DNA from: Diplonema japonicum
Taxonomy: Eukaryota > Protista > Euglenozoa: Diplonemea
Reading direction: 5' to 3'
DNA length: 64,000 bases
Assembly (NCBI GenBank): GCA_964019335.1
Contig: OZ025716.1
Location: 1 to 64,000 of the forward strand
This document shows positions 1 through 64,000 of this stretch, one piece after another. The translations under genes and the position numbers were made by a program. Position 1 is the first letter of the stretch, and every line of letters starts with the position of its first letter. The notes under the pieces were generated by a model that was not told the origin of the DNA, did no database searches, and saw only the letters and a list, made by a program, of their open reading frames with translations.

Positions 1-329
1 CCCCCCTACCCAGAAGTGAGCAAAGCATCTGTTAAAGAAAAGCAAGCCATGATAGACTTGTGTACCCTTTTTTCACTCCTCTTCACTTTCATTCCCCCAA
101 CCCCTACCTGAGGCCAGGGAGGGAAAAGAAAGGAGAGGGTTTTGCCAGCCGAAAAAAAGAAAAGGTTTATTTTTAAAAAGAAAAAGAAGAGGAGTGAAAA
201 AGAATGTGGGGTGGGTGTCCAAATTCCTCCCCTCCTGGGATGTTCATTTTTCTTCTCCTTCTCTCTCCTTTCCGCTCTTTCAAAAGAATTAAGCATAAAA
301 AAAATTAAACCCCAGAATAAAGAAGTAAC

Positions 330-1614
330 ATGGCAGATTACATCTTAGGATACGACTTTGGGGAGTCAGTGGTGACATGGTTGGCCTTGAAGGCAGCCCG
401 TGCTGGGAAGGACGCTGCTGTGAAGTATTTAGAAGCGAACGGTGCCCCAGCATCCGGTGTGATGGCAACGTTGCTACCGTTAATTGCGAATATCCCGCTG
501 TCGGCCTGTCTGGAGAACGTGCTTGGGTGGGTGTGTGTGGTAGGGGGCTTGGTGTACTGGTTACTTTATAAGCATTTCGTGCGATTTGTGATGGCAAGGC
601 AGGCCAGCCCGTTCCGCCCGTCTGTGGTGTTGTTGATGTTCGCGACGCGCCCCATACAGGCCTTGTTCCGCATCGTCACGGCACCGCTCCGTGTGGCACC
701 TGACGTCCTTGTCATTGGGCAACCACGCTGCGGGACTACATCCCTGGCCCACTACATCGAGCGCATGCCAGGTGCACGCCAGCCCTTCACAAACATCAGA
801 ACGGCATTTGTGAACAACAAGGAGTCCATGTACTTCATCGGGATCTACCTTGGCTGTGTGCACCCCATGTTCTACCGCATGGTCTTCCCCACAATCTTCG
901 AGAAGTGGTACTGCCAGCTGCTTGGCAAGCCGTTCTTCGCATACGATGCAACGCCCACCGACCTCACCTTGTCGTGGACCCCACGCATTATCAAGCAGGT
1001 CAACCCGAATGTGAAGTTCATCGTGTGTCTGCGTGAGCCCGTCTCGCAGAATGTAAGCTGGTGGAACTTCGACAAGCAGTTCCGTCCTATGTATGCAGAG
1101 ATGGACTGTGGGAAGCAGGTGCAGTGGGTCCCCACGACCCTACGCGAGGCGTGGGAGATGTCACTCTCGGACAAGGTGGAGCAGATGTACAAGGACGGTG
1201 AAGAGTTCACAGGGAGCTTCGTCCCGTTGCTGTGGACCCCGATGCCGATGGGGTACACGCAGAGTATGTCGCAGATCGACACGGCACGTGGGGTCAAGAA
1301 CTATCTGAAGCATTTCCCGTTGTCAGCATTCACATTTGTGGACCAGAAAGAGGACCTCTCCAAGAAAGGGGTCCCCGAGACCTTGCGCCGCATTGCCTCC
1401 GCTTTGCCCGACTGCGTTCAGAGCCGTGTCAACGACAGTGTGATCGACAGCATTGCGAAGATCACTATCCACTCCAACGCCAGTGTCCTCCGCTGCCCCT
1501 CGGCCATGGATGAGGAGCTCATCGCTGAGATGAAGGCCTACCATGCCCCCCGTGTCGCAGAGCTCGAGAAACTCATTGGGAGAAAGCTCAACTGGAAGGA
1601 GTACACTATTCCGG

Positions 1615-1619
<5 letters not shown>
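330..1619 (+). CDS. PAPS-dependent sulfotransferase (heparan-sulfate sulfotransferase-like fold) with hydrophobic N-terminus
   Basis: 429-aa ORF. PDVLVIGQPRCGTTSL matches the 5'-PSB loop; KFIVCLREPVSQNVSWW matches the 3'-PB motif; the C-terminal YHAPRVAELEKLIGRKLNW is typical of this family. Confidence 0.85.
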
Positions 1620-1661
<42 letters not shown>

Positions 1662-2371
1662 CCCAGACCTGTAAGCTATTTTGTTTCATTTTTTTTTATC
1701 TTCCTTCTTTCCTCTCCCACCCTTCTCCCGTTCTGATCAATTTCTCCGACGTGTTATTGCCTATTATGCTCTTAAGTGTTTTTAATCCTTATGTGCCCCC
1801 CCCCCTTTTTTTTACACCCCCCATATTTCTTATTTTCCCCATTCATCACAATGGACTTCTGAATGCCGAATGAGGTTGGCAGCGCCCACCAAGTACTTGC
1901 TCAACAAGACGTGGAGGATCTTACCTTTGTCTTTCTCTACCCCTCCTTTTTTCTTTCTCTTCCAGATTATGATTTTCGCGTTCTTTCCGCCCCCCCCCCT
2001 CATTTTTGGGTTTCTTTACTTATTTATTTTGTTCTCGCAAATGCCTCATTGATGCCCTGTATCCCTCCTGATGCTAGGCATCTCACGGACCTGACGCCTG
2101 GCTTTGCACACAGCATGTACCGACTCCCACGTTTTGGAAAACCTTTGCATGTCTCGCTCTTCGAACTCGGACCACCCTGATACGTCATGCGAACACATCG
2201 ATCCCCAGTAGCCATTGCAAATCCTGCTTGTCGCAGAAGGTTGTGAGCAAACCAGGCTCTTCGCTGCTGTCACTTTTCCTGCAGTGTCTGCTGTAGCATT
2301 GATCACCCGACTCAAGCTGCACCCACATAAGAGAAAAAAAAAAAAAAAAAAAGACAAGAAAAATAAACCAG

Positions 2372-2938
2372 ATGGACACCTACGAGACCCCCGAGGGCGT
2401 GCAAGAGTACATTGAGATGTGCAAAGGGAGCGACTTCTCGGAGTACAAGGACGTGTTACTGAAGCACATACCGGCAGGCAGCAGGTTGCTAGAGGTGGGG
2501 ATGGGACCTGGGAATGATTATGCGTGGATGTCGAAGGTGTACAAGTCAACGGGGAGTGACTACTCTGAAGAGTTCCTGAAGCGGGCACAGGAGAGGTTCC
2601 CAGAGGCGCAGTTCCTGCAACTTGATGCGAGAACGTTGGACACACGGCTTTCCTTCGACGCTATCTTCTCGTGCAAAGTGTACCAGCACTACGACTTGCA
2701 AGAGACAAAAGCCGCACTCCAACGTCAACATGAGGTGCTCGGCAGTTCGGGTGTCGTGGCACATGCCTTCTGGACAGGCGCCGGTGTGTCAGAGACGCAC
2801 AAGGGCATGACCTTCTACTACCACACGAAGGAAGACCTTGTGGCGGCTGTCGCCGAGAACTTCCTCGTCCTTGAGGCCATCACTTATGAGGAGTTCGAGC
2901 CAAATGACTCCGTCCTCATCATCGCGAAGAAGGAGTGA
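2372..2938 (+). CDS. Class I SAM-dependent methyltransferase
   Basis: 188 aa. Motif I LLEVGMGPG, motif II-like TGSDYSEEFL, then FLQLDAR and FDAIFS. Confidence 0.85.
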   Translation: MDTYETPEGVQEYIEMCKGSDFSEYKDVLLKHIPAGSRLLEVGMGPGNDYAWMSKVYKSTGSDYSEEFLKRAQERFPEAQFLQLDARTLDTRLSFDAIFSCKVYQHYDLQETKAALQRQHEVLGSSGVVAHAFWTGAGVSETHKGMTFYYHTKEDLVAAVAENFLVLEAITYEEFEPNDSVLIIAKKE

Positions 2939-3516
2939 ATGCACAAAAATCGTTCCAAAAAAAAAACAAAAAAAAAAAAAGTGGGGTAGGAGGGGGGTTT
3001 TATCGAGGCAAGCTGTGGGTTCCACCACGGCTTTTCCTCTCTCTTAGTTTTTGTTTCTTTTGTTTTTTAGGGGTAAATCGAGTATTAAGTGATTTTTGGC
3101 TTGGCTCCTTCGGTGGTCCCTGTCCCGGTCATCTCCGTGTCGAAGCCTACCTGTGCCGCTTTGGTCACTTGCTGCTTCTGGACGTTCAGGTCCTTCTTCG
3201 TCTGCTCCAGAAGGGCATCTAGCTGGTGGGTCAGAAAGGCATCCAACTAGTCGGGTTTGCCCCTTTTCGCTTCTTTTTTTTCCTATTGTGAATTGGAAAA
3301 AAAAAAAAAAAAAAAAAAAAAAAACGATTGGGAGTTTGACATTTGGCGGTGAATACCGTTTATCGACCTTTACTATTCACAATAGACAATATGTATCATA
3401 CCAATAAAAATTTCAGGGGTATTTGAGCCCTCAGCCTTAAAACCCCCCCTCGAAGCCCTCAGGGAAATAAACGTCTTTTATTGGGTATAATACACTGTTA
3501 TCATGCTAGCTCTTGT

Positions 3517-3547
<31 letters not shown>

Positions 3548-4122
3548 TGTTCCCATGTATTTCTTTCTTTTTTACTCGTTTTCAACAGGGAACAGGTACA
3601 AAAAAAAAAAAGAAAAAAAAAAAAACGAAGAAAAAAACAGAATAAAAAGTAAAAGAGGGGAGCCACAAAAAGGAGGGAGAAAGAGAGACCCAAGCCTGAA
3701 TAGCAACTCTGCTACAGCAACAATCTATCAAAAGAAAGAACTGAAAAGGGGGGAGTAAAATAAATGCTACTTTGAAGATGTTGTGGCAGTGTGCACACAC
3801 GATTGCAAGCTGGAGGGTGGTCCCTTTGCCCCTTTTTTTGCTAATTTCCTTTCCCCCCTTTTTTTTCATTCCCCCCACTCATATCATGTTATGCAGTGCT
3901 ACATGACACCGAAAGCAATGCCACGCTGCAGGAATACATGCAAGATTTCGACTCTTCCTCTCACCCAGTTTGAAAAAAGAGAAGAAAAAAAAATAAATAA
4001 AACCGACAATTCTTCGGATTGTTATCTTTTTTTTCCCCCTCCCCCACATTCCCTTTGTCTTTCTCTTTCTCGTACCTTCAATAGTTGCCTACACTCAAAA
4101 AAAAAAAAAAAAAAAAAAAAAG

Positions 4123-4377
4123 ATGCCCAACAGCTACCACAAATACGGAGCAAGGACCGGCACCCACAGCCTTGGAGAGCACTGCGTGTCAGTAAGGCAT
4201 CAATTCCCAGCAAAGAAATACGGTGTAGTCAAGTGCCCCTCAGGTTACAGTCTCACATCAACGAACATTTGGCCCCACGGCTATGGGAACAGTGGACACG
4301 CAATCCCAGGGAGGGGGGGCAGGGCTGTGTACACTGCTTCAAACAACTACGAAGCAACGAACATCTGCTGCAAGTAG
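4123..4377 (+). CDS. Small 84-aa Cys-containing protein of unknown function, copy 1
   Basis: Preceded by a polypyrimidine tract and AG (4083-4084). The ORF is conserved in the duplicate while the flanks accumulate indels. Confidence 0.65.
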   Translation: MPNSYHKYGARTGTHSLGEHCVSVRHQFPAKKYGVVKCPSGYSLTSTNIWPHGYGNSGHAIPGRGGRAVYTASNNYEATNICCK

Positions 4378-4668
4378 AAAAATAAAAGGGGGGAAAAAAA
4401 AGAAACAAACTTTTCTTTATACACTATACCAATGACACATCTTCTTCTCTTTTTTTTTTTTTTTTTTTTTAGATGTTGTTCTTTATCGATTTTTAGTTAG
4501 AAAGGAAGGAAATAAAATGGGGAAACAAAGAAGGCTGAAGGCTGGGCCAAATAAAACCGACAATTCTTCGGATTGTTATCTTTGTTTTCCCCTCCCCCAC
4601 ATTCCCTTTGTCTTTCTCTTTCTCGTACCTTCAATAGTTATCTACACAAAAACAAAAACAAAAACAAA

Positions 4669-4923
4669 ATGCCCAACAGCTACCACAAATACGGAGCAAG
4701 GACCGGCACCCACAGCCTTGGAGAGCACTGCGTGTCAGTAAGGCATCATTTCCCAGCAAAGAAATACGGTGTAGTCAAGTGCCCCTCAGGTTACAGTCTC
4801 ACATCAACGAACATTTGGCCCCACGGCTATGGGAACAGTGGACACGCAATCCCAGGGAGGGGGGGCAGGGCTGTGTACACCGCTTCAAACAACTACGAAG
4901 CAACGAACATCTGCTGCAAGTAG
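4669..4923 (+). CDS. Small 84-aa Cys-containing protein, copy 2 (Q27H relative to copy 1)
   Basis: ATG at 4669; one amino-acid difference and one synonymous change relative to copy 1. Confidence 0.65.
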   Translation: MPNSYHKYGARTGTHSLGEHCVSVRHHFPAKKYGVVKCPSGYSLTSTNIWPHGYGNSGHAIPGRGGRAVYTASNNYEATNICCK

Positions 4924-4990
4924 AAAAATAAAACGAACCTTTCAGTATACACTATACCAATGACACATCTTCTTCTTTTTTTTCTTTTTT

Positions 4991-5319
4991 GGGGGTGGTG
5001 GGGATAACATGGAAATATAAGAAGTACATCAGATGTGTTGTTCGCTGTTGACCTCCTCGTCGGTCATCACCGGTAGCGCCCGAGTGGAAGAACGTATCGC
5101 AGATGCTCAGGGTGACGAACAGGCAGCAAACTGCACGAGCGCAGAATCTTGGTTACCCGGGACGCCCCGGCTAGGGTTGAGCACACCGCATGCATTAAGG
5201 ACACGACGCGGAACGCAGAAGAAGCTACTGCTCGGCCGAGGAGCGCCCCCTGTAATCAAGTAGGTATTTCGTGCTTCGTTGCACGCTTAACGCCACCTAG
5301 TGTTGCAATCAAAGCCCCA
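4991..5319. mobile_element. ~330-bp SINE-like dispersed element, copy 1
   Basis: Near-identical to 52989-53315. Absent from the paralogous T-tract at ~4445-4470; T-rich duplication on both sides. Confidence 0.85.
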
Positions 5320-5872
5320 TTTTTTTTCTTTTTTCTTTCTTTCTTTTTTTAGATGTTTTTTATCGATTTTTAGTTAACAAAGAAAGGAAGGAAAAATAAA
5401 ATGGGGGAAAAAAAAATGTAACCAAAAGTCGAAGATGGTATCTCTGCTCTGCACTGTGAGAGCGGCAAGCACAGTCAGACACTTCAAGAAGCTCACGGAT
5501 AGAGGGCACTGCACACGTTACACCTTTGCAGCATGCTAGCACCGCACAGGTGTCATAAAAACACCGCCAAGATGAGCAAATCCAGATGCACTACCACAGG
5601 TGCCGCAGCTTATCTGCAACATGAAGAGTGCCATGAAGATCACAGCACGTTGTGCCACTTTGAAGATGCTCTGGAGCTCGAAAGTGCTACCGACAATACG
5701 AGAAAGAGGCTTCGGAGGTGCTCAGCAACGAGAGGTTACCGTGTTTGGGAAGGTGGTCTTTACCGTGTTTGGGAAGGTGGTGGCCGGATTCGGATTCTAC
5801 GAAGCGTATGGGCTATTCTGATTCTCAAACTACCCACCACAGGAAATTACACAAAAAAAGAAAAAAAGGACC

Positions 5873-6418
5873 ATGCCGAAGCGGAAAGACCTATGGACCC
5901 TGCATATGTGGCACACCACAATGGAGCTCGAAGCACAGGTTATAGAGGCGAACGTTTACGAAGAAGCTGAGTGGATGTACACAAAAGAAATAGGGGAAAG
6001 CGAACGGCAGTTGAAAAGGATCAAAATTTCGCACGAGGTAATAGCACATGCAAAGGTGCTGGGTTGTGGAACTAAGCGAAAAAACTACTGCGAAGCAACG
6101 TTCGGCCCACAACGGGAGCACCAGAGGGCATTGGAGCTTCTGGTGCTCGGCAGCCACTACCTGAGGAATGGTGACAACAACAGTGCAATGGAGATACTCG
6201 AGGAAGTGATGGAAGTCTATTCAAGGTACCCTCCCAGTGATGAGACGATTCTTGCAGACACCCTCGAGATGATAGGCGAGGCCTACGAGCGACAGGAGCA
6301 CTATGATGCCGCGCTGGGATACTTCAAACAAGCAGAAGAAATTGCGAATCGGAGTGACCTCCGAGAGGAGCGGTGGGCGAAGCGCCACTGCTGCCAGGGC
6401 CTTCATGTTGACCTGTAA
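5873..6418 (+). CDS. TPR-like repeat protein (possibly partial or degenerate)
   Basis: LGSHYLRNGDNNSAMEILEEVMEV and LADTLEMIGEAYERQEHYDAALGYFKQAEEI fit kinesin-light-chain-type TPRs. GTAAGT at 6415 may be an intron donor. Confidence 0.55.
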   Translation: MPKRKDLWTLHMWHTTMELEAQVIEANVYEEAEWMYTKEIGESERQLKRIKISHEVIAHAKVLGCGTKRKNYCEATFGPQREHQRALELLVLGSHYLRNGDNNSAMEILEEVMEVYSRYPPSDETILADTLEMIGEAYERQEHYDAALGYFKQAEEIANRSDLREERWAKRHCCQGLHVDL

Positions 6419-6557
6419 GTTCGGGGTTCCTGTTATTTATAACCCCCCTGCACGGTACTCACTGTGATGGGGATGTCTTTATTCCGTTGTTTTTTAATAT
6501 TCTTTTTTTACCCCTTTTATTGTCCTGCACACCTCACTCATCTAGGTGCACCAGGCT

Positions 6558-9500
6558 ATGTCGTCAAACGATCTTGCGATGATGATGCCGTCTGGTGAGA
6601 GCATGGAGGCGGAGGAGAAAGGAGGGTTCATGTCAGTCCATGTGGTGATCATGATACTGTGCCTGTTGGGGGTTGTGGCGAGCAGTACTAGCACAGCAGG
6701 GTTGGTGGTGACAAGTTGTGACTCTGCGCTGGACGACACTCGAGCGGGTGGGAGCGCAGCGACGGAGCACTGCTTCAACACATCGAACCAGAATCTAAAC
6801 AGAGTGGTGGAGGACCTCCTGGGCTATGCGTCCTCGAGCGTGGAGGGACAGGTCCAGAGCTTTCTCAACGCTGCTGTGCAGCAGTCAAACTGGCTCAGGA
6901 ACATCCACCTCGGGACCTTCCGAGACCACCCAAAGAACTCCACCTTCATGGATGCCATCACGGCAGACCTATGGCTGGCCATTGCGAGCTTGGACGGGAC
7001 AGGTATCTCCGGCTTAGGGGGGTATTATGACAACCGTTCCCTGCTGCTAAGCAGGGACGGCGACACCAATACTTACATTACGTTTCGCTGCGAAGACGGC
7101 ACCGGCTGCTTCGCCGGACCTGCAACGGAGTACACCGGTGAACTGATCATCAAGGTCCCCGTCCCTGTGATCCCTGGGATGCTCTCAACTGTGAAAATTG
7201 TTCGCGATGAGCCGTCGCTGTGGAACGCAACAGCAGAGAGTGTGAAGTGGTCCGGCATGGACGAGGTCGCGTCGTTCTTGGGGTACACTCTGAATGCTGT
7301 GGCGGTGGACCCTGCAGGTTCCACGAACCACCTGCTGTGGATCGTGACGATCGAGCTGAGCCACATGAATAAGTTTTTAGTGTCCATCGGTAATCAGATC
7401 AGAGCACAAACAGGGTCGAAGACAAGGATCTTCACAGTGATCGCCTCGTCATGGATCGCAGACACTAAGAAGGCCCTCGGCTCCTTTGACTGGAAAAAGC
7501 ACGACCAAAGGGGCCTCCTATCAGGGGTGTCTAACGGGCAGGCAGCTGACTCGTATATAGAGTACGACCCATTAGGGGGGCGGAACGTAACAAAGTACCG
7601 CCCGCTGCACGATGTCAACGCAACGGACGAGATCATCAGCGGTGTGGCGACGGCTGTGGGGAACCACCCTGGGAAGTACGAAGGGATCTACCTCACCGGC
7701 GGCCACGCCGTTCTGGAGGTCCAGTACAACAACACAAATGAAGACTTCTACGTGAACCTCAAGCGTGTGGATGACGGGCACGGCATCGACTGGTGGCTTG
7801 TCACTGCTATCGACTCCACCTACGTTATCTCCAGTGTGCGGCAGGCCGAGGCTGACGCCAAGCAGAAGAACCAAGAGGACGTCGACAAGGTAGAAGACCA
7901 GATCAACATCGACAGGACCGTCACATACATCATCTTAGCTGCGACTGCGACAAGCGTCTTGCTACTGTGCACGGTGACGGTGCACTACGTCCTGAAGCCC
8001 ATCCGGCAGATCCAGAAGGAGATGTCTTACGTTGCGAGGATGGAGTTGGAGCGGTCGGAAATCCAACCCAACTCCCGTTTGAAGGAAGTGCGGAGAATGC
8101 AGCGCGACTTCAAGAAGATGATTTCCAACCTTTCGGAGTACAAAGCCTACGTGCCAGCTGCACTGTTGGACGAGACAACAGGAGAACTGTCTGCAATGGA
8201 GCCGCCCACTGGGGATGTGACGGTTATGTTCACTGACATCCAAGGGTCGACGGCGCTATGGGAGAAGTGTGCAGTGGCGATGAACGCGGCAATGGAGATG
8301 CACAACGAGGTGATCCGAGAGGCATACCAGGAGCACGGTGGGTACGAGGTGAAGACCATTGGGGATGCCTTCATGGTTTCCTTCTACAATGTCCGCAGTG
8401 CAGTGCTGGCGGCGATGGACGCCCAAATCGGGCTTCAAGAGCAACTCTGGCCGAGCGACCTGGACCTCGAGGACGCAGGACTGAAGGTACGGATCGGACT
8501 GCACACAGGGCAGACTATTGCGGAGATCAACCCGCTGACGAACAGAGCGGACTACCGGGGTCCCACCATCAACCTCGCCTCGCGTGTGGAAGGGACGGCC
8601 ATCGGGGGAACCACGTGCATCACCCGCGACGTTTACATGGCCATCAAACCCCACCTTGCCTCCATGGGGTCGCCTGTTGTCGTCGACTTCGGAACACACG
8701 ATCTCAAAGGCCTCGGGTCGGTCTTGTTGTACCTCCTTGTCCCACAGCAGCACGCCTCAAGAGTGACGGGGGGGAAGGGGTCTGCATACACGGCCCCGAA
8801 CACACCGCACAGTGCAGGCGACGTGGCTACGTCAGACACACCGGAGAAGAAAAGCGGAGGGTCCAGCCAGTCGAGGTCAGCCCGTTCGACTCCTTTGAAG
8901 ATCGACATGCGGACACCTGCAATCCAGCAGCATGTGCAGAACAAGACTGGGCTGAGCCTGAGCGGGAACCAGATGACAGTCGCAGTGTGCAAACTGGTTG
9001 TGACAGGGCAGTCGAAGGTGTTTGAGAGTTTCAATCTGATGGTGCGTGCGGCCACAGAGGCAGCCTACGCGACAGACGGTGTCGTGGGTTCCGTGACGGG
9101 GAGGACTATGGTCATCTTGTGGAATGGGACGAAGAAGTGTCCTCTGCATGTCACATCAGCACTGCGGTTTGCTGCGCAGCTGGAGCAGCGTGCAGGGAAG
9201 GTCGTGCGTCTGGGGATCGCAACGGGTACGCTCCTGCACGGCAACGTGGGCACGCAAAAGAAGCGCTTCGCAACAACCTTCGGTTACCCTTTGGACGCGG
9301 CAGAGGCCGTCGTGGACCATGCACTACACCTCGACACCTTCTGTCTTTTATGTGATTGCACAGCTGACACCCGCATTGGCAACGACTCTTCGGTCACAAG
9401 CTTCGTCAGGCTGGTCGACAGTTGGTTCGAAACAACAGAAAACAAGAAGCTCCTCATCTATGAGCTGCAAGGCAAGGAGCTCAGGGACCAGCTTGAGACA

Positions 9501-9802
9501 TGGGGAGCCACCCCTGCCGGACCCGACAGGGAAAGGCAGGAACACCATGACTGCATTATGAAGATATGGGCAGGAAACCTCTCGCTGTTGGACCGGCTGA
9601 AGTCGCAGTTGGTGATCAACGGGAGCGACATCGTCTTACAGGTGTGTGCAGAGAGGGAAACAATCGAAACATAATAACAATATTACAGAATGTAGTTACC
9701 ATGCACGAGAAAACCAACCCGCCGCCATCTGAGGGGTACCGGACTAAAGTTACTTTTTCTCACGTGCCGAGGGAAGCCGAACAGTGGATGCATAGTGAGT
9801 AG
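6558..9802 (+). CDS. Receptor-type class III adenylate cyclase (2 TM, extracellular domain, HAMP-like linker, intact cyclase domain, degenerate second cyclase domain); exons 6558-9641 and 9689-9802
   Basis: Motifs VMFTDIQGSTALWE, YEVKTIGDAFM, VRIGLHTG and DYRGPTINLASRVE; second domain GIATGTLLHGNVG. Acceptor tctAG at 6544-6545. A phase-0 GT..AG 47-nt intron joins ORF 6546-9674 to ORF 9566-9802. Confidence 0.88.
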
Positions 9803-11279
9803 TGGTTTGGGAAAGTGCTGCTTTCTCATGTAGGAGGAATGTATTTAGCATCCCTTTTTTTGTTGTTGTTTTAAATAAAAAAAAGAAGGGGAAACCAAAA
9901 AAAAAAAAAAAAAAGAGAGAAACTGAAAAGAAAAGGGGGAGGAAGGGGTTGTGGATCCCTGATCCCCTTGCCCCCCTCCCATTCTTACTTAAAACTCCTT
10001 TAAAAGGTTCCCTGTTTTGAATTTTTCTCTCTCCCCCCTCTTTTTTTTTTTTCTCGTTACGAATTCTTTTTCTCGGAAGGTTTCACAAAAAAAAAAATCT
10101 TTTTTAGACCCTTTACGAAAATTCATTTTTTCTCTTCTCTTCTTTTTTTTTTTTTTTACACTCTCTATTTCCTCAACCCCCTTTTTTTTTCCCCTCTTTC
10201 TTTCAACGTGGGTCTCATGTGCTTTCCCCCCTTTTTTCTTCCATCTTATTTTTCTTATTATTATTCTTCTTATTCTTCTTATCACCCCTCTTACTATTCT
10301 TGTCCATTCTATGAAAATTCAAGGAAATATTTCTCTGTGCTCGGGGAAGGTATGGGTGTTGGTTCCCCTGTGTTTTCTCAAAGGTCACGGAAGGTGTTGT
10401 TGCTTCTTCGCTTTACGAAGCAAGGCAGCACCACCTCGGGCACGAGAAGGAGACAATATAATTCCATTGCTTCAGAATCTGTTACTTCCCACCCCACCTT
10501 TCTACTTACTTGTCCCCCCCCTACCCCCTCCCCCTACCCATTTCAATCAATGAGATACTATATATGCACATTAGTATTTTTGATACATTTTTTCTCCAAA
10601 AAAGCGGAAAGGAACACGACCAGAAGGTGAGGGAAAAAAAAAAAAATAATAATAAATAAACCGATTTTTGGCACATTAATTTAGAACGGAAACCTTTTTT
10701 TTTTCTTTTCTTTCTTTCTTTTTTTTTTTTTTTTTTTTTTTTTTACGTTCCATGTTAAGAACAATACGGTTGCTGATTGCTGCCTGAAATTGCATCATCA
10801 CGAGGGGCTAAAGAGTTCTTTCCCTTCCCTTTGTTGCTTAAGAGCAGGTGCTGTTAGTGTTTATTGTATTTAATAAAACTGCAATTTCTTTTTTTTAAAG
10901 AAACCCACCCCCAATTTACTTCACGGAAAACAGGCTATAAATACACCGTGGAATAGTGAGGTGTAGCAAAAGAAAAACAACTAAACATACAGAGCCTTCT
11001 CCATATGTGCGGTGGTCCTTGTCAATAATACCATTTCCCCTCTCCCTCTTCCCTTCTTTTTTCTTTTCTAGACGTCTTCCTTTTCATGTCATTGTAGGTT
11101 ATAAAAAAAAAAAAGAAGAAAAAGGGCAAACCATTAACAAGGAGTTCAAAAAAAAATGAGCAAAAAGAAAAAAAAAAAAAAAAAAAAAAAAAAAAACATT
11201 TTTAAAATAAAGAAGAACAGGCCAAGAGGGTATTTTCTCTTTATTTTTCATTGGAATAAAACCGGGAGGGTTTTTCTTT

Positions 11280-11408
11280 TTCTTCTTCTTCTTTTTCTTT
11301 TTCTTTTTCTTTTTCTTTTTCTTCTTCTTCTTCTTCTTCTTCTTCTTCTTCTTCTTCTTCTTCTTCTTCTTCTTCTTCTTCTTCTTCTTCTTCTTCTTCT
11401 TCTTCTTC
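11280..11408 (+). repeat. (CTT)n / (CTTTTT)n microsatellite
   Basis: Direct reading of the sequence. Confidence 0.95.
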
Positions 11409-11600
11409 AAAAAAAAAAAAAAAGCTTTGAAAAATCCAATACCGCATTTACACAATCATTCTGAAATCTTTTTTTTTTCTTTTTTTTTTCCTCGATACTT
11501 TGATGATGCCCTGCCCCTGCGGGTATAATGATATGATTATTATGAACATGTTGTTTATAAACCAATGGGAGCAACGTGCTGCGCAGTTATGCATAGGATG

Positions 11601-11649
<49 letters not shown>

Positions 11650-11706
11650 ATCTTTAACGTAAGTTCTAAAATACGGTATTCATGGATAAAAAAAAGAAGA
11701 AAACTC

Positions 11707-11715
11707 AACAACAGC

Positions 11716-11747
<32 letters not shown>

Positions 11748-11748
11748 C
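11707..11748 (+). repeat. (CAA)n microsatellite
   Basis: Direct reading of the sequence. Confidence 0.9.
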
Positions 11749-12018
11749 TGCTATATAAATACTATATAAAAAAAAAGATGCGGTTTTTAGCATGTGTTTG
11801 TGCACACGGTATAAATCCTGGGATGAATGCCGCATGCTACTTGCTACTCTTTTTTTTTTTTGCACTTACAAGAACCTGAGCAGTACTTGTTAAAATACAA
11901 AAAAAAAAAAAAAAAAAAAAAATACAAAAAAAAACTATTTATTTGTGAATAATCAGATAACGCGTGGGGTCTCTTTTTTAACGAGTGATTTTGTTTTCAC
12001 CTGTAGCAAAAAAAAAAG

Positions 12019-12049
<31 letters not shown>

Positions 12050-12353
12050 TTAAAAAAGTGTGCCACAAGTGAAATCTGGCTGATTTCCCAAAAATCTTTT
12101 TATTTACTGATAACTGCTTTCAAGGAAACTCTTTCACAAAGATGCGCCTAATATCCCCAAGGCACCATGCCTGCCTGAGGCCAACTTTGGAGCTTTAGGT
12201 TTTGTCTCCTACCTTGTTAAAAGGACGAAGAGAAAACAGCTTAGAAGTAAATGAAATGAAAATAACAATAAATATGGCGGGGATAGGAAAAAGGTCACGC
12301 TTTACCTCCTATTCACAAAGCTTTAATACATGGGAGCGATTTAAGCTTCTTGT

Positions 12354-12386
<33 letters not shown>

Positions 12387-12701
12387 AAAAGAAAAAGAAA
12401 AAGAAAAATCGAGCACGAAAGGTAACCTAGAGGCACCTTCACTGTCCAAATTTCTTTTTTTTTTCTCCCTCCTTTGCGAATTGAAACACTGCAAAAAAAA
12501 AGAAAAAAATAAAAGAAGAAAAAAAGAATCTTTATGCCTGTATGTCTATGTTGTTCGCACAAACAAAAAAAAATTAAAAAGCTGCGAAACTTTTTGCTCG
12601 GCACAAGTTGCATATTGTTATAAAATCCTCTTTTTTTTTTTTTTTTTTTTTTGAAACCCAAACTCCTTTTCCCCTTTATGACAACAAGGCCCCTAGAGAA
12701 G

Positions 12702-12739
<38 letters not shown>

Positions 12740-13526
12740 AACGAAATGGTTTTTTTGAAAAAAAAAAAAAAAAAAAAAAAAAGTGCTGGTACAAACGTCC
12801 GGACGAAGAAAAAAAAAAAAGAAGAAAACCTCAGACTGATAAATTCCTGGACGCTGTTTCACCATTTTTCCAGTCCCACACTTTTACAGCATTTCCGCCG
12901 TGCCTTTATTGCTATTATAAAAAAAAAAAAAAAAAAAAAAAGGAAAGGAAAATATTTTGCCCCCTGTTCTTAATTTAAGAGAAGCCCTACCCCCCAAACC
13001 AAGTGAAGAAGGGGGTCAACTCCATGGGAGGAAAACTATTTGTTGCCAGTCAGCTTTACATGCCGCCACTCGTGATGGCAGTGGTTCTGATGAGGATACT
13101 CAGAATGGAAAGAGGAGAGTCCCCTCTTCTCTTTTTTATTTTCTCTCCCTTCTCCCCCCCCCCTTTTTTTTGTGTGTGTGATGAAAGAGCCCGCAAATAG
13201 CTTATGAACCTGTAAAGGTCTTCTTTCTTTAATGCAGCAAATACTTTTTTTTTGAATTATTACTTCAAATTTAGGTCTGCATTCCGCTTCTTCCGCACCA
13301 TTTTTTTCTACGCTGACCGCCATTAGAAGAAGGGAGAAACAAACAAAAAAGAAATTCTATTTTTTAAAATGAGCCTAACTTCCCCCCTTTTTCTTTTTCT
13401 GTTGGGACATTAAAGGGTGACCATTTTTTTATTTTTTTCTTTCTTTTTTTATATTTTCATATGTTTAGGAATACTGGTATCTGTAAAGTTTAGCTTTTTT
13501 TTTTCCCTTCTTTTTTTTCCTTTTTT

Positions 13527-13562
13527 TGTACTTTATTGGTCGCTCCCCGTGGCTGATAAAGT
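13527..13562 (+). other. Spliced-leader 3' remnant (13527-13538) plus anti-SL hairpin
   Basis: TGTACTTTATTG|GT. ACTTTATTGGTCGC (13530-13543) pairs with GTGGCTGATAAAGT (13549-13562): 14 bp including 4 G-U pairs. Confidence 0.8.
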
Positions 13563-13643
13563 TTCAAAGGAAGTTAACGGGGTCTCTTTACTTCCCCTTT
13601 CAACGATCAGTGTAAGTGTCAACATATAAACACAAATAATATA

Positions 13644-13677
<34 letters not shown>

Positions 13678-13697
13678 ACTTTCTCCCCTTTATAAAA

Positions 13698-15551
13698 ATG
13701 GGTGGAAATTTGAAGGACATGGTAACTGCCATCATCATGAGGGCAAAGGTACTTGCGAAGAAGGGTGTCATGTGGCAAGAGCCGGCCGTCCTCCTGTTGG
13801 AGACGGCCCTGGACATCATGGAGGGAGGAACAGGCACGCAGGGTGGACAGCAGCAGGTTCAAGGACAGGAGCAGGTGCAAGGACAGCAGCAGGTGCGAGG
13901 ACAGGAGCAGGTGCAAGGACAGGAGAAGGTGAAACAGCAACAGCAACAGAAGAAGCAACAGACGAAGCCGCGTCAACAGCAGGCGTCGAAGCAGACAGTG
14001 GCAAAGCCTCTGCTGAAGTGGACGAAGGTGCCAGCAAGGAAGGTAATGGGCGCGGTGAGCCTGGACCCGGCGGACTGGCATTGCCCCGTCCTCACAGAGC
14101 CAAAGGGGGAGGGGGTAATGGTGTGTGAGGACGAGGAAGGCGCGCAGAAGGCGTACGACCTGTGGCTGGATGAGCACAGGGAGCTCGCGAGCAGGGGCGA
14201 ACAGTTGGGCTGCGGGATGGTGTTGATCACCAGGAAGAAGCTGGTGGTGGACGGCGATGCCACGCATCTGGAGGAGAACCTGAAGCTCCCCCTCCCAGTC
14301 CTAATTGGGGAGGAACGCAGGATGAGGTACCTCAGGGTAACGAGGCTCGGGGGGATGGGGGACTTCGCAAGCCTTCGCAAGGGTATCGCCGCTGCGGTCA
14401 AACCGAGTGTGGAGTGTGAACCGAGTGTCCTGGTGTGCACCCTACCTCTAGAGTACCACCCCGCTGATCGAGACAGGTTGGTCGGGAGAGCCGCATTCGG
14501 GTATGTTGTGGCCAGGCTGAGGCAGGCGACAGAGAAGGCGCTGGGAAAGCCCGTGGACCGGAGCTACTTCTTCGGGTTGAGGAGGGCACCCGGGCGGGTG
14601 GAAATGATGGTGAAGGTGCCGGAAGCTGAGGCGGCAGTGCTTGAGGCGGCCTCGGGGAGGGGTGGTATCTTCTTCAGGGCCTTGAAGTTCTTTGGCGGCC
14701 AGGAGAACCACGCGCACCACATCCTCTGGCTCAAGCCGGAGACCCCACTGGTGGAGGCCTTGAAGTGGGCGGACGCGGCGGGCAGGGGTCTGGCGGTGTC
14801 CTCGAGAGGGTTGGGGCTCCGGACCCTGTCCGAGGCGGAGAAGGCAGAGGCCATGGCTGATGAGCGGGGCGCGCAACTCGTTGCGGAACCGAGGCAGCCT
14901 CAGCCGAGGTACCTGGTGGAAGGGGCGAGGGCGGCAGACCACGAAGGGCCACTGTTAGGTGCCTTCCGTGCGGGCGGGTGGCAGTGCGAGGTAGCCTCTA
15001 CATTCGTGAGGGGAAATGCAAGGACGTTTGTCTTGAAAGCTGGAGCACCGCCTCCGTTCAGCGGGATGGACATTGGTGGGAGACCGGTCTTCATCAAGGC
15101 ACTGGGGGCTGGCGAAATGCGGAGGAGGGCCGTATACAAGTGGGCTGGCTCGACCGCGCAGAAGACCTCACCTGGGAGGCTTGCCGGAGCTACAACGGAT
15201 GCGCCACCCACTGCACAGCAGTCAGGTGAGCAAATGCCGCAGGCACCATCCACCGATGAGTCGAATGTTCTATCCGCCGGGCAACCGGAGAAGAAGGAGG
15301 GGGACAGTCAGATGTCTACTCCAAACCCCAAGAAGCGCCTCCTCAACGACGAGGACGAACCCGAGTCCCCGGAGCAGCGGACGATGGCCGAACACGCGAG
15401 GACGTGCAAGCACCGGTTCCCAGAGAAGGGAGCGCGAAAGGGAGCGGTGTGGTGCTGCGGTGTCTGCAAGGAGCAGAAGGAAAAGGACACCTTCGCGAGG
15501 AAGTGTGCGGGGTGCATAACCTGGGCGTGCACTCGGTGTTTCGGCAAATGA
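13698..15551 (+). CDS. LINE family A ORF1 (Gln-rich repeat, conserved core, C-terminal Cys-rich Zn finger)
   Basis: 617 aa. The core ASGRGGIFF..ILWL..GLA..GLGLRT aligns with family B ORF1; it ends in several CxxC motifs. Confidence 0.85.
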   Translation: MGGNLKDMVTAIIMRAKVLAKKGVMWQEPAVLLLETALDIMEGGTGTQGGQQQVQGQEQVQGQQQVRGQEQVQGQEKVKQQQQQKKQQTKPRQQQASKQTVAKPLLKWTKVPARKVMGAVSLDPADWHCPVLTEPKGEGVMVCEDEEGAQKAYDLWLDEHRELASRGEQLGCGMVLITRKKLVVDGDATHLEENLKLPLPVLIGEERRMRYLRVTRLGGMGDFASLRKGIAAAVKPSVECEPSVLVCTLPLEYHPADRDRLVGRAAFGYVVARLRQATEKALGKPVDRSYFFGLRRAPGRVEMMVKVPEAEAAVLEAASGRGGIFFRALKFFGGQENHAHHILWLKPETPLVEALKWADAAGRGLAVSSRGLGLRTLSEAEKAEAMADERGAQLVAEPRQPQPRYLVEGARAADHEGPLLGAFRAGGWQCEVASTFVRGNARTFVLKAGAPPPFSGMDIGGRPVFIKALGAGEMRRRAVYKWAGSTAQKTSPGRLAGATTDAPPTAQQSGEQMPQAPSTDESNVLSAGQPEKKEGDSQMSTPNPKKRLLNDEDEPESPEQRTMAEHARTCKHRFPEKGARKGAVWCCGVCKEQKEKDTFARKCAGCITWACTRCFGK

Positions 15552-18500
15552 AGCGCGAAGCGCACGGGTAAGTCGGAGAGGGAGGAGGACTTTGACTTAC
15601 TCGTGACGCAGGGGGTTCATCCGCACCCCGGTCCCAAGCGCAAGACAGGTCCGAAGCCGGCTGTGATGAGGGGAACGCGTGATGCGGAGAGAGCCGCGGG
15701 TGCGAGACCAAGGACGGGTGCAAAGACGGGTGTTAAGAGGAACAGAAGCCCGCCGCCCACATTACCGAAGAACGAGCCTCTCGTCATCACCTCCCTGAAC
15801 GTCGCGTCCTTCAACAACAGGATGGGGGAATGCAAAGGACTGGATCCCGATGTGTTCTGTGTACAGGAGACGGCACTGACGGCGACGGTACAGCGGGAGA
15901 TTGAACTCTCTCTCGGGCGAGATGCGTGGGGGAGGGCCTACGAAAGACACTGGGGGAAACCACAACCAGGCCGGGTGGGCGGTGGAGTGGTGTCACTTAC
16001 AGTCGCACAAAGGGGCGGGGTCGCGACCTTCGTGAAAAGGCCCCGAGCCTCTCTGAGGTGCAGCGCAGGAGACGAGCTGGAAGCGTACAAGAGCCGCTGC
16101 GTGCACACGAAGGTATCATTGGACGGCAGCAAGCGATGGCTTCATGTGCTGAACGTCTACTGTCCTGCTGGCAATGAGGCAGTGCAAGCCAGGGAACGGG
16201 AGCAACTTCTGCATCACATTCTGGTCAGGAAGCGAATAGAGCTGGGAGACGTGCCGATCGTGGTGATCGGGGACCTTAACTGCGAGGAGGATCGGTCGCC
16301 GACCTTAGAAAAGGCTTTGGCCTCGGACTGGGTTGATGCGGCGGCTGCATGTGCGGCGTTGAGCGGTGCGACACCCGAATCGACTTTGAAGAGGACCAAC
16401 TCCCATTCTCGGATCGATAGGGCGCTTCTGAACCCCCTTGCTGCACAGTTTCTGATACGCTGTTGGGTGCATGATGGCGTGGAAGGCTCAGACCACAGGT
16501 GCTTGTCGCTGGAGTTGGGGACAACGAGAATCCGGCGGGCAGTGCTGCAGTACTCGATCCCGAGGGAGATACCGGAGGTAGCGATGACAGAAGAAGACCC
16601 CGAGCCGTCGCTGGCGGATTCCATCTTTGAGCGGTGCATTCAGGATAGGCAGGTGGACGAGGCCTACAGGGAATGGGCCAGACTCGCAGAAGAGCATTTG
16701 ATGCGGGGTTTCGCAGGGACCACGGCGGGGGCTTACCTTGGCAGGGGTGAGACGAGGTTGCCGAAGCTGAGGGAACTGTGTCCACCTGCTACGGAAGAGA
16801 TTGTCGGTGCGGTGTGCGACCGACAAAGGAAGCTGGTGAAGCTGAAACGGTGCGTAGAGGCTGCCCAGCGACAGATTGAGGACCACCTTCGGAGGGGGCA
16901 CGTAGGACAGCTTCCGCAGGTGACCCACAATACCCTGAAGAACGCCAATGCAAGGTGCGTGAAGCTAGGTATTGACTGCGCCGTACCCATGCACGGCTCC
17001 TTGGAGAGCACAGAGGAAGCTATCGCTGAAGTGCGTGACGTGGCGGGGAGACAGATTGCCGCGCTCTGCACGGAACAGAAGTGTAGCCGGGCTGAGGCCT
17101 ACGAGAGAACGATTGTCTCGAACCTGGACGAGGGTAGGAGGCACCTCACGGCGCTGCTGCGGGGAACGCAATGCGAGAGGTCAGTGGCGGTGGACGCTGG
17201 GGACGGTGTGACGGCGGACCCACAAGAAATGGACGAGGTGTTCAGGGAGGCGTGGAAAGGGATCTTCTGCTCGGAAAGACGAGAACCGCAATTCTCCGAT
17301 TTCAGGAAAAAGTACGAGGAACACATACAGCACCAGGAAATGCCGAGGTCAGAGATTACGGGGAGGCTGCTCCAGGAGGTGCTGAGCCGCAAGCGTCCTA
17401 GGGGCGCGTGTGGGGTCGACGGATGGCGCAACGCAGAGCTGAAGAGGCTGCCCAGGTGGGTATTGGACGGACTGGCAGACCTGTTTAACCTGATCGAGAG
17501 GGAGGGGAGGTGGCCGGAAGCCATGTGTACGGCCCTGGTGTCGCTAATACCGAAGGGGGCAGGCCTCGGCCCCTTGGACCACAGACCGATTACTGTCACC
17601 AGCGCGGTGTATCGACTGTGGGCATGCGCCAGGCTGAGGACGGTTCTCCCGTGGCAAGAACGGTGGATCTGCGAGAGACAGCACAGCTTTCGGAAGGGGC
17701 GGGGCACGGAGACGGCACTACTGGACCTCCTAGCTCAGTATGAAGAGGCGATGTTGGAGGGTAAGGAGCTGGTGGGCGTGGCTCTGGATTTTGCGAAATG
17801 CTTCGACCTGGTACCGCAGCGGCTCACCTTCGAGCTAATGCGGAGCCTTGGGCTCGAGCCGGGAATTGCGTGCGCAATGGAGGGCATGTACTCACAGATC
17901 ACGCGGCGGTTCAAGTACCCCTTTGGGGTGGGCGAAACCTTCAGAGTGACCAATGGGATCCTGCAAGGGTGTCCGCTGTCCGTGATCATGATCAATGCGC
18001 TCATTGCGGTCATGCTTAAGGCGCTGGAAGCCGGTGGAGACCTCGTGACGATAGCCTATGCGGACGACGCCTACATGCTGGCTAAGTTGCGGGAGGCACT
18101 ACAAGCGGCGACGGACGGTGTCATGGAGTTCTGTACGATAACGGGCATGGAGTTGAATATACGGAAGACGGTGGTCATCGGAAAGTGTATCATCCACGTC
18201 GGTAGTGAGGTGGACGGAAGAAGAAGGAAGGTAAGGCTCAACAAGGTCGACAAACATAAGGCTTTGGGAACTATGCTGAACACGACAGCATGCGGCACGA
18301 GCTGGAACGACGCCGCGGTTACTGCAAGACAGAAGGTGGAAAGGCTGGCTTCGACCCAACTCTCTTTTCAGAGGAAGGAGAGCCTCATCAGAACTCATAT
18401 TATGCCGGGACTGCTATACAGCTCGAGCTTCTCTCCGCCGAGTGACTGGAGTCTCAGTCAGCTTAAAGGCTCGATCGTGAAATGCCTGTGGGGCCCCCAC

Positions 18501-19907
18501 TACAGAGGAAGATCTCCAGACGTGGTACTGTCAATCCTGGCGCGAGCGCACCGGGTGGACCCGCTGTGTGCCGTAGTATACAGTGCTTTGATGATGCTGA
18601 GGAGGTGCTGGCTGAGGCAGGACGGGGCAATGGCAGCATGGACGCAGTTGGCACAGGCGTACGAAACTTCTGGGCAGGTGAGGCCGAGGGGGGTCGTGGG
18701 AAATGTGCTCCTGAGGTGGCTTCCGGCGATCGGATGGAAGTGGGAAAGGCTGGCAAGCTGGCACAGAGGAGAGAATCCTGGGCACGACCTCAGGGAGGCT
18801 CTGCGGAGGATGAGGACATCGGGTATTGTGAAGGCGCGAAGCACGATGGCCGGGCTTGGGATGGGCGCGGCCCCTGCAACGAACGCTTACTGGATGAAGT
18901 GCAGCGCACGCAGACCGCTCGAAGCGTGGCGGGTGAGGAGGATAATCGCCGGGGCGGTGCCGTACCTCAGCCCGTATGCGAAACAAGTTTTACTCTCCCC
19001 TCCTGAAGAACCTGATGAGGAAGGAGGTGAGGGGAGCGAGGAAGAAGCCGACCACCTGGATAGGGGGAGGACGGACAAAGCAGCGGGAACGCTCAATTGC
19101 GACGTCTGTGATGCTGCGAAGGGCAGCACAGTTAGGTTGCTGCGACACCAGCTTTGGGAGTGCGAGGTCGCATTGGAGGTGCAGAAGAAGGAGGTATATA
19201 ACGGTCTGGTCAGGAGCGAAAGGTGGCCGATCTGTTTGGAGCTGCACGGGATTCTCCCGAGGAAGGTCGTGTTCCGCGGTTTGGAGAGGCTGCAGAGGTA
19301 TTTGGCAGAGGTGGTGAGGCGCAGGGACGATGCTCTGGCGGTGAAGCGGTTCGCGGTTGAGAAGGAACCGCCGTGGGTGGTGACGACTCAAGGAAGGCGT
19401 TTCGAGGCGCCAAAGGTTGTGGAACTGTACAAGCTCAAGCTGACCCCGCAGCTCAGGGAGTATGGTGATCAGGTGCTGAGATGGCTGGCTGCGCTGCGGT
19501 GGGCGGAGGAGGGAACGTCCGTGTCGGCGATCGAGCTGGCGATTGACTTCGAGTGCTACACGAAGAAGACGCTGGGGGTTAACATCAACACGACGATTGA
19601 CATCGACAAGAAGGCGGTGAGGATCAAGCGGATCCTGGATACGCTGCAAGCGACATGGATGAGGGAGAAGAGGAGGCGCGCTTTTCCGGCGCAGTCATGC
19701 AAGAACGTGAGATCACTACGATCCATTGGCCGCGACCACGTCGTTGGCTTTGATAGGAGGGCCCTGTTTGCATCGGGGCTGACGGCGACCAAGCTGAAAG
19801 GACTGAGAGAAGATTACCGGAAAGAAAGGATTGGAAGATATAAACGACAGCTAGGCACTACGGTGGGTAGCAGGGAACGACCCCAAAAGGGGAGCATCAT
19901 AAGGTAG
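15552..19907 (+). CDS. LINE family A ORF2: 2A-like motif, AP endonuclease, reverse transcriptase, CCHC knuckle (open from the codon after the ORF1 UGA; true start uncertain)
   Basis: APE motifs SLNV, VQET, GDLN, RIDR and SDH. RT motifs HRPITV, LDFAKCFD, GILQGCPLS and YADD. C-terminal CDVC..HQLWEC. Confidence 0.93.
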   Translation, partial: SAKRTGKSEREEDFDLLVTQGVHPHPGPKRKTGPKPAVMRGTRDAERAAGARPRTGAKTGVKRNRSPPPTLPKNEPLVITSLNVASFNNRMGECKGLDPDVFCVQETALTATVQREIELSLGRDAWGRAYERHWGKPQPGRVGGGVVSLTVAQRGGVATFVKRPRASLRCSAGDELEAYKSRCVHTKVSLDGSKRWLHVLNVYCPAGNEAVQAREREQLLHHILVRKRIELGDVPIVVIGDLNCEEDRSPTLEKALASDWVDAAAACAALSGATPESTLKRTNSHSRIDRALLNPLAAQFLIRCWVHDGVEGSDHRCLSLELGTTRIRRAVLQYSIPREIPEVAMTEEDPEPSLADSIFERCIQDRQVDEAYREWARLAEEHLMRGFAGTTAGAYLGRGETRLPKLRELCPPATEEIVGAVCDRQRKLVKLKRCVEAAQRQIEDHLRRGHVGQLPQVTHNTLKNANARCVKLGIDCAVPMHGSLESTEEAIAEVRDVAGRQIAALCTEQKCSRAEAYERTIVSNLDEGRRHLTALLRGTQCERSVAVDAGDGVTADPQEMDEVFREAWKGIFCSERREPQFSDFRKKYEEHIQHQEMPRSEITGRLLQEVLSRKRPRGACGVDGWRNAELKRLPRWVLDGLADLFNLIEREGRWPEAMCTALVSLIPKGAGLGPLDHRPITVTSAVYRLWACARLRTVLPWQERWICERQHSFRKGRGTETALLDLLAQYEEAMLEGKELVGVALDFAKCFDLVPQRLTFELMRSLGLEPGIACAMEGMYSQITRRFKYPFGVGETFRVTNGILQGCPLSVIMINALIAVMLKALEAGGDLVTIAYADDAYMLAKLREALQAATDGVMEFCTITGMELNIRKTVVIGKCIIHVGSEVDGRRRKVRLNKVDKHKALGTMLNTTACGTSWNDAAVTARQKVERLASTQLSFQRKESLIRTHIMPGLLYSSSFSPPSDWSLSQLKGSIVKCLWGPHYRGRSPDVVLSILARAHRVDPLCAVVYSALMMLRRCWLRQDGAMAAWTQLAQAYETSGQVRPRGVVGNVLLRWLPAIGWKWERLASWHRGENPGHDLREALRRMRTSGIVKARSTMAGLGMGAAPATNAYWMKCSARRPLEAWRVRRIIAGAVPYLSPYAKQVLLSPPEEPDEEGGEGSEEEADHLDRGRTDKAAGTLNCDVCDAAKGSTVRLLRHQLWECEVALEVQKKEVYNGLVRSERWPICLELHGILPRKVVFRGLERLQRYLAEVVRRRDDALAVKRFAVEKEPPWVVTTQGRRFEAPKVVELYKLKLTPQLREYGDQVLRWLAALRWAEEGTSVSAIELAIDFECYTKKTLGVNINTTIDIDKKAVRIKRILDTLQATWMREKRRRAFPAQSCKNVRSLRSIGRDHVVGFDRRALFASGLTATKLKGLREDYRKERIGRYKRQLGTTVGSRERPQKGSIIR

Positions 19908-20908
19908 GCACGCCACCGCGGCGGGCCGTTGCTAACCACTTCGTTCCTATCATAGTGAATTTTTTCCCCCTTCTTCTAGCAGCATATGTTCTTTCCTTCC
20001 AAGTGTGAAACAGGCAGCTGGGAAAGCTAGAGAATGGGAGAAAAAAAAAAAAAAAAAGTCGAGAAAAAGGGAGAGGCGCAATTTTCCCGGGGCTCTCTTC
20101 ATAGATAAAATTAAGAGATTTACAGTACTCGTTTTCTTCTTCTTTTTTGGTTGAGACTAAAAACTAGTTTGACAGGCGCAATGTGAGCATTAGGCTTTAA
20201 AAAAAAAAAATATATATATATATATATATCTATTTAAAAACACTTCTGTACCTAGCCCTTAAGAGAAACCACATAAACAAAGCTGCCTCGATTTTTTTGT
20301 TTCTTTCTTTTTCTTTCTGGCGTTATGCCCACTAGTCCCCCTCCCCCCCCTCTTTTCCTCTTCACCCTCCCCTTCCCCTCTATGGGGTTTGTTCTATCTA
20401 TTGCGGTTTACTCTTCTCTTAAGGGTGGTCCTCAAGTGAGATTTGCCTTTAACACCCCCCCCCCCCCCCGTTCTAACTTACCTATCACATTATCACTTCC
20501 TTTTTTCCTTTCAGACACCCCCCCCCACGGAAAAAGAAAACAAAAAACCGGCCATCCTGCTGAAATTTTAGGGGCAATTACTTCATTTTTTTTAAAAATT
20601 CAGATTTGCCTCATTTTACTTCATGAGGGGCGCACTGCCTCTTTCTACTGTGGCGCCATGCAGGGTTTCCTCTCAGGGTGTATTACGAAACCTGATGTAT
20701 CACGGCACCGCAGTCTTCAGATGTGTGCAATGAAATACCTTTTTTTCCATTAACGGGACACAGTGACAAGGCCGTTGGTTGGCCTCACTGTGGACAGCTA
20801 CCTTTCCTTTTTAGTACCCCAACGGGGGGGGGGGGGGAGATATTATTTTCCCGCTTTGTTGTATTTTTTATACCCCGTACCTTATTTTAAAAGAAAATAT
20901 ATATATAT

Positions 20909-21887
20909 GAGCTCGTCCGAAAAAAAATGTCAACACTTTTTTGGGCACCTCCGAAAATTTCTTGTTTTGATTATTTGAGCAAAAAAGGGGCAGCATGCAA
21001 CCATAGGAAGATGACATATATGGTGTACATGACGCCGTTCTTTCAATGCCATGAGGGTGGCAGGCTTTGCAACCGGCTGCCCCCGGGAAGCGAAAAATAG
21101 AAGTCAGAAAAACGACGAAAAATGTTTAAAATGCAGTTTAAAAGCTTGAAATGCAGCGCCTAGGGTGCACAAAAGTGGTGAACACACACCTTTGTGACCC
21201 CTGGGTACAACCCAGGGTCGGGTTACTGTTAAAAGTACTTAGCGAAAAATATATGACGTTCCATAGCCCCCCAAAAACCGAGTTTTTTAGCCCTATTTTT
21301 TGCTTTTTCGAGGGGTTCCTAAGGGAATTGGCCTAAAAGGCCCATTTTCCTGAAAACCCAATTCTTAACACTTGCCTGCTCAACATCGGTATTTTTGGGG
21401 CCAAACATGCATACTCTACCCATCTGCTGAGGTTTGTCATTTTTTTTCTTACTCATGACAAATTAAAAATTGAGAAGTTTGCTTTTAAAGGGCCCTTAAG
21501 GGATTTTAGCCTAAAATGGGCATTGTAGCCTAAAATAGGCCAAAATGGCAGTATTTTCCCCATCCCATTTTAATAGTGATAAAGAGCCCAAACCACCCAA
21601 AAATGACCCCTTAAGTTTCACAGATTTCCCATTTCTTCTCGCTTTTCATTTGAAGAAAACAAAAATTAATATGGAGCCCGGGTCATTTACAATTTCTAAA
21701 AAGCATGTTTTTGCACGTGCGTTTTAGAAATGAAACAAACGGCGTGCATTGTGACCTATATGGTGTTCAAGCTTAGACTGCAATTCTGCGCACAAAGTGG
21801 TGTCGGACTACTTTTGTACTTAGAAATTTTCCGAGGATTTTCCGTTGCAAAGAGGGTCATTTGTTGACATTCTTTTCGGACGAGCTC
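20909..21887. mobile_element. 979-bp non-autonomous TIR DNA transposon (GAG...CTC termini, ATAT flanks; Sola-like)
   Basis: GAGCTCGTCCGAAAAAAAATGTCAACA at 20909 is matched by TGTTGACATTCTTTTCGGACGAGCTC ending at 21887. The element sits in an (AT)n tract and has no transposase ORF. Confidence 0.8.
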
Positions 21888-21908
21888 ATATATATATGTC
21901 TATATATA

Positions 21909-22020
21909 CTGCAAACAATAAATTACCGGAAGTAAAAACTTCCGGTCCGCCGGTACTATTTACTTCCGGTGATTTTATTTTCCCCGGTAAATCTTCCTTC
22001 CGGGATTAATTGTTTTACAG
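21909..22020. mobile_element. 112-bp MITE-like element between TA repeats
   Basis: Imperfect TIRs CTGCAAACAATAAATTACCGGAAG and CTTCCGGGATTAATTGTTTTACAG; TATATA on both sides; internal (T)TCCGG repeats. Confidence 0.6.
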
Positions 22021-23260
22021 TATATATAAGAAGCACTACAAGCTAGCAGCTAGGCACAAGTTGCATGCTAGGTACTGAAAGAAAAAAAAAAAAAAAAGAA
22101 AAAAAAAAAAAGAAAGTTTAAAGATAAATATTTTGCAACAAAATAAAGAAAAAAAAGAAGAAAAAAAAAGGAGGCGAGACTGGGTATTGGTAAAATATTT
22201 ATTGGGTGCCGAAGGCCTTCTGACCCAGGAGGTTAGATTTTACTTTTTTGTTCTTTATAATTTGAATGAAGAAGGTTTTCTGATACCATAATCATTTTTT
22301 TTTTTTTTAAAGAGGTGGATGGGTCTAGTCATACTAACGTAAAGCCGAGTACCTGGGAGGAGCACCTCACCTCTTTGTTAACATAGCTCAAGTTTCTTTC
22401 AAGGTGGAGGTATTGTTTATCTTTTCTTCACCTTTTTTTTTTGTTCTTTTTGAGTCCGAAACTGAGAGGCACCTGAGAGTACGGCCACACAAATACCCTC
22501 CCCCTCCCCCTTCCCTGTCTAAACTAAAAACTAATGAATCTTTTGAAATGCAAACGGCGGTGAAGAGTGGCACGAAGATACCAATCTACAAGAGTCCTGC
22601 CAAAGGCTCAAGGGCCCGGTACGCTTTATCTGGAGTCCTTGTTTCTTGGTTGTTCTTGCGCTGCAGTACTGTGGTGCAACCGTAACTACTTTTCTGCCGT
22701 TTGTTTCACAACATCAACGTTCAATGTAACTCAGCAAGGGGGAAGGGGAAGGGGGGTGATGATCTTACATTTGAATCCATCTCTTTTCTTTTCGTGGACA
22801 TTAGTGAAACAGGGACCAGACACGCCATGTCTGAGACACAGGTTAGAAGCGCTCAATGTGCCCACCCCAAGCCGACTGTGGTGGTCGTGCTGCGCGCCGT
22901 TTGACTTGTGTCACCTTGACGTTAAAAGATCGAGGTTTTGCTTCTTCTTCGCGGCTTTAAAAGAGCGCAAAAGTCTAGAGTCCGATTTCTTATATATTTT
23001 TTTATTTATTTATTTATTTTTATTTTAAGTCTTTATACCATTATATTCGTCTTGTTCAAGAGTGCTGCAACAAGAAATAAAAAGAAAAAAAAGCAGCTTC
23101 CTTCGAAACGTTCCTCAGCCCCTCCCACTCCTCCTCTCTTTTCCTTCTTTTCAGTTCTCTTCACTATTCTCTTTTCTTTGAGCGAAACTGAAGCCCAACT
23201 TGGTGGGGAAGGAAGGAAAAAAAAAAAAAAAAAAAAAAAAAGAAACATAGCCAGGGATAA

Positions 23261-23995
23261 ATGCCACACCAAGGGTCCCCGGGATGCGGGCACGGGATGT
23301 GTGAAGACTTGGCAGCAAATCTTTTAAAGCTACGGTTCAAGATAAGATCGGGCAGCATAAAGGTAAAGCTCTGTGGCGAGGCCAGCCTGGACCTATGGGT
23401 GGGCGAAGGAAAGGTGGGGAGGTATCACAACACTGAAGGGGACACAGTAGCCTGCTGCAGCGAACTGGCGTGGGTATGGGGGTGCACACTGCTAGTTGAG
23501 TCGTTGAGGTATGGGTGTAATTGTGAGGAGAGCAAAGCAAAAGGAAGTGCCAAGCACGTGGCAAGCTCTTGTGCGGTGGTGCAGCCAGACTGCCTCGGCA
23601 CAAGGGTGTGGCTTCTCTCTGGTGGCGTGCCTCGAATGATCCACAGCGAGCACCTCCCTGAAGCGGTTTTGAAAGCACTTCCAAACCTTCGGCAGTGCGG
23701 TCATGGAGAGTTCGCCGACCCCTCTGGTCCAGGCCTTCTCCTCCTCCTAGACCCTGTTCACCCGCAGTTCGCAGAAATGGTGCTGCCTGCACTGCTCTCG
23801 CACAGGACCCCCCCTGTGGACAAACACATCAGCCAGATCTCCAGCAGCATTTTCAATATTTTCGAAGCCTCGGATTCACGGCAGTTCAGGCAGACGGTCG
23901 CTTCCCTCCTCGGGGTGGGCCCTGCCGATGTCTCCACAGAGCTTCTCGGACAGAAGCTGAAACAAAACGGAAAGAGGAAGCGAGAGCAGTCGTGA
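23261..23995 (+). CDS. Hypothetical protein (~232-244 aa)
   Basis: GC-rich coding-like island between A/T tracts; no recognisable motif; alternative ATG at 23297. Confidence 0.5.
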   Translation: MPHQGSPGCGHGMCEDLAANLLKLRFKIRSGSIKVKLCGEASLDLWVGEGKVGRYHNTEGDTVACCSELAWVWGCTLLVESLRYGCNCEESKAKGSAKHVASSCAVVQPDCLGTRVWLLSGGVPRMIHSEHLPEAVLKALPNLRQCGHGEFADPSGPGLLLLLDPVHPQFAEMVLPALLSHRTPPVDKHISQISSSIFNIFEASDSRQFRQTVASLLGVGPADVSTELLGQKLKQNGKRKREQS

Positions 23996-24194
23996 AGCTT
24001 GAACAAAAAAAGAAAAAAAAAAAATAAGAATAGTGCTGCTGGAATTGCTCAGATAACGTGCACGTGACCTCACCAAGGCTATTTCTTCATGTTAAGACAA
24101 CCCCCTGAGATGTTTTATTTGTCTCTGTCGTAGTCCTGTTTCTCCAATTGCTTCCTTTCCTCTTCCTCCTTCGCAGTCCCGGTTCCTCCCCCGC

Positions 24195-24336
24195 GTATAT
24201 TGCATATGCCTCCTCCGACTTGTGTCCTCCTTCAATCCTCCATCAGCTCTCCAACGATGCCTGTATTGTTGTTTTATGTGCGATCTTTGATCTTTTTGAA
24301 GGAGTGGGTTGATACCCTGGAGTGGGTTGATACCCT
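24195..24336 (-). pseudogene. Possible degenerate tyrosine-recombinase C-terminal fragment
   Basis: The minus strand gives RVSTHSFKK, then (frameshifted) GHKSEEAYAIY, resembling H-x-x-R/K and GH-x-S..Y. An 18-bp tandem duplication lies at 24301-24336. Confidence 0.3.
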
Positions 24337-24861
24337 TGCTTGGCTGTACTTCCTTTAAGTCTCATGAACGTGTTGTAAGCCAGCTCACCGAACATTTGGT
24401 CTCATCCCTTTAGCCTGCTCACCATTTGCTCCATATCCCACTTCGTCTACCTCCTCTAGTCTATTCCTCTCTCTGGTGCTCTTGTTGAGACGGTTTGTAT
24501 AAACCCGACAGATTCTGTTGTGTGTTTGTTCGCATGCCACACTGTGAAAATATTTGGAGATTATAAATACAAGTTATCTCAGTTCCCTGCTTCTTTTTGC
24601 GAAAGTAAAAGTAAACCAAAATATGTGCATCTGCACAGTGCGTCGCATGCACGCCTCTTTGCACGTCCCAGCACACATTCTCTAAGTAATCGAGGATTAC
24701 TTTCAAAATAAAAATTCCACACCTGTTATTGGATTTACAATCTCTCATTTTCTATTACCCTTTTTTTTTCTTTTGAACCAACGCCCATTGTTCTAATTTC
24801 TTTTAGACTTCTTGAAGTTTACAGGGAAGGGTTGAGGGTGAGGCGGCCCGTGAAGAGTGAA

Positions 24862-25164
24862 ATGAGCGCGCGAACCTCACCCCACGTCCGGCGGCTTGAT
24901 ACGCAAAAGAGACAGGTTCTCAAAAGAGTCCTCGAGGGCCTTTGGGCAGACGGCATCGAGAGTGTTGCGTGCACAGAGGATGAGGCACGCACTGTTGCGG
25001 TACACGCTTTGGGTATTCAAAGTATCGAAGACGTCGGGGGGCTGCTGGGGGTTCTTGCAGAGCTGCCTAAGCAGGTTTCTGACGACAAGCCCTTGACAAG
25101 ACACCTCATGACTTCAAAGGAGAGTGGAGGGTTCGAGATGATAGCTTTGGTGCTGGGAGTTTAG
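24862..25164 (+). CDS. Small hypothetical protein (100 aa)
   Basis: ORF behind polypyrimidine/AG sites with coding-like composition; no motif. Confidence 0.35.
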   Translation: MSARTSPHVRRLDTQKRQVLKRVLEGLWADGIESVACTEDEARTVAVHALGIQSIEDVGGLLGVLAELPKQVSDDKPLTRHLMTSKESGGFEMIALVLGV

Positions 25165-25287
25165 CTGCAGGGGGATAGGACGGTGTTTTAACAAACCCAC
25201 GAAAGATCTTTTGTATTACTAACCCCCTCCCCCTCCCCCTTGCCCCCTTGCCCCAGTGCATTATTTTGTATCACAGGTTCGTGAACC

Positions 25288-28200
25288 ATGGGAATCAGGG
25301 CACTGCTACTCCTCACCTATCTAGCGCTTCATGCATGTGGTGCCACCATCACCTTGCGTGTCACAACGAACACCATCTCACTGAGCGGATCATCCCAAAC
25401 CTTTACACCAACAGTGCATTCTTCATCTTCCGATTGCATTGCTACGCAGATCGCGAGCCCAAGCAGTGGTGATGTGAACACTGTGACTGCATCGTGCTCC
25501 TTCGCAGCAGATGATGTCTCTCAAGTGAGGATACCGGAGACAGGTTCTGACGGGTGGAACATTGCAAAGATGGAACTCCAGGTCAATGGTGCGTGGATGT
25601 TGCTGTGGGCTGTGAACCTGTCCCCTCCTGCCTTCGAGACTTGGATTGACGACGATAGCAGCTCGCCCGGGCACGCCACAGGGATCTGGGAGATGCTCCC
25701 TTTGAGGATGTTCATCACCACTGCCACCAGCTCTGATGCCCAGTCTAGTGCCACCTTCACCCCAAGCTTCATTTCCTCAGGTGGCTCTGCATGTGCAGGG
25801 ACACCCATTGTTGCCCCCAGGCAAGGTGACAAACATTGGAGTGTCGCAGGGTGCTTCGTGTTGCCCACTCTTGTACGTGTTGAGATCCTTGCCCCCAGCA
25901 ACGACAAGTGGCGCGTCAAGGCTGCCTCTATCGACAAGGGCGGCGGCGCGCTCGAGCAGTGGGTGGCCACCAACCCGAGCCCCCCCGAGTTGTCGACTGA
26001 CATCGATGATGACTCAAGCCGCCCTGAACACCTGAAGGCAGTCTTCCAGGCGCAGACCATCAGGGTGCGCATCAACACGGCAAGCAGCTCAAGTGCCGAC
26101 TCCGATGGCACATTCGAACCTGTGTTTATATCCACCTCCGGTGTGATCTGCCGGGGTACTGAGGTAGACGAGCCTGAGGAGGGCGACGTGGACTGGACTG
26201 TTGGGGGGTGCAACTTCGGGGCCGACGAGCTGGCACGCGTGGAGATCAAAGAAGACGGCGACGACGGGTGGGACATCGAGGAGCTCTGGGTCGAGATGCC
26301 CAATGGGGCTCTTGTGCAGTGGTGGGCAACCAACGAGTCACCGCCACAGAGGGGCACTTCCGTTGATGACAATGGGCCCAGCAAATATCAGAACGCCGTG
26401 TTCGAGTCATTGATTACACCTTCGCCGCCAACACCAGCCCCTAACACACCAGCACCTGATACACCCATTCCCAAGACACCTGCTCCAGACACATTCGCTC
26501 CTGATACACCTGCACCCAATACACTTGCACCTGCAACATCGCCACCTACGACACCCTCTCCAGCAACACCATCTCCAGCAACACCATCACCAGCAACACC
26601 CTCTCCAGCAACACCAGCAACACCATCTCCAGCAACACCCTCTCCAGCAACCCCATCTCCAGCAACGCCTGCACCAGCAACATCTGCACCTGCAACTGGA
26701 ATACCTGGTGTCCCTCCGACACTGGCGCCTCCAACTGCAACCCCAACAAACCCTCCTGACACACAGGCTCCTGCGACCTCTGCTCCTTCGACACCTGCCC
26801 CATCAACACCAGCACCCTCCACTCCTGCACCAGCAACACCAGCACCTTCGACACCTGCCCCGGCAACACCAGCACCAGCAACACCAGCACCTGCAACTGG
26901 AATACCTGGCGTCCCTCCGACACTGGCGCCTCCAACTGCAACCCCAATAAACCCTCCTGACACACAGGCTCCTGCGACCTCTGCTCCTTCCACCCCTGCA
27001 CCTGCAACATCAGCACCTTCTACTCTTGTTCCGGTAACACCTTCTCCAGCAACACCTTCCCCTGCTACAACTGCTCCGTCAACTCCTTCACCAGCCACTC
27101 CTTCACCCTCCACTCCTTCGCCCTCCACTCCTGTCCCAGTAACACCTTCTCCAGCAACACCAGTTCCAGTGACCCCGGTACCTTCCACCCCCAGCCCTGC
27201 AACCCTTGCACCTGCAACTGCAGTTCCGTCAACCCCAACACCCGTCACAGCGGCTCCCCATACCCCTTCCCCACCAACGTCAGCCCCTGCGACCCTTGCT
27301 CCTGCAACTCTGTCCCCTGCTACCTTCGTCCCTGACACAATGTCGCCGCCAACAGCGTCCCCAGCCACACTTGTTCCGACAACCTCTGTCCCCACGAGCC
27401 CACCAGCAACCACCACTCCCGAAACCTTTTCCCCTGCGACCCAACCCCCAGCAACAGGCTCACCACCCACCGTGCCCCCCGCCACACCAGCACCCTCGAT
27501 GCTGACACCCACCACGGGTATCCCTGCCACAGACACACCCGAGACACCAGCACCCGAGTTTGGAACAGGGGAAACGATCTCATCTGTGGGGACTGTTGCG
27601 ACTGGGGCGGCGGCCCTCGGGGCGGCAGGTGGGGCAGGGGCGGCGACACGGCTCGTCCTCGTCTCCGGGGCCTGCACTGGGAACGGGGCCGACCGTCGCT
27701 TCCCCTTCCCCTTGCACCCCACAGGGATAAAGGTTGGGGGGAGTGAGGCTGCTGGGGCTGTGGTTGGAAACTTCGGGATCATGGTTGGGTTCACACTGCT
27801 GATGCGTGGGGTGCTTGAGGTCCTGCAGAGGGCACGAATGAAGTTCTTATCCCGTGTGATGGAGGGGGCGGACACCCAAGGGCTTCTTCGCTTCCCTTCT
27901 GTTCCCTTGTTCGTGTTCACATGGCTGTACCAAGGGACGGCCTTGGGTGGGATGGCCTTGGTGATGCATCCACAAGGAGCAGGGAGTGTGGTTGGTGGCC
28001 TCGTCACTCTTTTGGCTTGTGTGGTTGCCCCAGTCTCCCTGTTCCGTGTGGTGGTTCGGGATATCCCTTCGAAGGCAGTGTACATGAAAGACTCTGAAGA
28101 GCAGGGGTTGGTCTTCACACTGTTCTGCGGCCCTGGGGAGTGGGTGAGTGTTGGGGGGGAGCTTCACTGGGTGAACAGGTACGCCTCTGTGACGCGCACC

Positions 28201-29868
28201 TTCCTCCAGGACAAGGCGTGGTTCTTCGTGATCGAGTACGGGTCGTCGTTCGCCCTTGCCGCCATCGGCACCCTGAACACCGAGACCTTCAGTGGGTGCG
28301 GACATGTGAAGATGGCGATGGCTCTTGTGTTCATGGTGACTGTGATGTTGGAGGCGGTACTGTGGCCACACGCAAGGCCACGGGACAATGTGATGGACTT
28401 CATTGCACTTGGGGCACAGGTGGCGGCACTGCTGCTGATGGCGATGGGGTACTACAGAGGGAAGGACATCGGGGAGCATGGGCTGCATAAAGTGGCGGAG
28501 CTTCTGTTCATGACTGCAGCGATACTGCTTCTGGTGAAGGTGTACTCTGACACACCCGAGACACCAGCACCCGAGTTTGGAACAGGGGAAACGATCTCAT
28601 CTGTGGGGACTGTTGCGACTGGGGCGGCGGCCCTCGGGGCGGCAGGTGGGGCAGGGGCGGCGACACGGCTCGTCCTCGTCTCCGGGGCCTGCACTGGGAA
28701 CGGGGCCGACCGTCGCTTCCCCTTCCCCTTGCACCCCACAGGGATAAAGGTTGGGGGGAGTGAGGCTGCTGGGGCTGTGGTTGGAAACTTCGGGATCATG
28801 GTTGGGTTCACACTGCTGATGCGTGGGGTGCTTGAGGTCCTGCAGAGGGCACGAATGAAGTTCTTATCCCGTGTGATGGAGGGGGCGGACACCCAAGGGC
28901 TTCTTCGCTTCCCTTCTGTTCCCTTGTTCGTGTTCACATGGCTGTACCAAGGGACGGCCTTGGGTGGGATGGCCTTGGTGATGCATCCACAAGGAGCAGG
29001 GAGTGTGGTTGGTGGCCTCGTCACTCTTTTGGCTTGTGTGGTTGCCCCAGTCTCCCTGTTCCGTGTGGTGGTTCGGGATATCCCTTCGAAGGCAGTGTAC
29101 ATGAAAGACTCTGAAGAGCAAGGGAGGCTGTTCACGATGTTCTGCGGCCCTGGGGAGTGGGTGAGTGTTGGGGAGGAGCTTCACTGGGTGAACAGGTACG
29201 CCTCTGTGACGCGCACCTTCCTCCAGGACAAGGCGTGGTTCTTCGTGATCGAGTACGGGTCGTCGTTCGCCCTTGCCGCCATCGGCACCCTGAACACCGA
29301 GACCTTCAGTGGGTGCGGACATGTGAAGATGGCGATGGCTCTTGTGTTCATGGTGACTGTGATGTTGGAGGCGGTACTGTGGCCACACGCAAGGCCACGG
29401 GACAATGTGATGGACTTCATTGCACTTGGGACACAGGTGGCGGCACTGCTGCTGATGGCGATGGGGTACTATGCAGGGAAGGGCATCGGGGACCACTGGC
29501 TGCATAAAGTGGCGGAGCTTCTGTTCATGACTGCAGCGATACTGCTTCTGGTGAAGGTGGCGATGGACCTTGGGACGGAGCTGTACATCCTTGTGAAGGG
29601 AAGGCGGAGGAGGCTGCAACGGGCAGCGTGGGAGAAGATGAATCCATTTGAGGAGGAAGGGGCCCTGCTAGAGCTTCTTGACAAGGTCCCCAGTCCTGCG
29701 AGCCCCACACTGTCGGAGAGTTTGTGTGGGCCCTTGAAAGTAAACAGCATGGTCACAGGCACCACATCGGCAACGGGCAGCAGCGCGCCCATCACAAACA
29801 TGCAGCGACACCTCTCACAAGCTAGTGCAGAGCTAGCTGGGAGGCGAAGGGGGCACTTCAGACTGTGA
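25288..29868 (+). CDS. Surface protein paralog 1: signal peptide, 3 PLAT/LH2-like domains, TPAP mucin stalk, two tandem multi-TM modules
   Basis: 1526 aa; acceptor tcacAG shortly upstream. Three repeats of the pattern (I/V)xTT..F.P.F..C....C.....RVEI...DxWxI. TM module duplicated with a 1017-bp period. Confidence 0.85.
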   Translation: MGIRALLLLTYLALHACGATITLRVTTNTISLSGSSQTFTPTVHSSSSDCIATQIASPSSGDVNTVTASCSFAADDVSQVRIPETGSDGWNIAKMELQVNGAWMLLWAVNLSPPAFETWIDDDSSSPGHATGIWEMLPLRMFITTATSSDAQSSATFTPSFISSGGSACAGTPIVAPRQGDKHWSVAGCFVLPTLVRVEILAPSNDKWRVKAASIDKGGGALEQWVATNPSPPELSTDIDDDSSRPEHLKAVFQAQTIRVRINTASSSSADSDGTFEPVFISTSGVICRGTEVDEPEEGDVDWTVGGCNFGADELARVEIKEDGDDGWDIEELWVEMPNGALVQWWATNESPPQRGTSVDDNGPSKYQNAVFESLITPSPPTPAPNTPAPDTPIPKTPAPDTFAPDTPAPNTLAPATSPPTTPSPATPSPATPSPATPSPATPATPSPATPSPATPSPATPAPATSAPATGIPGVPPTLAPPTATPTNPPDTQAPATSAPSTPAPSTPAPSTPAPATPAPSTPAPATPAPATPAPATGIPGVPPTLAPPTATPINPPDTQAPATSAPSTPAPATSAPSTLVPVTPSPATPSPATTAPSTPSPATPSPSTPSPSTPVPVTPSPATPVPVTPVPSTPSPATLAPATAVPSTPTPVTAAPHTPSPPTSAPATLAPATLSPATFVPDTMSPPTASPATLVPTTSVPTSPPATTTPETFSPATQPPATGSPPTVPPATPAPSMLTPTTGIPATDTPETPAPEFGTGETISSVGTVATGAAALGAAGGAGAATRLVLVSGACTGNGADRRFPFPLHPTGIKVGGSEAAGAVVGNFGIMVGFTLLMRGVLEVLQRARMKFLSRVMEGADTQGLLRFPSVPLFVFTWLYQGTALGGMALVMHPQGAGSVVGGLVTLLACVVAPVSLFRVVVRDIPSKAVYMKDSEEQGLVFTLFCGPGEWVSVGGELHWVNRYASVTRTFLQDKAWFFVIEYGSSFALAAIGTLNTETFSGCGHVKMAMALVFMVTVMLEAVLWPHARPRDNVMDFIALGAQVAALLLMAMGYYRGKDIGEHGLHKVAELLFMTAAILLLVKVYSDTPETPAPEFGTGETISSVGTVATGAAALGAAGGAGAATRLVLVSGACTGNGADRRFPFPLHPTGIKVGGSEAAGAVVGNFGIMVGFTLLMRGVLEVLQRARMKFLSRVMEGADTQGLLRFPSVPLFVFTWLYQGTALGGMALVMHPQGAGSVVGGLVTLLACVVAPVSLFRVVVRDIPSKAVYMKDSEEQGRLFTMFCGPGEWVSVGEELHWVNRYASVTRTFLQDKAWFFVIEYGSSFALAAIGTLNTETFSGCGHVKMAMALVFMVTVMLEAVLWPHARPRDNVMDFIALGTQVAALLLMAMGYYAGKGIGDHWLHKVAELLFMTAAILLLVKVAMDLGTELYILVKGRRRRLQRAAWEKMNPFEEEGALLELLDKVPSPASPTLSESLCGPLKVNSMVTGTTSATGSSAPITNMQRHLSQASAELAGRRRGHFRL

Positions 29869-30076
29869 TACTTATAGTTACCGTATTGAGAAATATGTTC
29901 TACAATTTAATCTTTTTATTTTTTTTTATATATTTTTTTGCCCTCAAAATAACGATTAGTACTGGTAGATTTTGTTCGGAATAGTTTCTCCGTTTCCTTA
30001 TTTTCAGATACTTAAGGAACGTGTTCTTAAGGAAACGGTCCCTCAAAGTAAGGAAACGTTTCCGTTTCCTTATTTT

Positions 30077-30130
<54 letters not shown>

Positions 30131-31168
30131 TTGGAAACGTGTTTCCTTGCCAGCATAGCCCTAGCCTAGGCTAGGCTAGGGGGGGTCACATGGTTGTGGT
30201 AAAATGGGGTTTTTCAATTTTTGCCAGTGGCAGAGTACTGGAGCCACCTAATCCATGTATTACACCCCCTTTTTGACCAAAAAATCGATTTCCGCCCGAT
30301 TCTGGCACTTTTGGGGTCCCCTGTATCTTCTGAACTTAGAATTTGACACGGTTTGTCTTTTGACCTCCCTTTAAAACGCCTCTACCGTTTGAACGGCAGA
30401 GTACAGTCTTGCGGCGTCGTCTTGTGAACGTACATTTCTGATGAATATCTATCATTTTCCCGATGTTGAGATTGTACGTTTGTTTTCTGCAAATATTTCA
30501 GGTACCAAACCGTGGTCACTGTTTTCAAAAGTACAAATAAAGCGTTTACAAGTGCTCAGAAATGCTCTTATCTAGGGGATTTTAATTTTTTTTTTTTGGT
30601 TAATATAGAGGGTATTGGGTGGTTTTCTTTTTCTTTTTTTACCTTAGAATGTGACCCCCCCCCCCCCCCCCCCCCCCGCTCCGTGTGCTTGGTCGAATTT
30701 AGAATATTTGCGAACAACTAAAGTACATTTTTCCTTCTTCTTCCCCCCCCTTTTAAAAATGTTTGTTCTGTCTTTTCCCCTGCTTGGATCAAAAGGTTGA
30801 TACACTCTTCCTTAGGTTCGGTATTCTCGGACGCGGTGCAGTGGGCGCTTTTTGGCAACATCTTCGGCAGTGAGTCTCTTTGTTAATTCTAACTTTCTTT
30901 TTGAATTTTTTTTTTTTTTTTTTATATTTTATTGCTTCTGTGGTCCCTCTCCCTATTTCAATTTCCAAGCTTTCTTTACCTCTCCACTTTTACTTTCTAC
31001 GGGACCACAGGGGACTTGGGAGGCTTCGGTAAAATCGAGACAACTTTTATTTCCCCCCCTTATTTTCTCTTAGAGAAAATTTGCAACTCGGCCCCCCACT
31101 CTTTGTTTCAACTAAGTATAACCAACAAAGGGTTCGGCTTACTGAGAAGGTAAAGTTAACAGCAGCTT

Positions 31169-31210
<42 letters not shown>

Positions 31211-31213
<3 letters not shown>

Positions 31214-32806
31214 CTCGAGCCGGGTTTTCAAGGGTGGGAGTGAAAATAAGATTTTACTTTATGTCACTCCCAGTTTACCTTAAATTAGGCCCAGGAGTGA
31301 AATAATGTTCTGAGCGTGAAATAATGTAACATTATTTCACTCCTGGGCCTAATTTCACCTATTTCACCCAGATTTCTTTTTTTTTACAATAGGAAGGAAG
31401 CTGAAGGCAATGGGGAAAAAGGCGAAGGATACAAAGGCAGAGGCGTCGAAGATCATGAACGCCAGCTTGCCAACGAAAAGCGCCGCCACTTACGAAGCAG
31501 AGTGGCACCGCTTTTGCTCTTTTCACAATTTCAGAACAACAAGATCGAAAAGCCCGACGGAAGACGAGTTGGTATTGTATTTCCAAGATATGAAGGACAG
31601 CGGCTTCGCTGCAACGAGCAAGTTACAGCAAGATCAACGCCATCATCCAACGAAACTTCGGTAAAAAAATGCAGAGCTTTCCCAGGGTTACACTTCTTTT
31701 GAAGCGCTTTGAAGAAGGCCATGAGGTGAAAAAAGCTTCGGTGTTTAGTCAGGAACAAATGAAAGAGTATCTGGCAATGAAATTCAGCGATCCCTACAAC
31801 ATAGTGCGTCAGGCATATGCAGCTTGCATGTTTGCAAGCGGGATGAGGACAAAAGAGTCGCACAAACTGAAATTTAGCGACGTCACGGAAACCACGGTTG
31901 ATGATGAGCTTGCATACAAAATTGTTTTTTCCCATGTCAAAACCCGGACGGAGAAAAAAAAGGCCACTGTTTTTAGAAGGGTACCTCGCAGCAGCAATGA
32001 CAACATACATCGCAAGCCTAAAAGAGCACAAGGTTGCATACAAAAATGGACCCCTCTGGCTCACGGGACTTGAAACAACATGGAGAAGGCAGATCATTGG
32101 CATCAACACCTTGTACAGCTTGCCCAGACACCAAGCGACGCAGCTCAACTTACAAGATTGTGCAAAATTCACCGGGCACAGCTACCGTCGAAGCACAGCA
32201 CAACACCTAGTAGATCAGGGGGTTAGCAGCCAGACACTGAAGTGCCAGTTCAACTGGGCATCGGAAAGCATGATTAACGAATACGTTAAACAAAGTGTTG
32301 CTGCTAATGCTCATGTTTCAAAGATGCTTATCAATCCTTTGAACCCGTCACTGAACCAAACACCCGCGAGTGGTGCCCCCCTTTAGTCACACAGTCAGTG
32401 CAAATGCCCCCCCAAGCCCCGCAAACCGCGCAAACGCACTTGCAGCCAGCTACAAGGATATGCTTAGATATTAACATCAACATCAAACAGAACTAGGCTG
32501 CTGTTACCTTCCTCCCACTTTTGTCTCCCCCTGTAACCCAAATCCCACTTTTCACTTGTTGTAACCCTGTAACCTCCCACCCTTTCAAACCCGGCTCTTG
32601 TTAAATAAAACAACGTATTAGTGAAAATAAGAGCATCATTTCCACGGCAGGTTTAACTCGTAGCTTTTTACTTACTCGCGTGCGCTCGTGAAGTAAACGG
32701 GATATTAGTTCACGAGCGAAGCGAGTGAACTAAGATCCCTACTCGTTAAACCCCCTGCCACCACGCGTGAAATAATGCTATCTTATTTTCACTTAATAAA
32801 TAGCTA
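31211..32806 (+). mobile_element. Crypton-like tyrosine-recombinase DNA element A
   Basis: YR gene flanked by a 30-bp inverted repeat (31211-31240 and 32574-32603, 26/30 identical). A terminal foldback at 32616-32798 ends in AAATAGCTA; T-tracts on both sides. Confidence 0.8.
31410..32386 (+). pseudogene. Tyrosine recombinase split by two frameshifts (~31620 and ~31960)
   Basis: Catalytic set SGMRTKE (R), HVKT (K), FTGHSYRRS (HxxR) and NWASESMINEY (W, Y). N-terminal EWHRFCSF..PTEDELVLYF. Confidence 0.85.
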
Positions 32807-32825
32807 TTTTTTTTTTTTTTTTTTT

Positions 32826-33564
32826 ATTATTTCACTCTTCAGAAATTACTTCACGCACTAGGGGGCCCATTACTTCACGCTAAATCTCATTACTTCACGG
32901 TGAAATAATGGCCTGTTTTCCGTGAAGTAATAGGGGGTTTCGGTAAATAATATGCCTTGGTAGTCCAATTTTTGCCTCGGCTCAGTTCCAAGTTGGACTA
33001 CTGGGGTTCCCAGTGGGGCTACTTTTTCCTCTCAGTTTGCTAGTTTCCCCCCAGGTTCAGCTCAATTGGCCAACTTTTGCCTCGGCTCAGTTCCAAGTTG
33101 GACTACTTTTTCCTCCCAATTTGCCCACTTTTGGCTAGGCCTTGTTCCCAGTTTCTGGTAACCCTTCTGTGGGTAAGGGTAACTTAGTCAGCTTACCCAA
33201 GCACCCCAAATGACTTCAAAATACCGAAGCAGCAGAAAAAAAGGAGCCAGCGGCCGCGCTAGGTATGGGAAGGCCTGATTAGAGATGGTGACAGTGGCAA
33301 TGCCCGCGACAGCGGCAGCTCTTAGTCAACAAAAGGAGGAAAAACAACTTGTATTGTAACCTTTGTAACCCCTCTCTTGTTGTACCCCTTGTCACCCTGT
33401 TGTGCCCCTCGTGGTGAAGTAATTTCAGAGTGTCGTGAAATAAAACCACTTACCTACCGCCAAGTAATGCTTTACCGACCTCTCGGGCCCTGCGGGCCCT
33501 CGACGGTAAAATGCGGAACCTCGAGGTAACGGTAAAGTCATTACTTGTTGGCAGTAAATAGCTA
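32826..33564 (+). mobile_element. Non-coding element B with the same architecture as YR element A
   Basis: Inverted repeat ~32828-32866 and 33404-33445, then a foldback at ~33455-33554 ending in AAATAGCTA plus a T-tract. Shares GTGAA(A/G)TAAT repeats and TGTAACCC motifs with element A. Confidence 0.7.
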
Positions 33565-34300
33565 TTTTTTTCTTCTTTTTTTTTTTTTTTTATACCACAG
33601 CAAATCGGGCGACGATGGGGGGTGGCTTGATGACAAACTGTTACCCCATTTAAAAAAAAAAAAAGATTATTTATGAATAATCAGATTACACCTTTTTTTT
33701 TAATTTTACTGACATCGCTTGTGCTAAAGGAATTTCAAGAGAAAGCAGCTTGGAAGTAAAATATGCTTCCCCCCCCCCCTTCTTTTTTTTAAGGATCCCG
33801 AAGTGGGGTTTGCCCTTAAATGTTTTTGCCTTTTTCTTTCTCCTCTCCTCCTATCCTCCTCTTCCTCGTATTAACACGCCCCTTTTATTAGCGGGTTACA
33901 AACGTTTCAATGATCTCTTGATGACGCTCACGGAACTATATAATGCTCCAAGAAGAAGAAAAAAAAAAAAAAAAAAAAAACTCTTTTTTATTTTCACACC
34001 TCCACCTCTGTCATTTCCGTACCGTTCTACTTCTATTTTTCTCTCTTTTTTTTTCCCCCTTCTTTTTTCTTTAAGAATTTTCCCTGAAACAGTCAAAAAA
34101 TCCTTTGACCTCATATTGGAATTCCCGAAGGGTGAAATCCCCCCTCTCTTAGAAACCTCAAAAAGGAACTTTCCGCATGTTGCCATCTGTAAAATGGCAT
34201 CGAAACTGTTGCAGAAGTTTGCTGTATGATATATATATTTCTATACTTCTGGACTGACAAATTCCCAAATAGGAAAAAACTTTCTTCTTTTTTTTTTTTA

Positions 34301-34343
34301 GTGGACCGTTGCTGACCTTCGTTCCTGTCATAGTAAATTTTTT
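34301..34343 (+). mobile_element. Extreme 3' relic of LINE family A
   Basis: gtggaccgttgctgacc--ttcgttcctgtcatagtaaatttttt aligns to 19921-19965 and follows a T-tract. Confidence 0.7.
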
Positions 34344-34837
34344 GAAAAGAACAAAATTCAAAAATAACGAAAGCACTTGAAGATAAAAAAAAAAAAAAAA
34401 AAAAAAGAAACGACGGAAAAAATAAAAATAGAACAAGAAGGTACGGAAGCTGTGCTGTTCGCAGCCCCATTTCGTCTTTCCGCACTTTCATTGTTATATT
34501 GATTTTGTCCATATTTCCCTTCCCCCCCTTTTTTCTTTCTATACCATGAGAGTACATACCTACGGACGAAAGAACCCGTTTCCCCTATGAACTGTGCTTG
34601 GTGCTTTAAGACATGAACACAGCGGTGAATGGTCGTCAAAATATAGCTCTTTTATACCCCCTTCAAAAAAAAAACAGCGGTAATTTTTAACAAAAAAGTT
34701 TGGTTTAGGTTTTAACCCCTTCCGCCCCCCTTCCCCCTTCTCCACTAATGACCATGAACTAAACCAAAATGAATCCTCGACAGCACCTTTGTATTCTTTA
34801 TGCAATAAAAGGGCAAATCATTTCTATTTTATTTTTT

Positions 34838-34875
34838 ACCAACGATTCTAAAGCTACAGTTTCTGTACTTTATTG
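34838..34875 (+). other. Genomic copy of the spliced-leader exon (38 of 39 nt) forming the 5' end of LINE family B
   Basis: ACCAACGATTCTAAAGCTACAGTTTCTGTACTTTATTG contains the conserved euglenozoan SL block CAGTTTCTGTACTWTATTG and closely matches the diplonemid SL as I recall it. Confidence 0.9.
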
Positions 34876-35087
34876 GTGTCCGACCGTGCCAATAAAGTTC
34901 ACACAGCAACGGTTTGAAAAGAAAATACAAATATTGGAAGTTGAAGCGCGACACAGATCAGCAACGTAAAGGAGAAGAGAAGAGAAGAGAAGAGAAGAGA
35001 AGAAAAATCGAGTCATATCAGATCATATCAGATCATATCAGATCACAGCAAACACATTGACAATCTAAGCAACCGCGTCAGTCTAAG

Positions 35088-37331
35088 ATGGACGTTCACA
35101 AAGCTTTGAAGGGGTACGGGATGACAGCCCGCGGGAAGGGGTACGGGATTGGAAACGGAAACTCCTTCTACGGAGTGGTCGGAGAGAAGACGGGAAAGAA
35201 GGGGAGCGACGTTAGGCGCCGCATGATACAAGAGCTGCGAGGAAGCGAGGAGTACCGGGCGAGTGTCATCGGAGACTACGACCTGTACTGCTCCCAGCAC
35301 GCCAGGGAGGGGACCGCCGCGGACCCGGTTACCATCCAAGCCACCGCCCGCGCACTGAAGACCGACATCCACCTGATTACGGCCGACGACGGCGCCCTCA
35401 TCGTCTCCCCTATCGTGGGAGAGTCCAAGTCCAAGAAGCAGCCCATCCACGTCGCCTTCGACGGCCGGGCATACCTCAACGCCACGGAGCCGTTCAACGT
35501 GAACGTGCTGAAGAAAGCTATGCAGCAGTTCAAGCTGCCACGGGTCGGGATTCCAACCTCAGACGGAGAGGCGAAGGCATGGAGGGGACCGAACAGCAAG
35601 CCACCACGGAAGGAACCGCAGGCAAAGAAATGCTGGCTCCTCGAGCAGGGACAGTTCGACCTACCCTTCATAGAGTGGGAAGAGCTGGTGGCAGGGAAAG
35701 ATGGCATAGCCATCGCGACCGAGGTCAACGTGGAGGAGGCAGAAAAGATGCCCTGGGACGGGAACAAGGCAGTCCTCCTCAAACGCAACGGCAAGGGTCG
35801 ATACGAACACGACGTCGTGCTCAAGGCGGCTGGAGAGTACTCGAACAGGACAATGTTCTTGCACGTACTGAGCGGAAAGATCTCGCGCTCTCAAAAAAAC
35901 AAAAACACGGTGGGTATTGACCTGGCCGCGATGTACACGCGGGTAGCTTTCGTCGTCTCGAAGACGCACACCCCAGCCCAGACTTGGGAGAGGGTGACCT
36001 CCGAACCCCGCAAGCTGGTCCAGGAGATGCTGGGCTGTAAGACGATCCACAGGATCGACAAGTACGTGGATGGACCGGCCCCAAGGGTTGACGTGCTCGT
36101 CACGATCGCAACCGAGAACCGCCGCCGCCTCGTAAGTGCATCCGGGAAGATGGGGATCTTCGTCAAGCCGAAGGACGTGGAGAAGTCCCCTGTCGCCTGG
36201 CTCCCGAAGGAGATCACTCTGGAAGAGGCACTCGAGCTGGCGGAGACTGAGAAGCAGGGGTTAGCGCTGCGCGAATCCGACGGCCGTCTCGGGGTGAGGA
36301 CATCGGAGGAGAGGAAAACCACGCTCCTCGACAAGGTATTAGGCGAGGAGGAGCGACAACGCGGGCAGCATGGGGAGCCCAGGTGGCGTTTGTCGGGACT
36401 GTACGGGCAGTGCGGAGCCGAACACGTTGAGGCGATACTCGAGGCGATTAAGTGGGAGGCCGTCCCACTACACGGCGGATGGTGCAACAGCATGAGGTGC
36501 TGGTACATCCGAGGGGGCGAACCCCCAACCACGTCACTGAAGATCACGTCCCCAACTGGGCGGGTCCTCAACTGCAGGATAGCTCCCGACGTTAGAAACC
36601 CACCCACCAAAAAGACACCGCCAGCTCAGTCCTGGGGAAGGCCGAAAACGGGGACCACAAACAACGCGGGCAAGTCGTACCTCGGAGCAGTGACGGGGTC
36701 CTCTCAACCAGACCACAAACCACCAGCTGCAGGAAAGAAGGTTGCCCCTACGGGTAAAGCCGCCCCACCGAAGTCCGGTAAGTCGCCCACAACATCGAAG
36801 AAAGCCGATCCCCCGGCCTTTGAGGACCGCCTCACAGCAATCGAAAACGCACTTCGTAAACTTGCAGGGGAACCGGTCAGCGACGTCAAGCCGCCGGCTG
36901 AGGTGGTCAGTCTACGGAGGGAGAACGCGGAGCTACGGGAGGAGGTCCGGCAGATGCACATCCAGATGGCCGCGCTCACCGAGCAAATTAAGAGACTCAC
37001 GGAAGCGACGCTCTCGAAGCCCGTCCCCGGGAACCGGGCCCCGATGATGCGCCCTGCTGCCGGGGAGGAGATGATGGACGACTCCGAAGATGACTTGGGT
37101 CCCCCCCCAACTGACGATGACACCGACATCGACCTGGACGAGGGCCCCGCCGACATTGACGACTGCCTGGGCAAGGGCATCTGCCACGTCTACAACGGGA
37201 CATATCAATGCTGGAAGGGTGTATGCCACTACTGCGGCGGGAACATCACAAAGAACAACCCAGCACAGACCTGCATATTACCAGACTGCAAAAGGGTAAA
37301 ATGCCGCGGGTGCGAACAATGCGAACAATGA
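35088..37331 (+). CDS. LINE family B ORF1: pseudo-OTU domain, conserved core, coiled coil, Cys-rich Zn finger
   Basis: 747 aa. GNGNSFYGVV...IHVAFDGRAY (OTU-like); SLRRENAELREEVRQM (coiled coil); terminal CxxC motifs. Confidence 0.87.
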   Translation: MDVHKALKGYGMTARGKGYGIGNGNSFYGVVGEKTGKKGSDVRRRMIQELRGSEEYRASVIGDYDLYCSQHAREGTAADPVTIQATARALKTDIHLITADDGALIVSPIVGESKSKKQPIHVAFDGRAYLNATEPFNVNVLKKAMQQFKLPRVGIPTSDGEAKAWRGPNSKPPRKEPQAKKCWLLEQGQFDLPFIEWEELVAGKDGIAIATEVNVEEAEKMPWDGNKAVLLKRNGKGRYEHDVVLKAAGEYSNRTMFLHVLSGKISRSQKNKNTVGIDLAAMYTRVAFVVSKTHTPAQTWERVTSEPRKLVQEMLGCKTIHRIDKYVDGPAPRVDVLVTIATENRRRLVSASGKMGIFVKPKDVEKSPVAWLPKEITLEEALELAETEKQGLALRESDGRLGVRTSEERKTTLLDKVLGEEERQRGQHGEPRWRLSGLYGQCGAEHVEAILEAIKWEAVPLHGGWCNSMRCWYIRGGEPPTTSLKITSPTGRVLNCRIAPDVRNPPTKKTPPAQSWGRPKTGTTNNAGKSYLGAVTGSSQPDHKPPAAGKKVAPTGKAAPPKSGKSPTTSKKADPPAFEDRLTAIENALRKLAGEPVSDVKPPAEVVSLRRENAELREEVRQMHIQMAALTEQIKRLTEATLSKPVPGNRAPMMRPAAGEEMMDDSEDDLGPPPTDDDTDIDLDEGPADIDDCLGKGICHVYNGTYQCWKGVCHYCGGNITKNNPAQTCILPDCKRVKCRGCEQCEQ

Positions 37332-37424
37332 CTCCATGAGGGCTCCCCCCAAACCCACCCCCCAAACCCATTCCCTCCGCCCCGTTCCCATCCTTCCAAA
37401 TACAATCCGATACGCTTATCTGAC

Positions 37425-40400
37425 ATGAAATTTGAACGTCTCACCGAACAGGGTATCGAACCCCACCCCGGACCAGAGCCAGAACACGAGAAATTCACCA
37501 TTTTCACACACAACGGCTCATCACTTAACAACAGGCTGAGCGAGTACTCCACCGTCCTCCCGGACGCATTCTGCATCCAGGAGACAGCCCTCACGGCTCA
37601 GACGCAGCTGGAAATCGAACACGTGCTGAGAGACGATGACTGGGGCAAACGATACGCCAGATTCTGGAGCAAGCCACAGCCAGGCAGGGAGTCCAGTGGT
37701 GTCACATCTCTGACGATAGCGAAACGGGGTGGTCTAGGAACCCTGGTGAAAAAACCACGTACGGCGGTGCGCTGTGAAACGAATGGGCCGCACAGGGACA
37801 GGTGGTCACACGTGAAGATCTCACTCGATGGAAGCAAACGGTGGCTTCACCTGATCAACGTCTACTGCCACTCGGGTCAGGACCAAGCCAAGACGAAATA
37901 CCGTGAAGAGCTTCTCCACTACATCCTTTGCCGTCTTAAGTTCGAACTGGGAGACGTGCCTGTGGCCGTGGTGGGCGATTTCAACACGGACGAAGTACGA
38001 TCCCCCACGTTAAGGAAAGCTATACAGACAGACTGGGTAGACGCCGCTGCGTTCTGTGCAAGAAGGGATGGTGTACAGGCGGAGGACACGTTCGTTAGGA
38101 CCAACTGCAGCACGAGGATTGACAGGGTCCTGCTGAATAACATCGCGGCCCAAGGTCTCGAACATTGCGGAGTAAGCGATATGATCACCGGGTCGGACCA
38201 CCGATGCTTGTCGGTGACACTCAACATCCCAGCTTTTCGTCAAGAAGTCCTGAGGTACACCATCCCACAGGAGATACCGAAGACCAAGAAGGCGCCTGGC
38301 GAGGTGGCGAAGGCACTGATGCAGAAGTCGAGGTACCGGGAGTTCATAGCAGCACAGGAGCCCACCGAAGCTTTCTCGGAGATATCAGACCTCGCAGAGG
38401 AGTACCTATTACATGGGTACAAGGGGCCGACGCGCAGCGTGTACACCGGGAGAGGCAAAGTACGGGAACCTACGAAATCGGAGCTAAGTGCGAGGTCGGC
38501 GGAGTCGGCGGTCGGAGCGGCATCGAACAGACAACAAAGACTGGAAAAGCTGAAGCACAAGATCCGCAGTGCGCAACAGCAAATGCTAAGGCTTTATGAA
38601 AACGGACACTGCGGTCCGCTGCCGGTAGAGTTACGGAACGTCCTCAGAAATATTGCGACACTAGGAGAAGAACTGAAGGTTGACAACTGCCAGGTGGACG
38701 CGACAGGGGGTATCGACGGCATCAGGGAGGAGCTGGACATAGCAGAGGACTTCGCTCAGGGAATGCTATCAGAGCTACTCCAATACCGCAAGAGAATGCA
38801 GACGAAGGCCTACGAACGCTCAGTCCGTGCTGACTTTGGGAAAGAACGCAAGCACATCACAGCCTGGGTCAGAGACCGCCCAAACCAGAGAACGGACGTG
38901 GTTGAGGTAGCAGACGGGGGGGTGACGGCGAACCTACAGGAAATGGACAAGGTGATGCGGAACGCGTGGTCGGGCGTCTTCTGTGCGCGAACACTCGAGG
39001 AAGAGCCACAGTATGAGCGGTTTGCACAACGTTACGGGGACCTGATCAAGAAAGCCCCAATGGCACGGACTCCCATCACAGCAGAACAGCTGAGGGAAGT
39101 GATCAGGAAGAAGCCGGAGAAAGGAGCATGTGGCGTGGACGGTTGGCGGATGAGTGAACTGAAGCGTCTCCCAACGAGCATCCTGAAGGCTTTCGCAGAC
39201 CTCTTCAACCTGATCGAGGAAACAGGCCAGTGGCCGAGACAGATCACGACAGCACTGGTGTCCCTGATTCCGAAGGGTGAGGGGTCAGCACCACTGAATC
39301 ATCGTCCCATCACAGTGACCAGCACCATCTACCGCTTGTGGGCGTGTACGAGGCTGAAGGGTGTCCTTGACTGGCAAGAACGCTGGATCACGCCGAGACA
39401 GCACGGGTTTCGACCCAAACACAGTACGACAACTGCCCTCATGGAGTTATGTACCAAGCTGGAACTAGCTCTGGTGGAAGGAGAACCGCTGGAAGGACTA
39501 GCCCTAGACTTTCGAAAATGCTTCGATCTAGTGCCACAACGGCTGTCTCTCGACCTCATGGACGCCCTGGGGATGGACCAATCCATAGGGAGAGCACTCC
39601 AAGGGATGTACACCCAAATCACAAGGAGGTTCAAGTACCCCATAGGAGTGGGAGAAACATTTGAGACAACGAACGGCATTCTCCAAGGATGCCCCCTGTC
39701 AGTCATCGTCGTCAACGCCCTGTTGTCCATCATGGTGCGGGCAGTCGAGCAAGTCGCGCCAGACGCCGAAGTGCTAGCCTACGCTGACGACGCATACCTG
39801 CTGGCAAAGCTGCGTGGCTCACTACAAGCTGCGGTCAATGGGACATTGGAGTTCTGCGACCTGACGGGGATGGAAATCAACAAGGAGAAGACTGTTGGTT
39901 TCGGCACTGCTGAAGATTTCAAGTCGAAAGTCATAGGAAACCGAACGGAGATGAGGAAAGGCTTGGAGGTCGCGGTACCCTACAAGACGGTGACAGACCT
40001 CTGCGGACTGGGGGTGAAGATCAACACACGCAGGACAGGAACGACGTGGAACAAACCGACCACGGGGGCGCTTGGCTCGCTGGACCGACTGGGGGGCACA
40101 AGGATTGCTTTCGAAACCAAAGCACACTTGGTCAGCACGACGGTCCTGCCATCTTGCCTATACAGTGGGCCGTTCTCCCCTCCATGTGATGAGGCACTCA
40201 AGAAGCTAACGACGAAGATCACTTGTAACCTGTGGGGCCCTCATCACCGTGGACGGTCGCCCACCGCGGTAAACACAGTCCTGCTGAAGGGGCACACCAA
40301 TGACCCCCTTTCCTACGTAATGTACCACTCCCTGAAGGTAGTATCCGGAGCACTCGATGACAGTCGGCTACGGCAGAGATGCATGCAGATCGCTGCGGGG

Positions 40401-41618
40401 TATGACGCGGGTTCCATCCAGATGGGGCCGGTTGGCAACCTGGTCTGCCGGTGGCTTCCCCGAATAGGATGGAGTTGGGCGCAGCTACTAGGTTGCAACA
40501 CATCTTGGGCCGAACGCGGACACATCTTTAGAGAGGTGGTGAGGAAGGCCCGAAGTAGGACGCTGGCGGTCGAGAGGAGCACGATAAGCGGGATAGAGCC
40601 GGGGGCGGACCCCAAGACGAACCGATTATGGAGGACGGCCAAGGACCCGCTCATGTCCTACAGCCTGAGACGAGTGATCGCAGGAGGGGTTCCCTACCTA
40701 AACCCGCACGCAAATGCGAAGCGAAAGAGCGTCCCACTGGCGCCTGAAGGTGACGACAACGGTGACGACGAGGAGAACATGGGCCAGGCACCAACGACGG
40801 AGGTATCGCACACGCAAGGATTCAGATGCGACCTGTGCAAGTCTCCACACCCGGACACGGTGACCTTACTCCGCCATCAGCTGTATGAGTGCGCCTGTGC
40901 ACAAGAGGAACTGGCACTAGACGGAATGGAGCCGTTGCGCAACAGATCAGGATGGCCCCTATGTCTGGAGCTGCACGCGATACTGCCGAGGGGGCATGTC
41001 TTCGCACACCTGGAGAAGCTGCAGCGATACATGGCTGTGGTGGTCGGGAAACGGGATGTGGAGCTCATGCAAATAGACAACGCCAGCACACAGCCGCTGC
41101 CGTGGGTACGCAATGTGGAGGGAAGGAGATGCCTCGTGCCAACGGCGGGGGAGCTCGAAGGAGTGGGAGGAATCGTCGCAGAATTCCTGAACCCGCTGCT
41201 GCAGTGGTTGTCACAGCTACGATGGGTGAAGGAGGACACCAGCTCTGAAGTGTCAGCGGTGGAATTGGCCATCGACTTCGAATGGACGACAGGCAAGTTA
41301 CTGGGGGGTCTGCTGGAAGATAGGGCTCGCAAGATCAAAGCACTGATAAGAAAGCTGAACGCGGCATGCAGGGCACGGAAGAAGCCACGCCCCTTCCCAG
41401 CAGATGAACAGAAGAGAGTGAAGTCCCTCATCGCAATAGGTGGGAAGACGGCTATGGGTTTCGCCAGGAGGCCCATCTTCGCCACCCACACCACTCACGA
41501 CAAGCTGATGGAACTGAAAGCCGCTTACAAGCGAGACCGCATCACACGACTCCGCAAGACGCTCAAGGCCTCGATTGGAACGAAAGCAATGCTCCAGAAG
41601 GGGAGTATAAAAAGATAA
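37425..41618 (+). CDS. LINE family B ORF2: 2A-like motif, APE, RT, CCHC knuckle (frame open from 37332)
   Basis: APE motifs IQET, GDFN, RIDR and SDH. RT motifs LDFRKCFD, GILQGCPLS and YADD. C-terminal CDLC..HQLYEC. Confidence 0.93.
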   Translation: MKFERLTEQGIEPHPGPEPEHEKFTIFTHNGSSLNNRLSEYSTVLPDAFCIQETALTAQTQLEIEHVLRDDDWGKRYARFWSKPQPGRESSGVTSLTIAKRGGLGTLVKKPRTAVRCETNGPHRDRWSHVKISLDGSKRWLHLINVYCHSGQDQAKTKYREELLHYILCRLKFELGDVPVAVVGDFNTDEVRSPTLRKAIQTDWVDAAAFCARRDGVQAEDTFVRTNCSTRIDRVLLNNIAAQGLEHCGVSDMITGSDHRCLSVTLNIPAFRQEVLRYTIPQEIPKTKKAPGEVAKALMQKSRYREFIAAQEPTEAFSEISDLAEEYLLHGYKGPTRSVYTGRGKVREPTKSELSARSAESAVGAASNRQQRLEKLKHKIRSAQQQMLRLYENGHCGPLPVELRNVLRNIATLGEELKVDNCQVDATGGIDGIREELDIAEDFAQGMLSELLQYRKRMQTKAYERSVRADFGKERKHITAWVRDRPNQRTDVVEVADGGVTANLQEMDKVMRNAWSGVFCARTLEEEPQYERFAQRYGDLIKKAPMARTPITAEQLREVIRKKPEKGACGVDGWRMSELKRLPTSILKAFADLFNLIEETGQWPRQITTALVSLIPKGEGSAPLNHRPITVTSTIYRLWACTRLKGVLDWQERWITPRQHGFRPKHSTTTALMELCTKLELALVEGEPLEGLALDFRKCFDLVPQRLSLDLMDALGMDQSIGRALQGMYTQITRRFKYPIGVGETFETTNGILQGCPLSVIVVNALLSIMVRAVEQVAPDAEVLAYADDAYLLAKLRGSLQAAVNGTLEFCDLTGMEINKEKTVGFGTAEDFKSKVIGNRTEMRKGLEVAVPYKTVTDLCGLGVKINTRRTGTTWNKPTTGALGSLDRLGGTRIAFETKAHLVSTTVLPSCLYSGPFSPPCDEALKKLTTKITCNLWGPHHRGRSPTAVNTVLLKGHTNDPLSYVMYHSLKVVSGALDDSRLRQRCMQIAAGYDAGSIQMGPVGNLVCRWLPRIGWSWAQLLGCNTSWAERGHIFREVVRKARSRTLAVERSTISGIEPGADPKTNRLWRTAKDPLMSYSLRRVIAGGVPYLNPHANAKRKSVPLAPEGDDNGDDEENMGQAPTTEVSHTQGFRCDLCKSPHPDTVTLLRHQLYECACAQEELALDGMEPLRNRSGWPLCLELHAILPRGHVFAHLEKLQRYMAVVVGKRDVELMQIDNASTQPLPWVRNVEGRRCLVPTAGELEGVGGIVAEFLNPLLQWLSQLRWVKEDTSSEVSAVELAIDFEWTTGKLLGGLLEDRARKIKALIRKLNAACRARKKPRPFPADEQKRVKSLIAIGGKTAMGFARRPIFATHTTHDKLMELKAAYKRDRITRLRKTLKASIGTKAMLQKGSIKR

Positions 41619-41741
41619 CCCCCCCTAACCCACCCAAGGGCGGCCCTCCATGAGGGGGTTTGTCCTGCACTTTGAGTTTTTTTTTTTGAAACCTTTTGTA
41701 GCCCCCCCTTTTTTTGATCTTTTCTACTCTCAACTCTTTTC

Positions 41742-41774
<33 letters not shown>

Positions 41775-41786
41775 TGCAAAGTGAGA

Positions 41787-44700
41787 ATGAGCGCCATCAG
41801 GGCACTGCTTGTTGCCCTGCTGTTCCCCCTTCATGCTTGGGCAGCCACCATCACCTTGCGTGTCACTACGAGCACGATTGCCGACAGCGATTCACCTCAC
41901 ACCTTCACCCCAACTGTACACTCTTCGTCTGCAAGCTGCACTGCTACATCCATCTCAAATCCAAGTAATGGCGATGTGAACACTGTGACTGCATCGTGCT
42001 CCTTCGCAGCGGCTGATATCTCTCAGGTGAGGATACCCAACAGCGGTCCTGACGGTTGGTACATAGCTAAAGCTGAGCTCCAGATCAATGGGGCGCGGAT
42101 GCGGCTGTGGGCTGTGAACCTGTCCCCTCCTGCCTTCGAGACTTGGATTGACGATGACCCGGCCAAGCCCGATCACGCCACAGGGATCTGGGAGATGCTC
42201 CCCTTGAGGATGCACTTCACCACCCAGTCTATCACCAACGCCGAGTCCGTCTCCACCTTCACCCCAAGCTTCATCTCCACAAGCAGTGCCACCTGTGCAG
42301 GGACATCCATTGCCGCCCCTGCACAGGGGGCAAGTTACTGGAGTGTTGCCGGTTGCTGGGCACTGTCCACCCTTGCGCGTGTTGAGATCACTTCCCCCAG
42401 TTCTGACTCTTGGGAAGTGCAAAAGGCCTCCATCGACAGGGGGGGTGGCACACTTGAGCAGTGGGTGGCCACCAACCAGGCCCCTCCCTCGCTGACACCC
42501 ATCATCGACGATGACGACCTTACAGAGTACAAGAAGGCCGTCCTGCAGGCACCGAACATCAAGGTCCGCATTGTCACAGCAGCCGCTCCGTCCAGTGCTA
42601 GTTCTGTCTACACATATGCACCGAAGTTCATCTCGAAGACAAGTGTCGTCTGTGATGGGTCAAGGGTTGTAGCGCCAGGACTGGGGAGCAGCATCCTGTC
42701 TCTGGGTGTGTGCTCCTTCCCTCCTGAGGACCTTGAGCGGGTGGAGATATCTCAGCAAGGTAATGACGGCTGGGACATCTCTGAGCTGTATGTTGAAGTG
42801 GCTTCTGTTGAGCAGCAATGGTGGGCCATCAATGAGTCACCTGCGGCACGTAGCACTGTTGTGGATGGGGATGGTGCCACTCGGTACCTCAAGGCTATCT
42901 TTGCCTCTCTCATCACACCAGCTCCTGCAACTCCGGCACCGGCAACACCTGCGCCGGCGACACCGTCTCCAGCTACGCCTGCCCCATCAACACCTGCACC
43001 TGTGACGCCCGCACCAGCAACACCAGCACCTGCAACGCCCGCCCCTGTAACTCCCGCACCTGCAACATCAGCACCTTCAACACCAGCTCCAGCCACGCCA
43101 GCCCCTTTAACATCAGCACCAGTAACTCCGTCCCCAGATACACCTGCTCCTGCAACTCCCGCACCTGCAACATCCGCGCCTTCAACATCAGCACCAGCAA
43201 CATCCGCACCTGCTACCCCCTCTCCAACAACGCCTGCCCCGGCAACACCATCACCAGCTACTCCTGTGCCCGTGACATCTGCCCCAGCAACACCAGCACC
43301 TTCAACAACAGTACCAGCTACACCCTCTCCAGCAACGCCTGCACCAGCAACATCCGCTCCTGCAACCGGAATACCTGGCATCCCTCCGACACTGGCGCCT
43401 CCAACTGCAACCCCAACAAACCCTCCTGACACACAGGCTCCTGCGACCTCTGCTCCTTCGACACCTGCCCCATCAACACCAGCACCCTCCACTCCTGCAC
43501 CATCAACACCAGCACCTTCGACACCTGCCCCGGCAACACCAGCACCTGCAACTGGAATACCTGGCGTCCCTCCGACTCTGGCGCCTCCAACTGCAACCCC
43601 AACAAACCCTCCTGACACACAGGCTCCTGCGACCTCTGCTCCTTCCACACCTGCACCTGCAACATCAGCACCCTCTACTCTTGTTCCGGTAACACCTTCT
43701 CCAGCAACACCTTCTCCTGCTACAACTGCTCCGTCAACTCCTTCACCAGCCACTCCTTCACCCTCCACTCCTTCGCCCTCCACTCCTGTCCCAGTAACTC
43801 CTTCTCCAGCAACACCAGTTCCAGTGACCCCGGTACCTTCCACCCCCAGCCCTGCAACTGCAGTTCCGTCAACCCCAGCACCCGTCACAGCGGCTCCCCA
43901 TACCCCTGCGACCCTTGCTCCTGCAACTCTGTCCCCTGCTACCTTCGTCCCTGACACAATGTCGCCGCCAACAGCGTCCCCAGCCACACTTGTTCCGACA
44001 ACCTCTGTCCCCACGAGCCCACCAGCAACCACCACTCCCGAAACCTTTTCCCCTGCGACCCAACCCCCAGCAACAGGCTCACCACCCACCGTGCCCCCCG
44101 CCACACCAGCACCCTCGATGCTGACACCCACCACGGGTATCCCTGCCACAGACACACCCGAGACACCAGCACCCGAGTTTGGAACAGGGGAAACGATCTC
44201 ATCTGTGGGGACTGTTGCGACTGGGGCGGCGGCCCTCGGGGCGGCAGGTGGGGCAGGGGCGGCGACACGGCTCGTCCTCGTCTCCGGGGCCTGCACTGGG
44301 AACGGGGCCGACCGTCGCTTCCCCTTCCCCTTGCACCCCACAGGGATAAAGGTTGGGGGGAGTGAGGCTGCTGGGGCTGTGGTTGGAAACTTCGGGATCA
44401 TGGTTGGGTTCACACTGCTGATGCGTGGGGTGCTTGAGGTCCTGCAGAGGGCACGAATGAAGTTCTTATCCCGTGTGATGGAGGGGGCGGACACCCAAGG
44501 GCTTCTTCGCTTCCCTTCTGTTCCCTTGTTCGTGTTCACATGGCTGTACCAAGGGACGGCCTTGGGTGGGATGGCCTTGGTGATGCATCCACAAGGAGCA
44601 GGGAGTGTGGTTGGTGGCCTCGTCACTCTTTTGGCTTGTGTGGTTGCCCCAGTCTCCCTGTTCCGTGTGGTGGTTCGGGATATCCCTTCGAAGGCAGTGT

Positions 44701-45498
44701 ACATGAAAGACTCTGAAGAGCAGGTTGGTCTTCACACTGTTCTGCGGCCCTGGGGAGTGGGTGAGTGTTGGGGGGGAGCTTCACTGGGTGAACAGGTACG
44801 CCTCTGTGACGCGCACCTTCCTCCAGGACAAGGCGTGGTTCTTCGTGATCGAGTACGGGTCGTCGTTCGCCCTTGCCGCCATCGGCACCCTGAACACCGA
44901 GACCTTCAGTGGGTGCGGACATGTGAAGATGGCGATGGCTCTTGTGTTCATGGTGACTGTGATGTTGGAGGCGGTACTGTGGCCACACGCAAGGCCACGG
45001 GACAATGTGATGGACTTCATTGCACTTGGGGCACAGGTGGCGGCACTGCTGCTGATGGCGACAGCGTACTACAGAGGGAAGGACATCGGGGAGCATGGGC
45101 TGCATAAAGTGGCGGAGCTTCTGTTCATGACTGCAGCGATACTGCTTCTGGTGAAGGTGGCGGTGGACCTTGGGACGGAGCTGTACATCCTTGTGAAGGG
45201 AAGGCGGAGGAGGCTGCAACGGGAAGCGTGGGAGAAGATGAATCCATTTGAGGAGGAAATGGAGCTTCCTGGCAAGATCCCCAGTCCTGCGAGCCCCACA
45301 CTGTCGGAGAGCACCTTTGGAGTGTCGCTACTGTCGAAGGCGAACACATCTAAAGTACACAGCACCACCACAGGCACGAATTTTACAAGATCGACGGCCA
45401 CTGGCAGCAGTGCGTCACACCCGAACATGCAGAAGCATCTGTCAAAAGCTACTACAGAGCTTTCTGGGAGGCGAAGGGATCACTTCACAAAATTGTGA
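41787..45498 (+). CDS. Surface protein paralog 2 (single TM module) with a 2-nt frameshift at ~44723; pseudogene or sequencing error
   Basis: GAGCAGGTTGGTC here versus GAGCAGGGGTTGGTC in paralog 1. ORFs 41781-45107 and 44725-45498 together give the full protein. Confidence 0.8.
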
Positions 45499-46260
45499 GT
45501 ACAGCTGGAACAAACGGACAAAAAAAAAAAAAAAAATGAACAAAGTATTCGTAGGTATCCTATATCCTGCCTTCGTGTGGCAGGGTGGCCTTCATCTTCT
45601 ATTCTTTCTCTATCTTCTTCTTTCTGCGCCTACTCCTGTTCGGTTGAACTGTGTTTAGGTTTTTTCAGGCTTTCGCTCATTCACGTAGAAATTCACCTTC
45701 GGTTTCTTTGTGGATAGTGGGCCTTTTTGTTTCATCCTTCCCATCTTTTGTTCTTAATTCTTGTTTCTTTTTTCCATATCAGTATTCTCTTTGATGGGAT
45801 ATGCTGTTGGATGCACTCTTCCTTTCCACACCTTTCTTCCCCTCCCTCTTACACCCACTTTCGAAGAAGAAAAAAAAAAAAAAAAAAGAACTCGTAAGAA
45901 AAAAGACTATAAACCACCCTTGCATTCTATTGCCACCCATGGATAGGTTCCCCTTTACACTGGTGGCAATAAGGCAGAGAAGGTAGTTTCGCGCTGCCTG
46001 CTGGGGGGGGTTTTTTTTTCCCCTTCTTTCTTCAGGGCCCCCGGTAATGTGGGGATAGACCGGCGATCGCCTAAGCAATTCTCTTTGAAAAATCGCCGGT
46101 CAACGTAGACCGGCGAATTTCTTGTTCCTGCGGTAGGCCCACGGGGGGGGGCAGGGGTTGCCCCTTTTGTGTGAGGAATTCTTTCTTCTCCTTTTATTAA
46201 TCCGGATGGGTAAAGGCCGTGCGAGAAGACTAGTTTCAGTCTAGTGGTGAGCTTTCCAAG

Positions 46261-46488
46261 CTTAAGACAAGTTCTTCCCCTATCGACCACGACACCATCA
46301 GGGAGACTCTAGAGGGCTCTTTCCTAAGCCCTGCATCGATAGAGTTCTTCTTGCTGCTATCCGCAATTCCCTGTTCTACAGCAGCGGTCGAATGGTTTCA
46401 GCAAATCGGGGTATCAATTAAACCTGAGAAACTGAACTGTCTATTGGTGATAAGCACGGAGGGGGCAGTGCTCCGTCATGCGTCATGA
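46261..46488 (+). pseudogene. Internally deleted reverse-transcriptase relic of a third retroelement family
   Basis: The frame reads PIDHDTIRETLEGSFLSPASIEFFLLL...AVEWFQQIGVSIKPEKLN, resembling RT domain 3 joined to the domain 6/7 motif GLxINPxK. Confidence 0.45.
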
Positions 46489-47407
46489 GACGGTTTCATG
46501 ACATGCCGACAAGCAGACGGCATGTGAACCTTAAAAGTCTATTTTTATTTATTTTTTTTGAATAAAGGGTCAAAAAAAAAAAAAAAAAAATCGGGCCAAA
46601 AAATATCGCAGGTCTATCGGGAAAAAACTCATTTTGAACCGGGGGGGGGGGGGGGGGGCTGCTTTCTTTCTTTTTTGTTTTGTTATGTACTTTCGTTTCC
46701 CTCCTTTCCCCCCGTCTTTCTTCCATTATGAAGGCTACTCGTTGTCACAGGGTGCTTTAGTATCGTCAGAGTAGGAACCACTCCCTCCCTTCTTCCCCCT
46801 CTTTTTAAGAAAGAAAGTACTCACCTCGTTCCCCACAGTGGTGAAGTTGATTTTTTTTTTTTTTTTTTTTTTAATAGCCGTGAAGCCAATTTGAATGACC
46901 GTAATTCTTTTTGAACTCTTTCTTTTTTAAAAACATTCTTTGTTGTCATCTTGACCTCTGGCGGAGCCTGCAATTACTTATTACGCTGCTTGTCATCTCG
47001 ACAATGAAATTGTTAAAACAAATAAAAAGAAAAGTCCTCCAATTGGTGCATGACTATTCGAACCCCTTCCCCCCCTCTCCCCGAATTATTTGCACGCTCT
47101 GTCTCCAAAGAGTTCGCAGCAGGTATTTCCTTTACCTTTACTTTTCCACCAGTTGTAATTCCTTTGTTGAGCCCAATAGTTGTTGTGAAAAGGTATTTCT
47201 GTTAGTCGCAGCCGGGGTTTTTCTTTTTCTTTTTTTTATTATTCCCAAAACAGGGCACCACCGACATTGGCCTCCTTTGTCTCTTCTATCTTTTCTTTTG
47301 AAAATCTTCATTTGGTTGCCGTGTTTGTAGTTTTTCTCTTTTTATATTTTCCCCAGTAGATCTTTTGGAACTTAAAAGATGCCCGCCAACAAAGAGTGTC
47401 AACCATG

Positions 47408-47442
<35 letters not shown>

Positions 47443-47450
47443 GCGAATAA

Positions 47451-48254
47451 TGACTATTGATTTATGAAAAATAAAGTGGGCTTTATTTCCCGCGGCTGAT
47501 AATCCGTCCGAGGGTGATTTTCCCTCGCTTCGCTCGTGAAAAACCAGATCCCCACTTTAATTCATGAATACGTAATTTTATTTATTTTCTGGTTCCCAAT
47601 GGCACTCCCAAACCCCCCCTAAGCCAGGAAGTCCAGGATGTGACATAACATTAAGACAGGGGCTTGCTTGCACTGCTCCACACCTTTGACATGGCAGTCA
47701 ACCTGGGCCAGTCTATTTTGTGCTCTTCATGGTATGCTTCAGGCGGCCATAAAGGGACCGGAGGCTCGACGGCTTAAGCCCTCTTATGTACAGTAGGGCA
47801 TCGAACTGCGTTATCATGTCGGCCTCCCTGGGCTTTCTGGTGCGGAAGCTGCTGAACTCGATGAACTCTGAGGAACGCATGGCTACGACAAGAGACCTCT
47901 GTTCTCGTCCACCCAAACTGCTCCCTACTTAGGGCTGCGAGCGATGTTCTTACTGCAGATGCCATCCATGGCTGAAAGGCAACCCCAGCCGACACCAAGA
48001 TGCAACAGCAGAATGGTGACAGACACGTGTAGATCCCCAGTCCACGGTGGGCACTAACCATGGCACAAATACCGTAAAAATAGATTTTATGGCCTCTTTC
48101 CTCTGACACCCCATTTTCACAAATCTGCAGAAAACATGAGGGGAAAAAAAAAAAAAGTACTTTATTTTCCCTAGGGAAATATGGAAAAAAACTTTATTTT
48201 CCCAGCTCTAGCCAAAAAATCCCCTTTTAGAGGGAATCCAGAAAATAAATAAAA
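47451..48254 (-). mobile_element. Internally deleted YR element C (minus strand)
   Basis: Inverted repeat 48232-48254 and 47576-47597; foldback containing CACGAGCGAAGCGAG (reverse complement at 47524-47538) and ending CAATAGTCA. ORF 47713-47916(-) EFIEFSSFRTRKPREADMITQF..PSSLRSLYGRLK resembles the YR N-terminus. Confidence 0.72.
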
Positions 48255-48611
48255 TAAAGTGTCGTCATTGTGATTGATTTTCTTATTCAAGCACCCCCCC
48301 TTTTTTTTAACGCTTAACTCCCGACCAAAGTGCGTCGGCGAGTGTGTATGTGTGGATGACCAGGTCCCCCCTTTTTTAAAGTAACTCGCTGCAGAATAGA
48401 CACGACGGGCCAAAGACACTACAACGTAAGAAGGGTCGAACACTAGATGAGGGCGATCCTGTCACATACTGCAGGTTCCGTTCAAAAGACAGCCCCCCCC
48501 CTCTTTTGAACGAGCATTCAATCATCCAACCACCAAGTCTTTATTTTCTCATCCTCAGCAATTGAAACATCATTAAAGGCAAAGGGGGTGTTGGGAGGAA
48601 CAACCCTTCAA

Positions 48612-50612
48612 ATGCACGCTGTTAGGGCACTGCTTGTTGCCCTGTTGTTCCCCCTTCATGCTTGGGCAGCCACCATCACCTTGCGTGTCACTACTGGGAC
48701 TGACATTCTTCAATCTGGTTCTTCTTACACCTTCACCCCAACTGTGCACTCTTCGTCTGCAAGCTGCACTGCTACATCCATCTCAAATCCATCTGCTAGC
48801 GATGTGAACAATGTGACTGCATCGTGCTCCTTCGCAGCGGCTGATATCTCTCAGGTGAGGATACCCAATATGGGTACTGACGCATGGCAAGTTGTTAAAA
48901 TGGAGCTCCAGATCAATGGGGCGTGGATGCTGCTGTGGGCTGTGAACCTGTCCCCTCCTAACTTGGAGACTTGGATTGATGATGATAGCAGCGCGCCCGA
49001 TCACGCCACAGGGATCTGGGAGATGCTCCCCTTGAGGATGTTCATCACCACCCGGTCTTTCACCAGCGCGGGGTCCGGTGCCACTTACACCCCAAGCTTC
49101 ATCTCCACAAGCAGTGCCACCTGTGCAGGGACATCCATTGCCGCCCCTGCACAGGGGGCAAGTTACTGGAGTGTTGCCGGTTGCTGGGCACTGTCCACCC
49201 TTGCGCGTGTTGAGATCACTGCCCCCAGTTCTGACTCTTGGGAAGTGCAAAAGGCCTCCATCGACAGGGGGGGTGGCACACTTGAGCAGTGGGTGGCCAC
49301 CAACCAGGCCCCTCCCTCGCTGACACCCATCATCGACGATGACGACCTTACAGAGTACAAGAAGGCCGTCCTGCAGGCACCGAACATCAAGGTCCGCATT
49401 GTCACAGCAGCCACTCCGGCCAGTGCTGATTGTATTTACACGTTTGCACCTAAGTTCATCTCGAAGACAAGTGTCGTCTGTGATGGGTCAGTGGTTGTAG
49501 CGCCAGGACTGGGAAGCAGCATCCTGTCTCTGGGTGTGTGCTCCTTCCCTCCTGAGGACCTTGAGCGGGTGGAGATATCTCAGCAAGGTAATGACGGCTG
49601 GGACATCTCTGAGCTGTATGTTGAAGTGGCTTCTGTTGAGCAGCAATGGTGGGCCATCAATGAGTCACCTCCGGCACGTAGCACTGTTGTTGATGGGGAT
49701 GGTGCCACTCGGCACCTCAAGGCTATCTTTGCCATTTTTTTCACACCAGCTCCTGCAACTCCGGCACCGGCAACACCAGCACCCCCCACTGCACAGCCAA
49801 CCCTTTCACCAGCAACACCGGCCCCATCAACACCGGCTCCATCCACACCGGCCCCAGCAACATCAGCACCTGCGACTCCCGCACCTGCAACACCAGCACC
49901 TTTATCACCTGCACCTGCAACGCCCGCCCCTGTGACTCCCGCACCTGCGACACCAGCACCGCTAACACCTGCCCCAGCAACATCAGCACCTGCGACTCCC
50001 GCACCGGCAACACCAGCACCTTTATCACCTGCACCTGCAACGCCCGCCCCTGTGACTCCCGCACCTTCAACATCAGCACCAGACACCCCAGCACCTGATA
50101 CGACCATTCCAGACACCCCTGCACCTCCAACAGCGGCACCTCCTCCCACTTCTCAGTCTACTGTCCCTGTTACTATGGGACCCACCACACCATCGCCACC
50201 AACGCCAGCGCCTCTCACCCCTGTTCCATCCACCCTTGGACCCGTGCCATGGACACCAGTGGAGCTCCTTGTTCGGAGGGGAAGGAGCGAGCTGTCGTCA
50301 GAAGCAATACAAGAGGGAGAGGGGGAGAGGGTGGAGTGGGAGCTTCTTGGGGGCTTGGGGTTGCGGTGTTCCGGGTGCCTCGTGGAGGTGGAGGTTCGGT
50401 GGAAGGAAGGAGGGGCGAGGTGCGGGGACGGGTCGGCACAGCAGTGCAAGGGAGGGGCCTGCATCGTGGTGGAAACGGACAGGAGCCCCTCGCACAACAA
50501 CGATGGCCTTGCTGGGACTGTGGTGCGGACCTGTGGGGCTGTAAAGGGGCAGCTTGAGACATACGAGAGCACCAGCAACAACAACAACAACGACAACAAC
50601 AGCAGCGACCTC

Positions 50613-50644
<32 letters not shown>

Positions 50645-52583
50645 GATCACTCTGTCGATAGCAGACGAGGGGTTTCGAGCGTACTCCCCGATGAGCGAGA
50701 AGCTGAAGGTTCATGTGTCTCGGGAGGTGTTCGGAGAGGAGGCGTGGGAAGAGCTGTGTTCGGACCCCATGAGAAGGAGGACCGGGGAGGGACTTCTTTG
50801 TTGGTGCGGTGGTGTGAACAATGACAAGGGAAACGACAGCATGGCAACGACACCCCCTGTGGTCTTCGTAGACGGGGGCTGTGTGGCTGAGTACAAGATC
50901 CAGTCACAGGTTCCTGAGTTCCCGAACAAGGATGAGCTGGATACCGTGTCCACAATAGGTGCGGGTTCGATCCTTGTGATGTCAGCACTGGCTCCTGTGT
51001 CTGTGGGGGCTGGGGGCGGTGTGATGCGTGTGTCCCTCCTCACGAAGGGGATGCTGTGTCCCAGCGACGGTCCGACGAAGCTCGACAGACTCGTGAACCC
51101 CTTCCAGCTCCGCATTGGGGACGACCCGAGGGTACGGGAGGTGAACGGGGCAGTTGTCGGGGGGATCCTCCTCCAGTTCGCCTTCATCCTGCTGGGGACC
51201 TTGTGTGTCCTGTACGTGTATGTGAAGATCAAAGACGAGGATGACGAAGGAGAAGGAGAAGGAGAAGGAAAAGGAAAGGAAGGAGGTTTTGGAGAGGGCG
51301 GTCTGAGGAGGTTGGAGCGGGACGGGTTGACGGCGACCTACCTGGCGGCAAGGGGGCGCTTCGGGTGGCTTCTCATCCCCGCTGTGTTCATGTATGGGGG
51401 AGCGGTGATGAGCTGCAGTGCGGCCCTCCTCTACAGCTCTACCCTGTTCAAGGTTTTGGGTGGGGCGGACCTCGCCCTTTTCGGGGTGGGGCTTCCTGTC
51501 TTCGCCTTCCGTGCGTCTCTGCGTGTGAAGGGCCACGCCCATGTGGAGCCATTCATCAACCACAACAATGAAGACAAGAAGCAGCAGCAACAACAACAAC
51601 AACAACAAAAGAGGCTTCGGTGGCTGTTGTGGGGTTCGTCGGAGTGGGTTGTGCACAACGATTTCCTGGACGAGTCGTGGCAGGAGCTCCACCGGCTTGT
51701 GTACGACGGCTACAAGGAGTATGCGAGGAGCTTCCTCGGACAGGAGCTCTTGTTCACGTGCTTGCTGGGGATGGTGGAGGCGTACGAGCCGTCGACCCCG
51801 CACCAGTGCCGTGTGAAGGGGGTGCTGGTCTGCGTGCTGTTCGGGTTGTTCCTGTTGTTGCTCTTGGTGTTCCGTCCGTACCTCGCTCCTTACGAGAACG
51901 CAGCCGAGGCGGGGATCGTGGGGCTGGAGTTCACGATGGCCTGCTTCATCCTGGTGGCCCTTGGGGAGGAGCGGCCGACGGAGCACTGGTCGGCGCTGTG
52001 GGCTGGGAACCTTGCGATCACAGTTATAAACCTCATCGTGTTGAAGTTCCTTGTGGACCTGGCGATCTTCCTGTACGACGAGAGGGAGGTGTGGGCCTAC
52101 AAGGGGGGCAAGGGGCTCTTCCTTGTCCACCTTCTCTGCTGCGGGAACAGGATGCTCCACGACGACAAGGAATGGGCTTCGGGGGTGACCCCTGACCTCC
52201 GCCGTGGCAAGAAGAAGGAAAGGGGGACGATGGAAGACAACATCAACAACAACTACAACTACAACAACAACAACAACTACGACAACGAAGGCTACAGGGG
52301 ACTTCTTCTCGAAGAGACCGAGCAGAAGCAGCAGCATGGCAAAGCAGGCTTCAGTGCAGGTGGGGACCCGACAACTCCTTTCACCCAGCTGGGCGACCTG
52401 GATGGATTCCTTCCTGTGAGCAACCCCTTGCGCCACTGGGAGGGGCAGGATAGTGGGAATGGGAGCAGGGGGAGTGGGGTTGACAGCCCCCCTTCCCCCA
52501 TGAGCGACTTCTCAAGGTACCGCCCACCTTACCAGCCACACTATGGGATCGCCTGGGAGGGTGTCGTGAGGGAGAAAGCCTGA
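48612..52583 (+). CDS. Surface protein paralog 3: same PLAT-like head and stalk fused to a different Cys-rich plus multi-TM tail
   Basis: Head near-identical to paralogs 2 and 4. After ~50250 the sequence has no DNA-level similarity to the paralog 1/2 tails and contains poly-N and poly-Q tracts. Confidence 0.87.
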
Positions 52584-52988
52584 TATTAAAAAGGATGGCT
52601 CTTAAAAAAGGATGCTCTTGATGAGTTGATGAAGGCGAAATATGTTCTGTCGCTGGCTCCTCTGATTCTGACACCACCATTGCCGCGGGAAAGGGAGAGA
52701 ACTGTTGTCTTTCTATCGGGACAAAAGATATCTTATCCAGAGCTGGATCAAAAGGCCGGTAAATGCATCAGGAAAAAAAAAGACGTCCCTTGAGGTTCAG
52801 CGTCAAGGGCAGTTGTGGCAGGGCTTGCGGAATGGTGTAGGAGTGTAAGCCTGTTTTTCTTTTTCTTTTTTCATCGCGACAAACAGCCGCCGGTGACCGA
52901 TTAGTTTGTATCTCTTGAAATTTTATCAAAACCTTTATTGTGTTTCGCTTAACCGTTTGCTTTACTAAGAAACACGAATTTATCTTTT

Positions 52989-53315
52989 AGGTGGTGGGGA
53001 TAACATGAAAATATAAGAAGTACATCAGATGTGTTGTTCGCTGTTGACCTCCTCGTCGGTCATCACCGGTAGCGCCCGAGTGGAAGAACGTAACGCAGAT
53101 GCTCAGGGTGACGAACAGGCAGCAAACTGCACGAGCGCAGAATCTTGGTTACCCGGGACGCCCCGGCTAGGGTTGAGCACACCGCACGCATTAAGGACAC
53201 GACGCGGAACGCAGAAGAAGCTACTGCTCGGCCGAGGAGCGCCCCCTGTAATCAAGTAGGTAGTTCGTGCTTCATTGCACGCTTAACGCCACCTAGTGTT
53301 GCAATCAAAGCCCCA
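52989..53315. mobile_element. ~330-bp SINE-like element, copy 2, with 8-bp TSD TATCTTTT
   Basis: TATCTTTT at 52981-52988 and 53316-53323; near-identical to 4991-5319. Confidence 0.85.
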
Positions 53316-53530
53316 TATCTTTTCTTTTTTTTTAAAGCTCAGTCATCGCTCTTCGAGATTGCACGACCCCTCCCCCTCCCCGTTTTTTCCCCTCACGCGG
53401 AGTTTGCATGATCGACTTCTTTTGTTTTTTTTGAGAGTCAGGTTTCGCCGTCAAAAAAAAAAAAAAAAAAAAAAAAAAGAAAACACGCCATCGTTGTTTT
53501 TGTCTTTTTTTGTTTTGTTTTGTTTTTTTA

Positions 53531-53681
53531 GAGCCGCTACGCGACAGGACAGGATGGCCCCTGTGTCTTGAACAGCACATAATTCTGCCAAGGAGATGCC
53601 TTTGTGTACCTGGAAAAGCTGCAACGATACTTGGCCGTGGTGGGAGAAGCGGGGGGCTTGTCCTGTACTTTGAGTTTTTTT
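53531..53681 (+). mobile_element. Diverged, 5'-truncated and internally deleted relic of LINE family B
   Basis: Aligns to ~40929-41055 (EPLRxRxGWPLCLE..LEKLQRYxAVV), joined directly to the 3' terminus GGGGG.TTGTCCTGTACTTTGAG(T)n. Confidence 0.8.
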
Positions 53682-54329
53682 AGTCAAACTTTCTTCTTTT
53701 TTCTAGATAGTTATTCTTACCCAGTTGTTTGGTCTGCTGCTGAAGAACATTGCCACTTGTTGTTCTGTATATCACTATCTGTCAGAATGTACATAGCTGT
53801 GCGGCCAAAAAGAATAATCCCCCCCCCCCCCCCCTCCCCCCTTTATCACCTTGACTGCATCGGGTTATCAGAGGTACGGTTTTCACGGTGCACCCTCGTG
53901 TGTGTGGGGAAGCAGCTGGATGATCGTGATGGTGTTGAGAGCTCGTCTCCCGCGTGCGACCCACCGTGTCTGTGACCACCGATGTCACGCCTACAAAGAG
54001 TGTCTTAAACCACGACCACCAGACAGCAACCGAAGAACGGTGACCGATTAGTGTGAATTTCTCCCTGGATGGTGAGCGCTTAATTTGCACACCGAAATTT
54101 AAATCAACCTCTTTTCTGCATGTAGCACAGCACTAGTACATTCGTGGGCCTTTCTGAGGGTGCGGAGTCTGGTGTTCCAGTAGTGCAGCAGCGAGAACGA
54201 TTTTCCTCTCCCTTCTTATTCTCTCTCCTTTCTGTTCCATTTCCTCCCTTTTTTTCTTCTTCTTCCCCCCAAATTAAAAAGTACTTCAGGTTGGGGGAAC
54301 GGGGATGTGGCACGGGACCCATGGCTATG

Positions 54330-54879
54330 TCTCACAAGCTGCCTTCGTCCTTTCTCAGCAGTGTGCACTTCGTGGCATCTCTGCCCACAACGTACCAGGA
54401 GGCCTGCAGTGGCAGACCATTATGACTGTCTTGATAACGAAGGGTGGTGCAGGTGTTCTGCGGGAAAGATGCTGACAGGGTTGTTCAAAAGTGGCTGCGG
54501 ACAACTCCTATGCCTTGGCAGCTACCATGCGCAAGGCCGATAGCACAGGTGTCGACTGCTGTCACCAGCAAATGAACGGCCTCAACAGAGCCACCTATGA
54601 GAACGGCGCTGAATAGTCTGCTGACTGCGACACATGCTTCGATCCGTCTTCTGGTGATGTGATGTCCCCACCACCTACACCTACATGGCAGGCAGAAGTC
54701 GAGGTGCTACCCCCAACGACCTGACGGCCCTCGACCTCGGGTGGTACAAGGAGCTGATCTTTATCTCGCCAGCACCACCTACACTTGCACCTCCTATGCT
54801 TGCGCCCTCCACTCACATCACCTCCACTCGGGCACCTCCCACTCCCTGCGCCGGAGGAGGGGCAGCCACCCCAAGGTAA
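54330..54879 (+). pseudogene. Degenerate fragment of another Cys-rich secreted or mucin-stalk protein
   Basis: Broken frames give DCLDNEGWCRCSAGKMLTGLFKSGCGQLLCL and later SPAPPTLAPPMLAPST. Confidence 0.4.
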
Positions 54880-55184
54880 TTTCATGTATACAATTTATAA
54901 CCTTTCCCTTAATCTGTAGTAATTCCTTTGTTCCCTTACTTTGTTGGCTCATTACTTCAACTTCGCGAAGCTGTTGTGTTGGGTACTTGCTTTGCCATTC
55001 GCTTTACAAAAAAGAAAAAAAGAAAAAAAGGAAAAAAAAACAGTTTCTGTCGAGCCCAGCTGAGCTTTTTTCCTCTTTTGAATGAGCATTCAATCATCCA
55101 ACCACCAAGTCTTTATTTTCTCATCCTCAGCAATTGAAACATCATTAAAGGCAAAGGGGGTGTTGGGAGGAACAACCCCTTCAA

Positions 55185-57107
55185 ATGCACGCTGTTGGGG
55201 CACTGCTTGTTGCCCTGCTGTTCCCCCTTCATGCTTGGGCAGCCACCATCACCTTGCGTGTCACTACAGGGTCAGACTGGCTGGCTGGTTCTTCTTACAC
55301 CTTCACCCCAACTGTACACTCTTCGTCTGCAAGCTGCACTGCTACATCCATCTCGGATCCAGATGGTGACGATGTGAACACTGTGACTGCATCGTGCTCC
55401 TTCGCAGCGGCTGATATCTCTCAGGTGAGGATACCCAATATGGGTAGTAACGCATGGCAAGTTGCTAAAATGGAGCTCCAGATCAATGGGGCGTGGATGC
55501 TGCTGTGGGCTGTGAACCTGTCCCCTCCTGCCTTCGAGACTTGGATTGACGATGATGGTGGATCGCCCGAGCATGCCACAGGGATCTGGGAGATGCTCCC
55601 CTTGCGGATGCACTTCACCACCCAGTCTATCACCAACGCTGGGTCCGGTGCCACCTTCACCCCAAGCTTCATCTCCACAAGCAGTGCCACCTGTGCAGGG
55701 ACATCCATTGCCGCCCCTGCACAGGGGGCAAGTTACTGGAGTGTTGCCGGTTGCTGGGCACTGTCCACCCTTGCGCGTGTTGAGATCACTTCCCCCAGTT
55801 CTGACTCTTGGGAAGTGCAAAAGGCCTCCATCGACAGGGGGGGTGGCACACTTGAGCAGTGGGTGGCCACCAACCAGGCCCCTCCCTCGCTGACACCCAT
55901 CATCGACGATGACGACCTTACAGAGTACAAGAAGGCCGTCCTGCAGGCACCGAACATCAAGGTCCGCATTGTCACAGCAGCCACTCCGGCCAGTGCTGAT
56001 TGTATTTACACGTTTGCACCTAAGTTCATCTCGAAGACAAGTGTCGTCTGTGATGGGTCAGGGGTTGTAGCGCCAGGACTGGGGAGCAGCATCCTGTCTC
56101 TGGGTGTGTGCTCCTTCCCTCCTGAGGACCTTGAGCGGGTGGAGATATCTCAGCAAGGTAATGACGGCTGGGACATCTCTGAGCTGTATGTTGAAGTGGC
56201 TTCTGTTGAGCAGCAATGGTGGGCCATCAATGAGTCACCTGCGGCACGTAGCACTGTTGTGGATGGGGATGGTGCCACTCGGTACCTCAAGGCTATCTTT
56301 GCCTCTCTCATCACACCAGCTCCTGCAACACCTGCCCCAGCAACACCGTCTCCAGCTACGCCTGCCCCATCAACACCAGCACCAGCAACACCGGCCCCAG
56401 CAACATCAGCACCTTCAACACCGGCTCCAGCAACACCTGCACCGGCAACACCAGCACCTTCAACACCGGCCCCTGCAACCGGAATACCTGGCGTACCTCC
56501 GACTCTGGCGCCTCCAACTGCAACCCCAACAAACCCCCCTGACACGCTAGCTCCTGCGACCTCTGCTCCTTCCACACCTGCCCCGGCAACATCAGCACCT
56601 TCCACTCCTATTCCAGCAACACCGTCTCCAGCAACGCCTGCACCAGCAACACCAGCACCTGCAACCGGAATACCTGGCATCCCCCCGACACTGGTGCCTC
56701 CAACTGCAACCCCAACACCTGACACACAGGCTCCTGCGACCTCTGCTCCTTCCACACCCGCTCCTGCCACTTCAGCCCCCTCCACTCCAGCTCCTGCTAC
56801 GTCTGCACCCAAAACACCTTCACCGGCCACTCTTTCCCCAAGAACACAAGTGCCTGCGACAGGGGCACCAGCAACAGTCTCGCCGAGAACGCCTTCACCG
56901 TCTTGGGTCCCCCCCCAACTGACGATGACACCGACATCGACCTGGACGAGGGCCCCGCCGACATTGACGACTGCCTGGGCAAGGGCATCTGCCACGTCTA
57001 CAACGGGACATATCAATGCTGGAAGGGTGTATGCCACTACTGCGGCGGGAACATCACAAAGAACAACCCAGCACAGACCTGCATATTACCAGACTGCAAA
57101 AGGGTAA
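55185..57107 (+). CDS. Surface protein paralog 4, truncated in the stalk at 56901 and fused out of frame to LINE B sequence (no TM tail)
   Basis: Signal peptide, 3 head domains and stalk; junction ..CCTTCACCGT|CTTGGGTCCCC. Its ~105-bp 5' flank is shared with paralog 3. Confidence 0.75.
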   Translation: MHAVGALLVALLFPLHAWAATITLRVTTGSDWLAGSSYTFTPTVHSSSASCTATSISDPDGDDVNTVTASCSFAAADISQVRIPNMGSNAWQVAKMELQINGAWMLLWAVNLSPPAFETWIDDDGGSPEHATGIWEMLPLRMHFTTQSITNAGSGATFTPSFISTSSATCAGTSIAAPAQGASYWSVAGCWALSTLARVEITSPSSDSWEVQKASIDRGGGTLEQWVATNQAPPSLTPIIDDDDLTEYKKAVLQAPNIKVRIVTAATPASADCIYTFAPKFISKTSVVCDGSGVVAPGLGSSILSLGVCSFPPEDLERVEISQQGNDGWDISELYVEVASVEQQWWAINESPAARSTVVDGDGATRYLKAIFASLITPAPATPAPATPSPATPAPSTPAPATPAPATSAPSTPAPATPAPATPAPSTPAPATGIPGVPPTLAPPTATPTNPPDTLAPATSAPSTPAPATSAPSTPIPATPSPATPAPATPAPATGIPGIPPTLVPPTATPTPDTQAPATSAPSTPAPATSAPSTPAPATSAPKTPSPATLSPRTQVPATGAPATVSPRTPSPSWVPPQLTMTPTSTWTRAPPTLTTAWARASATSTTGHINAGRVYATTAAGTSQRTTQHRPAYYQTAKG

Positions 57108-60100
57108 AATGCCGCGGGTGCGAACAATGCGAACAATGACTCCATGAGGGCTCCCCCCAAACCCACCCCCCAAACCCATTCCCTCCGCCCCGTTCCCATC
57201 CTTCCAAATACAATCCGATACGCTTATCTGACATGAAATTTGAACGTCTCACCGAACAGGGTATCGAACCCCACCCCGGACCAGAGCCAGAACACGAGAA
57301 ATTCACCATTTTCACACACAACGGCTCATCACTTAACAACAGGCTGAGCGAGTACTCCACCGTCCTCCCGGACGCATTCTGCATCCAGGAGACAGCCCTC
57401 ACGGCTCAGACGCAGCTGGAAATCGAACACGTGCTGAGAGACGATGACTGGGGCAAACGATACGCCAGATTCTGGAGCAAGCCACAGCCAGGCAGGGAGT
57501 CCAGTGGTGTCACATCTCTGACGATAGCGAAACGGGGTGGTCTAGGAACCCTGGTGAAAAAACCACGTACGGCGGTGCGCTGTGAAACGAATGGGCCGCA
57601 CAGGGACAGGTGGTCACACGTGAAGATCTCACTCGATGGAAGCAAACGGTGGCTTCACCTGATCAACGTCTACTGCCACTCGGGTCAGGACCAAGCCAAG
57701 ACGAAATACCGTGAAGAGCTTCTCCACTACATCCTTTGCCGTCTTAAGTTCGAACTGGGAGACGTGCCTGTGGCCGTGGTGGGCGATTTCAACACGGACG
57801 AAGTACGATCCCCCACGTTAAGGAAAGCTATACAGACAGACTGGGTAGACGCCGCTGCGTTCTGTGCAAGAAGGGATGGTGTACAGGCGGAGGACACGTT
57901 CGTTAGGACCAACTGCAGCACGAGGATTGACAGGGTCCTGCTGAATAACATCGCGGCCCAAGGTCTCGAACATTGCGGAGTAAGCGATATGATCACCGGG
58001 TCGGACCACCGATGCTTGTCGGTGACACTCAACATCCCAGCTTTTCGTCAAGAAGTCCTGAGGTACACCATCCCACAGGAGATACCGAAGACCAAGAAGG
58101 CGCCTGGCGAGGTGGCGAAGGCACTGATGCAGAAGTCGAGGTACCGGGAGTTCATAGCAGCACAGGAGCCCACCGAAGCTTTCTCGGAGATATCAGACCT
58201 CGCAGAGGAGTACCTATTACATGGGTACAAGGGGCCGACGCGCAGCGTGTACACCGGGAGAGGCAAAGTACGGGAACCTACGAAATCGGAGCTAAGTGCG
58301 AGGTCGGCGGAGTCGGCGGTCGGAGCGGCATCGAACAGACAACAAAGACTGGAAAAGCTGAAGCACAAGATCCGCAGTGCGCAACAGCAAATGCTAAGGC
58401 TTTATGAAAACGGACACTGCGGTCCGCTGCCGGTAGAGTTACGGAACGTCCTCAGAAATATTGCGACACTAGGAGAAGAACTGAAGGTTGACAACTGCCA
58501 GGTGGACGCGACAGGGGGTATCGACGGCATCAGGGAGGAGCTGGACATAGCAGAGGACTTCGCTCAGGGAATGCTATCAGAGCTACTCCAATACCGCAAG
58601 AGAATGCAGACGAAGGCCTACGAACGCTCAGTCCGTGCTGACTTTGGGAAAGAACGCAAGCACATCACAGCCTGGGTCAGAGACCGCCCAAACCAGAGAA
58701 CGGACGTGGTTGAGGTAGCAGACGGGGGGGTGACGGCGAACCTACAGGAAATGGACAAGGTGATGCGGAACGCGTGGTCGGGCGTCTTCTGTGCGCGAAC
58801 ACTCGAGGAAGAGCCACAGTATGAGCGGTTTGCACAACGTTACGGGGACCTGATCAAGAAAGCCCCAATGGCACGGACTCCCATCACAGCAGAACAGCTG
58901 AGGGAAGTGATCAGGAAGAAGCCGGAGAAAGGAGCATGTGGCGTGGACGGTTGGCGGATGAGTGAACTGAAGCGTCTCCCAACGAGCATCCTGAAGGCTT
59001 TCGCAGACCTCTTCAACCTGATCGAGGAAACAGGCCAGTGGCCGAGACAGATCACGACAGCACTGGTGTCCCTGATTCCGAAGGGTGAGGGGTCAGCACC
59101 ACTGAATCATCGTCCCATCACAGTGACCAGCACCATCTACCGCTTGTGGGCGTGTACGAGGCTGAAGGGTGTCCTTGACTGGCAAGAACGCTGGATCACG
59201 CCGAGACAGCACGGGTTTCGACCCAAACACAGTACGACAACTGCCCTCATGGAGTTATGTACCAAGCTGGAACTAGCTCTGGTGGAAGGAGAACCGCTGG
59301 AAGGACTAGCCCTAGACTTTCGAAAATGCTTCGATCTAGTGCCACAACGGCTGTCTCTCGACCTCATGGACGCCCTGGGGATGGACCAATCCATAGGGAG
59401 AGCACTCCAAGGGATGTACACCCAAATCACAAGGAGGTTCAAGTACCCCATAGGAGTGGGAGAAACATTTGAGACAACGAACGGCATTCTCCAAGGATGC
59501 CCCCTGTCAGTCATCGTCGTCAACGCCCTGTTGTCCATCATGGTGCGGGCAGTCGAGCAAGTCGCGCCAGACGCCGAAGTGCTAGCCTACGCTGACGACG
59601 CATACCTGCTGGCAAAGCTGCGTGGCTCACTACAAGCTGCGGTCAATGGGACATTGGAGTTCTGCGACCTGACGGGGATGGAAATCAACAAGGAGAAGAC
59701 TGTTGGTTTCGGCACTGCTGAAGATTTCAAGTCGAAAGTCATAGGAAACCGAACGGAGATGAGGAAAGGCTTGGAGGTCGCGGTACCCTACAAGACGGTG
59801 ACAGACCTCTGCGGACTGGGGGTGAAGATCAACACACGCAGGACAGGAACGACGTGGAACAAACCGACCACGGGGGCGCTTGGCTCGCTGGACCGACTGG
59901 GGGGCACAAGGATTGCTTTCGAAACCAAAGCACACTTGGTCAGCACGACGGTCCTGCCATCTTGCCTATACAGTGGGCCGTTCTCCCCTCCATGTGATGA
60001 GGCACTCAAGAAGCTAACGACGAAGATCACTTGTAACCTGTGGGGCCCTCATCACCGTGGACGGTCGCCCACCGCGGTAAACACAGTCCTGCTGAAGGGG

Positions 60101-61495
60101 CACACCAATGACCCCCTTTCCTACGTAATGTACCACTCCCTGAAGGTAGTATCCGGAGCACTCGATGACAGTCGGCTACGGCAGAGATGCATGCAGATCG
60201 CTGCGGGGTATGACGCGGGTTCCATCCAGATGGGGCCGGTTGGCAACCTGGTCTGCCGGTGGCTTCCCCGAATAGGATGGAGTTGGGCGCAGCTACTAGG
60301 TTGCAACACATCTTGGGCCGAACGCGGACACATCTTTAGAGAGGTGGTGAGGAAGGCCCGAAGTAGGACGCTGGCGGTCGAGAGGAGCACGATAAGCGGG
60401 ATAGAGCCGGGGGCGGACCCCAAGACGAACCGATTATGGAGGACGGCCAAGGACCCGCTCATGTCCTACAGCCTGAGACGAGTGATCGCAGGAGGGGTTC
60501 CCTACCTAAACCCGCACGCAAATGCGAAGCGAAAGAGCGTCCCACTGGCGCCTGAAGGTGACGACAACGGTGACGACGAGGAGAACATGGGCCAGGCACC
60601 AACGACGGAGGTATCGCACACGCAAGGATTCAGATGCGACCTGTGCAAGTCTCCACACCCGGACACGGTGACCTTACTCCGCCATCAGCTGTATGAGTGC
60701 GCCTGTGCACAAGAGGAACTGGCACTAGACGGAATGGAGCCGTTGCGCAACAGATCAGGATGGCCCCTATGTCTGGAGCTGCACGCGATACTGCCGAGGG
60801 GGCATGTCTTCGCACACCTGGAGAAGCTGCAGCGATACATGGCTGTGGTGGTCGGGAAACGGGATGTGGAGCTCATGCAAATAGACAACGCCAGCACACA
60901 GCCGCTGCCGTGGGTACGCAATGTGGAGGGAAGGAGATGCCTCGTGCCAACGGCGGGGGAGCTCGAAGGAGTGGGAGGAATCGTCGCAGAATTCCTGAAC
61001 CCGCTGCTGCAGTGGTTGTCACAGCTACGATGGGTGAAGGAGGACACCAGCTCTGAAGTGTCAGCGGTGGAATTGGCCATCGACTTCGAATGGACGACAG
61101 GCAAGTTACTGGGGGGTCTGCTGGAAGATAGGGCTCGCAAGATCAAAGCACTGATAAGAAAGCTGAACGCGGCATGCAGGGCACGGAAGAAGCCACGCCC
61201 CTTCCCAGCAGATGAACAGAAGAGAGTGAAGTCCCTCATCGCAATAGGTGGGAAGACGGCTATGGGTTTCGCCAGGAGGCCCATCTTCGCCACCCACACC
61301 ACTCACGACAAGCTGATGGAACTGAAAGCCGCTTACAAGCGAGACCGCATCACACGACTCCGCAAGACGCTCAAGGCCTCGATTGGAACGAAAGCAATGC
61401 TCCAGAAGGGGAGTATAAAAAGATAACCCCCCCTAACCCACCCAAGGGCGGCCCTCCATGAGGGGGTTTGTCCTGCACTTTGAGTTTTTTTTTTT
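56902..61495 (+). mobile_element. 5'-truncated copy of LINE family B
   Basis: Identical by eye to 37094-41687 (offset 19808). Confidence 0.92.
57233..61426 (+). CDS. LINE family B ORF2 (second copy, identical protein)
   Basis: Same 1397-aa translation as 37425-41618. Confidence 0.92.
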   Translation: MKFERLTEQGIEPHPGPEPEHEKFTIFTHNGSSLNNRLSEYSTVLPDAFCIQETALTAQTQLEIEHVLRDDDWGKRYARFWSKPQPGRESSGVTSLTIAKRGGLGTLVKKPRTAVRCETNGPHRDRWSHVKISLDGSKRWLHLINVYCHSGQDQAKTKYREELLHYILCRLKFELGDVPVAVVGDFNTDEVRSPTLRKAIQTDWVDAAAFCARRDGVQAEDTFVRTNCSTRIDRVLLNNIAAQGLEHCGVSDMITGSDHRCLSVTLNIPAFRQEVLRYTIPQEIPKTKKAPGEVAKALMQKSRYREFIAAQEPTEAFSEISDLAEEYLLHGYKGPTRSVYTGRGKVREPTKSELSARSAESAVGAASNRQQRLEKLKHKIRSAQQQMLRLYENGHCGPLPVELRNVLRNIATLGEELKVDNCQVDATGGIDGIREELDIAEDFAQGMLSELLQYRKRMQTKAYERSVRADFGKERKHITAWVRDRPNQRTDVVEVADGGVTANLQEMDKVMRNAWSGVFCARTLEEEPQYERFAQRYGDLIKKAPMARTPITAEQLREVIRKKPEKGACGVDGWRMSELKRLPTSILKAFADLFNLIEETGQWPRQITTALVSLIPKGEGSAPLNHRPITVTSTIYRLWACTRLKGVLDWQERWITPRQHGFRPKHSTTTALMELCTKLELALVEGEPLEGLALDFRKCFDLVPQRLSLDLMDALGMDQSIGRALQGMYTQITRRFKYPIGVGETFETTNGILQGCPLSVIVVNALLSIMVRAVEQVAPDAEVLAYADDAYLLAKLRGSLQAAVNGTLEFCDLTGMEINKEKTVGFGTAEDFKSKVIGNRTEMRKGLEVAVPYKTVTDLCGLGVKINTRRTGTTWNKPTTGALGSLDRLGGTRIAFETKAHLVSTTVLPSCLYSGPFSPPCDEALKKLTTKITCNLWGPHHRGRSPTAVNTVLLKGHTNDPLSYVMYHSLKVVSGALDDSRLRQRCMQIAAGYDAGSIQMGPVGNLVCRWLPRIGWSWAQLLGCNTSWAERGHIFREVVRKARSRTLAVERSTISGIEPGADPKTNRLWRTAKDPLMSYSLRRVIAGGVPYLNPHANAKRKSVPLAPEGDDNGDDEENMGQAPTTEVSHTQGFRCDLCKSPHPDTVTLLRHQLYECACAQEELALDGMEPLRNRSGWPLCLELHAILPRGHVFAHLEKLQRYMAVVVGKRDVELMQIDNASTQPLPWVRNVEGRRCLVPTAGELEGVGGIVAEFLNPLLQWLSQLRWVKEDTSSEVSAVELAIDFEWTTGKLLGGLLEDRARKIKALIRKLNAACRARKKPRPFPADEQKRVKSLIAIGGKTAMGFARRPIFATHTTHDKLMELKAAYKRDRITRLRKTLKASIGTKAMLQKGSIKR

Positions 61496-61549
61496 GAAAC
61501 CTTTTGTAGCCCCCCCTTTTTTTGATCTTTTCTACTCTCAACTCTTTTC

Positions 61550-61582
<33 letters not shown>

Positions 61583-61594
61583 TGCAAAGTGAGA

Positions 61595-64000
61595 ATGAGC
61601 GCCATCAGGGCACTGCTTGTTGCCCTGCTGTTCCCCCTTCATGCTTGGGCAGCCACCATCACCTTGCGTGTCACTACGAGTACGATTGCCGACAGCGATT
61701 CACCTCACACCTTCACCCCAACTGTACACTCTTCGTCTGCAAGCTGCACTGCTACATCCATCTCAAATCCAAGTAATGGCGATGTGAACACTGTGACTGC
61801 ATCGTGCTCCTTCGCAGCGGCTGATATCTCTCAGGTGAGGATACCCAACAGCGGTCCTGACGGTTGGTACATAGCTAAAGCTGAGCTCCAGATCAATGGG
61901 GCGCGGATGCGGCTGTGGGCTGTGAACCTGTCCCCTCCTGCCTTCGAGACTTGGATTGACGATGACCCGGCCAAGCCCGATCACGCCACAGGGATCTGGG
62001 AGATGCTCCCCTTGAGGATGCACTTCACCACCCAGTCTATCACCAACGCCGAGTCCGTCTCCACCTTCACCCCAAGCTTCATCTCCACAAGCAGTGCCAC
62101 CTGTGCAGGGACATCCATTGCCGCCCCTGCACAGGGGGCAAGTTACTGGAGTGTTGCCGGTTGCTGGGCACTGTCCACCCTTGCGCGTGTTGAGATCACT
62201 TCCCCCAGTTCTGACTCTTGGGAAGTGCAAAAGGCCTCCATCGACAGGGGGGGTGGCACACTTGAGCAGTGGGTGGCCACCAACCAGGCCCCTCCCTCGC
62301 TGACACCCATCATCGACGATGACGACCTTACAGAGTACAAGAAGGCCGTCCTGCAGGCACCGAACATCAAGGTCCGCATTGTCACAGCAGCCGCTCCGTC
62401 CAGTGCTAGTTCTGTCTACACATATGCACCGAAGTTCATCTCGAAGACAAGTGTCGTCTGTGATGGGTCAAGGGTTGTAGCGCCAGGACTGGGGAGCAGC
62501 ATCCTGTCTCTGGGTGTGTGCTCCTTCCCTCCTGAGGACCTTGAGCGGGTGGAGATATCTCAGCAAGGTAATGACGGCTGGGACATCTCTGAGCTGTATG
62601 TTGAAGTGGCTTCTGTTGAGCAGCAATGGTGGGCCATCAATGAGTCACCTGCGGCACGTAGCACTGTTGTGGATGGGGATGGTGCCACTCGGTACCTCAA
62701 GGCTATCTTTGCCTCTCTCATCACACCAGCTCCTGCAACTCCGGCACCGGCAACACCTGCGCCGGCGACACCGTCTCCAGCTACGCCTGCCCCATCAACA
62801 CCTGCACCTGTGACGCCCGCACCAGCAACACCAGCACCTGCAACGCCCGCCCCTGTAACTCCCGCACCTGCAACATCAGCACCTTCAACACCAGCTCCAG
62901 CCACGCCAGCCCCTTTAACATCAGCACCAGTAACTCCGTCCCCAGATACACCTGCTCCTGCAACTCCCGCACCTGCAACATCCGCGCCTTCAACATCAGC
63001 ACCAGCAACATCCGCACCTGCTACCCCCTCTCCAACAACGCCTGCCCCGGCAACACCATCACCAGCTACTCCTGTGCCCGTGACATCTGCCCCAGCAACA
63101 CCAGCACCTTCAACAACAGTACCAGCTACACCCTCTCCAGCAACGCCTGCACCAGCAACATCCGCTCCTGCAACCGGAATACCTGGCATCCCTCCGACAC
63201 TGGCGCCTCCAACTGCAACCCCAACAAACCCTCCTGACACACAGGCTCCTGCGACCTCTGCTCCTTCGACACCTGCCCCATCAACACCAGCACCCTCCAC
63301 TCCTGCACCATCAACACCAGCACCTTCGACACCTGCCCCGGCAACACCAGCACCTGCAACTGGAATACCTGGCGTCCCTCCGACTCTGGCGCCTCCAACT
63401 GCAACCCCAACAAACCCTCCTGACACACAGGCTCCTGCGACCTCTGCTCCTTCCACACCTGCACCTGCAACATCAGCACCCTCTACTCTTGTTCCGGTAA
63501 CACCTTCTCCAGCAACACCTTCTCCTGCTACAACTGCTCCGTCAACTCCTTCACCAGCCACTCCTTCACCCTCCACTCCTTCGCCCTCCACTCCTGTCCC
63601 AGTAACTCCTTCTCCAGCAACACCAGTTCCAGTGACCCCGGTACCTTCCACCCCCAGCCCTGCAACTGCAGTTCCGTCAACCCCAGCACCCGTCACAGCG
63701 GCTCCCCATACCCCTGCGACCCTTGCTCCTGCAACTCTGTCCCCTGCTACCTTCGTCCCTGACACAATGTCGCCGCCAACAGCGTCCCCAGCCACACTTG
63801 TTCCGACAACCTCTGTCCCCACGAGCCCACCAGCAACCACCACTCCCGAAACCTTTTCCCCTGCGACCCAACCCCCAGCAACAGGCTCACCACCCACCGT
63901 GCCCCCCGCCACACCAGCACCCTCGATGCTGACACCCACCACGGGTATCCCTGCCACAGACACACCCGAGACACCAGCACCCGAGTTTGGAACAGGGGAA
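61595..64000 (+). CDS. Surface protein paralog 5 (duplicate of paralog 2), runs off the window end
   Basis: ATG at 61595 = 41787 + 19808; open to the end of the window. Confidence 0.85.
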   Translation, partial: MSAIRALLVALLFPLHAWAATITLRVTTSTIADSDSPHTFTPTVHSSSASCTATSISNPSNGDVNTVTASCSFAAADISQVRIPNSGPDGWYIAKAELQINGARMRLWAVNLSPPAFETWIDDDPAKPDHATGIWEMLPLRMHFTTQSITNAESVSTFTPSFISTSSATCAGTSIAAPAQGASYWSVAGCWALSTLARVEITSPSSDSWEVQKASIDRGGGTLEQWVATNQAPPSLTPIIDDDDLTEYKKAVLQAPNIKVRIVTAAAPSSASSVYTYAPKFISKTSVVCDGSRVVAPGLGSSILSLGVCSFPPEDLERVEISQQGNDGWDISELYVEVASVEQQWWAINESPAARSTVVDGDGATRYLKAIFASLITPAPATPAPATPAPATPSPATPAPSTPAPVTPAPATPAPATPAPVTPAPATSAPSTPAPATPAPLTSAPVTPSPDTPAPATPAPATSAPSTSAPATSAPATPSPTTPAPATPSPATPVPVTSAPATPAPSTTVPATPSPATPAPATSAPATGIPGIPPTLAPPTATPTNPPDTQAPATSAPSTPAPSTPAPSTPAPSTPAPSTPAPATPAPATGIPGVPPTLAPPTATPTNPPDTQAPATSAPSTPAPATSAPSTLVPVTPSPATPSPATTAPSTPSPATPSPSTPSPSTPVPVTPSPATPVPVTPVPSTPSPATAVPSTPAPVTAAPHTPATLAPATLSPATFVPDTMSPPTASPATLVPTTSVPTSPPATTTPETFSPATQPPATGSPPTVPPATPAPSMLTPTTGIPATDTPETPAPEFGTGE

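What the first reader, a model, noticed from the sequence alone, without database searches (positions are those of the whole stretch)
34838..34898. Retrotransposons capped by the host spliced leader and carrying an anti-SL hairpin (two divergent families)
Seen: LINE B starts with a 38-nt SL exon copy (34838-34875), and LINE A starts with the last 12 nt of the SL (13527-13538). In both, the SL is followed by GT and then an element segment complementary to the SL 3' end. In B, ACTTTATTGG pairs with CCAATAAAGT (34867-34876 / 34889-34898), extendable by G-U pairs. In A, ACTTTATTGGTCGC pairs with GTGGCTGATAAAGT. The two 5' UTRs are otherwise unalignable, yet the pairing register is kept with G-U substitutions, which implies selection on RNA structure. 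Known: euglenozoan mRNAs get the SL by trans-splicing at AG, and SLACS/CZAR/CRE and NeSL elements insert into SL gene arrays using a restriction-like endonuclease. These elements instead have an APE endonuclease, are dispersed, and are not in an SL array. Inference: after integration the acceptor AG is replaced by the SL's TTG, so progeny need another way to regain exactly one capped SL. The anti-SL arm could pair with SL RNA in trans, guiding non-canonical trans-splicing at UG|GU or an RT template jump onto SL RNA. It could alternatively mask the SL-like donor site.
Basis: partly seen in the sequence, partly recalled or inferred. Interest (0 to 1): 0.95.

Follow-up and report, generated by a model that had tools for sequence, protein, structure and literature searches.

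The report
Spliced-leader-headed LINEs with 5' hairpin
Two related jumping genes in a diplonemid-type protist genome begin with a DNA copy of the host's spliced leader folded into a hairpin with the element's own sequence. This is one case of a genome-wide habit: about 200 retro-copies carry the leader, and their junctions record both ordinary trans-splicing and reverse-transcriptase template jumps.

Summary
**Observation confirmed.**
- Window 34838-34875 is nt 2-39 of the host's 39-nt spliced leader (SL). Six real SL RNA genes lie elsewhere in the genome.
- The SL copy is followed by GT and a perfect 10-nt arm complementary to the SL 3' end.
- LINE A (13527 onward) starts inside the SL, just 5' of a 14-bp version of the same hairpin.
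- Both are APE+RT LINEs. They are sister lineages (ORF2 45% identical), sit in T-tracts and have no poly(A) tail.

**The SL head is not special to them.**
- The genome holds 217 SL 3'-end copies.
- They head more than 15 retro-element families and at least one host retrogene. Most lack the arm, and many lack GT.

**Fossil junctions show two routes for the SL.**
- AG-dependent trans-splicing, including into resident SL copies, as in dinoflagellate SL recycling.
- RT template jumps: three whole-SL-RNA/LINE chimeras, and 10 of 11 non-AG junction sites share a G with the SL end.

**Reading.** The post-GT sequence is not the SL intron. The arm is confined to the A/B clade and is inherited, not convergent. 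Covariation support is weak. The best reading is an inherited 5' hairpin that hides the donor-like UUG|GU and marks the limit of 5' erosion. SL renewal by an RT jump stays plausible. Non-canonical trans-splicing has no support.

Other first-stage readers noted SL-headed elements on other pieces of this genome.

The parts
34838..34875 (+). DNA copy of host spliced leader nt 2-39 at the 5' end of LINE B
   Evidence: Identical to the exon of the six promoter-bearing SL RNA genes minus A1. Unique in the window, 0 in shuffles.
34867..34898 (+). LINE B 5' hairpin: SL 3' end plus G (34867-34876), 12-nt loop starting with the T of the GT (34877-34888), anti-SL arm (34889-34898)
   Evidence: Perfect 10-bp complement. 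Centroid structure -11.6 kcal/mol. The arm is present in all 57 B-family 5' ends.
34838..41676 (+). Full-length LINE B: 5' UTR, ORF1 35088-37331, ORF2 37425-41618 (APE+RT), conserved 3' motif ending ..CACTTTGAG at 41661-41676, then T-run 41677-41687
   Evidence: Pfam RVT_1 and Exo_endo_phos. The 3' motif is shared by independent loci, after which sequences diverge. No poly(A) at the element end.
34824..34837 (+). T-rich target sequence immediately 5' of LINE B
   Evidence: T-runs flank nearly all A/B/F4-type copies. A 15-bp T-rich TSD was seen around a short A-type insertion in L018.
13527..13538 (+). Last 11-12 nt of the SL: the 5' end of LINE A, truncated inside the SL
   Evidence: Seven of eight A copies start at SL position 27-29. 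One (L011) has the full 38-nt SL.
13530..13562 (+). LINE A 5' hairpin, 14 bp including 4 G.U, 5-nt loop
   Evidence: Fold of the full-SL copy L011 gives a centroid of -15.2 kcal/mol.
13527..19959 (+). LINE A: ORF1 13698-15551, ORF2 15603-19907 (APE+RT), 3' motif ending ..CATAGTGAA at 19944-19959, then T6
   Evidence: Pfam. ORF2 45% identical to LINE B ORF2. 3' motif.
56902..61484 (+). Second copy of the 3' two-thirds of LINE B. It lies inside a 7.1-kb segmental duplication (37094-44192 = 56902-64000, 99.99%) and is not an independent insertion.
   Evidence: Self-BLAST of the window.
34322..34337 (+). Short A-type LINE 3'-end fragment flanked by T-runs
   Evidence: Motif search.
53659..53674 (+). 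B-type LINE 3'-end fragment followed by a T-run
   Evidence: Motif search.

Best explanation
**What it is**
LINE A and LINE B are sister lineages of a diplonemid-specific APE-type LINE clade. The clade integrates into T-tracts and has no poly(A) tail. Their DNA copies begin with nt 2-39 of the host's 39-nt spliced leader. This is because the RNA that was reverse transcribed carried a genuine SL at its 5' end. Why copies lack A1 is inferred: the RT probably stops at a modified cap-proximal nucleotide.

**How the SL gets there (shown by fossil junctions)**
The same holds for more than 15 other retro-element families and at least one host retrogene in this genome. The host supplies the SL by two routes.
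- Ordinary AG-dependent trans-splicing of read-through transcripts. This includes splicing at the two AGs inside a resident SL copy, which leaves SL plus a 16- or 22-nt SL remnant.
- RT template jumps onto SL-bearing RNA.

**The hairpin module**
In the A/B ancestor the junction was G|GT. The sequence 13-25 nt downstream is complementary to the last 9-10 nt of the SL plus the next G. The SL-bearing RNA therefore folds into a 10-14 bp hairpin across the UUG|GU junction. This module is inherited vertically.

**How it most likely works (inferred)**
- The hairpin hides the donor-like SL/GU junction, which fits the Diplonemidae 5' splice-site consensus (G)/GTATG. The spliceosome therefore does not remove the SL from the LINE RNA.
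- It is a stable 5'-terminal structure that sets the limit of 5' erosion. Truncated copies start 2-5 nt upstream of the stem.

**How the resident SL stays identical to the host SL (least certain step)**
No AG|GT master copy exists. I favour renewal by homology-guided RT template switching from the resident SL remnant onto host SL RNA or the free SL exon.
For: **True SL and census**
- True SL RNA genes have a conserved upstream block, a 39-nt exon, a roughly 93-nt intron and a T-run. Only six promoter-bearing genes exist, all with the normal intron.
- Census: 160 copies of SL 3' end plus GT, and 57 with other junctions. More than 30 junction types, representing more than 15 families, were seen among 98 loci.
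- A host epimerase retrogene carries the SL.
- 95 of 110 SL copies start at A2.

**Splicing fossils**
- SL|TTTCTG.. occurs 7 times and SL|CTACAG.. once. Further junctions lie at AG-preceded UTR sites. In total 20 copies sit at 8 AG sites.
- The two junction variants of family F4 match exactly the AGs created in the two SL-RNA/F4 chimeras L096 and L092.

**Jump fossils**
- Three whole-SL-RNA/LINE chimeras.
- 10 of 11 non-AG junction sites have G at -1 in the parent sequence, p = 8e-5.
- Stacked partial SLs occur in L035, L041 and L057.

**Hairpin**
- Perfect 10-bp (B) and 14-bp (A) stems.
- The arm is present in all 57 B and 8 A 5' ends.
- SL, GT and arm are invariant across B subfamilies while the next roughly 10 nt are hypervariable.
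- Anti-SL complementarity stands out only in the A/B clade, and weakly in the true intron.
- Truncated copies of A (7 of 8) and B3 (14 of 16) begin at SL position 24-29, just 5' of the stem.
- In a possible RNA data set from a related organism, a contig runs from the SL through GT and the hairpin. Its one arm change keeps a U.G pair.

**Donor-like junction**
- Diplonemidae 5' splice-site consensus (G)/GTATG and 3' CAG, with median introns of 41-107 nt (PMC12621601).
- Copies L051 and L075 have the SL joined exactly at the CAG 31-35 nt downstream.
- Family F1/F2 has SL|GT but no arm. It has many more copies with the SL joined to downstream AG sites.
Against: - No RNA data were available. No RNA run is on record and only contigs could be laid. 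The 5' end of the LINE RNA, its cap and the hairpin in vivo are therefore all unobserved.
- Thermodynamic tests are weak, with z about -1.8 and p 0.02-0.09.
- Covariation cannot be scored because the SL side is fixed by the host. Arm polymorphisms within B are 4 pair-keeping against 3 pair-breaking.
- The type of 5' end is heritable: B3 has 14 truncated and 2 full copies, other B subfamilies 1 and 24, Fisher p = 5e-8. Truncated A copies also share a UTR variant absent from the only full copy. SL-truncated masters therefore propagate. That shows nt 1-26 of the SL are dispensable, and that SL renewal by homology is at best inefficient when only 11-16 nt remain.
- If read-through plus splicing at the resident CAG were the main RNA source, SL-plus-16-nt copies should dominate. 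They are about 5% (8 of about 160).
- If this organism were a hemistasiid, where most introns are non-canonical, the non-AG junctions could be splicing products rather than jumps.
Confidence: 0.55

Rival explanations
1. The anti-SL arm pairs in trans with the SL RNA or the free SL exon. It thereby directs either non-canonical trans-splicing at UG|GU or an RT template jump. Each generation regains exactly one capped SL this way.
For: - RT jumps onto SL RNA do occur (three chimeras).
- Non-AG junctions show 1-nt G microhomology with the SL end.
- No AG|GT master exists for any A/B subfamily.
- The SL is 38/38 identical in lineages whose ORF2s are only 45% identical. This argues for renewal from the host or for strong selection.
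Against: - More than 15 families acquire the SL without any arm.
- F1/F2 keeps SL|GT without an arm.
- The RT must copy, and so unwind, the arm before it reaches the RNA 5' end. Tethering by the arm at the moment of the jump is therefore mechanically awkward.
- SL-truncated lineages (A, B3) keep the arm yet rarely regain the SL: 1 of 8 and 2 of 16.
- No junction supports a UG 3' splice site. Splice-like junctions are all AG.
Confidence: 0.2
2. The SL-RNA-gene mimic model. The resident SL copy acts as a portable intragenic promoter or initiator. Transcription starts at the first SL nucleotide, and the SL sequence recruits the cap-modifying and SL-binding factors. The SL is then inherited by transcription, and the hairpin only protects it.
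For: - The type of 5' end is heritable and there are no AG|GT masters.
- Precedents: the internal promoter Pr77 of trypanosomatid LINEs binds TBP and SNAP50, which are the SL RNA promoter factors, and gives unspliced transcripts (PMC8190864). A promoter role has also been proposed for retroposed DinoSL (PMC6050394).
- It would explain purifying selection on the whole SL.
Against: - True SL RNA genes have a conserved upstream block that the LINE copies lack.
- Lineages lacking SL nt 1-26 propagate (A, B3).
- If RNA started at A2 and the RT again dropped the first nucleotide, copies should erode over generations. Yet 86% start at A2.
- No transcription data exist.
Confidence: 0.15
3. The passive relic model. 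SL, GT and arm are leftovers of one ancestral event, either a trans-spliced mRNA or an SL-RNA/LINE chimera whose intron decayed. They have no present function, and the complementarity is chance or an inherited intron feature.
For: - The true intron has a 7-nt CAATAAA complementary to the SL end at +22.
- SL-RNA/LINE chimeras form in this genome.
- Energy statistics are weak.
- GT is within chance, given the G-rich starts of junctions.
Against: - A/B post-GT sequence has no significant similarity to the intron, p about 0.2-0.8.
- A 10-nt perfect complement within 30 nt is unlikely by chance. My estimate is about 1e-3, not computed with a tool.
- SL and arm are unchanged across lineages whose remaining UTR and ORF1 have diverged beyond easy alignment.
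- Truncated copies cluster just 5' of the stem. This implies the stem forms in RNA or cDNA.
Confidence: 0.12

Closest known systems
Relict spliced leaders on dinoflagellate retrogenes ('recycled' processed cDNAs; Slamovits and Keeling 2008, as reviewed in PMC6050394 and PMC5585692)
   Same: - A DNA-encoded SL sits at the 5' end of retro-copies.
- A complete SL can be followed by a truncated SL remnant, produced when a resident SL copy is trans-spliced at an internal AG and retroposed again. Eight such copies occur here.
- The tag is also found on a host retrogene.
   Different: - The organism here is a euglenozoan of diplonemid type.
- Most carriers are autonomous LINEs rather than host genes.
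- The SL ends in UUG, not AG.
- One LINE clade has evolved or kept a complementary arm that folds the SL into a hairpin.
U6 snRNA/L1 and other small-RNA/LINE chimeras made by RT template switching (surveyed in PMC13174262; my knowledge for U6/L1)
   Same: A complete small nuclear RNA (here unspliced SL RNA: exon, intron and U-tail) is fused head-to-tail to the 5' end of a LINE copy, with 1-3 extra A at the joint (L088, L092, L096).
   Different: - The captured RNA is the trans-splicing donor.
- The U-tail plus an added A plus the element's first G creates a poly-pyrimidine/AG acceptor.
- This acceptor accounts for the SL|LINE junctions of the daughter copies.
SLACS / CZAR / CRE site-specific retrotransposons of trypanosomatid SL RNA genes (my knowledge)
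   Same: They are retrotransposons of Euglenozoa associated with spliced-leader sequence.
   Different: - Those elements use a restriction-like endonuclease and sit inside the SL exon of SL RNA genes.
- LINE A and B have an APE endonuclease and are dispersed in T-tracts.
- They carry the SL as part of the element.
- None interrupts an SL RNA gene.
L1Tc/ingi 5' module Pr77 (internal Pol II promoter plus HDV-like ribozyme; PMC8190864, PMC3185411)
   Same: It is a short 5'-terminal module of a euglenozoan APE-type LINE that solves the 'define and express my own 5' end' problem. It is linked to SL-gene transcription factors.
   Different: - There is no sequence relation.
- No Rfam ribozyme match was found in the window.
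- Here the module is the SL itself plus a hairpin.
- Promoter or ribozyme activity is untested.
Authentic SL RNA (exon plus intron)
   Same: It has the same exon followed by GT. In the predicted fold the exon 3' end and the 5' splice site are base-paired.
   Different: - The LINE copies lack the upstream promoter block, the intron sequence and its 3' stem-loops.
- In SL RNA the splice site pairs with the exon's own 5' end. In the LINEs it pairs with a downstream arm.

Membership tests
APE-type non-LTR retrotransposon (LINE) | ORF2 with an apurinic-like endonuclease domain followed by a reverse transcriptase domain | tested here: met
   Pfam Exo_endo_phos and RVT_1 in both ORF2s. Relatives are annotated as LINE/RT proteins in D. 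papillatum.
APE-type non-LTR retrotransposon (LINE) | Target-site duplication and frequent 5' truncation | tested here: met
   - A 15-bp T-rich TSD flanks a short A-type insertion in L018.
- For full-length copies only T-runs are seen on both sides.
- 5'-truncated fragments lie at 34322-34337 and 53659-53674, and a partial copy at 56902-61484 lies inside a segmental duplication.
APE-type non-LTR retrotransposon (LINE) | 3' poly(A) or simple-repeat tail (common, not universal) | tested here: not met
   Elements end in a conserved motif (..CACTTTGAG or ..CATAGTGAA) followed directly by T-rich target sequence.
SL-relict retro-copies (dinoflagellate type) | Genomic SL copy directly 5' of a retro-copied transcript, outside SL RNA genes | tested here: met
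   217 SL 3'-end copies against 6 real genes.
SL-relict retro-copies (dinoflagellate type) | Tandem full plus truncated SL, from re-splicing at an AG inside the resident SL | tested here: met
   7 copies of SL|TTTCTG.. and 1 of SL|CTACAG.., both exactly after the AGs of the SL.
SLACS/CZAR/CRE clade | Restriction-like endonuclease, no APE domain | tested here: not met
   An APE domain was found.
SLACS/CZAR/CRE clade | Site-specific insertion inside the SL exon of SL RNA genes | tested here: not met
   All six promoter-bearing SL genes are uninterrupted. LINE copies have unrelated T-rich flanks.
SL RNA gene | Conserved upstream promoter block, 39-nt exon starting AA, intron with 3' stem-loops, T-run terminator | tested here: not met
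   Only the exon (minus A1) and GT are shared. The flank and post-GT sequence differ.
Template-switch small-RNA/LINE chimera (U6/L1 type) | Whole small RNA joined by its 3' end to the 5' end of a LINE copy | tested here: met
   This holds for L088, L092 and L096 only. It does not hold for the window's LINE A and B, where only the exon is present.
Pr77/HDV-like ribozyme 5' module | HDV-like ribozyme fold at the element's 5' end | tested here: not met
   No Rfam family reached its gathering score anywhere in the window. No dedicated ribozyme search was done beyond that.

The most novel reading that the evidence does not exclude
The SL-GU-anti-SL module is a self-renewing 5' end. One version: the LINE's cDNA uses the resident SL remnant, helped by the arm, to switch onto host SL RNA or the free SL exon and copy a fresh leader up to the cap. 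That would be a non-LTR analogue of retroviral strong-stop strand transfer. The other version: the resident SL works as a portable SL-RNA-type initiator. Either way the element would parasitise the trans-splicing system itself, instead of relying on a splice acceptor.
Probability: 0.3. Interest if true: 0.85.

Novelty: new variant of a known kind. Interest (0 to 1): 0.62.

Why it matters
- Genomic SL relics are a known molecular fossil of retroposition in dinoflagellates. I found no report of them for Euglenozoa, nor for autonomous LINEs as the main carriers.
- This genome offers about 200 dated 'snapshots' of LINE RNA 5' ends. They separate three processes at single-nucleotide resolution: AG-dependent trans-splicing, re-splicing into resident leaders, and RT template jumps onto the SL RNA.
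- The SL-RNA/LINE chimeras, which create their own poly-pyrimidine/AG acceptor, show how a LINE can acquire a trans-splicing cassette in one step.
- The A/B hairpin raises a sharp, testable question: how does a mobile element that must carry the host leader keep, or regain, that leader when its DNA copy no longer has a splice acceptor?
- The T-tract targeting, without a poly(A) tail, places these elements in the poly-pyrimidine tracts that drive trans-splicing of host genes. That could affect host gene expression.

Tried and rejected
- **Post-GT sequence is the SL intron.** Rejected. The true intron starts GTACCCAATC.. and shows no significant similarity: local alignment p 0.5-0.8, colinear alignment p about 0.2.
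- **Master copies inside SL RNA genes (promoter + SL + GT + LINE).** None found among hits with the promoter block. SL arrays lie at contig ends, so unassembled masters cannot be excluded.
- **AG|GT master copies.** None among all 57 B and 8 A 5' ends.
- **GT as a universal post-SL signal.** Rejected. 57 of 217 junctions are non-GT, and GT is stable in only two independent lineages.
- **Anti-SL arms in other families, including pairing to the SL 5' end in F1/F2.** Not significant.
- **T-run avoidance in the LINE body as a sign of T-run-terminated transcription.** Not significant. Host ORFs are also T-poor.
- **Upstream T-run as non-templated addition or as part of the RNA.** Set aside in favour of T-rich target sites after the TSD in L018. 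Not fully excluded, because L106 has a duplication that includes the T-run.
- **Empty-site reconstruction from paralogous gene copies in the window.** The upstream regions differ.
- **RNA evidence.** No RNA run is on record and only contigs could be laid.
- **Cross-species test.** The metagenome pattern scan returned chance matches: 1 of 120 had SL context.
- **Rfam.** No match at gathering score in the window.
Full report
**1. The observation**

The sequence is as described.
- Window 34838-34875 is a 38-nt kinetoplastid/diplonemid-type spliced leader (SL), followed by GT.
- ACTTTATTGG (34867-34876) is the exact reverse complement of CCAATAAAGT (34889-34898).
- In LINE A the last 11-12 nt of the SL (13527-13538) abut a T-run. 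ACTTTATTGGTCGC (13530-13543) pairs with GTGGCTGATAAAGT (13549-13562), giving 14 bp of which 4 are G.U.
- Both stems are the centroid structures in ViennaRNA folds, at -11.6 and -15.2 kcal/mol. The z-scores are only about -1.7 to -1.8.
- The SL 3' 19-mer occurs once in the window and never in shuffles.
- Both elements have an ORF2 with Exo_endo_phos (APE) and RVT_1 domains.

**2. The host's real SL RNA gene**

I searched the window's own genome (62.5 Mb, 132 contigs).
- Six genes share a conserved upstream block, a 39-nt exon (an A plus the 38-mer of the window), a roughly 93-nt intron beginning GTACCCAATC.. and a T-run. Pairs of genes lie about 350 bp apart at contig ends.
- The exon differs at two positions from the published Diplonema SL (table in PMC3795323).
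- The closest named relatives of ORF2 are D. papillatum proteins at 30-33% identity. EukProt transcriptome ORFs reach 84% and 67%.
- The organism is therefore a diplonemid or a close relative.

**3. The SL head is a genome-wide feature**
- The SL 3' end followed by GT occurs 160 times. It is followed by something else 57 times.
- In 98 distinct loci that I could read, the SL is followed by more than 30 different junction types, representing more than 15 families.
- The carriers include two abundant related families (F1, F2) that crowd contig ends, a family F4, several LINE-like ORF1s (one with an OTU domain), and a host NAD-dependent epimerase retrogene.
- 95 of 110 SL copies start at A2, one nucleotide short of the true 5' end.
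- That is what a reverse transcriptase stopping at a hypermodified cap-proximal nucleotide would give. This cause is inferred from knowledge of trypanosomatid cap 4, not shown here.
- Other first-stage readers noted SL-headed elements on other pieces of this genome.

**4. How the SL gets there: the junction fossils**

*(a) Canonical trans-splicing*
- Seven copies read SL|TTTCTGTACTTTATTG|GT.. and one reads SL|CTACAG... A second SL has been joined exactly after the two AGs inside a resident SL copy.
- Further copies have the SL joined at AG-preceded positions of the same 5' UTRs. In all, 20 copies sit at 8 AG sites.
- This is the pattern known as relict or recycled SL in dinoflagellates (PMC6050394).

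*(b) Template jumps*
- Three loci carry the complete unspliced SL RNA fused to the 5' end of a LINE: the 38-nt exon, the whole intron and, in two of them, the U-tail. One to three extra A lie at the joint (L088, L092, L096).
- These are the analogue of U6/L1 chimeras.
- In L096 the joint reads TTTTAG|GGTGGTGGGG. In L092 it reads TTTTAAAG|GTGGTGGGG.
- The two SL junction variants of family F4 (SL|GGTGGTGGGG in L065, L074 and L076; SL|GTGGTGGGG in L001) are exactly what trans-splicing at these two newly created AGs would give.
- For F4, then, the chimeras are plausible master copies and the SL-headed copies are their spliced progeny.

*(c) Non-AG junctions*
- Of 11 junction sites not preceded by AG, 10 are preceded by G in the parent sequence. 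G makes up 31.5% of these UTRs (p = 8e-5).
- A single shared G with the SL's terminal G is the signature of a microhomology-guided switch onto an RNA ending ..UUG, such as the free SL exon.
- Stacked partial SLs (L035, L041, L057) and SL|TG|GTCG (L048, L049) point the same way.
- Caveat: in hemistasiid diplonemids most introns are non-canonical (PMC12621601). If this organism is one of them, some of these junctions could be splice products.

**5. What is special about LINE A and B**
- They are sister lineages. ORF2 is 45% identical over 1,400 residues, and ORF1 is barely alignable.
- The 5' end does align: SL, GT, CGTG.C and ATAAAGTTTCA are shared. The hairpin is therefore inherited from a common ancestor and is not convergent.
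- Significant complementarity to the SL 3' end appears only in this clade. It appears weakly, as a 7-nt CAATAAA at +22, in the true intron. It is absent in F1, F2, F4 and the others.
- The post-GT sequence is not the intron: local and colinear alignments give p 0.2-0.8.
- In the predicted fold of the real SL RNA, the splice site pairs with the exon's own 5' end, not with a downstream arm.
- Within B, the SL, GT, loop and arm are invariant across five subfamilies. The following roughly 10 nt are hypervariable, and then comes a conserved block ACGGTTTGAAAAG.
- Between A and B the arm differs by two transitions, both wobble-compatible.
- Single-copy arm mutations in B are 4 pair-keeping and 3 pair-breaking.
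- This is consistent with a structure, but it is weak evidence of selection, because the SL side cannot vary.

**6. Census of 5' ends**
- All 57 genomic matches to the B arm, and all 8 to the A arm, are preceded by SL-derived sequence. None has AG|GT.
- B1 and B' copies carry the full 38- or 37-nt SL in 24 of 25 cases.
- Subfamily B3 has 14 copies that begin at SL position 24-29, directly after a T-run, and 2 with a full SL (Fisher p = 5e-8).
- Family A has 7 truncated copies and 1 full copy. The truncated ones share a UTR variant (cgggg) that the full copy lacks.

Two things follow.
- Truncated ends cluster 2-5 nt upstream of the stem. This suggests the stem forms, in RNA or in cDNA, and limits erosion.
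- The type of 5' end is heritable. SL-truncated masters are active, and SL nt 1-26 are dispensable.

**7. Ends and targets**

I followed a lead from another first-stage note (s1-866469).
- The A/B-type 3' end is a conserved motif (..CACTTTGAG or ..CATAGTGAA) followed directly by T-rich sequence that differs between loci.
- In L018 a roughly 40-nt A-type 3' fragment is flanked by a 15-bp T-rich duplication.
- The elements therefore integrate into T-tracts. The T-run 5' of the SL is target sequence, and there is no poly(A) tail.
- LINE B is 34838-41676. The A29 run at 41745-41773 is not its tail.
- LINE A is 13527-19959.

**8. Explanation**

*Shown*
- The SL is genuine and is part of the retro-copied unit.
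- It is acquired from the host by AG-dependent trans-splicing and by RT jumps.
- A/B carry an inherited anti-SL arm.
- No acceptor remains in any copy.

*Inferred*
- The hairpin sequesters the UUG|GU junction. That junction matches the Diplonemidae donor consensus (G)/GTATG, best in B' (GTATCG).
- A CAG or TAG lies 31-35 nt downstream. Two copies (L051, L075) have the SL joined exactly there.
- F1/F2, which has SL|GT but no arm, has many more such downstream-joined copies.
- I therefore read the arm as a device that keeps the leader on the LINE RNA and stabilises its 5' end.

*How the SL stays identical to the host's*
- The SL is 38/38 identical to the host's in lineages as old as the A/B split, with no AG|GT master. 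How this is maintained is unresolved.
- I favour renewal by homology-guided template switching from the resident SL remnant onto host SL RNA, at about 35-40%.
- Next comes initiation at the resident SL as an SL-gene mimic. This is made plausible by Pr77 binding SL-promoter factors (PMC8190864) and by the DinoSL-promoter proposal.
- Against the mimic model, SL-truncated lineages are active and the upstream promoter block is absent.
- Hidden AG|GT masters are the least favoured option.
- Non-canonical trans-splicing at UG|GU has no support.

**9. Limits**
- No RNA run is on record. Only contigs could be laid.
- One contig from a possibly-RNA data set of a related organism runs from SL nt 15 through GT and the hairpin. 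Its one arm change keeps a U.G pair.
This prevented a subfamily tree and a full census of the 160 SL|GT sites.
- The metagenome scan gave chance matches.

**10. Verdict**

It is part of a larger phenomenon that, as far as the searchable literature shows, is undescribed for Euglenozoa. It is a new variant of known kinds: SL-relict retro-copies and small-RNA/LINE chimeras. The hairpin is a genuine, clade-specific feature with a plausible but untested function.

Noticed in passing
L003, L008, L010, L024, L030, L047, L049, L050, L055, L060 and the contig-end positions listed: Families F1/F2 (SL|GTCGTTCG.. and SL|GTCGTCTG..) pile up at contig ends. Their 3' ends point outward. They are often preceded by tandem 8-mers GCAAACCC, a telomere-like or element-tail repeat. 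These look like telomere-associated SL-headed retroelements. Another first-stage note calls them CRE/SLACS-type, which I did not test.
   Followed up: partly
G000 contig C24, SL hits at 7176, 17835, 28494, 39077: Four SL|GT sites are spaced about 10.6 kb apart on one strand. This suggests a tandem array of an SL-headed unit.
   Followed up: no
L092 (C30:484.5k), L096 (C107:8.9k), L088 (C2:150.6k): Complete SL RNA retro-copies are fused to LINE 5' ends. The joint creates a U-run plus AG that matches the SL junctions of family F4 daughters. These are candidate master copies with a built-in trans-splice acceptor.
   Followed up: yes
110 SL copies in loci L001-L133: The dinucleotide CC sits between the flank and A2 of the SL in 17 of 95 copies, against about 3% expected from flank composition. 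The host retrogene L054 is among them. This could be misreading of, or addition at, the cap-proximal nucleotides. It is unexplained.
   Followed up: partly
L054:931-1491:-: An SL-headed retro-copy of a host NAD-dependent epimerase/RmlD-like gene (Pfam PF01370). The ORF stops at 187 aa.
   Followed up: partly
window 37094-44192 and 56902-64000: A 7.1-kb segmental duplication at 99.99% identity. It covers the 3' two-thirds of LINE B plus the next gene. In the second copy it is joined to another member of the same gene family (55185-57107).
   Followed up: partly
window 25288-29868, 41781-45107, 48588-52583, 55185-57107: A multigene family of large ORFs with no Pfam match and with internal repeats. 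The region upstream of the 48588 member (48420-48475) resembles the post-SL sequence of the SL-headed locus L012.
   Followed up: no
window 41745-41773: An A29 run lies about 60 nt past the end of LINE B and 13 nt before the ATG (41787) of the next ORF. It is not the LINE tail, and its origin is unknown.
   Followed up: no
window 55040-55050: An 11-nt SL-like piece (ACAGTTTCTGT) lies directly after an A-rich run, upstream of the 55185 ORF. It may be a decayed SL relic.
   Followed up: no
window 13647-13676 and 34973-35047: There is an internal A30 run in the LINE A 5' UTR. The LINE B 5' UTR has AGAGA and ATCAG-type microsatellites.
   Followed up: no
L106 (C60:170.3k): A tandem duplication of about 30 nt includes the upstream T-run, the partial SL and the start of the loop. 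It hints that the T-run can be part of the copied template or that slippage occurred.
   Followed up: no
window 6546-9674: ORF with an adenylate/guanylate cyclase catalytic domain (Pfam PF00211). An ordinary host gene.
   Followed up: no
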